NCBI GenBank assembly: GCA_942493105.1
Contig: OW818668.1
Location: 600,001-632,000, forward strand
Direction: 5' to 3'
DNA from: an uncultured Erysipelotrichaceae bacterium
Lineage (GTDB): Bacteria > Bacillota_I > Bacilli_A > Erysipelotrichales > Erysipelotrichaceae
Length of the DNA stretch: 32,000 nucleotides
This document shows positions 1 through 32,000 of this stretch, piece after piece (position 1 is the first letter of the stretch; the number at the start of each line of letters is the position of its first letter). The position numbers were made by a program, and so were the translations under genes. The notes under the pieces are model-generated. The model did no database searches. It worked only from the letters and a program-made list of their open reading frames with translations, and had not been told where the DNA came from.

Positions 1-78
1 TAATCCAGAATCACCACACCCACTTAATCCTGTAGCCACCATCAATATTATAGTTAATATCCAAATTGTTTTTTTCAT
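1..78 (-). CDS. Lipoprotein, N-terminal fragment (gene continues off the left edge)
   Basis: Reverse complement of 1..78 reads MKKTIWILTIILMVATGLSGCGDSGL: basic n-region, hydrophobic core, lipobox L-S-G-C. ATG at 76-78. Absent from the ORF track because the window truncates it. Confidence 0.5.
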   Translation of the reverse strand, partial: MKKTIWILTIILMVATGLSGCGDSGL

Positions 79-242
79 GATGAATCTTTCCTGAGATCCC
101 CAATTGTGAACTCATTTTATTATTTGATTCTAAATCATAAGACTTGCTTCTCTGCTTGTATCACTTAACTATAGAATACCCTAATTCTTATTTGATTGTA
201 AACAGAATCGTAAACACTTTTTACATCTGCCTATGCAAAATA

Positions 243-266
243 AAAGTAAGCTGTTAGGCTTACTTT
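243..266 (-). terminator. Intrinsic terminator after the 3D-domain lipoprotein gene
   Basis: Perfect 9-bp stem aaagtaagc (243-251) / gcttacttt (258-266) with a 6-nt loop. On the minus strand it is followed by tattttgc. The stem overlaps the last codons. Confidence 0.5.
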
Positions 267-1102
267 GCGCAGGTCATTTGACCTAAACTGTTTCGCTTCC
301 ACTTCAAGAATCCAACAACCGTAACCTTAGTGCCTTTAGAATTGGCATTGTGGATAACGGTATCCAAATAACCTTCAGTTCCAATGAAGAAGTCTAATCG
401 ATTGGTGGTTATCGCACCGCCTCGATCAGCGACCAGTACTTTGAAGGGAACCCCTTCTTTAATACCGCTTCCTGAAAAATGATGATTTGAGATTTCTAGA
501 ACAGTACACAATGGGAAGGCTTTATCAGCAGCTACCATATAGTAACCATCATATGTAATCCCGTTTTTCCATGTTCCATTGCTTTGTCTGACCGCTGTGG
601 CCGAGACTTTTAATAAACTGGCCATAGTGGCCGTTGTAGCGCCAGGTGCTTCACAGCCAACACAATCAAACCCGTAGCGGGAGATGGTTCTGGCATAGAA
701 GTAAGCGCCTTTGGTGACTTTAGCACCATACTGATAGGTAACAGGGACAGCTTGGATAAGCTGTTCTGAACCTGGGATTTTGACTTTAGATAGAATATTT
801 CCATCAAGGTCATAGGTAATACGATAGGTAGTTGCGAGTTGCGAAGGGCTACCCGACTTTACTTTCGAAATCAACCATCTATAACCTGTTCTACTGGAAG
901 CGTAAGCTAATTCAACGACTTTTTGTGTTGCCACAACTTCATATTCTGTAATTTCAACAATCTTGTAGGGCACCGTATCATTGACACTCAGAAAAGCATT
1001 TTCCTGAGATTGTTGTAATACGATGTTTGTAGACTCCAATGTTGAGCATGATGCAAGCATCACAATCATTGATAGTCCAATCAGTCTTTTCAAAGGGTAC
1101 AA
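260..1102 (-). CDS. Lipoprotein with C-terminal 3D (MltA-like double-psi barrel) domain, likely cell-wall associated; possible G5-like middle segment
   Basis: Signal peptide plus lipobox MLASC. C-terminus has MVAADKAFPLCTVLEIS ... VADRGGAITTNRLDFFIG, matching the three-Asp 3D-domain pattern. SD aaggagga lies upstream. Confidence 0.7.
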   Translation of the reverse strand: MYPLKRLIGLSMIVMLASCSTLESTNIVLQQSQENAFLSVNDTVPYKIVEITEYEVVATQKVVELAYASSRTGYRWLISKVKSGSPSQLATTYRITYDLDGNILSKVKIPGSEQLIQAVPVTYQYGAKVTKGAYFYARTISRYGFDCVGCEAPGATTATMASLLKVSATAVRQSNGTWKNGITYDGYYMVAADKAFPLCTVLEISNHHFSGSGIKEGVPFKVLVADRGGAITTNRLDFFIGTEGYLDTVIHNANSKGTKVTVVGFLKWKRNSLGQMTCAK

Positions 1103-1198
1103 ACAATTCCTCCTTGATAACGGGAGTATTTTTACACAAGTTTATGAGTTTGTCAAATTTTCGGGCTTAAAACCAGGGTTTTTTGACCATTATGGGAA

Positions 1199-1966
1199 TT
1201 ATTCAAAGAGTTTCACATAGTTTCTTTCGAGGATTTCTTGAAGTTCACTAGAGCTTATCCCACGAAGTTCAGCGATTTTTTCTCCCGTATGTTTGACATA
1301 AGCACTCTCATTTCGATGGCCTCTGAAAGGATGAGGCGTAAGGTATGGACTATCTGTTTCAATCAATAAATGATTTAAATCGATGCCTTTTGCGACTTCA
1401 ACTGGGACATGAGCATTTTTAAAGGTCACTGGACCTGCAAGCGAGATCATATATCCTAACTTACTAAATTCCTTGGCCATTTCAAGTGAACTCGAGAAAC
1501 AATGCATGATCCCTTTACGTGTCACAGGATGGGCTTTCAATAAATTATAGGTCCTTTGGATCGAATCTCGTGAATGAACGAGGATGGGCTTGTTTAAAGC
1601 ATTAGCCAATTCAATTTGACGAATAAAAACAGTTTCTTGAATTTGATGATGAATGGGATCTTTATCCCAATAAAAATCTAGCCCAATTTCACCGATGGCG
1701 ATCGTTAAAGGATCCTTCATCATGATTTCCATTTCATCCCATTCTGCTTGTGTTAAATTCAAGACATCTTCAGGATGAAAACCAACTGCGACTTTAAAAA
1801 TTGGATCTTTCTTCGCTAAGGCTAAAGCTCGCTTAGCGCCTTCGATTTGACAACCAATCAATATGATTCTTTTTATGTCATTGGTTTTCGCTCTGTCTAT
1901 GACTTCTTGTATATCATTTTCAAATTCTGCTTCTGCCAAATGGGCATGTGTATCACTCCAGCTCAT
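1199..1966 (-). CDS. tatD: TatD-family metal-dependent DNase/hydrolase (YabD-like)
   Basis: N-terminal SDTHAHL motif, then GEIGLDFYW, HSRD and ETDSPYL motifs. I prefer the ATG at 1964-1966 (MSWSDTHAHL), 1 nt after the mnmE stop, over the track start at 2002. Confidence 0.85.
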   Translation of the reverse strand: MSWSDTHAHLAEAEFENDIQEVIDRAKTNDIKRIILIGCQIEGAKRALALAKKDPIFKVAVGFHPEDVLNLTQAEWDEMEIMMKDPLTIAIGEIGLDFYWDKDPIHHQIQETVFIRQIELANALNKPILVHSRDSIQRTYNLLKAHPVTRKGIMHCFSSSLEMAKEFSKLGYMISLAGPVTFKNAHVPVEVAKGIDLNHLLIETDSPYLTPHPFRGHRNESAYVKHTGEKIAELRGISSSELQEILERNYVKLFE

Positions 1967-1967
1967 T

Positions 1968-3305
1968 TTATTTACCCAAACAGAATCGAGCGAACAATTC
2001 ATCAGCGATCGATGTGTTGTTTTCAGGATCGGTCAATGCGCATATGGATTCATATGCCGCGGTAAGATCGATATTGATGAGGTCAACCGCGACTTCATCT
2101 TTGATCGCAATAAGCGCTGAATCCATTGATTGTAGGGCTTGTCTAACCAGTCCTACCATTCTTTCATTGTTTAAAACAGGCTTTGTGAAAACAAATTGGT
2201 CAGCTTCATAGCGTTCATTCAGTTGATCGATCAAAGCTTTGATGTCTTTATGAAGGGCACTGACTTCCAGTCGATTTGATTTTGAATTTAGATCTTTTTT
2301 ATTGTAGATGATGATGGTTTTATTTGGATCTAGTTTTGATAAGACCTGTTGTTCATCTTGATCTAAAGGTTTTGAGCCATCTGCCACAAACAAAATGAGT
2401 TGCGCATCTTTGATGATCTGGTATGTTTTTTCGATCCCGAGTTTTTCGATTCGATCTTCACTTTCACGTAAACCAGCGGTATCCATCAAGTGTAAGGTAA
2501 CCTTATCTAGTCTGATGGTTCCTTCGACCACATCTCTGGTGGTCCCTGGAATTTCAGTCACGATGGCTTTATCTTCATTAAGTAAGGCATTGAGTAAAGA
2601 TGACTTCCCCACATTAGGTTTCCCAATGATGGCTGTTTTGACCCCTTCTCGCATACGCTGTCCGCTTTGAGCTTCCTTAAGGATATGAACCAATTTGTCT
2701 CTGAATTCTACACATAAAGGAAGAAGTTGTTGACGTGTGATTTGTTCAATATCGTATTCGGGATAATCGATGTTGACTTCGATGTGGGCGATGATCGCTA
2801 AGAGTTCTTCTTTTAAAGGTTCGCTTAATTGCGATAAGGAGCCTTTGAGCTGATTAAGTGCCAGCTTTGCGCTTTGTTCGCTATCTGCTTCAATCAACGC
2901 ATTAACACCTTCCGCTTGGGCCAAATCGATTCTGCCATGTAGAACTGCCCTTTGGGTAAATTCACCTGGACGCGCCAATCTTGCCCCTGCACCAATGATC
3001 AGCGATAAGATTTTCTGGGTAACGTAAACACCACCATGTGTGTGGATTTCAACCACATCTTCTCGTGTATAAGACTTAGGTCCTTTCATGACTAAAATAA
3101 GGACTTCATCGATTTGTTCATCTGTGAGCGGATCATGAATAAAACCATAGCAGATGCGATGATCTTGGTTTTTAAGGTTGAGATGAGTCAGTCTTTCAGC
3201 GATTTCGATGGCATCATCACCACTGATTCGACAAATGGAAATGGCTTGCGTCTGTAAAGACGTCGCCAAAGCCACAATAGGGTCTAATTTCATGTCAGTC
3301 TTCAA
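1968..3305 (-). CDS. mnmE: tRNA modification GTPase MnmE
   Basis: G-domain motifs GKPNVGKSSLLN, DTAGLR, NKKDL, and the C-terminal FCLGK signature of MnmE. An alternative start is Met5 (3293). Confidence 0.95.
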   Translation of the reverse strand: MKTDMKLDPIVALATSLQTQAISICRISGDDAIEIAERLTHLNLKNQDHRICYGFIHDPLTDEQIDEVLILVMKGPKSYTREDVVEIHTHGGVYVTQKILSLIIGAGARLARPGEFTQRAVLHGRIDLAQAEGVNALIEADSEQSAKLALNQLKGSLSQLSEPLKEELLAIIAHIEVNIDYPEYDIEQITRQQLLPLCVEFRDKLVHILKEAQSGQRMREGVKTAIIGKPNVGKSSLLNALLNEDKAIVTEIPGTTRDVVEGTIRLDKVTLHLMDTAGLRESEDRIEKLGIEKTYQIIKDAQLILFVADGSKPLDQDEQQVLSKLDPNKTIIIYNKKDLNSKSNRLEVSALHKDIKALIDQLNERYEADQFVFTKPVLNNERMVGLVRQALQSMDSALIAIKDEVAVDLINIDLTAAYESICALTDPENNTSIADELFARFCLGK

Positions 3306-4149
3306 TGACTCCCATAAGTTCTAGTAAGCGGTTTAAATCATCATCATCTTGGTAGTTGATGGTCACGGCTTTGTGATCGATCTTAACTTTGGTTTGAAAT
3401 TTGTTGGTCAGTAATCTTTCCGCATAACTATAGTCTGTGGTTTTGATTTCAGGTTTGGTTGAGGTCTTTTTATCTTTGACCAGTTTTTCAACATCTCTGG
3501 CACTCAAACCTTCTTTGACGATCTTTTCGGCTAAGGTTTGAATCTTGTGTGGATCATCTAAAGTAATCAAAGGTTTAACTTGACCCATCGTCAATACTTT
3601 ATTTAACAGTAAATCTTGGACAGACTTAGGTAACTGTAAAAGACGCAAAGTGTTGGTGATATGAACCCTGCTTTTACCTACTTTTTTCGCTAAAGTTTCT
3701 TGAGTCATGTTCATGCGGGTTAAGATATTATCATAAGCCTTGGCTTCTTCGATGATGTTGAGATCTTCACGCTGTATGTTTTCAATCAGTGAGATTTCCA
3801 TCATTTCTGATTCTGTAAATTCTAGAATGATTGAAGGAATGGTCTTAAGTTGAGCTACTTTAGCAGCTCTTAATCGTCTTTCTCCCGCAATCAATTGATA
3901 ACCGCTTACTGCTTTTCTTATTAAGATTGGGGTAAAAACACCGTGTTCACGGATGGATTGAGCCAATTCTTCGATTTTTACTTCATCGAAATGGATCCTG
4001 GGTTGATAAGGATTAGGATGTATCAATTCTAGTGGTACTTCTTCAGAGTTATTGGCATGTGAGCGTTGGATCTCTTCCAATACTGTACTGACATTTTCTC
4101 CAAAAATGGCTTCTAGGCCTCTACCTAGACGAGGTTTTTCATCAGCCAT
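3295..4149 (-). CDS. parB: Chromosome partitioning protein ParB/Spo0J
   Basis: N-terminal LGRGLEAIFG, ParB box IAGERRLRAA, HTH segment. Lies immediately downstream of soj. Confidence 0.9.
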   Translation of the reverse strand: MADEKPRLGRGLEAIFGENVSTVLEEIQRSHANNSEEVPLELIHPNPYQPRIHFDEVKIEELAQSIREHGVFTPILIRKAVSGYQLIAGERRLRAAKVAQLKTIPSIILEFTESEMMEISLIENIQREDLNIIEEAKAYDNILTRMNMTQETLAKKVGKSRVHITNTLRLLQLPKSVQDLLLNKVLTMGQVKPLITLDDPHKIQTLAEKIVKEGLSARDVEKLVKDKKTSTKPEIKTTDYSYAERLLTNKFQTKVKIDHKAVTINYQDDDDLNRLLELMGVIED

Positions 4150-4151
4150 AC

Positions 4152-4928
4152 TTATTCCTCCTTCTTGTTGGCAGCCAAGACTTCTTTCGCTAATGCAGCA
4201 TAAGCTTTGGCGCCTTCTGATCGAACATCATATTCAAATATGCTTTGTCCACGTGATGGGGCTTCTGATAATTTTATGTTTCTGGGAATAAATGAACGAT
4301 AGACCCTTTCTTTAAAGTACTTACGAACTTCTTGTTGAACTTCTAAACTCAACTTGGTCCTTGCATCAAACATGGTCAATAAGAGTCCTTCAATGATCAG
4401 CTTATCATTGAATAAACGCTGTACCAATCTTATGGTAGAAAGCAATTGAGTTAAACCTTCCAAGGCATAGTATTCACATTGAACAGGGATAAGAACAGAA
4501 TCTGCAGCCGTCAGTGCATTGGTATTTAGTAAACCAAGTGATGGAGGACAATCAATGATGATATAGTCATATTCGTGTTTGATGACGTCGAGTTTATTCT
4601 TAAGCAAACGTTCTCTGCCAACTTTATAATCAGCCATTTCTAGATCAGCTCCAGCTAAATCAATGGTTGCTGGAATCAGCGTCAATGGGGGATGGATCAA
4701 TTTTAGCGCAACTTCTTTGACAGTATGATTCTCCATCAAAACATTGTAAACACTGAGCTTGATGCTTTCTCTAGGTGTTCCAACGCCTTGGGTGGTATTG
4801 CCTTGCGGATCAAAATCAACCAAAAGCACTTTTTGGTTAAAGTAAGATAAGCCAGCAGCTAAATTGATGGCTGTCGTTGTTTTACCTACTCCGCCTTTTT
4901 GATTCGCAACTGCTATGATTTTGCCCAT
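4152..4928 (-). CDS. soj: Chromosome partitioning ATPase ParA/Soj
   Basis: Deviant Walker A NQKGGVGKTTT, and IIIDCPPSLG. Confidence 0.95.
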   Translation of the reverse strand: MGKIIAVANQKGGVGKTTTAINLAAGLSYFNQKVLLVDFDPQGNTTQGVGTPRESIKLSVYNVLMENHTVKEVALKLIHPPLTLIPATIDLAGADLEMADYKVGRERLLKNKLDVIKHEYDYIIIDCPPSLGLLNTNALTAADSVLIPVQCEYYALEGLTQLLSTIRLVQRLFNDKLIIEGLLLTMFDARTKLSLEVQQEVRKYFKERVYRSFIPRNIKLSEAPSRGQSIFEYDVRSEGAKAYAALAKEVLAANKKEE

Positions 4929-4940
4929 ACGTCTCTCTTT

Positions 4941-5699
4941 CTACTTTTTGAATCGGATCACGAATTCGATCGCATCCTCTTTATCGGTTTGTTTATAATC
5001 AAGTTTGATCCCAGTTCTTTCAATCATTTTGATTGAAGCAATGATCGTGTTTACAGCAATCTGTAGGTTTCGTGTAATGCCTTTAGTCGTTGGTTTTCTT
5101 TTAGGTTCAGTCGCATGATGTTCAATCAAAGCTTCGGTTTGTCTCACATTTAGATTTTGACCGATCACTTTATTGAAGATGCCTAATCTTTCTTGTGGAT
5201 CAGCCGCCAATAAAGCTCTGGCATGTCGTTCTGTGATTTGATGAGTAGATACCGCATCTTGTATTTCTTGAGGCAATTGAAGCAAGCGGATCTTGTTGGC
5301 GACAGAAGATTGTGACTTACCCATTTTTTGAGCAATCTTATCTTGAGTCAAAGCTTGATTTTCAATCATGACCAAGAAAGCTTTCGCTTCTTCGATGGCA
5401 GACAGATCTTCGCGTTGAATGTTTTCAACTAGAGCCATTTCTGCCAATTGAGTATCATTAACTTGTGAAATGATACAGGGTATGGCTGTATATCCAAGTA
5501 AAGTCATGGCCCTGAACCGGCGTTCACCTGCGATGATTTCAAATCCTCTTTCAATCGGTCTGACCGAAATCGGTTGGATCAACCCGTTTTCTTTTATGGA
5601 TGTGGCCAGTTCTTTCAATGTATCGTCGTCAAAATTCAAACGAGGCTGATAACGATTGGACTGGATCAAATGGACTGCAATTTCACGGGTTTCCTGCAT
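4941..5699 (-). CDS. noc: Second ParB-family paralog, Noc-like nucleoid occlusion protein (assigned by synteny)
   Basis: ParB box IAGERRFRAM. Its position between rsmG and soj matches B. subtilis rsmG-noc-soj-spo0J. It lacks the GRGL N-terminus of Spo0J. Confidence 0.65.
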   Translation of the reverse strand: MQETREIAVHLIQSNRYQPRLNFDDDTLKELATSIKENGLIQPISVRPIERGFEIIAGERRFRAMTLLGYTAIPCIISQVNDTQLAEMALVENIQREDLSAIEEAKAFLVMIENQALTQDKIAQKMGKSQSSVANKIRLLQLPQEIQDAVSTHQITERHARALLAADPQERLGIFNKVIGQNLNVRQTEALIEHHATEPKRKPTTKGITRNLQIAVNTIIASIKMIERTGIKLDYKQTDKEDAIEFVIRFKK

Positions 5700-5707
5700 A
5701 ACTTCTC

Positions 5708-6403
5708 CTATAGGGGGTTCTTTTTGATTTGATTGTAAGCTCTAGGATAACTGGCTTTGGTTGTTTTGGTTTTTTGAAAGACAAGGTTTACTCTTAATCC
5801 AGCAGTAGGTAGTGTGACAGGTTTTGCCTCTAGTACAGTGAGATTCAGCAATCCTATTGCTTTTTGAGCCTCATTGAGTTCTTCAAGTGCTTTTTGGCCT
5901 TTCATCGCGATCATCAGACCACCAACTTTAATCAAAGGTACACAAAGTTCAAGCAAGATGGAAAGCGATGCGACGGCTCGTGCTGTTACCACATCGTAAG
6001 TTTCACGAAGATGTGTGAGTTCTTCAGCGCGTTTGTTGAGCACTTCTACGTTTTTTAAACCCAATTCATCGATGACTGTTTGTAGAAATAGACATCGTTT
6101 TGTGGTGGGTTCAATCAAGGTAACTTGGATATCATCACGAATGATTGCTAAACACAATCCAGGAAAACCAGCACCAGAACCTACATCAGCGACTTTATCA
6201 CCTGCTTTTATGTGAGGTGATATCAAACAACTGTCTAGGAAATGTTTCTCAACGACTTCCTGTGGATCGATTATGGCCGTTAGGTTCATCACTTTGTTGA
6301 CTTCGATCAAACGATCTAGATAGGTCTCAAACTGAGCCATAACGACGTTTAAATCGCGAGTAGTGAACACGCTAAGTTGGTGTTTGAAAGTTTCCTGATT
6401 CAT
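5708..6403 (-). CDS. rsmG: 16S rRNA (guanine527-N7)-methyltransferase RsmG
   Basis: SAM-binding motif DVGSGAGFPGL. Located downstream of mnmG. Confidence 0.9.
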   Translation of the reverse strand: MNQETFKHQLSVFTTRDLNVVMAQFETYLDRLIEVNKVMNLTAIIDPQEVVEKHFLDSCLISPHIKAGDKVADVGSGAGFPGLCLAIIRDDIQVTLIEPTTKRCLFLQTVIDELGLKNVEVLNKRAEELTHLRETYDVVTARAVASLSILLELCVPLIKVGGLMIAMKGQKALEELNEAQKAIGLLNLTVLEAKPVTLPTAGLRVNLVFQKTKTTKASYPRAYNQIKKNPL

Positions 6404-6435
6404 ATAAGAATTATAACAAATTCCACTCTGCTTTT

Positions 6436-8304
6436 TTAGTCTTTGTCTGATTTGTTTTTCCTGATGGCCAAGAAATTGACCAGCACGGTGATGTCTGCAG
6501 GATTCACTCCAGAAATCCTTGAGGCTTGGCCTAAAGTCAGAGGACGAATTTTTGTGAGTTTTTGGCGACCTTCTATGGAGAGATGTGGAACTTGCGCATA
6601 ATCAAAGGTAGGATCCAGTTTATAGTTGTTGAGGGTCTCATGACGCTTAGCTTCTTTTAGAGCTTTTGCGATATAACCTTCATATTTGATTTCAATCTCT
6701 GCTTGATCGATGACTTCTTGTTCAAAAGGTGTGAAGTCAAAGAAAGGTTGAAGATCTAGATTGGTGATATGCGGGCGTTTAAGGCATTCATAGGCACTTA
6801 AGCCTTCTGTCATGTCGGTATAGCCCTTTTCTTTCATCAATTCGTTGACTTGATCTTTAACAGTATATCGAACTTGCTTAAGCAGTGTGATGAGTTGTTG
6901 AGTAGAGTCGGCTCGTTGGCGAACTTTTTCTATACGATACTGAGGTAATAAACCAATCACATACCCTTTTTCAGATAATCGTGTTTCTGCATTGTCATGT
7001 CTAAGCAGTAATCTGTGTTCTGCACGCGATGTCAATAAACGATACGGCTCTTGCGTTCCTTTGGTGACCAGATCATCGATCATGACCCCAATATACGCTT
7101 CATCTCGCCCCAATATAAAAGGTTCTTTACCTTGAAGTTGAAGGGCCGCGTTGATACCAGCTACTAAACCTTGACCTGCTGCTTCTTCATAACCGCTGGT
7201 CCCATTGATTTGTCCTGCACAGAAAAGATGCTTGATGGTTTTAACTTCTAGGGTTGGGTAAAGCTGAGTTGGTTCAATCGCGTCATATTCGATCGCATAG
7301 GCATACTTATCAATGACACAGTGTTCTAATCCAGGTAATGAACGAATCATCTCGTCTTGAACCTCATGAGGCATAGAGGTTGAAAAGCCTTGGGTATAGG
7401 TCGTATCTAAAGATTTTGATTCTGGTTCTAAGAAGATTTGATGACGATCTTTATCCGCAAATCGAACCAGTTTATCTTCGATCGATGGGCAATAACGAGG
7501 TCCTACCCCTTCAACAAGCCCTGAATACATTGCAGATCGTTTGAGGTTCAGTTTGATCACTTCATGTGTTTTGGGCTGTGTATAAATTAGGAAACAAGGC
7601 ACTTGTTCTTTTGGAAATTTCTCTTGTGGGAAATCCATTGAAAAGTGGATGAATTGTTGATCACCAGGTTGAAGAAGACCTTTTGAGAAATCAATCGAGT
7701 TCGTTTTGATGCGTGGAGGTGTTCCTGTTTTTAACCTAAAAGTCTTAAGACCTGCATCTCTAAGCGATTGTGATAATAAACTGGTGGTTGGTTCTCCTTC
7801 AGGTCCACTGATGGTTGCGGTCGATCCAACCAATATCTTTGAAGACATGTAGGTTCCAGAAGTCAATATGACCGACTCACACATTAGTGTTTCTCCACTT
7901 TCAAGTAATACACCTTGAGCTTTGTTATTTTCAATCAAGATCTTAGTCGCAAGACCTTCTTTGACGTGTAGATTTGGGGTATGATGAACCACATCTTCCA
8001 TCATTTTTGAATAGGCCACTTTATCAGATTGAACTCTTAGACATTGAACGCCTGGTCCTTTGTTGGTATTGAGCATTTTAAACTGTATGGCTGTAAAGTC
8101 TGATGTGATACCCATCTGTCCGCCTAAAGCATCGATTTCACGCACGACAATGCCTTTGGCAGGTCCACCAATCGAAGGATTACAGTTCATGATGCCAATA
8201 CGATGTTCATTGCTGGTTAAAAGAATGGTTTCAATTCCCATTCGTGCACTTGATAGAGCCGCTTCTATTCCGGCATGTCCTGCTCCTACAACGATAATCC
8301 TCAT
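6436..8304 (-). CDS. mnmG: tRNA uridine 5-carboxymethylaminomethyl modification enzyme MnmG (GidA)
   Basis: FAD motif VVGAGHAGIEAA, 622 aa, characteristic GQINGTSGYEEAAGQG. Confidence 0.97.
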   Translation of the reverse strand: MRIIVVGAGHAGIEAALSSARMGIETILLTSNEHRIGIMNCNPSIGGPAKGIVVREIDALGGQMGITSDFTAIQFKMLNTNKGPGVQCLRVQSDKVAYSKMMEDVVHHTPNLHVKEGLATKILIENNKAQGVLLESGETLMCESVILTSGTYMSSKILVGSTATISGPEGEPTTSLLSQSLRDAGLKTFRLKTGTPPRIKTNSIDFSKGLLQPGDQQFIHFSMDFPQEKFPKEQVPCFLIYTQPKTHEVIKLNLKRSAMYSGLVEGVGPRYCPSIEDKLVRFADKDRHQIFLEPESKSLDTTYTQGFSTSMPHEVQDEMIRSLPGLEHCVIDKYAYAIEYDAIEPTQLYPTLEVKTIKHLFCAGQINGTSGYEEAAGQGLVAGINAALQLQGKEPFILGRDEAYIGVMIDDLVTKGTQEPYRLLTSRAEHRLLLRHDNAETRLSEKGYVIGLLPQYRIEKVRQRADSTQQLITLLKQVRYTVKDQVNELMKEKGYTDMTEGLSAYECLKRPHITNLDLQPFFDFTPFEQEVIDQAEIEIKYEGYIAKALKEAKRHETLNNYKLDPTFDYAQVPHLSIEGRQKLTKIRPLTLGQASRISGVNPADITVLVNFLAIRKNKSDKD

Positions 8305-8368
8305 GTTTGTCCTCGCTTAACTATTTTAGCACAGACCTGACACTCGCAAACCAAGTAGCGCATTATGG

Positions 8369-8377
8369 TGCTATAAT
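8369..8377 (+). promoter_or_regulatory. Extended -10 promoter element (TGcTATAAT) for the ferritin-like/VIT gene
   Basis: tgctataat at 8369-8377, about 17 nt upstream of the ATG at 8394. SD gaggtga at 8384-8390. Confidence 0.4.
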
Positions 8378-8393
8378 TTTTGTGAGGTGAGTT

Positions 8394-9260
8394 ATGATCA
8401 GCGATAAAATAAAAAAAGATATTTTGAAGATGCAGGAAGGTGAATTGACAGAGTATCATATTTATACTGCCATCGCAAAAGGCATGAAAAATGATAAAAA
8501 TGCTGAAATCATAGCCCGTATTGGGAAAGAAGAAAGAGCACACGCTAAGATTTGGGAAATTTACACCAAAACTGAAGTTAAACCCAATATGAATAAGGTA
8601 AGATGGTATGCCTTTCTTAGTAAAGTGTTTGGATTTACCTTTGCGATCAAATTGATGGAAAATGGAGAAGGCGATGCCAGTATTGCTTATCAAGAAATCG
8701 CCAAAGAAGTTCCTGAAGCTTTAAAAATCGCTGAAGATGAAGATAAACATGAAAAAGCTTTGATTGATTTACTTGATGAAGAACGATTACAGTATGTAGG
8801 TTCAATGGTATTGGGCCTTAATGATGCCTTGGTTGAATTAACAGGAACTTTAGCTGGTTTATCCTTTGCCCTACAAAACACAAAGCTCATCGCTTTGAGC
8901 GGCTTGATCACAGGGATCTCCGCAACTTTATCCATGATGAGTTCTGAATACTTATCTGCGAGATCTGATGGAAATCCACATCCTTTCAAATCAGCAGGGT
9001 ATACAGGGATCATGTATATCGTGGCTGTCGTATTGATGACTTTACCTTATCTATTACTGGATGATTATAGGATCGCCTTGGCAAGTTTATTGATTACTGT
9101 TGTCTTGATCATCTTGGTCTTTACTTATTATGTCTCAGTTGCCAAAGATTTGCCTTTTAAGAAACGTTTCCTAGAAATGGTTTCAATCTCAATGTCGGTT
9201 GCCTTGGTTGCCTTCATCATTGGGGTCATCGTTAAACAATTCTTAGGCATCGAAGTATAA
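8394..9260 (+). CDS. Ferritin-like (erythrin) domain fused to a VIT1/CCC1-family iron/manganese transporter (MbfA-like)
   Basis: N-terminal ELTEYHIYTAIA ... EERAHAKIWE di-iron-type helices. C-terminal half is hydrophobic and VIT-like (LGLNDALVELTG ... SMMSSEYLS). Confidence 0.8.
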   Translation: MISDKIKKDILKMQEGELTEYHIYTAIAKGMKNDKNAEIIARIGKEERAHAKIWEIYTKTEVKPNMNKVRWYAFLSKVFGFTFAIKLMENGEGDASIAYQEIAKEVPEALKIAEDEDKHEKALIDLLDEERLQYVGSMVLGLNDALVELTGTLAGLSFALQNTKLIALSGLITGISATLSMMSSEYLSARSDGNPHPFKSAGYTGIMYIVAVVLMTLPYLLLDDYRIALASLLITVVLIILVFTYYVSVAKDLPFKKRFLEMVSISMSVALVAFIIGVIVKQFLGIEV

Positions 9261-9284
9261 ATAGCTGATCTTATTATGAAGTCT

Positions 9285-9312
9285 AAAAAACGGAGATTTA
9301 TTTCCGTTTTTT
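9285..9312. terminator. Bidirectional intrinsic terminator shared by convergent genes
   Basis: aaaaaacgga (9285-9294) / tccgtttttt (9303-9312) hairpin, with an A-run on one side and a T-run on the other. Confidence 0.6.
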
Positions 9313-9732
9313 ACGTCGTTTCTGTTTAGGATTCATAACAATGATCAGTAAATATCCAAATCCAATCAAAGCCACCTTCCCGATATCGATGTTTGTATCC
9401 GCAAGTGGTGCACTGATATGAGGAAGAAAAACAAAGTATCGAATCTTGATTGGATCGGTCCCATCTGGTTTGATGAATAAAGGTGATCCAATGACTGTTG
9501 ATGTCCCGCTATAGCTTTGATGATCTACGGTAAACGCATAACCCAAACTAAAGGTATAACGATTGGGGATAGGTCCTGAACGTTCCCCCATGATGCGACG
9601 ATACTCTGTGATGATGCCTGTTGTTTGAGCTCCAAAAATCCCTAATGCAACTTGTGTGCAGGCAACCAATATCATGGCTGATCCGATAAAGGTAATGATC
9701 ATACGCCAGAAATTCTTTTTGAGCCACGTCAT
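9298..9732 (-). CDS. Small membrane protein, DUF3592-like
   Basis: N-terminal TM, then a beta-rich segment (TTGIITEYRR ... YAFTVDHQSYSGTS), a C-terminal TM and a basic tail. SD aaaggtga upstream. Confidence 0.55.
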   Translation of the reverse strand: MTWLKKNFWRMIITFIGSAMILVACTQVALGIFGAQTTGIITEYRRIMGERSGPIPNRYTFSLGYAFTVDHQSYSGTSTVIGSPLFIKPDGTDPIKIRYFVFLPHISAPLADTNIDIGKVALIGFGYLLIIVMNPKQKRRKKRK

Positions 9733-9891
9733 CTGTTATCACCTTTCTGGGCTTTATGACCCTTTCTTTACCTATACAAGATGTATCATTAAGTTGACAA
9801 GATCATTAAACATTTGAATGAATTTCTATAATGTTCATTATACCTTCTAAGCAATCCATTATCTTTGATTTATGAAATCTTTGCGAACCAT

Positions 9892-9920
9892 TTGACAATT
9901 TGGATTAACTGTATTAGTAT
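9892..9920 (+). promoter_or_regulatory. Sigma-A-type promoter of the GntR-ABC operon
   Basis: TTGACA (9892-9897), 17-nt spacer, TAGTAT (9915-9920). Confidence 0.5.
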
Positions 9921-9938
9921 AGTAATACAGTGATACAG
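9908..9938. promoter_or_regulatory. Candidate YtrA/GntR operator (9-6-9 perfect inverted repeat plus a third half-site)
   Basis: ACTGTATTA (9908-9916) gtatag TAATACAGT (9923-9931), followed by GATACAG (9932-9938). Overlaps the -10 box. Confidence 0.5.
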
Positions 9939-9952
9939 CAAGGAGGACAGTT

Positions 9953-10324
9953 ATGATTGTTGTAAACGGACAAAGCATTACACCGATCTATCAACAGATC
10001 ATCGATCAGATTCTCGCACAGATTGCCAGCGGGATCTTGGTTCATGATGACCCGTTGCCTGGTATACGAACGATGGCTAAAGATTTAGGGATCAACCCTA
10101 ACACGGTGGTTAAAGCGTATACCGAACTGGAAAGAGAAGGATTCGTATATTCTTTGACCGGTAAAGGTTACTATGTATCTAAGACAGAACAAGACCACAG
10201 TGAACTAAAAGCTCAGAAACTTGCCGAAATTCGCAAAAACATCGAATATGTCAAACATTTCGGGGTGAGTGAAAATACACTGATTGACTTGGTCAACACC
10301 ATCTACAAGGAGAATAAACAATGA
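9953..10324 (+). CDS. GntR-family transcriptional regulator, YtrA subfamily
   Basis: 123 aa: a winged HTH (PGIRTMAKDLGINPNTVVKAYTELEREG) with a short C-terminal helix pair. ATGA overlap with the ABC ATPase gene. Confidence 0.85.
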   Translation: MIVVNGQSITPIYQQIIDQILAQIASGILVHDDPLPGIRTMAKDLGINPNTVVKAYTELEREGFVYSLTGKGYYVSKTEQDHSELKAQKLAEIRKNIEYVKHFGVSENTLIDLVNTIYKENKQ

Positions 10325-11211
10325 TTGCCTTAAAGAATATCAAAAAATCCTTTGACAATAAACTTGTCCTTGAAAACATCCATTGGGAAATTCCAAAAGG
10401 CTCTATATATGGCTTAGTAGGACCCAACGGTGCTGGAAAAAGCACCCTTTTACGTTTAATGAGTGGTGTATTAAGTCCAGATGCGGGACAAATTACTTTA
10501 GAAGGTGAGATTGTTTATGACAATCCTTCTGTCAAAAAGAGAATCATGTTTGTTCCAGATGATCCCTTCTTCTTGACTCAATCCACCTTAAAAGAAATGA
10601 AGAAATTCTATCAGATCTTTTATTCTACATTCAATGAAGAAATGTATAAAAAACTGTTAGGTCATTTCAAACTCAATGAGAATGATAAGATCAATGATTA
10701 TTCTAAAGGGATGAAAAGACAAGCAAGTGTGATATTGGCCTTGTCTTGCGATCCTGAAGTCTTACTCTTGGATGAAGCCTTTGATGGGTTAGATCCTGTC
10801 ATGCGTTTGATGTTTAAGCGTTTGATCACCGATGAATTGATGAATCGACAAATCACAGTCGTTATATCCTCCCATAACTTAAGAGAATTAGAAGACATCT
10901 GTGATTCGATTGCACTATTGGATCACCATACGATATCCATCCAAGATGAAGTTGAAAATATACGTTCAAATTATCATAAGTTGCAGATCGGTTACACCAA
11001 AGAACAAGGTTCCGACATCTTTAAAGAAATCGCACCTTTGCATCTTGAACAGCGAGGTCATGTTTATCTGATGGTCGCCAAAGGCGATATCAGTTCAATT
11101 AGAACTTTGATTGAAAGTACTCAACCTGTCTTATTGGAAGAAATCCCAATAACAATGGAAGAAGTCTTTGTCTATGAAATGGAGGCTAAAGGTTATGGTC
11201 AACTTGTTTAA
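10321..11211 (+). CDS. ABC transporter ATP-binding protein
   Basis: Walker A GPNGAGKST, signature YSKGMKRQ, Walker B LLLDEAFDGLD, H-loop SSHN. Confidence 0.92.
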   Translation: MIALKNIKKSFDNKLVLENIHWEIPKGSIYGLVGPNGAGKSTLLRLMSGVLSPDAGQITLEGEIVYDNPSVKKRIMFVPDDPFFLTQSTLKEMKKFYQIFYSTFNEEMYKKLLGHFKLNENDKINDYSKGMKRQASVILALSCDPEVLLLDEAFDGLDPVMRLMFKRLITDELMNRQITVVISSHNLRELEDICDSIALLDHHTISIQDEVENIRSNYHKLQIGYTKEQGSDIFKEIAPLHLEQRGHVYLMVAKGDISSIRTLIESTQPVLLEEIPITMEEVFVYEMEAKGYGQLV

Positions 11212-13435
11212 ACCAAGACTTCAAACAGAATATTTAAAATTCTTACTTAAACGTAATGCTCGATATATGCTGATCATGAGTATTGCGATGCTGACCCTTT
11301 ATCCTGTATTGGCCATTACGGTAAATATTCTATCCAGATCTAGTGGTTATGATGGGATTCGTGAAACAGGGATGTTTTTCAACATTGGATTATTGTTGCT
11401 GACCTCTTTTATGATTCCACTACAGATCATGAACTATATGAATTCTAAAAAGAATTTAGATGTGTTTCATGCCTTGCCGATCAAACGTTCAGATTTATTG
11501 TTGACGTCTTTGATTGCAGCGATCTTGATCGTTATTGTCCCATTTACAGTCGGTTGGTTTAGTGGCGGCATATTGACCATGACATCAGAAATTAATTTCT
11601 TGGTCATCTTAGAACGTTACTTTGCTTTGATTGGTATCTCGACAGCTATCTTAAGCATCGTCTTGTTTACGATGATGAACACCGGAACAAGCTTAGATGC
11701 CTTCTTATACTCTGTGGTATTAAATTTCTTGCCGATCTTAGCCTATGGCGCATACATCTTATTTGTTCAAACCATCTTATTGGGTTTCTCAATTGGTGAT
11801 TTAACAAAGATCATTGGGATCATCTTCCCAATCTATGCTTTGTTTGAAAGTGGCTTTGAGTTCAATTCTAGGATGTGGATGAATGGTTATGCGAATGGGG
11901 TCTATTGGCTCATCGTTGCCAGTTGTATTATCCTATTAAGCAATCAGTTTTATTTAAGACGTAAATCAGAAAAGGCAGAGAAACCTTTCACCAACAAGAC
12001 CTTCTTCCCTACAGTAAGCGGTTTGTTGATCATCTTGTTTATCATCTTCTTATACTGTGTTATCTATAGTCTAAATTCAATGACTTTCTATACTTCGTAT
12101 TATTCTCCCATTAATTTCATATTCCCTATTTTCTTCAGTATGGTTTTGTATCTGGTCATGGATGCGATTGCGGAAAGAGGATTTAAACATTTGTTTAGAG
12201 CCTTCTTGAATTATCTGATCATCGCAGCAGTTGCCTTCTCCTTATTGATTGGAGGACTGGTAACCAAAGGCTTTGGTTATGCTTCTAAGATTCCTGCTTT
12301 ATCCAACATTGAATCGGTTGATGTCACCATTGACGATTATACTGATTTAATCATCCCTTCACCTGATGCTTCAGCCGGATTTACTCGTGATCCACAACGT
12401 GTTTTGAGTTTCACGATTGATGCCGACATTAAAGCTGTTTACGATTTACATAAGATCATTATTTCAGAATATAAGTGGATCGACTACAACTATGGTTACT
12501 CAGATAGGGGCAATCTTATAGAGATGATTGAAGACCAACCTGGTTATCAAAAGTCATATGTCCCTTTACCCTTCATATCCAATGAGTATAATGCATCCAT
12601 CAATCTTACGATTACTTATCATTTAAAAGGTGGAAGTACTCAAAAACGAGAATACTATGTGCCCATTCAATGGGCTGGAGTTCTCTTAGCTCTCAATAAT
12701 TCTCCTGAAATCATCAAACTTACAGCACCAAACTTATCCGATATCAACACTTATTCTGTGGTAACGGTTGCGAAATGGGCTTCACTCATATCTGGTTCAA
12801 GTGTCAATGTGAGTGCGTTGAATCTTCAGGCTTTGAAAACGGCTTATCTTGAAGATCTCGCTTCCTTGAGCGATGCTCAAATCATCTCAACAGAATACAC
12901 AGCATTAGGTTATCTCTCACTGGAGACTTGTAAAGATTCAACGAAAGTGAGCTGCATTAATTCAAGCATCGATGTTGATACACGCTATACAAGAATTGTT
13001 GCCTACCTTGAATCTAAGGGTGTGCAATTAACTCCTAATCCTGAATTGATCACAGAGTGGCCAAAAGCAGCCTTATTACTGCCCAACGAAAGTACTAGTC
13101 CTTTACTTAAAGACAGTGCCTTATTCAAAGTGGCTATGTCTGGCTCATCCATGAAATCAGTTCAAGAAATGTTTTACTACAACTATGAAACCTCTTCTCC
13201 ATACCCATTCACTTACGTTGAGTTAACTAATGCACAGCTTCTGGCACTCTTGCCTTATGTCTCTCAAAAGGGTGTATCAAGTGTCCCGTTGATGTCTTTA
13301 GCACTACAAAATGGTTATGGTAACCTCTTGGTTCAAGCCCAGTATACAGATGAAGTCTTAGCGATCATTGCTGAGAATCCACGTAAAACAAGCACAGAGC
13401 TTTATACCATCTTTGATTCCATGATTAAAAATTAA
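11195..13435 (+). CDS. Polytopic membrane protein (putative ABC-2-like permease partner) with a large C-terminal extracytoplasmic domain of unknown family
   Basis: ATG at 11195 lies 9 nt after ggagg and overlaps the ATPase stop; the track start at 11168 is a TTG. About 10 hydrophobic segments fill the first half, and the last roughly 360 aa are soluble. Confidence 0.6.
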   Translation: MVNLFKPRLQTEYLKFLLKRNARYMLIMSIAMLTLYPVLAITVNILSRSSGYDGIRETGMFFNIGLLLLTSFMIPLQIMNYMNSKKNLDVFHALPIKRSDLLLTSLIAAILIVIVPFTVGWFSGGILTMTSEINFLVILERYFALIGISTAILSIVLFTMMNTGTSLDAFLYSVVLNFLPILAYGAYILFVQTILLGFSIGDLTKIIGIIFPIYALFESGFEFNSRMWMNGYANGVYWLIVASCIILLSNQFYLRRKSEKAEKPFTNKTFFPTVSGLLIILFIIFLYCVIYSLNSMTFYTSYYSPINFIFPIFFSMVLYLVMDAIAERGFKHLFRAFLNYLIIAAVAFSLLIGGLVTKGFGYASKIPALSNIESVDVTIDDYTDLIIPSPDASAGFTRDPQRVLSFTIDADIKAVYDLHKIIISEYKWIDYNYGYSDRGNLIEMIEDQPGYQKSYVPLPFISNEYNASINLTITYHLKGGSTQKREYYVPIQWAGVLLALNNSPEIIKLTAPNLSDINTYSVVTVAKWASLISGSSVNVSALNLQALKTAYLEDLASLSDAQIISTEYTALGYLSLETCKDSTKVSCINSSIDVDTRYTRIVAYLESKGVQLTPNPELITEWPKAALLLPNESTSPLLKDSALFKVAMSGSSMKSVQEMFYYNYETSSPYPFTYVELTNAQLLALLPYVSQKGVSSVPLMSLALQNGYGNLLVQAQYTDEVLAIIAENPRKTSTELYTIFDSMIKN

Positions 13436-13444
13436 GCATCAAGT

Positions 13445-13477
13445 AAAACCCTCACACTAAATTGGTGTGGGGGTTTT
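13445..13477. terminator. Bidirectional intrinsic terminator between convergent permease and GT2 genes
   Basis: aaaaccctcacac / ggtgtgggggtttt hairpin with flanking A and T runs. Confidence 0.7.
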
Positions 13478-13483
13478 CTTATG

Positions 13484-14491
13484 TCATTTCAGTTTATGCT
13501 TCAGTTGATTTAGATGATAATACATGGTGCTCGCCAAATTGATGCCTAATCTTTGACTAGTATGTGCGACCCATTGATATCTTTTGTAGTTTGGATAATT
13601 AAGCAATTCTTTATGCTTGATCAATTCATCTAGGATGATTTTTTCTTCTTTAGCCTTGTTTAGGATTCTAAAACTAACGATGCTGGTAAAATATAACTCA
13701 CTTGTTCTATGGATGAAAAGATCCAAAGCCTCTTTATCTTGGAAGTATTTTGGTGCTTCTTCAAGCCAATAAGCACTGATTTTAATACGATCCAGAATTT
13801 TCTTTAGACTTAAACTGCCTGTGATTTGATTGGTTCTGTTTATACGATAAGCATAAAAGTATAAGGGGATGTAGAGCACACGATCCAAACTCAACAAGAC
13901 TTGAAAGACCCACTTCATGTCTTCAAAATATAGCCCTTCTTCAAACTTGATGTGATGTTTGATCAGTTCTTCGCGTTTGACGATGAATCTGAACACAGCG
14001 ACATTCATATGTTTGTTGATCTTAAGTAAACTAATCACGAAATCCTTTCCATTAAGTGCTTGTTTAGTGTGAAAAGTTCGGTCTTGATCCATCTCAGTCA
14101 ATTCACCTGTTAATTGATTGAGTTTTATATAGTCAACCATAAAAACTTCACAGTCTTTATTTCTATAAATCTCTGTTTTAAGCTGTTGAAACGAGTTTTC
14201 AAGCCAATAGTCATCTGAATCCATGAAGATGATATATTCCCCTTGAGCCAACTCAAATCCAGTGTTACGGGCAGCCGAACACCCACGGTTTTTAGTGTGA
14301 ACAAAAGTTACGTTTTTATATTTTGCTTGAGCATTCTGACAAATTGAAAAGGATGTATCGGTTGAACCATCATCCACCAAGATGACTTCATCATGTTCAT
14401 CAATTTGACTTATGATGCTTTCTATACATTGCTCTAAGTATTTTTCAACATTATAAACAGGAATGATGATTGAAAACTTAAACTTGCTCAT
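13484..14491 (-). CDS. Family 2 glycosyltransferase
   Basis: FSIIIPVYNVEKYLEQCIESIISQ ... VILVDDGSTD ... FMDSDD (DxD) motifs. Confidence 0.85.
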   Translation of the reverse strand: MSKFKFSIIIPVYNVEKYLEQCIESIISQIDEHDEVILVDDGSTDTSFSICQNAQAKYKNVTFVHTKNRGCSAARNTGFELAQGEYIIFMDSDDYWLENSFQQLKTEIYRNKDCEVFMVDYIKLNQLTGELTEMDQDRTFHTKQALNGKDFVISLLKINKHMNVAVFRFIVKREELIKHHIKFEEGLYFEDMKWVFQVLLSLDRVLYIPLYFYAYRINRTNQITGSLSLKKILDRIKISAYWLEEAPKYFQDKEALDLFIHRTSELYFTSIVSFRILNKAKEEKIILDELIKHKELLNYPNYKRYQWVAHTSQRLGINLASTMYYHLNQLKHKLK

Positions 14492-14527
14492 ATAAGAAAC
14501 CCCCTTATTTACTATGATGATCGAATG

Positions 14528-15163
14528 TTAATCTATTGGAAACGGAATATTCTCTTTTGAAAGACTGGCTTCCCATAAATAGAATGAAGCATATGTTTGA
14601 TAAGGCGCTGTTTTTTGATAAATCTCAGCGAAGAATTCTTTTGATACCTTCTCTAGATGATATAGACGCATGATGCCTCTTCTAATGGCCAAATCATCAT
14701 AACTCATCACATCCATCTTCTTCAAACTAAAAATAAGGACCATTTGTACAGTCCATAGACCAACACCTTTAATTGGTAATAATGACTCAATAATTTCTTG
14801 AGTACTCATGGTTTGTAGTGCGTCCCATTTTATGGAACCATCCAGTTTTGTTTGTGCGACGTTTTTTAAGTAGGATGCTTTTGAGCCAGATAAACCTAAA
14901 GTTCTCAGCTCTTCGATTGGTGTGTCTATGATGGCTTGTGGATCACCGTTAGGAAATCGTGCAAACACTTTCTTTCCGATAGATTCAGCAGCTTTACCTG
15001 ATACTTGTTGAGCTATGATGCAATCAAGGGTTGAAACATAAGGGTCTTCAAGGGTACTTCGACTTAAAGAACCTGTTTTCTTAATGAATGCACCTAAAAT
15101 ACCATCTTGTTTACAGAGAAATTCAATGGCTTCTTGACTAACTGTGATTTGTTCTTGACTCAT
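14528..15163 (-). CDS. HhH-GPD DNA glycosylase, AlkA-like 3-methyladenine DNA glycosylase II
   Basis: HhH segment LLPIKGVGLWTVQMVLIF followed by a conserved Asp (SYDDLAIRRG). The ATG overlaps the metG stop (ATGA at 15160-15163). Confidence 0.75.
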   Translation of the reverse strand: MSQEQITVSQEAIEFLCKQDGILGAFIKKTGSLSRSTLEDPYVSTLDCIIAQQVSGKAAESIGKKVFARFPNGDPQAIIDTPIEELRTLGLSGSKASYLKNVAQTKLDGSIKWDALQTMSTQEIIESLLPIKGVGLWTVQMVLIFSLKKMDVMSYDDLAIRRGIMRLYHLEKVSKEFFAEIYQKTAPYQTYASFYLWEASLSKENIPFPID

Positions 15164-17067
15164 CGAATGTTGCCATTTTTGAGTGTATGTAAATGAAGGA
15201 TCTCGAGTTGGTCTTGTTCTTCACCAACCAACAACATGCCGCTAGATAAGACCCCTCTTAATTTAACAGGTTTTAGATTTACGACGACCACAACCTGTTG
15301 ACCAACCAAATCCTTAGCTTCAAACTGAGGACGTAAACCACTAACGATTTGTCTTACTTCTGGTCCAATTTGTACTTGAGAAACCAAGAGTTTATCAGAG
15401 TCTGGATGATTTTCACAACTTAAGACCTTACCGATTCTCAGATCGATCTTATTAAAATCATCGATACTGATCTCTGTTTTAACTTCAAGTTTAGCTTGCG
15501 TTGGTTGAAGTTTCTCTAGGATCACTTTCGCATCTAATCTTTGAAAGAGTATTGTAGGTGTCTCTGTGATTTTGGTCTCATTGACGATCCCGTTGAATGA
15601 GTTTAAAGAAGCTAAGTCTCTAGCCTGAGTATTCAGTTGGTTCAAAATTGAATCTGCTGTTTCAGGAATAAATGAGTGTAATAAAACAGCTGAAAACCGT
15701 ATGGCTTCACATAAGTTATAGATGACGGTTTTTAATCTAGGAAGATCTGCAGGATCTTTCGCAAGATTCCAAGGCAATGTTTCATCGATGTATTTGTTGG
15801 ATCTTCTTAAGAGCTCAAAAACATCATCGATCGCATCTTGGACTCTTAGATGAGCCATATGTTCACTGACTTTCACAGGTGTTTCTAAAGCCAAGGTGAT
15901 GAGTTCTGAATCAAAAGGACCTGAAACTTCAGGATTTTCTAAAATGCCTCCAAAGTACTTATTGGCCATCGTGAGTGTACGATTGACCAAATTACCTAAG
16001 ATGTTGGCTAAATCAGAATTGATCCGTTCAATCATGATGTCATAAGTCAAGGTCCCATCTTGAGCAAAAGGCATTTCATGAAGCATCAAGTATCTGACTG
16101 AATCTACTCCAAACAGTTTAACCAAATCATCTGCATAAATCACATTGCCTTTAGATTTGCTCATCTTACCTTCACCAACCAAAAGCCATGGATGACCAAA
16201 GACTTGTTTAGGCAAAGGAATATCTAAAGCCATCAACATGATTGGCCAATAGATCGTATGGAAACGTAAGATATCTTTACCGATCAAATGGAGATCAGCT
16301 GGCCAAAAGCGCAAGAAATTCTCGCCATGCTGACCATCCGCATCATATCCAATGCCGGTGATATAGTTACTTAAGGCATCGATCCACACATATACAACAT
16401 GCCTTGAATCAAAAGATACAGGAACGCCCCATTTAAATGAAGTCCTTGAGACAGCGAGATCTTGAAGGCCTGGCTTCAAGAAGTTATTGATCATCTCATT
16501 CTTGCGGCTTTCTGGCTGAATGAATTCAGGATGATCTTCGATGTGTTTGATCAAACGATCTGTATATTTACTGAGTTTAAAGAAATAGGATTCTTCTTTA
16601 GCCTTTTCAACAGGTCCACCACAATCTGGACATTTGGCATCTTTTAGTTGTGTTTCCGTATAAAAAGACTCACAGGCTTTACAATACCAGCCTTCATATT
16701 CGCCTTTATAGATATCACCTTGATCATAAAGTTTCTTGAAGATCTTTTGAATCTGCAGCTCATGATCCGCATCTGTCGTACGAATGAACTTGTCATAAGA
16801 AGTATTCATCAGATCAAATAGACCTCTGATGACTGCCGCAACTTCATCGACATAGACTTTTGGTGTCTTTCCAGCTTCTTTAGCCTTGTCTTCGATCTTT
16901 TGGCCATGTTCATCGGTTCCAGTCATAAAGAAGACATTATAGCCTTCTTGGCGCTTGTATCTTGCAATCGAATCCGCTAAAACGATCTCATAAATATTCC
17001 CAATATGAGGTTTACCTGAGGTATACGCAATCGCTGTCGTCATGTAGAAATCTTGTTTTGTTTTCAT
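15160..17067 (-). CDS. metG: Methionine--tRNA ligase with C-terminal tRNA-binding (EMAP/Trbp111-like) domain
   Basis: HIGN (HIGH) motif, zinc knuckle CKACE...CPDCG, KMSKS motif, C-terminal DLRIGKVLSCENHPDSDKLL. Confidence 0.97.
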   Translation of the reverse strand: MKTKQDFYMTTAIAYTSGKPHIGNIYEIVLADSIARYKRQEGYNVFFMTGTDEHGQKIEDKAKEAGKTPKVYVDEVAAVIRGLFDLMNTSYDKFIRTTDADHELQIQKIFKKLYDQGDIYKGEYEGWYCKACESFYTETQLKDAKCPDCGGPVEKAKEESYFFKLSKYTDRLIKHIEDHPEFIQPESRKNEMINNFLKPGLQDLAVSRTSFKWGVPVSFDSRHVVYVWIDALSNYITGIGYDADGQHGENFLRFWPADLHLIGKDILRFHTIYWPIMLMALDIPLPKQVFGHPWLLVGEGKMSKSKGNVIYADDLVKLFGVDSVRYLMLHEMPFAQDGTLTYDIMIERINSDLANILGNLVNRTLTMANKYFGGILENPEVSGPFDSELITLALETPVKVSEHMAHLRVQDAIDDVFELLRRSNKYIDETLPWNLAKDPADLPRLKTVIYNLCEAIRFSAVLLHSFIPETADSILNQLNTQARDLASLNSFNGIVNETKITETPTILFQRLDAKVILEKLQPTQAKLEVKTEISIDDFNKIDLRIGKVLSCENHPDSDKLLVSQVQIGPEVRQIVSGLRPQFEAKDLVGQQVVVVVNLKPVKLRGVLSSGMLLVGEEQDQLEILHLHTLKNGNIR

Positions 17068-17077
17068 TGTTCCTCCT

Positions 17078-17274
17078 GTGCAAAAGAAAAGCGCCCGCTA
17101 AGGACGCTTTCACGTGGTTCCACCTTAGTTCACCGTCATACGACAGTGCACTCGATCCCATATCGCCGGGTCGCGCTGATGGTTAATAAGCCCATACTTG
17201 TTAGGTTCATGACCGGTTTTCACCAAGCACCGGTTCTCTATGCAATCGCCAAACATTCATGCTCTCATCAAGAT
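17078..17274 (-). promoter_or_regulatory. T-box riboswitch leader, methionine specifier (AUG), with terminator/antiterminator
   Basis: Minus strand shows, in canonical order: AGAGA bulge (17235-17239), distal loop GGTGAAAA, specifier tcATGAacc (AUG at 17208-17210 followed by A), T-box gaactaAGGTGGaACCacGtg (17111-17131), and terminator aaagcgtcc-ttagc-gggcgcttt + tcttttg (17082-17110). Confidence 0.85.
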
Positions 17275-17280
17275 AGGTCA

Positions 17281-17309
17281 ATTATAAGAGTTTAAACCGA
17301 TTTTGTAAA
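17281..17309 (-). promoter_or_regulatory. Promoter of the T-box/metG operon
   Basis: Minus strand: TTTACA (17309-17304), 17-nt spacer, TATAAT (17286-17281). Confidence 0.55.
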
Positions 17310-17351
17310 GGCAAGACGTGTGTAGAGTCTTAGGCTCTAACCCACTTTTAT

Positions 17352-18338
17352 TTATTTGATTTTTGTAGCGCTTCCAATATTTCCGTCATAACTTACCGCA
17401 ACTATTTCAGTTGTAACATTATTTTGATTGGCATTAAACCTTAATTCTAGGAACATCACATCATTAGCTTGATTTCCATATTTGAATGTGATGAAGCGAG
17501 TATTATATAGACCTTTGCTTTCATTGAGTTTACTTAAGGTTGCTGGTAGATTATAGGGACTTCCAGCTCTTTTAAATTGTACATTGACACTTCTGTCTTC
17601 ATCTTCCACACCATCACTATTTTTAGTAAACGTCATTTCCCCGGAAATGATCAAAGTCATCTTCTCGTTAACAGCATATTGTGTTTCTTTACCATAATCG
17701 CCCCACTGTATGACCCATGTCCCCTCCCACTTTGTGGTTTCTTTGTAGGACCAACTCTCAACAGTGTATTTCCAACCTTCTTGATAATCGTATTTCGCTT
17801 TGACTGTAGAGGTCAGTTTTGATGTCCAAAGATTGACAGTTTCATTTCTTTCAAGCACATAATTTGCCTCACCACGCTCTAAATTCAAACTCTTTGATAA
17901 GATGACTGGTTCAACTGTATTGATGCCTATTTCAAATTGTTTGTTGAGTTCAGGATCGACTTTAAATTCTTTTAGGACCTCTTTCTCATCCGTTTCATTT
18001 TTAACACCTACCGCCTTATAGGTAAACTGTGTATTAACAGCTTTCCATGTTTTTTTATCCCATTCATAATTGATGATGATTTCACCTGACACAATGGCTT
18101 CCCCATTATCATAGGTCAAATCTGCGATGACCAGTGCTTGGGTTCCCTGAACTGCTTGAGTATTTACTTTAATGGAGACTACTTTTTCAAATTTTGCCTT
18201 TATTAAATCCAAGACGACTGCGTCTTGTTGAATTTGTTCAATGGTTACTTGTGTTGTTGGTTTGGTGGAATTTGTACATGCTGCCATGCTCATGATCAGG
18301 ATGGCAATGATTCCAACTTTGATAATTTTGGAGTTCAA
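17352..18338 (-). CDS. Lipoprotein of unknown function (paralog A)
   Basis: TTG start with SD aagga 6 nt upstream. Signal peptide MNSKIIKVGIIAILIMSMAAC (lipobox M-A-A-C). Shares YDYxxGW / TLxxxG blocks with the ORF at 20745..21716. Confidence 0.7.
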   Translation of the reverse strand: MNSKIIKVGIIAILIMSMAACTNSTKPTTQVTIEQIQQDAVVLDLIKAKFEKVVSIKVNTQAVQGTQALVIADLTYDNGEAIVSGEIIINYEWDKKTWKAVNTQFTYKAVGVKNETDEKEVLKEFKVDPELNKQFEIGINTVEPVILSKSLNLERGEANYVLERNETVNLWTSKLTSTVKAKYDYQEGWKYTVESWSYKETTKWEGTWVIQWGDYGKETQYAVNEKMTLIISGEMTFTKNSDGVEDEDRSVNVQFKRAGSPYNLPATLSKLNESKGLYNTRFITFKYGNQANDVMFLELRFNANQNNVTTEIVAVSYDGNIGSATKIK

Positions 18339-18442
18339 TTTGTTTCCTTAAGTGGTTTTATAGGATTTATAAAATCAATTGTGAGTTTATTTTAACACAA
18401 TCTGCGCTTAACTTTTTAATTTTTTCACAATGAGGGGGATAT

Positions 18443-18469
18443 AAGAAACCTGCACCAAATCGGTGCAGG
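18443..18469 (-). terminator. Intrinsic terminator after the vWA gene
   Basis: Minus strand: cctgcacc-gattt-ggtgcagg, followed by tttctta. Begins 5 nt after the stop. Confidence 0.7.
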
Positions 18470-18473
18470 GCTC

Positions 18474-19823
18474 TTATTCATAGATTGTATAGGACAATTG
18501 TGACAGATTCAGGATACTGAATTCATAGGCTTTGAAACTATCAATACAAAGACTTCCGGCGAATTCATTAAGCCCTATAAAAGCCTCTTCAGGGTAAATT
18601 GATGCGGTTTGAGTTAAGTTTATAAACCCTTTACTGAGTTTAAGCCTTAATTTAAGATCAATTAAACCTACTTTAATGAGACCGCAATCAATATGGAAAT
18701 CTTGACTGAACATCTTTATTGGCTCTTCCCTTAGAGTTTCTCGTAAAGTCGACACATGCGATTTTGAATCAAAGATGAAGTTTGTTTTCTTACCATGGAC
18801 TTCAGCCACCATCCCCAAATGGCCGTTGATCATTTTTAATGGGACGATTTGTTTCTTCATTCTGGTCATGAGTAGTGTTTCTATATCGTCAGTAGGTTCA
18901 CAAAATTCCGTCTTTATATGATCATATTTACAACTAAACAATACTTTGACTTGAGACAGGATGTCTTGTCCAATCATCCCATCAATGGGTAATCCTGAGA
19001 AACTGCGATATCTTTGAAGTAAAGGGCTTCCACTCAGTTGATATGTTTTGTTGAGGATGGTTACTTGAGAAACATCTCCTATAGAGATGGGAAGATCTGT
19101 TGCGATCAAGAAACGTCCTTCAAGACATTCAACGATCGGTAGTTTCTGATAAACTACACGCATTTCGTCCATGACTGAAAATTTTTCACGCCAATGATTA
19201 GAAATACTTTTTGAGGAACGATATGATTTCACACTATCTGATACACTTTCAAAAGCATCAACTGTTTTTGATTTATCATAATTGGCTTGACGATCTCTGG
19301 CAAAACCCATTCTGTCCGCATCTTCTCCTCTACTGAGATCTGCGCCAAGATAAATGAATTCCCATCCGTCAACTTGATTTTTATGATGAATCAACTCGCG
19401 AATTTGCGCATAACTATAATGATGACTGGCATTTTCCATCCCATCAGTAATGATGACGAAGATGGCCCCTGAATTATCTTTTGTTTTTCCTTCTTCCAAA
19501 TGAATGGCCTGAAGATCATATACAGCTTTCCCAATCGCATCCAACAAAGCCGTTGAACCCCGTACATAATATTCATTTTTCGTAATGGGACACACTTCTC
19601 GGATATCTAAGCGTTCATGAACGATTTCATATTCACTATCAAATAAGATCGTAGAGACGCGCGCTTGACCTGTTTCATTTTTTTGTTTCACTAAGAAACT
19701 ATTATAACCTCCAATCGTATCGCTTTCCCTGCCCCCCATACTACCTGATCGATCTAAAATAAAAACGATATCAGTTATGTGGTTTGAGGGTTGAATGATA
19801 TGATCTTCTGTTTTTTGTATCAT
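18474..19823 (-). CDS. Cytoplasmic von Willebrand factor A (MIDAS) domain protein with a C-terminal tandem retropepsin-like region
   Basis: MIDAS DRSGS (aa 24-28), GSTAL (T91), ITDGMEN (D127). No signal peptide. C-terminal aa 228-440 carry two repeats resembling clan-AA protease lobes (FLIATDLP...IDGMIGQDIL and FIFDSKSH...AFIGLNEF). Confidence 0.8.
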   Translation of the reverse strand: MIQKTEDHIIQPSNHITDIVFILDRSGSMGGRESDTIGGYNSFLVKQKNETGQARVSTILFDSEYEIVHERLDIREVCPITKNEYYVRGSTALLDAIGKAVYDLQAIHLEEGKTKDNSGAIFVIITDGMENASHHYSYAQIRELIHHKNQVDGWEFIYLGADLSRGEDADRMGFARDRQANYDKSKTVDAFESVSDSVKSYRSSKSISNHWREKFSVMDEMRVVYQKLPIVECLEGRFLIATDLPISIGDVSQVTILNKTYQLSGSPLLQRYRSFSGLPIDGMIGQDILSQVKVLFSCKYDHIKTEFCEPTDDIETLLMTRMKKQIVPLKMINGHLGMVAEVHGKKTNFIFDSKSHVSTLRETLREEPIKMFSQDFHIDCGLIKVGLIDLKLRLKLSKGFINLTQTASIYPEEAFIGLNEFAGSLCIDSFKAYEFSILNLSQLSYTIYE

Positions 19824-20626
19824 TGTTTTTCCTTTGTTGTTTGAATATAAAGCGGTTGTTTAATACGATCATAAAACGCAAGAACTTTCATATGCAAAGC
19901 AGGAGCCAATGTCGTCATAATGATTTGGTCGTAAAGTGGTTTTGGAATCGGTCCATAAAATGCTTCTGCGATACCACCCGCAATGGCAGCTTGGGTATCA
20001 CTGTCTCCACCAAGCGAGACAGCTTTCTTTATCGCATCCAGCACACTTGTTGAATCTAGAAAAGCTATGATGGCAGGTGGAACAGATCCTTGGCAAGTGA
20101 CGTCAAAGCTCACATAGGGCCTGATTTCTTCTATGGTGTGAACAAGGTCATAACAGAATTGTTTTGAGATGGTTTGGCGTATCTCATCTTTCGTTGCCCT
20201 TTTTCTAGCCATGAAGATCGATAATGCCACAGCCTGGGCACCTTTGATGCCTTCAGGATGATTATGTGTGACTTCAGCTGATCTTTTTGCTTCAGAAAGG
20301 ACTTCTTCGGCTGTCTCAAATAACCAACCGATGGGTGACACACGCATCGCAGAGCCATTCCCAAAGCTATTGTAGGGTTTTGTTTCACGATGATGAACCC
20401 AAAGATTAAAGCTTGATCCATAACCGCGATGAGGATAATTCAAGGTGTACTGTTGATAAGCTTGGTTAAATGTCATACCGCTTAGGTAAACATCCATAGT
20501 CGCTACTGTCAATACACTGTCATCTGTAAACCTAGAGTTTTCACTCATCAATTCAAACATTGTCGTCTTGATTGGCTTGTGTTCATAAGCACTTCCGATG
20601 ATGTCCCCTAAGATTGTCCCAATCAT
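19820..20626 (-). CDS. ADP-ribosylglycohydrolase family protein (ARH/DraG-like)
   Basis: MIGTILGDIIGSAYE, FTDDSVLTVA, GNGSAMRVSPIG, GGDSDTQAAIAGGIAEA metal-site motifs. SD ggagg 8 nt upstream. Stop overlaps the vWA ATG (ATGA). Confidence 0.9.
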   Translation of the reverse strand: MIGTILGDIIGSAYEHKPIKTTMFELMSENSRFTDDSVLTVATMDVYLSGMTFNQAYQQYTLNYPHRGYGSSFNLWVHHRETKPYNSFGNGSAMRVSPIGWLFETAEEVLSEAKRSAEVTHNHPEGIKGAQAVALSIFMARKRATKDEIRQTISKQFCYDLVHTIEEIRPYVSFDVTCQGSVPPAIIAFLDSTSVLDAIKKAVSLGGDSDTQAAIAGGIAEAFYGPIPKPLYDQIIMTTLAPALHMKVLAFYDRIKQPLYIQTTKEKQ

Positions 20627-20693
20627 GGCTCTTCCTCCCTTTTTATTTAATCTCAGTATAAATAAACCGCAAGTTCATATTTTAATGTGTCCA

Positions 20694-20721
20694 ACAAAAA
20701 GGACAGATATTAATCTGTCCT
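20694..20721 (-). terminator. Intrinsic terminator after lipoprotein paralog B
   Basis: Minus strand: aggacagat-taat-atctgtcct, followed by ttttgttg. Confidence 0.7.
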
Positions 20722-20744
20722 TGGTCTATTTGACTACCTTTTAC

Positions 20745-21716
20745 TTAAGGTTGAGTTACTTTTGCGTGACTATGATCGATGCTTATGGCATAGAACAAAG
20801 CATTGACCGAGGTCACTCCTCGATATTCCTCTTGCCCATAAGCGAAAATAAAACTCTCTTTCTCTTCAACCCCAAATTGAATGTTGATTTGATCTATGAA
20901 TTGCCCCAAAACCAATGATGGCTTTACTGTAAACTTTTGTTCTCTAAATGTAACCTGTGCATTTAAGGTATTTGATACAATTTTCGAGCTTGAATCTAAA
21001 CTGCCTGTCGCTCTGATTTGACCTGTAAGTTCAAGCGTTGTGGATTCGTTGTTGGCATAATATGTTTCCCCATCCATGATATCCCACGTTAAGTTATACA
21101 CACCATTATAGGTATATGTCGTATCATGTGTACGTTCTGCTACCTCAAAGACCCATCCTTGAGGATAATCATAAGATCCAACAACTCTGATGGTTCGATA
21201 ACTGATATAGGGTCCTTCTGATACTGTGTATGCATATGTAAAGCTTGATAGGCCATGGGGTAAGTCAAGGGTTTGATCTATAAATAACACGTCTTCGATC
21301 GGATAAGGATTCTTATTGATGCCTTCAAACCAACGTGCTGTTTGAAGCAAAGCTTCAGAACTGGTAGGAACTTTCGTAACTGCTGTTACATTGGTTGCTG
21401 AAAAATAGAGGTTACTCAAATTCCATTTGTTGAACTGATAGTCATAAAGCAAGGTATATTTTCCACTTAAAGTACATTCTTCATTATTTAAAGTTAAAGT
21501 CCCATTGATGATCCAGTGAGAATCTGTTTTCTTCTCAATGTTGTATACATTTTTATCAATGTTTATGACATTGAATTGTCCATCAAAAATACTGAGCACT
21601 GCCGCTCTTATTGTTTCATCTTTTAGATCAGGGATCTCTGTTTCAGGTTTTGCTGGATCACATGCACTTAAACTTAGTAACATGACCAAGCATAAGCACA
21701 GTCTAGTTGCTTTCAT
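20745..21716 (-). CDS. Lipoprotein of unknown function (paralog B)
   Basis: I prefer the ATG at 21714-21716 (MKATRLCLCLVMLLSLSAC, lipobox L-S-A-C), with SD gagg (21724-21727) and -10 TATACT (21730-21735). The track start at 21767 adds a non-signal extension. Confidence 0.7.
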   Translation of the reverse strand: MKATRLCLCLVMLLSLSACDPAKPETEIPDLKDETIRAAVLSIFDGQFNVINIDKNVYNIEKKTDSHWIINGTLTLNNEECTLSGKYTLLYDYQFNKWNLSNLYFSATNVTAVTKVPTSSEALLQTARWFEGINKNPYPIEDVLFIDQTLDLPHGLSSFTYAYTVSEGPYISYRTIRVVGSYDYPQGWVFEVAERTHDTTYTYNGVYNLTWDIMDGETYYANNESTTLELTGQIRATGSLDSSSKIVSNTLNAQVTFREQKFTVKPSLVLGQFIDQINIQFGVEEKESFIFAYGQEEYRGVTSVNALFYAISIDHSHAKVTQP

Positions 21717-21774
21717 GAATATTCCTCGCAGTATAAGTTTAAATCTTATCGTTAGGAAAGTAAACAACTTGAAT

Positions 21775-21789
21775 AAAAGACAGGTTTTC
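21775..21789 (-). terminator. Distal half of the rubrerythrin terminator hairpin, split by the IS insertion
   Basis: aaaagacaggt (21775-21785) is the exact complement of acctgtctttt (23313-23323). tttc (21786-21789) is the former loop and contains the TSD copy TTC. Confidence 0.75.
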
Positions 21790-21828
21790 TAAACTGTACC
21801 CCATGTAAAGGACACGGAAATAAAAACC
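21790..21828. repeat. IS terminal inverted repeat (orfB-distal end)
   Basis: taaactgtaccccatgtaaaggacacggaaataaaaacc versus the reverse complement of 23271-23309, taaactataccccatggaatagacacgaaaagaaaaacc. Confidence 0.8.
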
Positions 21829-21858
21829 GCTTAAGATCGACAGAAATGTCGGTCTTTT

Positions 21859-22782
21859 TTATGTTTGTAGCTGAATTTGTGGAATAACTGCCGGTAGATA
21901 TCGAATATTGGACCTTGGATTTGAGAGAACCTCATCGTATTCATGAGGGGTCATTCGATGTAGATCCCATTGAGGACGATCGTAATTATAGTAGTTGATG
22001 TATGAAATGAGGCATTCAGCCAATCGATCGTAAGAATTGATTTTGGAGAGGTCCAGTTCTGTTTTAAGCACGGCGTAGAAGGATTCCTGAGGGGCGTTAT
22101 CCCAACAGTTTCCGCGCCGAGACATCGACTGAGTAATGTCGTGTTTTGAGAGAAGATCCTGATAGTCGATGCTGGTGTAGTGACTCCCCTGATCAGAATG
22201 AAGGATGAACTTCATATGCAGTTCACCGTGATAATTCTGTAGAAGTTGATTCACCGTATCGATGACGAAATCCAATTCAAGTGACCCAGACAACTGCCAA
22301 GCCAAGATCTTCTTGGTCGTGGCGTCTTTGATGGTGGATAAATACGCTCGCTTCCCGTTCCCATACTTGATATACGTGATGTCCGTCAATAAGACCTTCT
22401 TGGCTGCGCCTTGCGAGAAATTTCGATTGAGGATGTTACTGAAGACTTTGTTGCTGTGCTGAGCTTTAATGATTGCGATGATCGGGTTCGCCTTGCGGAT
22501 CGGACAGAAGAGTTGATATTTTCTCATGAGTCGCCGGATCTTTTTGAGGTTCATATTTATGCCGTAATCCCTCGTAAGCCTCATTTTAATCTGTTTTGCG
22601 CCTTTTTTGAACCCTTTGTGGTCATAAGCCGCTTTGATCGCGATAAAATCGAGCTTGTCTCTCATTTCTCTCTCACCCATCGTCAATCTTCGCTTCTTAT
22701 AGGCGTAGTATCCCGATCGTGATACTTTGGCTTGGGTACACATATACTTAATGTCCAGTCGGTTCTTCCTTCGACCTTCCAT
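21859..22782 (-). CDS. IS3-family transposase OrfB (DDE/rve integrase core), expressed as an OrfAB fusion by -1 frameshift
   Basis: DDE triad context: LLTDITYI, LHSDQGSHYTS, GNCWDNAPQESF. The frame stays open upstream to the slippery site. Confidence 0.9.
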   Translation of the reverse strand: MEGRRKNRLDIKYMCTQAKVSRSGYYAYKKRRLTMGEREMRDKLDFIAIKAAYDHKGFKKGAKQIKMRLTRDYGINMNLKKIRRLMRKYQLFCPIRKANPIIAIIKAQHSNKVFSNILNRNFSQGAAKKVLLTDITYIKYGNGKRAYLSTIKDATTKKILAWQLSGSLELDFVIDTVNQLLQNYHGELHMKFILHSDQGSHYTSIDYQDLLSKHDITQSMSRRGNCWDNAPQESFYAVLKTELDLSKINSYDRLAECLISYINYYNYDRPQWDLHRMTPHEYDEVLSNPRSNIRYLPAVIPQIQLQT

Positions 22783-22823
22783 TGCCCAAATGATCTCAAA
22801 TTTCTTTTCTGCGCCGAGTTGCT

Positions 22824-23222
22824 TTATTCCCCCCTTTCCAGCGCTTTCAGTTTTTTTAAGAATTCGTTCTCCTGTTCAAGGTATTCATTTCTATCTTTCA
22901 GATACCGGTTCTCTTCTTCAGGACTACTGAATGTCATTTTCTTCGGTCGTCCTGGTGATTTGAGTCGCTCAAATCCTTTCGGTCGCTTCGCTTGTAGCCG
23001 CGCTCTATGAAAGAGGGATTCCAGTCGCTCTTTCCCAAACAACTCCGAGTCGATACTAAGCTCTTTTAAGATCTGTTTCTGTGGCTTTCCTTGCCTACTT
23101 TCACTGAGGATGATTGCCTTGAATTCCGGCGTAAACTGAACTGAATTTTCTGTCGCACTTAAAACATATTTATTGTTTCTTAATCTTTCAATTGCTTCTG
23201 GACTAAATTTCACTTTGGCCAT
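22824..23222 (-). CDS. IS3-family transposase OrfA (HTH / leucine-zipper)
   Basis: 132 aa, HTH-like N-terminus, C-terminal heptad-rich NRYLKDRNEYLEQENEFLKKLKALE. SD ggaggt upstream. Confidence 0.9.
   Translation of the reverse strand: MAKVKFSPEAIERLRNNKYVLSATENSVQFTPEFKAIILSESRQGKPQKQILKELSIDSELFGKERLESLFHRARLQAKRPKGFERLKSPGRPKKMTFSSPEEENRYLKDRNEYLEQENEFLKKLKALERGE
22851..22857 (-). other. Programmed -1 ribosomal frameshift heptamer A AAA AAA
   Basis: Minus strand reads tta aaa aaa ctg in the orfA frame. Shifting -1 gives act gaa agc ..., which runs directly into the orfB frame (..EIIWAMEGRRKNRL). Confidence 0.7.
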
Positions 23223-23270
23223 CTTTTTACCTCCTGTTTAGTATATTAAAACCCCATAGAACTGTCACGA

Positions 23271-23309
23271 GGTTTTTCTTTTCGTGTCTATTCCATGGGG
23301 TATAGTTTA
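23271..23309. repeat. IS terminal inverted repeat (orfA-proximal end)
   Basis: Reverse complement matches 21790-21828 at 33 of 39 positions by hand alignment. Confidence 0.8.
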
Positions 23310-23323
23310 TTCACCTGTCTTTT
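23310..23323 (-). terminator. Proximal half of the rubrerythrin terminator hairpin, split by the IS insertion
   Basis: TTC (TSD copy) followed by acctgtctttt. Lies 8 nt downstream of the rbr stop codon on the minus strand. Confidence 0.75.
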
Positions 23324-23331
23324 AACTTTGT

Positions 23332-23871
23332 TTAGTAGTTTCTGACATCCATTGAGAAATGAGACTGAGGTTCTCCACATACTGGACAAATCTTTGGTGC
23401 TTCTGTGCCTTCGGATTGATATCCGCACACATTACATTCCCAAACCACTTTTTCATCTTTTTTGAAGACTTTGCCTTCTTTAAGGTTGGCAAGAAGATCG
23501 TTATAGCGTTCTTCATGACGTTTTTCTATGATGGCAACTTGTTCCATCTGGAAAGCGATCTTATTGAAGCCTTCAGCTTTGGCTGTTTCAGCAAATTCTT
23601 TATACATAGTTGTCCATTCATAGTGTTCACCAGCAGCAGCATCCACTAAATTAACAGCAGTTGTTGCAACTTCTCCACCATGGAGCGCTTTGAACCACAA
23701 GAACGCATGTTCTTGTTCATTGCGGGCTGTCTCTAGGAAGAAGTCTTCCAGTTGTCTGTAGCCTTCATGACGGGCTTTAGCAGCATAATAGGTATACTTA
23801 TTGCGGGCCATTGATTCCCCGGCAAATGCAGCTTCTAAATTCTTTTCTGTTTTTGAACCTTTCAAATCCAT
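23332..23871 (-). CDS. rbr: Rubrerythrin
   Basis: Ferritin-like di-iron helices ([35 protein letters not shown]) plus a C-terminal rubredoxin-type CNVCGY...CPVCG. The ATG at 23869-23871 has SD ggag; the track start at 23919 is an unsupported extension. Confidence 0.9.
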
Positions 23872-23958
23872 AGAGTTTCTCCTTTGTTTACTAAGTCTAT
23901 TATACGCATAAATAAACATGAATTATAAGATATAAATGAACACTTGTGATTAATTCAT

Positions 23959-23990
23959 AAAAAAAGGCAAGTCTTAGGAGACTTCGCCTT
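23959..23990 (-). terminator. Intrinsic terminator after rsmI
   Basis: Minus strand: aaggcgaagtc-tcctaa-gacttgcctt (one bulged G), followed by a T7 run. Overlaps the last codons of rsmI. Confidence 0.55.
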
Positions 23991-24834
23991 TATTGTGGTA
24001 AGCATTATAGAGCTCATGTTTATTCAACCCTACTTCTTTAGCGACTTGTTTGATGGCTTCGGAAGCTGTTATTCCACCATCGACATAAGCTTGGATACGT
24101 TCATTGATTTCAGTCAAATCAATGATTTCAGGTTTTTCATCGATGTTGCCTTCAATGACCAAGACCATTTCACCTTTTAGTTCATCTTCGATGTCTCCTA
24201 ATTCACTGAGTTTACCTCGTAAGAATTCTTCAAATTTCTTTGTCAGTTCTCGTGCGATCACTGCTTTACGATCACCTAAGATGGGCAATAAGCGGGCAAT
24301 GGTTTTTTGGATACGATGAGGTGCCTCATAGAATATCAAGGTATAGGGATAAGCCTTGAGTTGATTGACGATTTGATTGAAGTCTTTGTCGGTACTGGGT
24401 AAGAATCCATAGAATAAAAAAGGTTGAGTTACTAAACCAGATGCCACCAAGGCATTGAGCACAGCGCTAGATCCTGAGATCGGAATGACATTAAATCCTG
24501 CCGATATGACTTCTTGGACGACGATATAGCCAGGATCTGAAATCAAAGGATATCCAGCATCGCTGACCAAAGCAACATCTTTGCCTGATTCTAAGAGTTT
24601 GATGATCCCATTGGCTGATTCTTTTTCATTATAGGCATGATGAGAAATAACTTTAGTTTCGATTCCAAAGTGTTTCAGTAAAACTGAGGTAGTGCGGGTA
24701 TCTTCGCATGCGATGACGGCAACCTGCTTTAAAACCTCAACGGCTCGAGGTGTCATCTCATTGAGATTACCGATGGGAGTTGCGACCAAATATAGACTGG
24801 TCAAATCATTTTGAAAGCTTTTCTGTCGTTTCAT
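23974..24834 (-). CDS. rsmI: 16S rRNA (cytidine1402-2'-O)-methyltransferase RsmI
   Basis: LYLVATPIGNLNEMTPRA, ACEDTR, SDAGYPLISDPG motifs. Confidence 0.92.
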   Translation of the reverse strand: MKRQKSFQNDLTSLYLVATPIGNLNEMTPRAVEVLKQVAVIACEDTRTTSVLLKHFGIETKVISHHAYNEKESANGIIKLLESGKDVALVSDAGYPLISDPGYIVVQEVISAGFNVIPISGSSAVLNALVASGLVTQPFLFYGFLPSTDKDFNQIVNQLKAYPYTLIFYEAPHRIQKTIARLLPILGDRKAVIARELTKKFEEFLRGKLSELGDIEDELKGEMVLVIEGNIDEKPEIIDLTEINERIQAYVDGGITASEAIKQVAKEVGLNKHELYNAYHNKGEVS

Positions 24835-25669
24835 TGGGTTCTTTTTTTATGTAGTCCTTAAAGGCTTCATCGAAGCCTAAGTATAAGGCCTCTTCTCTAT
24901 TCTCTAATTTACATTGTTTGGTCAATAGATTCATTGACGTTACACGATACTTCTTACCGTTATAATCGATCAATTCATTTTGCTTAGGACAATCTTTTTT
25001 CATACACTTATAGTTTTCATCTTCATACTTTAAACAACACATGAGCTTACCGCACTGTCCAGAGAGTTTCTGAATGTTTAAGGCAAGGTTTTGATTCTTA
25101 GCCATATTGATTGATACCACGTCAAAATCATTCAGGTAGCGTGAACAACAGGTTTCCATACCACAAGTTCCAATTCCGCCAATGATTTTCGCTTTATCGC
25201 GTGGACCAATTTGTCTTAGTTCGATTCGACAGTGTAAGTGTGATGCCAATTCTTTTAAAAGTTCTCTGAAATCAACGCGTTCATCAGCGACATAAACGAT
25301 GATAATCTTAGATTTATCTAAGGTATATTCAGCGGATATCAGCTGCATGTTTAAATCAAGATGTTTCACATCTTTTTCGCAGATCTTAAGGGCTTCTATG
25401 GCACTGGCTTGGTTTTGAATGTGATGATCTAGATCATTTTGAGATGCTTTTCTTAAAATTGGTTTAAGTTCAGAATGAATGTTGACACTTTCAGTCAAAC
25501 GCGCATCAGTAATGACTTGTCCTAATTCTAATCCGCGTGAAGTCTCTACGACCACCTTATCTTCTGCTTTGTAGAAATCGTCATTGGTCCCAAAAGAATA
25601 AGCTTTCTTATTGCCTTCAAACCTGACAGAATACACATATTTATAGACCTGACTTTGTTCAGTCATCAT
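24806..25669 (-). CDS. ricT: PSP1-domain protein RicT (YaaT)
   Basis: PSP1 C-terminal cysteine-rich region (GTCGMETCCSRYL ... GQCGKLMCCLKYE). Position between holB and rsmI matches Bacillus. Confidence 0.85.
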   Translation of the reverse strand: MMTEQSQVYKYVYSVRFEGNKKAYSFGTNDDFYKAEDKVVVETSRGLELGQVITDARLTESVNIHSELKPILRKASQNDLDHHIQNQASAIEALKICEKDVKHLDLNMQLISAEYTLDKSKIIIVYVADERVDFRELLKELASHLHCRIELRQIGPRDKAKIIGGIGTCGMETCCSRYLNDFDVVSINMAKNQNLALNIQKLSGQCGKLMCCLKYEDENYKCMKKDCPKQNELIDYNGKKYRVTSMNLLTKQCKLENREEALYLGFDEAFKDYIKKEPNETTEKLSK

Positions 25670-26717
25670 TGGCCTCCTTCAGTTTATAGAGCACAGAATC
25701 AATCAGTAATGCTAAATTCGCATTCGTGTTGATTTTATCCTCCGCATCATTAAACAAATTAAATGCCGTCATTGGATCCATAATGGGTCCAATATGATTC
25801 ATTCTTGTTTTCCATACAGGAGAATGAATCGGCGTATTAAACATCATATCCTTGAAAAACAACATCCCGATCTTAAAGAAAAACGAGAGTCTTCTTCGAT
25901 CTACGACTGGTCCTTTTTCAACCGGTTCTTTAGCTTTCTTCTTATCTTCTGGCTTTGAATCACCCATATCGGGTTTTTCAACTTCTTTGCGTTTAGCCAA
26001 CAACTGATTTTGAACAAATATCTCACCTAAGAAAGGTGCTTTGACATATTCATCCACGAAAAGTCCAAACATATTCAAGGCATGTTTGAAATCGTCATTG
26101 ATTTGACGATCCAACATCCCTTCCGCATTATCAACCAATTGACTCAATAATTGGGTCTCATAAGGATCATTGTTTTCAAGATCGATCTGAGCCATAAGTT
26201 CTTGTTTATTTTGAGCTTTGAAGCTTAAGGTTTGACAGCGCGATATGATGGTTTCTAATAACTGCTCCGGATGAGTTGAGATCAAGATCGCATAAGTATC
26301 CGATCCGCTAGGTTCTTCCAGAAATTTAAGCAAACTGTTTAAGGCTTCTGTTGTGGCATTTTCAGCCGCATTGACAATATAAATCTTTTTACCGTAGATT
26401 TCTAGTGCTGTCTTAGAAAACTTCTCTTGCATATCTAGAACTTGATCTTTTTTAATGGAAGTCATACTTCCATCTAAGATAATCAAATCAGTAAAATGAT
26501 TCTCTTGTATTCTAACACAGATCTCACAGGTTTCGCAGGCCCAAGGATCACGATGAGGGCAAACCAAGGATTGCGCAAAAAGAAGCGCTGTTTCCAACAT
26601 CTTTGTCCCTTTGGATCCAGTAAAAAGATAAGCATGCGAAGCTTGTTTATGTTTTAGGGCATTAAATAAGACCCTTTCAACAATGGGTTGGCGCTCTTTG
26701 AGCACTTCTTTAAACAT
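25659..26717 (-). CDS. holB: DNA polymerase III subunit delta prime
   Basis: HAYLFTG, zinc-module-like CPHRDPWACETCEIC, SRCQ sensor motif. Follows tmk with an 8-nt overlap. Confidence 0.85.
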   Translation of the reverse strand: MFKEVLKERQPIVERVLFNALKHKQASHAYLFTGSKGTKMLETALLFAQSLVCPHRDPWACETCEICVRIQENHFTDLIILDGSMTSIKKDQVLDMQEKFSKTALEIYGKKIYIVNAAENATTEALNSLLKFLEEPSGSDTYAILISTHPEQLLETIISRCQTLSFKAQNKQELMAQIDLENNDPYETQLLSQLVDNAEGMLDRQINDDFKHALNMFGLFVDEYVKAPFLGEIFVQNQLLAKRKEVEKPDMGDSKPEDKKKAKEPVEKGPVVDRRRLSFFFKIGMLFFKDMMFNTPIHSPVWKTRMNHIGPIMDPMTAFNLFNDAEDKINTNANLALLIDSVLYKLKEANDD

Positions 26718-27342
26718 AGGCTTTAACCTTCTTCAAGACAGCCTCATAGGCTTCTTTCTGAACGGTTTTTATCTCCTGATCCGCATTGACCACAACGATT
26801 CTATCGCTGAAGCGACGTTTTACTTCTTGGTAGCCTTCAACGACCAATTCATGAAAATTGATTTTCTCTTGGTCTAAGCGATCTAGAAACTTGCGTCCAG
26901 CAATACGATCTAGTCCTGCTTGGGCTGATAAATCAAGATATACGGTCAAATCAGGCAAGTAGTCATCAATTGCGAAACGATTGATCATATAGACTTCATC
27001 AAATCCTACGCCTCTGCCAACCCCTTGATAAGCCAAGGAACTGTCTACGAAACGATCACAGATTACAATCTTGCCGGCTTCTAAAGCAGGGAGTATCTTC
27101 TCGATCAAATGTTGTCTACGACTGGCAGCATATAAAAGCACTTCCGTTTTAACATCCATCTTGGTATTTTTTGGATCCAAAATGACATGGCGGATTTGTT
27201 CAGCAATGTCGACACCCCCAGGTTCTCTGGTATGGATGATATCATAACCCAAGTCTAGTAACTGTTGGACCACATAACTGCTGACTGTGGTCTTTCCGCT
27301 GCCGTCGGGACCTTCAAATGTGATAAATAGACCTTTTTTCAT
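26710..27342 (-). CDS. tmk: Thymidylate kinase
   Basis: P-loop FEGPDGSGKTT, DRFVDSSLAYQG. Confidence 0.95.
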   Translation of the reverse strand: MKKGLFITFEGPDGSGKTTVSSYVVQQLLDLGYDIIHTREPGGVDIAEQIRHVILDPKNTKMDVKTEVLLYAASRRQHLIEKILPALEAGKIVICDRFVDSSLAYQGVGRGVGFDEVYMINRFAIDDYLPDLTVYLDLSAQAGLDRIAGRKFLDRLDQEKINFHELVVEGYQEVKRRFSDRIVVVNADQEIKTVQKEAYEAVLKKVKAYV

Positions 27343-27407
27343 CGAGCTTACCCCGTGTTTTCATTATACCAAAACTCATGGTCCCCTTCAAACAAACATA
27401 GGGGTCA

Positions 27408-27416
27408 TGTTATACT
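27408..27416 (+). promoter_or_regulatory. Extended -10 element (TGtTATACT) placed for a leaderless nudF mRNA
   Basis: tgttatact at 27408-27416. Only atcccc (no SD) separates it from the ATG at 27423. Confidence 0.35.
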
Positions 27417-27422
27417 ATCCCC

Positions 27423-27974
27423 ATGAACTTGATCGAAAAGAAATTATCTGGCAATCTTAAATTTAAAGGAAAGATCATTGAGGTCCATCATGATGAGATC
27501 TTATTGCCTAATGGTGATCAATCCATGCGTGAGATCGTTAAACATCCTGGTGGCGTTTGTATTGCGGCACAAAATGAAAAAGGTGAGTTTTTATTGGTTG
27601 AACAATTTCGTTATGTCTTCGATCAGGTCTTATTGGAATTTACGGCTGGTAAATTAGAAAAAGATGAGAATCCTTTAGATGCTGCCAATCGAGAACTTAT
27701 TGAAGAGACAGGCTATGAAGCCTTAGAAATGATTCCTCTAGGTACGATTTATCCTTCTCCTGGTTATTTAGGTGAAATCATTTATCTCTACTATGCCCCA
27801 AAAACAAAGTTCGTCGGTCAAAAACTCGATCATCATGAATTTCTAAACGTTAAAACGTACCTTTTAGATCAATTGATAGAATTGGTTATGAATGATCAGC
27901 TCAACGACTCAAAAACCATCGCTTTGATCATGAAGTTATCACAACTGAAGCCATCACTTATAAAAGAAATCTAG
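27423..27974 (+). CDS. nudF: ADP-ribose pyrophosphatase (NUDIX hydrolase)
   Basis: Nudix box GKLEKDENPLDAANRELIEETGY. The N-terminal beta domain is typical of NudF/YqkG. Confidence 0.85.
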   Translation: MNLIEKKLSGNLKFKGKIIEVHHDEILLPNGDQSMREIVKHPGGVCIAAQNEKGEFLLVEQFRYVFDQVLLEFTAGKLEKDENPLDAANRELIEETGYEALEMIPLGTIYPSPGYLGEIIYLYYAPKTKFVGQKLDHHEFLNVKTYLLDQLIELVMNDQLNDSKTIALIMKLSQLKPSLIKEI

Positions 27975-27990
27975 ACAGATTTCTTTTACT
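27963..27990 (+). terminator. Intrinsic terminator at the nudF stop (a second hairpin follows at 27997-28034)
   Basis: aaagaaatct-agac-agatttcttt, followed by tactttt. Then caatcc...ggattg + tttcatttt. Confidence 0.55.
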
Positions 27991-28152
27991 TTTAAGCAAT
28001 CCTTGCTTGAATCCAAGACGGATTGTTTCATTTTAGATCCTTTAAAGGCTGTGATCTAGTGAATAAGGTGGATGCTTTTACACAAATCATCAAGAAACTA
28101 AGTATTACTTTAGATATGATCGACTTAGAAAGGATCGACACTGAGATAAACA

Positions 28153-28980
28153 ATGAAAAATCTACTGGTCATAGCTTCAGCACTAGAAGTTGTTGAAGAT
28201 AAATTAAAAGAGCCATTGTCGGTAGAGGAACTGGCGAAATCTTGTTATGTATCTGTATCTGGTCTTCAAAAACTTTTCAAATATGTTTTTGGATGTTCAG
28301 TAAAAGAATACATTTCTAAGCGAAAATTATCATTAGCCGCATACGATTTGATTCATACCCATCAAACCATTACCGAGATTGCCATGACTTATACCTATGA
28401 TTCACCTGAAGTCTTCTCCAAAGCTTTTAAACGATTTTGGGGTGTTTTGCCTTCGATATATCGTAAACAACATGATTTTTCAGAACTATTTCCTAAATTC
28501 AGAGTCGAATATGATGAACAAGTAATTATGGAAGATCGAAGAACTGTGGATGTTTCCCAACTTTATGAAGAACTAAAGTCTTTAGGAGGCACAATCATTT
28601 TATGTACCGACATTGTAGATCTTAGAGGAATCAATGAAAACTTTGGTTATGCAGCAGGTGATTTGGCCATTGCAGAATCTGCAAAAAGAATAGATAGAGT
28701 GATTGAAAAAGATATGCTTATGTTTCGCATTGGGCGAGATGAATTTGCCATCATCACAAAACTTCATAACCTTGATGACGCGGTCAAATTAGCGAAAAAA
28801 ATAAGTGCATTTAATCATCAGACATTGTCTATGAACGATAAGAAATTCGATTTATCTTTAAGGATCGCCATCAATACGATTCCTTCTGGTCCATTAAGCT
28901 ACAAAGAAATTTTAGATTCAATGTTTAGTACCCTTCATCAGATACGTGAAGACAAATCCGTTATTGGAATTGGCCATTAA
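28153..28980 (+). CDS. AraC-family HTH regulator fused to a compact GGDEF-like domain with a GRDEF signature
   Basis: aa 1-105 form the AraC double HTH (LSVEELAKSCYVSVSGLQKLFK ... ITEIAMTYTYDSPEVFSKAFKRFWG). aa 140-270 carry TDIVDLRGINENFGYAAGD ... FRIGRDEFAII, a GGDEF-fold pattern. Confidence 0.75.
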   Translation: MKNLLVIASALEVVEDKLKEPLSVEELAKSCYVSVSGLQKLFKYVFGCSVKEYISKRKLSLAAYDLIHTHQTITEIAMTYTYDSPEVFSKAFKRFWGVLPSIYRKQHDFSELFPKFRVEYDEQVIMEDRRTVDVSQLYEELKSLGGTIILCTDIVDLRGINENFGYAAGDLAIAESAKRIDRVIEKDMLMFRIGRDEFAIITKLHNLDDAVKLAKKISAFNHQTLSMNDKKFDLSLRIAINTIPSGPLSYKEILDSMFSTLHQIREDKSVIGIGH

Positions 28981-29033
28981 GGTTATCACCTTTGAGATCG
29001 ATTTGATTTGTATAGGTTTGAATATTTATATGG

Positions 29034-29450
29034 TTAAATATAATACATCGGTTCATCTTGGAGATATGTACTTAACTCATCTAGTTTAATCGAAGTCAAT
29101 TTTTGAATGACAGCTTGGCTTAATGGTTGATAAACCTGTTCATCCAGAATCAAGCCCAATGATTTTTGTGTTTTCGTTGTGTTTTCAACAGGTGCTAAAC
29201 TTGGTTCAAGTATGGATAAGACATCATACACTGTTAAATTAGCTTCAGGTTTGATCATATATCCACCACTGGGTCCTTTTATAGAGACCACAATGTGGTG
29301 TGACTTTAAAACAGATAGGATCTGTTCAAGATAGAGTTTAGACAAGCCTAAAATTTCAGATATGGATGTCAAAGACATAACTTTACCTTTGTTTTTATTG
29401 AGTGTTACAACGACAGCTAAACCATAGCGTCCTTTAGTGGTCAGTTTCAT
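29034..29450 (-). CDS. cymR: Rrf2-family transcriptional regulator, CymR-like (no cysteine ligands)
   Basis: MKLTTKGRYGLAVVV ... SISEILGLSKLYLEQILSVLK winged HTH. The protein contains no Cys at all. Divergent from cysK. Confidence 0.75.
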   Translation of the reverse strand: MKLTTKGRYGLAVVVTLNKNKGKVMSLTSISEILGLSKLYLEQILSVLKSHHIVVSIKGPSGGYMIKPEANLTVYDVLSILEPSLAPVENTTKTQKSLGLILDEQVYQPLSQAVIQKLTSIKLDELSTYLQDEPMYYI

Positions 29451-29462
29451 AGGGTATCTTCC

Positions 29463-29491
29463 TTGACGACGGGTCTTTCCTTAAGTATAAT
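29463..29491 (+). promoter_or_regulatory. cysK promoter
   Basis: TTGACG (29463-29468), 17-nt spacer, TATAAT (29486-29491). Confidence 0.6.
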
Positions 29492-29508
29492 GTCATTATA
29501 ACATATAT

Positions 29509-29529
29509 AACATAGTATATTACTATGTT
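29509..29529. promoter_or_regulatory. Perfect 9-3-9 palindrome, candidate Rrf2/CymR operator
   Basis: AACATAGTA tat TACTATGTT lies between the -10 box and the cysK SD, preceded by the direct repeat ATAACATA x2. Confidence 0.45.
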
Positions 29530-29537
29530 TAGGAGAA

Positions 29538-30482
29538 ATGATGACAAAGATTGCACAAAACATGACCGAATTGATTGGGAATACCCCTTTGGTTCGTTTA
29601 CACAGATTCGAAAAGCTTCATGGTTTAGATGTCCAGTTGTATGGAAAAATCGAAGGATTGAATCCTGCCGGTTCGGTAAAGGATCGCATTGCTTTAGCTA
29701 TGATCAATGCCGCTGAAAAATCAGGTCAATTAAAACCAGGTTATGTGATCATCGAACCTACCAGTGGAAATACAGGTATTGGTTTAGCAGCTATTGCAGC
29801 CTCAAAAGGTTACCGCATCATCTTAACGATGCCTGAAACAATGAGTATTGAGCGAAGGAAACTATTGAAAGCATATGGAGCTGAAGTGATCTTGACAGAA
29901 GGCTCTAAAGGCATGAAAGGTTCCATTGCGAAGGCTGAAGAGCTTTTAGCAATCACCCCAAACTCATTTATGCCCTCTCAATTTGAAAATCCAGCCAATC
30001 CAGCTGTGCATGCCGCAACGACAGGTCCAGAAATCTTTTATGCGCTTGATGGGTTAGTGGATATCTTGGTGGCAGGTATCGGAACTGGCGGAACAATCAG
30101 CGGTGCCGGTGCTTACTTAAAAGAAAAAATCCCTTCCGTTAAAGTTATCGCCTCTGAACCTTTTGATTCTCCAATGTTGTCTGAAGGCCGAACAGGGCCA
30201 CATAAGATCGCAGGATGGGGTCCAGGTTTTATCCCCAACACTTTGAATACATCGATCTATGATGAAGTATTGACCGTTACGACTCAACAAGCCTTTGATA
30301 GAGCTCGTGAATTGGCAAAGAATGAAGGCATTTTAGTTGGGATATCCTCAGGAGCAGCTTTACATTCAGCCTTAGAAGTCGCAAGTCGTGCTGAAAATAA
30401 AGGGAAATCGATCGTAGTTATCTTTCCTGATGGCGGTGAGCGTTATTTATCTACTCCGCTGTATGAGACTGATACAGTATAA
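29538..30482 (+). CDS. cysK: Cysteine synthase A (O-acetylserine sulfhydrylase)
   Basis: PLP lysine context NPAGSVKDRIA, TSGNTGIGLA, GIGTGGTISG. The second ATG (29541) has better SD spacing. Confidence 0.95.
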   Translation: MMTKIAQNMTELIGNTPLVRLHRFEKLHGLDVQLYGKIEGLNPAGSVKDRIALAMINAAEKSGQLKPGYVIIEPTSGNTGIGLAAIAASKGYRIILTMPETMSIERRKLLKAYGAEVILTEGSKGMKGSIAKAEELLAITPNSFMPSQFENPANPAVHAATTGPEIFYALDGLVDILVAGIGTGGTISGAGAYLKEKIPSVKVIASEPFDSPMLSEGRTGPHKIAGWGPGFIPNTLNTSIYDEVLTVTTQQAFDRARELAKNEGILVGISSGAALHSALEVASRAENKGKSIVVIFPDGGERYLSTPLYETDTV

Positions 30483-30507
30483 AAGTACTTACTTCAATGA
30501 ATTCTAG

Positions 30508-30541
30508 AGACGGTCATATTAATATTGACCGTCTTTTTTTA
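30508..30541 (+). terminator. Intrinsic terminator after cysK
   Basis: agacggtca ... tgaccgtct hairpin followed by a T7 run. Confidence 0.75.
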
Positions 30542-30631
30542 TTATTTTGTAGCCGTATTCTAAGGATCTCTTTATCATTTGTTTAATGTAATTTTAATCC
30601 ACTCAACGTATACTATGTATAGAGGTTTACC

Positions 30632-31309
30632 ATGCGTATCTTAATCGTAGAAGATGAAAAAGACTTGAATCGTATCATCACTAAGAAATTAGCCCTTGAA
30701 GGTTGGATATGCGAATCTTGCTTTGATGGTGAAGAAGCCTTATTGTTTTTAGAAAGCAATCTTGTTTTTGATGCGGTCATCCTTGATGTTATGATCCCAA
30801 AGATTAATGGTTTTGATGTTTTAGTTCGTTTACGAAACCTTGGAAGAAATGTTCCAGTTTTGATGTTGACCGCGAAAGATGCTGTCTCAGATCGTGTTAT
30901 GGGTCTAGATCTTGGGGCTGACGATTATCTTGTCAAACCATTTGCTTTCGACGAACTTATGGCTCGTCTACGACTTATAACCCGTAAAAGCAGTGGAGTT
31001 AAAACCAATGTCTTTACGATTTCTGATTTAAGTTTAAATGTCTTAACGAAAGAAGTCGTCAGAGGTGGCCGCAGAATTTACTTGTCCGCTAAAGAGTTCG
31101 CAGTTCTTGAGGTTATGATTCGAAACAAAGGAATCGTCTTAACAAGAGAACACATTGAAGATCGAATCACCAGCATTGAGAAAGAATCAAATTCTAATGT
31201 TATCGATGTTTATATCCGTTATTTAAGAAAGAAGATCGATGATGATCATGCGGTAAAACTGATTCACACAGTTAGAGGCAGTGGTTATATCTTAAGAGAT
31301 GAAACATGA
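30632..31309 (+). CDS. OmpR/PhoB-family response regulator
   Basis: Receiver domain (ILIVEDE, ILDVMIP, LTAKD, K in YLVKPF) plus a winged-helix C-terminus (VRGSGYIL). Confidence 0.92.
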   Translation: MRILIVEDEKDLNRIITKKLALEGWICESCFDGEEALLFLESNLVFDAVILDVMIPKINGFDVLVRLRNLGRNVPVLMLTAKDAVSDRVMGLDLGADDYLVKPFAFDELMARLRLITRKSSGVKTNVFTISDLSLNVLTKEVVRGGRRIYLSAKEFAVLEVMIRNKGIVLTREHIEDRITSIEKESNSNVIDVYIRYLRKKIDDDHAVKLIHTVRGSGYILRDET

Positions 31310-32000
31310 AGCATTTATCCATTAAACTTAAAGTAACCTTGTGGTATACCTTTTTGATGATCTTGGTGGTTGGTTCAGTTTTAATATTCATGATGCTGAT
31401 CAGTAATACCATTGTTACCAGAGATGTCAAAGCCCAACTTACAGCTACGGTCAATTCGATTGGAGACTCATTATCTATGGATGATGAGAAGCTCGATCTG
31501 GATTTTGAATTCAGTTTATTTCAGAATCAAGTGTATACCCTTTTGTATGATGATCGAAAAGTCTTGCTAAAGGGGAACTATCCTAATGCATTTGTCAGTG
31601 AAGGATTGGCATTTGTAAATGAGTCAACCAGGACCATTGTAAACGAAGAGGTGACTTATTATGTTTATGACCGTCTTTATAATGTGTCTGGTGAAGAAGG
31701 CTCTGTTAAAGTATGGATAAGAGGCATTATTGAAGCAGATAAGTCGCCTAATCTTATGAAATCCTTGTTTGAAACCGGACTTTTTGCCTTACCTTTTATG
31801 GTACTGGTTGCATCTATAGGTGGCTATCTTATCTCAAAACAGGCTTTTAAACCCATAGATCAACTTATGAAAGCTTCCAATGACATTAAGAATGGCGGAG
31901 ATTTATCAAAACGTATTGGTCTTGAAGATAATCATGATGAGATTGGAAAATTAGCATCGAATTTCGATTTGATGTTAAGCCGTCTAGAAAGTTCATTTGA
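31306..32000 (+). CDS. Sensor histidine kinase, N-terminal part (runs off the right edge)
   Basis: ATG at 31306 overlaps the RR stop (ATGA). Two TM segments flank a loop of about 150 aa, then a HAMP-like segment (KPIDQLMKASNDI...DEIGKLASNFDLMLSRLE). Not in the ORF track because it is open at the window end. Confidence 0.8.
   Translation, partial: MKHLSIKLKVTLWYTFLMILVVGSVLIFMMLISNTIVTRDVKAQLTATVNSIGDSLSMDDEKLDLDFEFSLFQNQVYTLLYDDRKVLLKGNYPNAFVSEGLAFVNESTRTIVNEEVTYYVYDRLYNVSGEEGSVKVWIRGIIEADKSPNLMKSLFETGLFALPFMVLVASIGGYLISKQAFKPIDQLMKASNDIKNGGDLSKRIGLEDNHDEIGKLASNFDLMLSRLESSF

Follow-up and report, generated by a model that had tools for sequence, protein, structure and literature searches.

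The question raised by this locus was what an ADP-ribosylglycohydrolase (ARH) might do when its gene is tightly coupled to that of a MIDAS-bearing vWA protein and no enzyme that writes ADP-ribose marks is encoded nearby. The window (the whole stretch of DNA analysed, 32 kb from an Erysipelotrichaceae bacterium) carried both genes on the minus strand: the ARH gene at 19820..20626 (268 aa, a short form of the ARH3/DraG superfamily) and the vWA protein gene at 18474..19823 (449 aa, delimited by the ORF call, a 19-sequence alignment designated A1, and an AF2 model). On the plus strand, positions 19820-19823 are 'tcat', i.e., ATGA on the minus strand, and thus the ARH stop codon overlapped the vWA start codon, an arrangement that couples the translation of the two proteins. 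A promoter/terminator scan called two terminator-like hairpins around the pair, both on the minus strand: (i) one at 18449..18469, with a 9-bp stem containing 6 GC pairs, a T-rich tail after the stem, and a position 5 nt 3' of the vWA stop codon, and (ii) one at 20699..20722, which ends the upstream lipoprotein gene and provides insulation 5' of the pair; terminator-like sites in the region numbered 8, versus 2.8 +/- 1.6 in shuffles. A ribosome-binding site GGGAGG was read at 20634..20639 (minus strand), 7 nt 5' of the ARH ATG, and the 72-nt spacer gave no consensus sigma-70 promoter in a simple scan. A sequence-only reading of this DNA had reported the same ATGA overlap together with terminators at 18443-18469 and 20694-20721 and had described a self-contained unit of two tightly coupled genes; direct reading of the overlap and the hairpins on both flanks, close to the positions given earlier, agreed with that description.

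Profile searches, which the same reading had proposed for both proteins, placed the ARH well above the cut-off of PF03747 (Pfam; 113 bits versus 26.2, E 2.8e-32, residues 1-225), and the protein also matched phrog_6572 (E 2.4e-50). ARH3, MJ1187, and DraG were returned by sequence search of the PDB, and segments of the ARH could be aligned to ARH3. The motifs FTDDS (from residue 33), GNGSAMR (from residue 89), and GGDSDT (from residue 206) were present, and the catalytic/metal-binding residues were E15, T34-D35-D36, and D208-x-D210-T211: in a 19-sequence ARH alignment (A3), T34, D35, D36, D208, D210, and T211 were invariant, and E15, which we take to be the equivalent of ARH3 Glu41, was conserved in at least 90%. 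Judged from these residues, the predicted di-metal catalytic set is complete, and the earlier impression of intact metal-site motifs was upheld by their conservation. The ARH fell outside two NCBIfam equivalogs, scoring 35.6 versus 337.05 for that of DraG (TIGR02662) and 33.2 versus 490 for that of Tri1 (NF041672).

The vWA domain (19179..19775, minus strand; residues ~17-215) was assigned to a YegL/TerY-like clade from PF00092, Foldseek, the alignment, and phrog_7371 (E 5e-52). Its PF00092 match was marginal by sequence (23.9 bits versus a cut-off of 23.8), and the fold was firmly supported by predicted structure: the AF2 model of the 449-aa protein had a pLDDT of 82.7, and Foldseek placed the protein with integrin I-domains and TRAP vWA (E ~1e-7; TM 0.58-0.70, normalised to single-domain targets). 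The MIDAS was complete as earlier proposed, with DRSGS at residues 24-28 (D24, S26, and S28), T91, and D127, all invariant in alignment A1. The N-terminus (MIQKTEDHIIQPSNHITD...) was hydrophilic and, judged by eye, without a signal peptide, again as had been proposed.

The adjacency of the two genes, for which a neighbourhood survey had been suggested, was conserved beyond this strain and in more than one form. Orthologous pairs in the same synteny were found in relatives whose vWA proteins were 57% and 64% identical to that of the window, and the 4-nt overlap was kept in the 64%-identical case (locus L255), thus recurring in related Erysipelotrichaceae; a 4-nt overlap was also present, between vWA and ARH, in locus L087. 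The 36%-identical homologue P0017 displayed the reversed order, vWA then ARH with a 12-nt gap, beside GmrSD and AddAB; P0108 was a 554-aa ARH-vWA fusion protein; and Macro-HTH>vWA>ARH three-gene operons also occurred. The survey of the vWA clade covered 80 of >584 genome loci and 79 of >453 viral loci: ARH was directly adjacent in 8 of the 80 representative-genome loci and lay within 20 of the 79 viral-contig loci. In a neighbour-joining tree, the ARHs of the window and L002, on one side, and that of L004, on the other, nested on separate branches among 'solo' ARHs, and those from Macro-HTH-vWA loci formed clades of their own, so that, on this tree, ARH was apparently recruited to vWA independently more than once.

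The same comparison was made from the ARH side, where the closest 80 metagenomic ARH loci showed no vWA, retropepsin, Macro-HTH, or other recurrent neighbour; since none of the 80 had vWA nearby, ARH works without vWA in most genomes. Apparent neighbour clusters at these metagenomic loci were rejected, as they turned out to be the ARH gene read in other frames. The general lack of a vWA neighbour among ARH homologues would suit an adjacency arising by chance and carrying no functional link, but the fusion protein, the permuted order, the tight gene spacing (-4 to +17 nt), and the repeated occurrence in both surveys through apparently independent recruitments all stand against it; chance adjacency was effectively refuted by the survey and is hardly credible.

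The usual partner of the vWA clade, as judged from gene content, is a protein that joins a MacroD-type Macro domain to HTH, with ARH as a minority partner: Macro-HTH was encoded directly upstream of vWA in 59 of 73 assessable representative-genome loci and within 41 of the 79 viral loci, and some loci carried both Macro-HTH and ARH. In the complete phage genome PV036457.1, consecutive genes encoded Macro-HTH, a 151-aa product, vWA, and an HD protein. Gene content ties the vWA clade to ADP-ribose hydrolases in both Firmicutes and phages. Many of its members were secreted or standalone with no eraser nearby, e.g., in Fusobacterium and lytic actinophages; the 246-aa Fusobacterium homologues, which had signal peptides and no eraser neighbour and sat beside TraT, were set apart from the eraser partners as a different, probably extracellular use of the clade. 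phrog_7371 is a phage family of unknown function with relatives in 219 GenBank phage records, and it probably has a connection with ADP-ribose biology.

The window has only vWA and ARH in common with the Macro-HTH-vWA(-ARH) module: a search of its ORFs with a Macro-HTH HMM gave nothing at E up to 10, and the flanking lipoproteins were rejected as the counterpart of a conserved upstream partner of ~337 aa, that partner being Macro-HTH. The accessory genes of the wider vWA-eraser family were variable, comprising EEP nuclease, HhH-GPD, a second Macro, AAA_28, HD, and DUF429; the 169- and 186-aa genes downstream in loci L174 and L175 looked GIY-YIG-like by eye, a claim that was dropped as Pfam gave no support.

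This gene content bears on the proposal that the module acts on ADP-ribosylated nucleic acids (e.g., DarT-like DNA marks or RNA), with HTH and vWA targeting DNA lesions, phage copies serving counter-defence, and chromosomal copies serving repair. The proposal draws on the fusion of the Macro enzyme to an HTH module, on the viral locus L204, where the module is surrounded by genes for an EEP nuclease, an HhH-GPD glycosylase, and a second Macro protein, on the DUF429 protein encoded between Macro-HTH and vWA in L176, and on the frequency of the module in phage genomes. It is improbable for the pair studied here: the HTH module also occurred standalone and divergently transcribed, a classic local-repressor layout rather than one for lesion targeting; the window was without the HTH module altogether; and the window's own HhH-GPD (coupled to metG) was rejected as the equivalent of the L204 glycosylase, because the two shared only 25% identity over 75 aa. 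ARH enzymes are, moreover, best known for acting on protein Arg- and Ser-linked ADP-ribose.

The C-terminal part of the vWA protein, noted before as a protease-like tail, was recognised as a bilobed retropepsin-like domain (18477..19139, minus strand; residues ~229-449) by AF2 (pLDDT 89.8 and pTM 0.86 for the tail domain), Foldseek, and a weak profile match to Ddi1 and FIV protease. Its best Foldseek matches were tethered HIV-1 protease dimers, plasmepsins, and 9iy9 (E 7e-6 to 1e-4), at TM-scores of only 0.37-0.57; as modelled, the tail is a single-chain, two-lobed clan AA aspartic-peptidase fold. Where D-T-G is expected in both lobes, lobe 1 had A241-T242-D243 and lobe 2 had D352-S353-K354, and because of these replacements the tail is probably a catalytically inactive, peptide-binding module; a non-canonical active site using D243 may also be considered. 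The likeness to a protease thus stood for the fold, and the canonical catalytic motifs were lost in this lineage. The degenerate motifs were conserved across 13 Erysipelotrichaceae-clade sequences, which argues for a retained non-catalytic role; tail-domain identity was 42-56% for two sequences of this clade compared separately.

Both D-T-G motifs were kept in the distant homologues P0015, P0016, P0017, P0021, and P0024, where D-T-G-S/A occurred in both lobes together with an I-G-x-D-I-L motif. These homologues favour a different account, in which the vWA-retropepsin is or was the effector and the eraser its regulator: an ancestral active protease would be checked or triggered via ADP-ribosylation, ARH or Macro would reset the switch, HTH would repress the operon, and the window copy would be a protease-dead remnant. 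The intact-motif homologues lay in defence-island or mobile contexts (GmrSD, RnlA, Mrr, and an integrase/excisionase element) with a conserved, divergently transcribed HTH module, and the retropepsin lobe of P0017 gave a weak match to the PADLOC candidate PDC-M08B (E 1.5e-4), the sole PADLOC match in the wider family. The bilobed protease domain also occurred in a fusion with a classical, unrelated vWA, where it was coupled to a MerR regulator, and the combination of vWA and protease is therefore a recurrent unit with a function of its own; no ADP-ribose link was seen for standalone bilobed retropepsins or for the 642-aa classical-vWA fusion. Set against the effector account were the presence of ARH next door in only one of the five intact-motif lineages examined, the far commoner Macro-HTH-vWA modules without any protease domain, and the state of the window copy, in which the catalytic motifs were gone, yet the domain was well conserved. 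It is therefore regarded as unlikely.

The pair was flanked by lipoproteins, metG with a T-box leader, and an IS3 element, and the housekeeping genes of the window included mnmE/G, parAB, rsmG/I, metG, tmk, holB, and cysK. The gene order rsmI-rubrerythrin-lipoproteins-ARH-vWA-lipoproteins-metG-HhH-GPD was shared with the relative whose vWA protein was 64% identical, in which no IS was present. The earlier placement of the pair in an accessory stretch had to be given up: the synteny is chromosomal and conserved, and on this comparison of gene orders the IS3 element is taken as an incidental insertion beside the pair. The remaining ORFs of at least 120 aa encoded the IS3 transposase or domain-less lipoproteins and membrane proteins. 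No ADP-ribosyltransferase or sirtuin was found in the 32-kb window (all ORFs of at least 120 aa by eye, and 14 ORFs by Pfam), and the absence of a writer, as first stated, was confirmed to that extent. No PADLOC model matched the window proteins, and Rfam gave nothing at gathering threshold in the window.

The region of the pair belonged to the conserved core genome and had no defence genes, regulator, or mobile-element signature except the incidental IS, and for this reason a housekeeping role fits as well as an immunity role. The former would consist in ADP-ribose hygiene with no part in conflict: ARH would remove endogenous or non-enzymatic adducts or hydrolyse metabolites such as O-acetyl-ADP-ribose, and vWA would be a generic Mg2+-dependent chaperone. 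Such hygiene is consistent with the fixation of the pair in a conserved origin-proximal neighbourhood among the relatives with 57-64% identical vWA proteins; with the very wide spread of the ARH subfamily (at least 8000 matches), mostly as a solo gene in varied contexts; and with a Nudix gene at 27423-27974, which was standalone, without HTH, NudF-like by eye, and 6.8 kb away. The broader vWA-eraser family was, however, enriched on viral contigs and mobile elements, and its variable accessory genes followed a pattern typical of conflict systems; a purely housekeeping role is thus distinctly unlikely.

The explanation preferred for the pair, held tentatively and at slightly less than even confidence, is that the two genes form a writer-less module for erasing ADP-ribose and that the vWA protein brings ADP-ribosylated substrates to the hydrolase; the mechanism that follows is what we infer. 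The explanation draws on the recurrent linkage and apparently independent recruitments, the intact catalytic and MIDAS residues, the conserved degenerate tail, the conflict-type surroundings of the intact-motif relatives, and published precedent; against it count the rarity of the link as seen from the ARH side, the core-genome setting of the pair, the lack of a PADLOC match, and the many vWA-clade members with no eraser nearby. The vWA protein would be a putative Mg2+-dependent substrate adaptor: its MIDAS would bind either the target, through an acidic side chain, or ADP-ribose, through the diphosphate, and an extended stretch of target peptide would be held in the inactive protease cleft. 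The bound ADP-ribosylated macromolecule would then be passed to ARH, which would cut the bond between ADP-ribose and its acceptor, and housekeeping Nudix enzymes would clear the free ADP-ribose. Because no transferase was linked to the pair, the marks would be written in trans, their source being ADP-ribosyltransferases of phages or competitors or else a writer encoded in another part of the genome. In the Erysipelotrichaceae, the HTH regulator and protease activity would have been lost, leaving a repair or immunity pair fixed in the chromosome; an immunity or defence role, as first suggested, may be envisaged.

A broader proposal, possible but doubtful, is that the YegL/TerY-like MIDAS vWA is a dedicated reader/adaptor for ADP-ribosylated substrates that can serve either Macro or ARH. 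It would define an extensive, uncharacterised eraser-adaptor family of Firmicutes and phages; some lineages would be retropepsin-armed, and the pair in the window would be a domesticated, protease-dead form. If true, the ADP-ribosylhydrolases of bacteria and phages would have their first known substrate-targeting subunit. How an ADP-ribose eraser without a writer locates its substrates matters for conflict between phage and host and between bacteria, in which ART toxins, DarT, CmdT, and T4 Alt/Mod are opposed by Macro, ARH, and NADAR erasers. A conserved, hard-wired partner of two unrelated eraser folds is a testable candidate for a targeting subunit, and the Macro-HTH-vWA, Macro-HTH-vWA-ARH, ARH-vWA fusion, active-protease, and protease-dead forms make up a natural series for its dissection.

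The pair was finally compared with known systems. DraG/DraT and Tri1/Tre1 have the ARH fold and di-metal chemistry in common with it, Tri1 being an ARH immunity protein against ART toxins, but they possess a cognate writer or toxin and no vWA partner, whereas the pair has vWA and no writer or toxin gene. TerY-type proteins (TerY-P triad; COG4245 YegL) are small cytoplasmic MIDAS vWA proteins, as here, and homologues of the vWA protein were labelled 'YegL'; one of them carried PF10138, and a Ter-associated ATP-grasp domain lay beside the module in one viral locus. The partners in TerY-P are a PP2C phosphatase and a Ser/Thr kinase, whereas here they are ADP-ribose hydrolases; no phosphatase or kinase gene flanked the pair, no TerY-P match was returned by PADLOC, and no AAA+ gene of a vWA-MoxR system was encoded among its neighbours. 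Tethered or single-chain retropepsins (Ddi1, HIV-1 protease dimers, plasmepsins, and B. fragilis 9iy9) share the two-lobed fold of the tail, which differed from them in reading A-T-D/D-S-K at the catalytic positions and in being fused to vWA. PARP4 (vault PARP) likewise has vWA in the sphere of ADP-ribosylation, but there it is fused to a writer and not linked to an eraser, and the comparison extends only to this functional sphere and the generic vWA fold.

The closest precedent came from Iyer et al. 2022 (PMC9503650), the only relevant source found in the literature on vWA plus Macro/ARH combinations. The pair had first been taken not to be a described system; this held for PADLOC, which gave no match, but not for the predicted writer-less systems of that paper. 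That paper sets out, as prediction rather than experiment, ARG-centric writer-less systems with vWA 'chaperones' binding ADP-ribosylated targets. These systems were reported from actinobacteria, planctomycetes, and proteobacteria and are defined by Nudix-/WYL-HTH regulators, rhodanese, calcineurin, HD/HAD phosphatases, ARPP, and REases, none of which is present in the window (neither a Nudix-/WYL-HTH regulator nor a coupled phosphatase was adjacent to the pair); a vWA-retropepsin fusion, a Macro-HTH-vWA core, and a Firmicute/phage distribution do not figure in the text that was available. The points of likeness are (i) an ADP-ribosylglycohydrolase core with no coupled ART or sirtuin (here, within the 32-kb window), (ii) a linked vWA, theirs a proposed 'Mg2+-dependent peptide-binding chaperone' and the present one translationally coupled, and (iii) Macro domains as occasional extra erasers and, in many of the systems, a sensor-HTH transcription factor, of which the Macro-HTH of the wider vWA family would be the analogue.

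The minus-strand pair was composed of an ADP-ribosylglycohydrolase (ARH) gene (19820..20626; 268-aa ORF) and a vWA-retropepsin gene (18474..19823; 449-aa ORF). Direct reading of the plus strand gave 'tcat' at 19820-19823, and thus ATGA was common to the ARH stop and the vWA-gene start on the minus strand, as the sequence-only reading had it; a GGGAGG ribosome-binding site, likewise read directly, lay 5′ of the ARH start codon, and the terminators said to bracket the pair were recovered by terminator scan as terminator-like hairpins at 18449-18469 and 20699-20722 (both minus strand). The ARH protein matched PF03747 (E 2.8e-32), had ARH3, MJ1187, and DraG as its nearest solved structures by sequence, and scored far under the DraG and Tri1 equivalog cut-offs. 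Its metal-site residues T34, D35, D36, D208, D210, and T211 were invariant and E15 nearly so in a 19-sequence alignment; this conserved set marks the ARH as a predicted competent eraser. The profile search gave only a marginal PF00092-type match for the vWA domain (23.9 bits vs the cut-off of 23.8), while the vWA fold was clear in the AF2 model of the protein (pLDDT 82.7), which Foldseek grouped with integrin I-domains and TRAP. The MIDAS residues D24, S26, S28, T91, and D127 were invariant in 19 homologues. The intact ARH motifs and complete MIDAS of the sequence-only reading thus stood, as did the lack of a signal peptide in the vWA protein (by eye) and of any ADP-ribosyltransferase (ART, the writer) linked to the pair within the window. 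The vWA domain was the counterpart of phrog_7371, a phage protein family with no function assigned; its relatives, among them Myrna gp207 and proteins of Streptomyces and jumbo phages, were present in 219 GenBank phage records.

The pair was flanked by two paralogous lipoprotein genes (17352-18338 and 20745-21767, both minus strand; cross-match E 2e-14), each with a lipobox signal peptide, neither with a Pfam domain, and both set apart from the pair by the terminators; lipoprotein sets were expanded at the same positions in relatives, L255, the locus whose vWA protein was 64% identical to that of the window, having three upstream and two downstream. An IS3-family element (21859-23222, minus strand; OrfA with HTH_Tnp_2 and OrfB with HTH_21 plus rve) lay between rubrerythrin and a lipoprotein gene, where L255 had extra lipoprotein paralogues instead. 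A T-box leader upstream of metG (17097-17275, minus strand) scored 67.7 bits in Rfam, under the gathering score of 93, with an E of 1e-14 in a search restricted to a short region; metG was therefore regulated separately, outside the ARH-vWA transcription unit. An HhH-GPD glycosylase gene (14528-15163, minus strand) had a 4-nt overlap with the metG stop codon, an arrangement kept in relatives L002 and L255, and its placement in the subfamily of the HhH-GPD of viral locus L204 was rejected (25% identity over 75 aa). A standalone Nudix hydrolase gene (27423-27974, plus strand), 6.8 kb from the ARH gene, was ADP-ribose pyrophosphatase-like (NudF-like) by eye, and its product could clear ARH-released ADP-ribose.

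The origin-proximal gene set recognized by eye at 1-8304 (tatD, mnmE, parB, parA, noc-like, rsmG, and mnmG) placed the pair in the core chromosome near oriC. Two relatives (vWA proteins 57% and 64% identical) kept ARH then vWA within the shared order rsmI-rubrerythrin-lipoproteins-ARH-vWA-lipoproteins-metG-HhH-GPD, one of them with the identical 4-nt overlap, and there the IS3 element was missing; the pair was therefore chromosomally fixed, and its earlier assignment to an accessory stretch next to an IS was overturned. The core-genome context speaks for housekeeping ADP-ribose hygiene as the role of the pair, which we nevertheless regard as rather unlikely.

The ARH-vWA adjacency was conserved along four independent lines: (i) the orthologous loci; (ii) order permutation, as at the locus of the 36%-identical vWA-retropepsin protein P0017, where ARH lay downstream of the vWA-retropepsin gene with a 12-nt gap and GmrSD and AddAB adjoined; (iii) fusion, represented by the 554-aa ARH-vWA protein P0108; and (iv) vWA-clade surveys, in which an ARH gene was immediately adjacent in 8 of 80 representative-genome loci and present, in both orders, in 20 of 79 viral-contig loci. 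The core idea of a linked module held on these lines and extended beyond one strain. The reverse survey from the ARH side, serving as control, covered the 80 closest metagenomic ARH loci and found no vWA, retropepsin, Macro-HTH, or other recurrent neighbour in any of them, and thus the link was strong on the vWA side and rare on the ARH side. In an ARH tree (NJ, without support values), the window/L002 and L004 ARHs stood on separate branches among solo ARHs, and the Clostridial-module, viral-module, and fusion-protein ARHs fell in clades of their own, which suggests repeated recruitment of ARH to vWA. The two genes form a genuine, conserved module with a functional link and an uncharacterised role; their adjacency by chance is barely credible.

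The commonest vWA-clade neighbour was not ARH: a ~337-aa protein was encoded immediately upstream in 59 of the 73 assessable genome loci, and its gene was also within 41 of the 79 viral loci. It had an N-terminal Macro domain (PF01661, E about 1e-35; MacroD-type motifs by eye) and an XRE-like HTH module in its C-terminal part; Macro-HTH, vWA, and ARH were consecutive in seven genome loci. At four loci with D-T-G intact in both retropepsin lobes (L004, L173, L174, and L175), the same HTH module was a standalone, divergently transcribed gene matching the Macro-HTH HMM (E 1e-10 to 1e-22); a fifth such locus, L257, had a similar divergent upstream gene (161 aa), the HTH comparison covering the other four. 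Such an arrangement is that of a local repressor. An HMM search of the window ORFs found neither Macro-HTH nor the HTH module. Accessory genes differed between loci, with DUF429 in L176, a Ter-associated ATP-grasp domain in L224, an HD hydrolase in phage PV036457.1 (complete genome), and EEP nuclease, AAA_28, a second Macro protein, HhH-GPD, and DUF6994 in L204. Reversal of nucleic-acid ADP-ribosylation, favoured by the HTH module and the DNA-repair-like accessory genes in viral loci, appears decidedly unlikely.

Further variation was seen among these loci. L204 (IMG/VR UViG_2895402339_000001, 228-8560) had nine same-strand genes in the order DUF6994, EEP nuclease/phosphatase, Macro-HTH, ARH, vWA, AAA_28, second Macro, HhH-GPD, and DUF2325, the richest ADP-ribose/DNA-repair-flavoured version of the module among the loci examined. 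L020 carried a second ARH copy in two ORFs (8894-9605; 111 and 132 aa) ~3 kb downstream of its Macro-HTH-vWA-ARH operon, which may be a decaying duplicate. Directly downstream of the intact-motif vWA-retropepsin genes of L174 and L175 were homologous genes of 169 and 186 aa (6287-6796 and 1776-2336, respectively; E 1e-10 to each other), with GIY...YIG-like motifs by eye and no Pfam match, which may encode effectors. In the lytic actinophages L259 (Mycobacterium phage Myrna gp207) and L260 (Streptomyces phage Evy gp98), the homologous vWA gene lay directly beside tRNA gene clusters and HNH endonucleases, and neither Macro nor ARH adjoined it. Clade members L007-L010 (Fusobacterium, P0079) and L011-L012 (P0070) carried signal peptides, one type adjoining TraT and the other, with an N-terminal extension, adjoining YopX in a phage-like context; these look like extracellular use of the same vWA clade, with no eraser nearby.

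The tail of the vWA protein (residues ~229-449), modelled alone (AF2; pLDDT 89.8, pTM 0.86), matched tethered HIV-1 protease dimers, plasmepsins, and a Bacteroides putative endopeptidase in Foldseek, and its sequence profile weakly matched Ddi1 and FIV protease; the tail was therefore a single-chain, two-lobed retropepsin fold. Five homologues (P0015, P0016, P0017, P0021, and P0024; 31-35% identity) had D-T-G-S-P in lobe 1, D-T-G-A/S in lobe 2, and an I-G-M-D-I-L-type motif in each lobe, while the window protein, like each of the 13 close relatives, had A/V-[ST]-D (A241-T242-D243 in the window) and D-[ST]-[KRIT] (D352-S353-K354), respectively. With D-T-G replaced in both lobes, canonical aspartic catalysis is unlikely, and so the protease-like tail proposed earlier stood as a fold but not as an implied active protease; a non-canonical catalytic site using the conserved D243 is conceivable. 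The protease-fold domain was intact in mobile/defence-island relatives and degenerate in the window. A protease effector under control of the eraser seems unlikely. Tail-domain identity, compared separately, was 56% to P0005 and 42% to P0012; for a domain conserved despite its lost motifs, the economical interpretation is that a binding function was kept. The tail-domain profile search returned 4444 representative proteins, mostly standalone (~225 aa) and some fused to an unrelated classical vWA domain, with no ADP-ribose context for either type at the loci looked at.

A MIDAS vWA partner was thus wired repeatedly to two unrelated eraser folds and fused once to one of them. The reading we tentatively prefer, at somewhat short of even confidence, is that the vWA protein acts as an Mg2+-dependent adaptor, which would bind ADP-ribosylated targets and present them to the hydrolase: the MIDAS site might contact either the ADP-ribose diphosphate or an acidic side chain of the target, an extended peptide would be held in the dead protease cleft, and the marks would be supplied in trans by phage or competitor ARTs. 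The wider eraser-vWA family was the most valuable outcome, offering a testable candidate substrate-targeting subunit of ADP-ribosylhydrolases.

Among known systems, DraG and Tri1 were rejected on equivalog scores under the cut-offs, and TerY-P and vWA-MoxR on ORF inspection of neighbours and PADLOC scans. That the pair was not a recognized system agreed with the absence of any PADLOC v2 model match; no description of Macro-HTH-vWA modules or vWA-retropepsin plus ARH pairs was found within incomplete literature coverage, which is absence of evidence only. That claim gave way in one respect: the functionally nearest described concept was the predicted ARG-centric system of Iyer et al. (PMC9503650; ARG being their term for ARH), in which vWA 'chaperones' accompany an ARG core and with whose logic the adaptor reading would be consistent. 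The window differed from it in phylum and in having none of its regulators and phosphatases, but matched it on two points: its ARG core came without a writer, and a vWA was linked to that core.

Follow-up and report, generated by a model that had tools for sequence, protein, structure and literature searches.

An IS3-family element in the loop of a rubrerythrin terminator hairpin and the probable preference of its clade for terminator-type palindromes

Target choice by DNA structure is poorly understood in DDE transposases, and few cases are known: IS1397 and ISKpn1 select REPs, and IS1272 selects terminators, using a different chemistry. The insertions of IS1397 and ISKpn1 are reported, from the work of Clement in 1999 and of Wilde in 2001 and 2003, to lie in the loop of the palindrome. 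Both are enterobacterial IS3-family elements that insert into REP/PU palindromes, with the specificity determined by the transposase (PMC1525189, summarising Clement 1999 and Wilde 2001/2003), and this source confirms the precedent which the initial annotation of the locus described here had cited. Their targets belong to one repeated family, REP/PU within BIMEs, and each element has its own PU type. IS1272/TnSha1 of staphylococci, from the IS1182 family, targets terminator hairpins in both orientations and with no primary-sequence specificity (PMC4923244). Its transposase family is unrelated to that of IS3, and its blunt cuts, made into the stem or at the stem base, delete part of the hairpin and leave no target-site duplication (TSD). 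Class C (IIC) group II introns are said to home to intrinsic terminators by recognizing the stem-loop structure, as Robart, Seo and Zimmerly reportedly found in 2007. These introns are retroelements which insert just past the hairpin on one strand via an RNA intermediate. They are mentioned in PMC7923331. A paper on the IS1447 group deals with +1 transcriptional slippage and leaves targets aside (PMC6211511). Our literature search, with ISfinder and TnPedia outside its scope, found no paper on IS3-family targeting of generic terminators, nor on the clade described below.

The element studied here lies in a 32,000-nucleotide stretch of DNA (the window) from an uncultured Erysipelotrichaceae bacterium. 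Like IS1397 and ISKpn1, it belongs to the IS3 family, makes a short TSD, and is found with its relatives in extragenic palindromes. Unlike theirs, the targets of its clade are unique terminators with unrelated stems, and the repeated palindrome family and shared sequence of REP/PU-type targeting are lacking. It also differs from IS1272 in leaving a clean 3-bp duplication at the dyad with nothing lost, and from class C introns in being a DDE transposon positioned at the dyad. Similar behavior is known for a few other elements, and the window element is a solid, moderately novel case.

The element is intact, 1520 bp long (21790-23309), with its transposase on the minus strand. On the plus strand, the left flank ends in ...AAAAGACAGGTTTTC (21775-21789), the element starts with TAAACTGTACCCCATG and ends with CATGGGGTATAGTTTA, and the right flank reads TTCACCTGTCTTTT (23310-23323). 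In transposase orientation, the first of these ends is the right inverted repeat (IRR; 21790-21805, minus strand) and the second the left inverted repeat (IRL; 23294-23309, minus strand), which reads TAAACTATACCCCATG on the minus strand; the two 16-bp repeats match at 15 of 16 positions. The family consensus of the IRR is GTCCTTGACAnnGGGTACAGTTTA, and a -35-like hexamer, TTTACA, lies in the IRR 14 nt from the tip. The duplicated trinucleotide is TTC (21787-21789 and 23310-23312), whose first copy represents three of the four loop bases of the target hairpin. The ends and the 3-bp TSD were first claimed from this one locus, and we found them identical in register in four copies of the source genome; 3-bp TSDs were present in all four and in most related copies, within the 3-4 bp usual for IS3 elements. 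The tips TA...TA (TAAACT...AGTTTA) likewise occur in all four source-genome copies and throughout related clades.

The 5'-TG...CA-3' tips typical of IS3 elements are absent from the window element, which retains the 3'-terminal A. Such tips are common but not universal in the family, and the IS3 membership of the element stands because of the protein evidence. A 132-residue orfA with an HTH_Tnp_2 domain (22824-23222, minus strand) is followed by orfB (21859-22782, minus strand), which encodes the DDE transposase core (rve, DD(35)E; in the translation, 35 residues separate the second D from the E by our count). The orfB frame, -1 relative to orfA, is open upstream to 22875, and it overlaps an A7 run (22851-22857, minus strand; TTA AAA AAA CTG in the orfA frame) ahead of the end of orfA at 22824. 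This slippery run is a candidate -1 shift site, at which an OrfA-OrfB fusion is predicted. Pfam analysis revealed rve (2.5e-20) and HTH_21 domains, and the match to NCBIfam NF033516 scored 246.9 bits (cutoff 160), so that the earlier IS3-family assignment is borne out by NF033516, by rve plus HTH_21, and by two reading frames with a putative -1 shift on A7. With regard to possible membership of the IS150 group, OrfB is 34% identical to that of ISEcB1, an IS3 element of E. coli B whose own OrfB is 60% identical to those of IS150 and ISKpn8; the motifs TDIT, HSDQG, and DNAPQE align between the two, and both elements have the inverted-repeat motif ACTGnACCCC...GGACAC. BLASTP detected no similarity between the OrfA proteins of the window element (HTH_Tnp_2) and ISEcB1. 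A promoter-like site, GTGACA-17-TATACT, lies upstream of orfA (23240-23268, minus strand) and matches the consensus at 10 of 12 positions, a consensus match only. 

The target was examined by deleting the element together with one TTC, which restores AAAAGACAGGT-TTTC-ACCTGTCTTTT. The left half of this split hairpin (21775-21786) comprises the arm AAAAGACAGGT and the first loop base T, and the arm is the reverse complement of the right half, ACCTGTCTTTT (23313-23323). RNAfold predicted a 12-pair hairpin with a 4-nt loop from the rejoined flanks of either strand. The perfect 11-bp stem and 4-nt loop originally described are present, although the count of 11 includes the A4/T4 runs; as an RNA terminator, the structure has a 7-bp stem GACAGGU/ACCUGUC (four G-C pairs), a GAAA loop, and a UUUUAUU tail. 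It follows the rubrerythrin gene rbr (23332-23871, minus strand; Pfam Rubrerythrin 1.2e-22 plus a rubredoxin-like domain), whose stop codon occupies 23334-23332 on the minus strand. Direct reading of the coordinates confirmed the spacing of 8 nt between this stop and the first A of the hairpin. With a G+C-containing stem, a short loop, and a U-run just past the stop codon, the hairpin is predicted to be the intrinsic terminator of rbr.

Six congeneric species have IS-free alleles in which the uninterrupted hairpin expected at an empty site follows rbr. One of these species (G007) is syntenic on both sides of the hairpin, and another (G002) has the identical stem-loop GACAGGT-TTTC-ACCTGTC. The hairpin is a single-copy structure conserved at the rbr locus in seven species, including the source. 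The element entered the GAAA/TTTC tetraloop of this predicted terminator. An idea that might be raised by a naive inverted-repeat search, which runs past the ends of the element into the flanks, is that the flanking inverted repeats belong to, or are made by, the element rather than the target DNA. But the flanks differ at every site, the direct 3-bp repeats break the inverted symmetry exactly at the conserved tips, and the intact hairpin in the IS-free alleles of six species refutes it; we give this idea practically no credence.

On the other side of the element, a lipoprotein-like gene (MKATRLCLCLVMLLSLSAC...; 20745-21716, minus strand) keeps 73 bp of native upstream DNA (21717-21789), in agreement with the earlier estimate of about 70 bp. 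Its product had no match in a Pfam search. A hybrid outward promoter toward this gene was considered and rejected: the TTTACA -35 of the IRR would need AACCTG as its -10 hexamer, which is a poor match.

The window element is the only copy of its type in the source genome, and the element in Erysipelotrichaceae bacterium UBA6182 is 88% identical to it. The genome also contains three copies of a sibling element, 80% identical to the window element, and one 68-bp miniature derivative, and all of these lie in A-tract/stem/loop/T-tract hairpins, as would be expected from the original proposal of hairpin targeting. The empty sites of all four full-length copies fold into perfect hairpins of this form. 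Three of the four interrupt loops whose stems have at least 10 pairs; the fourth, sibling copy D, has split an 11-bp terminator stem within its 3' arm, at the border between stem and T-run. Because of copy D, the targeting cannot be called strictly loop-specific. The miniature derivative is in the loop of a weaker stem (7 of 8 pairs), with TTT as TSD. Loops with stems of 10 or more pairs contain 0.22% of all positions in the source genome and 1.1% of those outside long ORFs; because three of four full-length copies occupy such loops, chance is excluded.

As a separate observation, all four full-length copies share a replichore, and in each of them the transposase gene is read in the direction of fork movement. 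One orientation for four copies is expected in 1 of 8 cases by chance, and the number is too small to interpret.

To analyze a wider set of relatives, we set the ends of the elements by anchoring on the conserved tip motifs, which gave 56 copies with both ends mapped, and used 3080 mismatched-flank pairings as control. A stem with 8 or more pairs spanned the junction in 22 of the 56 copies versus 3.0% of controls (binomial P = 2e-19), and a folding energy of -10 or below was reached in 23 of the 56 versus 7% of controls. The relatives that land in hairpins occur in many other Firmicutes, and the preference follows the OrfB tree: it was observed in 8/8 members of the window clade (support 100/100), in 7/11 and 7/10 members of two other clades, and in 1/22 members of a derived clade. 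In the wider set, 30-40% of the copies in the targeting clades have no clear hairpin; some of these also lack a TSD and may therefore be rearranged. At hairpin sites, the 3' ends of genes face the element, and the flanking genes are often convergent. A fixed insertion orientation for the clade is not supported, because both orientations occur in unidirectional gene contexts (two co-directional, three opposite).

Standing copies are filtered by selection, and an insertion into a terminator loop between two convergent genes may well be neutral; random insertion with survival only in harmless places might then enrich such loops with no target choice at all. However, loops of stems of at least 10 pairs make up 1.1% of positions outside long ORFs, as opposed to 3/4 full-length source-genome copies and 8/8 members of the window clade; the sister clade, of the same family and under the same selection, shows 1/22; and the centering of the TSD on the dyad within a few bases would have no explanation. 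We consider selection alone a very improbable cause. The distribution of standing copies suggests instead that the clade aims at terminator hairpins.

Comparison of the 18 hairpin sites with a TSD revealed no stem consensus. The only conserved positions are A at -18 to -12 and T at +13 to +16, and the center of the TSD coincides with the dyad to within a few bases, at a distance of about 12-13 bp from either A/T run; the stems range from 8 to 21 pairs. Terminators combine a hairpin with a symmetric arrangement of A-run and T-run, and in silico analysis does not distinguish the one from the other. The transposase might accordingly read the symmetric A-run/T-run geometry of duplex DNA (a bend, or minor-groove width, about 12 bp on either side of the cut), with the stems as a by-product. 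Such recognition would be in keeping with the A and T runs as the only conserved bases, placed symmetrically about the TSD, and with the A/T-rich TSD itself; it would also agree better with a transpososome of two-fold symmetry, whose cuts in duplex DNA lie 3 bp apart, than with attack on a single-stranded loop. On the other hand, the A/T runs beside the 13-pair palindrome of one site (L044) are interrupted (AAATAAG/CTTATTT), the T-run is poor on one side of ISEcB1 in REL606, and stems of 8 to 21 pairs imply that the runs are not spaced at a fixed distance. Recognition of the runs alone seems unlikely to us.

A host process at terminators, such as the pausing or release of RNA polymerase, the supercoiling that arises where genes converge, or the exposure of hairpins on the lagging-strand template, could also guide insertion. 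Many sites between convergent genes agree with this possibility, as does the common replichore and fork-directed orientation of the four source-genome copies, although that pattern has the chance expectation given above. In the wider set, elements lie in either orientation with respect to the terminated gene, and the sister clade lacks the preference for hairpins in similar hosts, which indicates an element-encoded determinant. We regard guidance by the host as improbable.

Taken together, the window element is intact and probably active, and it very probably comes from an IS3 clade that selects palindromes of the intrinsic-terminator type (A-run, variable stem, short loop, other arm, and T-run), with insertion on or close to the dyad and a 3-bp duplication. 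It would move by copy-out-paste-in through a circle, as in other IS3 members, and joining of IRR and IRL across 3 bp would create a junction promoter, TTTACA-17-TAAACT (family consensus TTGACA-17-TAAAAT). Target choice would be set by the transposase. The lack of a consensus among the stems, and a TSD centered about 12-13 bp from each A/T run, suggest that it may read the shape or symmetry of the DNA and not its sequence. With regard to the form of the target DNA, a DDE transposase making 3-bp staggered cuts needs a duplex, and it is difficult to see how an extruded single-stranded loop would serve.

The element also carries hairpins of its own. The IRL-proximal hairpin (23247-23301, minus strand) spans nt 9-59 of the element and begins 8 nt inside it on the strand of rbr and the transposase; it consists of 12 outer pairs and 5 inner ones, with UUUU behind them (centroid energy -23.4 kcal/mol, z = -2.96), and its 3' arm overlaps the promoter-like GTGACA-17-TATACT site. 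The hairpin is kept in the targeting clades, with a compensatory pair (ACCCC/GGGGT to ACCCT/AGGGT). Folding of each sequence separately showed this conservation clearly, whereas RNAalifold on a MAFFT alignment of eight IRL regions recovered only 5 pairs, with the 3' arm misaligned by indels. An IRL hairpin with T-run was observed in 24 of 26 hairpin-targeted copies versus 7 of 30 others, a link to target preference that reflects essentially one evolutionary transition. A second, terminator-like hairpin lies just past the orfB stop codon (21833-21856, plus strand), with its T-run on the plus strand, and would block transcription entering the element from the IRR side.

The statement that rbr has lost its terminator was correct in that the terminator is split but incomplete, as the IRL hairpin and its UUUU may end rbr transcripts. 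Judging from standing copies, this hairpin may be both a replacement terminator for rbr and a shield for the transposase gene; more generally, it may supply the upstream gene with a substitute terminator and protect orfA from read-through. If it substitutes for the terminator, the insertion would be nearly harmless to rbr, and expression of rbr and the lipoprotein-like gene is probably still normal at this locus.

Two named IS3 elements show the same behavior. ISEcB1 has terminal repeats homologous to those of the window element (TGAACTGCACCCC...GGACAC versus TAAACTGTACCCC...GGACAC) and an IRL hairpin followed by a T-run, and its type copy interrupts the loop of an intergenic hairpin flanked by yfbM and nuoN. 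Apart from its distant OrfB, it differs in a TSD that reads as 4 bp (CATG) and in TG...CA tips; we found no paper on its target choice in the literature search. ISClte1 of Clostridium tetani, the nearest element named by PGAP (OrfB 49% identical), has the same tips (TAAAATGTACCC...GGGTACATTTTA), a 3-bp TSD, and an IRL hairpin. The one copy inspected lies in an A-run/stem/T-run palindrome, AAAGCCATGG...CCATGGCTTT, with TAG as TSD, but its loop is long (14 nt), and the element belongs to a different clade with different hosts.

The left end of the targeting clades would mirror the architecture of their targets, with the IRL paired to an internal complement and followed by a T-run, and this hairpin plus T-run may be the form of DNA that the transposase is made to bind. 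As a tentative hypothesis, which we think possible rather than probable, a broad IS3 clade of Erysipelotrichaceae, clostridia, and bacilli, perhaps including ISEcB1 in E. coli, could recognize the shape of terminator-type palindromes, rather than their sequence, via the binding mode for its own left-end hairpin plus T-run. The split terminator would be repaired because the element carries its own hairpin, insertion would be nearly cost-free, and a close clade would have lost both the IRL hairpin and the preference. If such shape recognition is true, the latter clade would be a natural swap partner for mapping the determinant.

In this clade, many independent natural insertions have left clean 3-bp footprints in targets that are unrelated in sequence, and a sister clade without the preference is available for comparison; the determinant of target choice can therefore be sought by domain swaps. 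In genome annotation, such elements should be expected at the 3' ends of genes, especially between convergent genes, and their effect on neighboring genes may be small because both ends of the element are insulated by hairpins.

The left flank of the IS ends in AAAAGACAGGTTTTC at 21789, the element extends from TAAACTGTACCCCATG (21790) to CATGGGGTATAGTTTA (23309), and the right flank starts with TTCACCTGTCTTTT, all of which can be read directly. Its terminal repeats match at 15/16 positions, and TTC is duplicated at the target. Joining the flanks minus one TTC gives AAAAGACAGGT-TTTC-ACCTGTCTTTT, for both strands of which RNAfold predicts a hairpin of 12 pairs capped by a loop of 4 nt. On the minus strand, this hairpin begins 8 nt 3' of the stop codon of rbr (23332-23871), whose product contains the Pfam Rubrerythrin domain and a rubredoxin-like domain. 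The IS ends, the duplication and the rebuilt hairpin near the rbr stop are exactly those claimed in the initial annotation. The 11-bp stem followed by a T-run that it described is correct in substance but counts the Ts twice: read as an RNA terminator, the hairpin has a 7-bp stem, a GAAA loop and a UUUUAUU tail. With these corrections, the observation is confirmed and its interpretation supported.

The joined flanks were also used as a query against 40 relatives. An uninterrupted hairpin 3' of rbr was detected in six congeneric species, so that the IS-free allele does carry the predicted structure. In one of these genomes (G002) the empty site is exactly GACAGGT-TTTC-ACCTGTC, and in another (G007), which is syntenic on both sides with 85% identity, it reads AAAAGACAGGTTTTATCCTGTCTTT.

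The element has no name so far and adds a new member to the IS3 family, to which it had been assigned from the beginning: the 307-aa OrfB contains rve, rve_2/3 and HTH_21 domains and scores 246.9 bits against the NCBIfam IS3 model (cutoff 160). OrfA is a 132-aa HTH_Tnp_2 protein, and orfB lies in the -1 frame, whose open stretch reaches upstream to 22875 and includes an A7 run (TTA AAA AAA CTG). The DDE residues of OrfB can be aligned to their ISEcB1 counterparts, the second D and the E being separated by 35 residues, and the tips are TA...TA instead of the usual TG...CA. Since both ORFs are intact, the target-site duplication (TSD) is perfect and this is the sole copy of its type in the genome, the IS is probably recent and functional. 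Over the whole chromosome, cumulative GC skew is lowest at ~620 kb; within the window GC skew changes sign, and genes turn from the minus to the plus strand between an ORF end at 27342 and an ORF start at 27423 (window ~27340-27425, ~627.4 kb in the source genome, G000). This suggests a replication origin or replichore boundary ~4-5 kb away from the IS.

We scanned the complete source genome (2.03 Mb) for other copies. Three copies (B, C and D) of a sibling IS are 80% identical to the window copy (A) and 99% identical among themselves; they share its tips and have 3-bp TSDs (AAA, AAT and GCT). The empty sites of all full-length copies (4/4) fold as perfect A-run/stem/loop/T-run hairpins. Copies A, B and C (the last at locus L003, G000:C1:330468-331988) are in the hairpin loop, downstream of rbr, a 603-aa lipoprotein gene and a 795-aa gene, respectively. 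Copy D (locus L004, G000:C1:447536-449054) is the only one in this genome that clearly deviates from the loop: it lies 23 nt past the tuf (EF-Tu) stop codon, where it occupies the 3' arm of the terminator stem at the border with the T-run. For all four copies, the 3' end of the upstream gene is 23-31 nt away, and this gene is co-oriented with the transposase. A 68-bp miniature derivative, present once (locus L005, G000:C1:1912088-1912155), is built from the hairpin of the IS left end and has two tips (TGAACTATACCCC...GGGGTATAGTATA) resembling the left inverted repeat (IRL); its TSD is TTT, and its site is the loop of a weak hairpin, AAACCCAC...GCGGGTTTTTT, of terminator-like form. Thus, the expectation that other copies would have the same ends and rebuild hairpins was borne out by the siblings, with the miniature sharing both tips and TSD length. 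Identity between copies C and D is 99.8%, and the division of orfB into ORFs of 115 aa and 153 aa in both suggests a common break. They occupy different terminators, each with its own TSD; this defective form seems to have moved, presumably with copy B, which is intact, providing transposase in trans.

To place these sites against chance, 80 loci encoding OrfB relatives were taken, and 56 copies with both IS ends mapped by conserved tip motifs (TAAA[AC]TG[TG]ACCC... and ...GGGT[AC]CAnTTTA) were scored. A junction-spanning stem of at least 8 pairs was found in 22 of the 56, compared with 3.0% of 3080 control pairs in which each left flank was combined with the right flanks of all other copies (binomial P ~2e-19). 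In the source genome, the chance that a random position lies in a loop closed by 10 or more pairs is 0.22% overall and 1.1% outside long ORFs. At hairpin sites the IS is faced by the 3' ends of genes, and the pair of genes on its two sides is often convergent. No consensus emerges from the stems; what they share is limited to an A-run from -18 to -12 and a T-run from +13 to +16, counted from the centre of the TSD, indicating that the insertion point is the dyad, within a few bases.

The preference is unevenly distributed on the OrfB tree. Hairpin targeting was observed for 8/8 copies in the window's clade (Erysipelotrichaceae, Coprobacillaceae and allies; support 100/100), 7/11 in a clostridial clade (elements of ~1.46 kb), 7/10 in a Bacillus/Enterococcus-type clade (1.75-2.1 kb) and 1/22 in a well-supported derived clade (1.55-1.9 kb). 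Survivorship alone cannot account for such a contrast; the element itself therefore encodes the preference. A fixed orientation of insertion is not supported for the window's clade. Members of the derived clade (L055, L057, L064, L068, L069, L071, L073, L074, L076, L077, L083 and others) have unchanged tips, lack the IRL hairpin and carry a longer 5' leader with repeats such as GGACA and GTTTTCAAAACCC; several directly adjoin ORFs. Hairpin-targeting elements at L085, L088, L090, L102, L061, L051 and L096 are 1.9-2.1 kb, ~0.4-0.5 kb above the window element.

On the rbr/transposase strand, the initial 63 nt of the IS fold as a 12-pair hairpin followed by UUUU; its arms are IRL nt 9-20 and nt 48-59, which enclose a further stem of 5 pairs (predicted centroid -23.4 kcal/mol, z = -2.96). 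A promoter-like GTGACA-17-TATACT and then the orfA ribosome-binding site lie 3' of it. This architecture, also found in ISEcB1 and ISClte1, is present in 24/26 hairpin-targeted copies versus 7/30 others, and a change from ACCCC/GGGGT to ACCCT/AGGGT between clades is compensatory. According to this fold, rbr transcripts may stop at a substitute hairpin ~60 nt into the IS, rather than crossing the transposase gene as initially proposed. At the far end, a terminator-like hairpin (21833-21856, T-run on the plus strand) is predicted to guard the IS against inward transcription. The downstream lipoprotein gene (20745-21716, minus strand) retains 73 bp of native upstream DNA, close to the 70 bp originally estimated, and no outward hybrid promoter toward it is evident in the sequence at the IS end. 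Junction promoters are known for IS911 and IS2. By analogy, circularisation would leave 17 bp between the hexamer TTTACA of the right inverted repeat, for which the family consensus has TTGACA, and TAAACT of the IRL, forming a putative junction promoter of this kind.

Insertion is centred on the dyad with a 3-bp stagger, in palindromes of unrelated sequence with A and T runs at their sides, and the preference is passed on along the phylogeny. The transposase would then read the shape or symmetry of its target. Our leading idea is that it may bind the target in the way its own IRL hairpin is bound, which fits the tendency of IS3-family elements to insert beside inverted-repeat-like sequences. 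As the main alternative, the transposase may recognise the symmetric A/T-run geometry of ordinary duplex DNA, which would better suit 3-bp staggered cleavage. The association of the IRL hairpin with the choice of target traces back to essentially one evolutionary transition and is thus only a lead.

Similar sites are occupied by known elements with related ends. Like the window IS, the ISEcB1 type copy (E. coli REL606) has homologous tips and a hairpin site, between convergent yfbM and nuoN, and its OrfB is 34% identical to that of the window and 60% to that of IS150. ISClte1, the nearest PGAP-named element (49% identical), also has a hairpin-site copy (one copy, within AAAGCCATGG...CCATGGCTTT, TSD TAG). 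Group IIC introns home to terminators through a retro-mechanism. IS1272/TnSha1 of the IS1182 family target terminator hairpins without sequence specificity, with blunt cuts, partial deletion of the hairpin and no TSD (PMC4923244). The precedent cited initially holds: IS1397 and ISKpn1, both of the IS3 family, enter REP/PU palindromes with a specificity set by the transposase (PMC1525189), although their targets belong to one repeated sequence family whereas those of the window's clade are unique terminators. In the full-text papers searched, no description of generic terminator targeting by IS3-family elements was found. Terminator targeting here should be no great surprise to specialists. With the window IS and its clade, the known targeting of palindrome loops is extended beyond REP repeats to intrinsic terminators of the ordinary kind, and the comparative data set allows direct tests of the structural basis on which targets are chosen.
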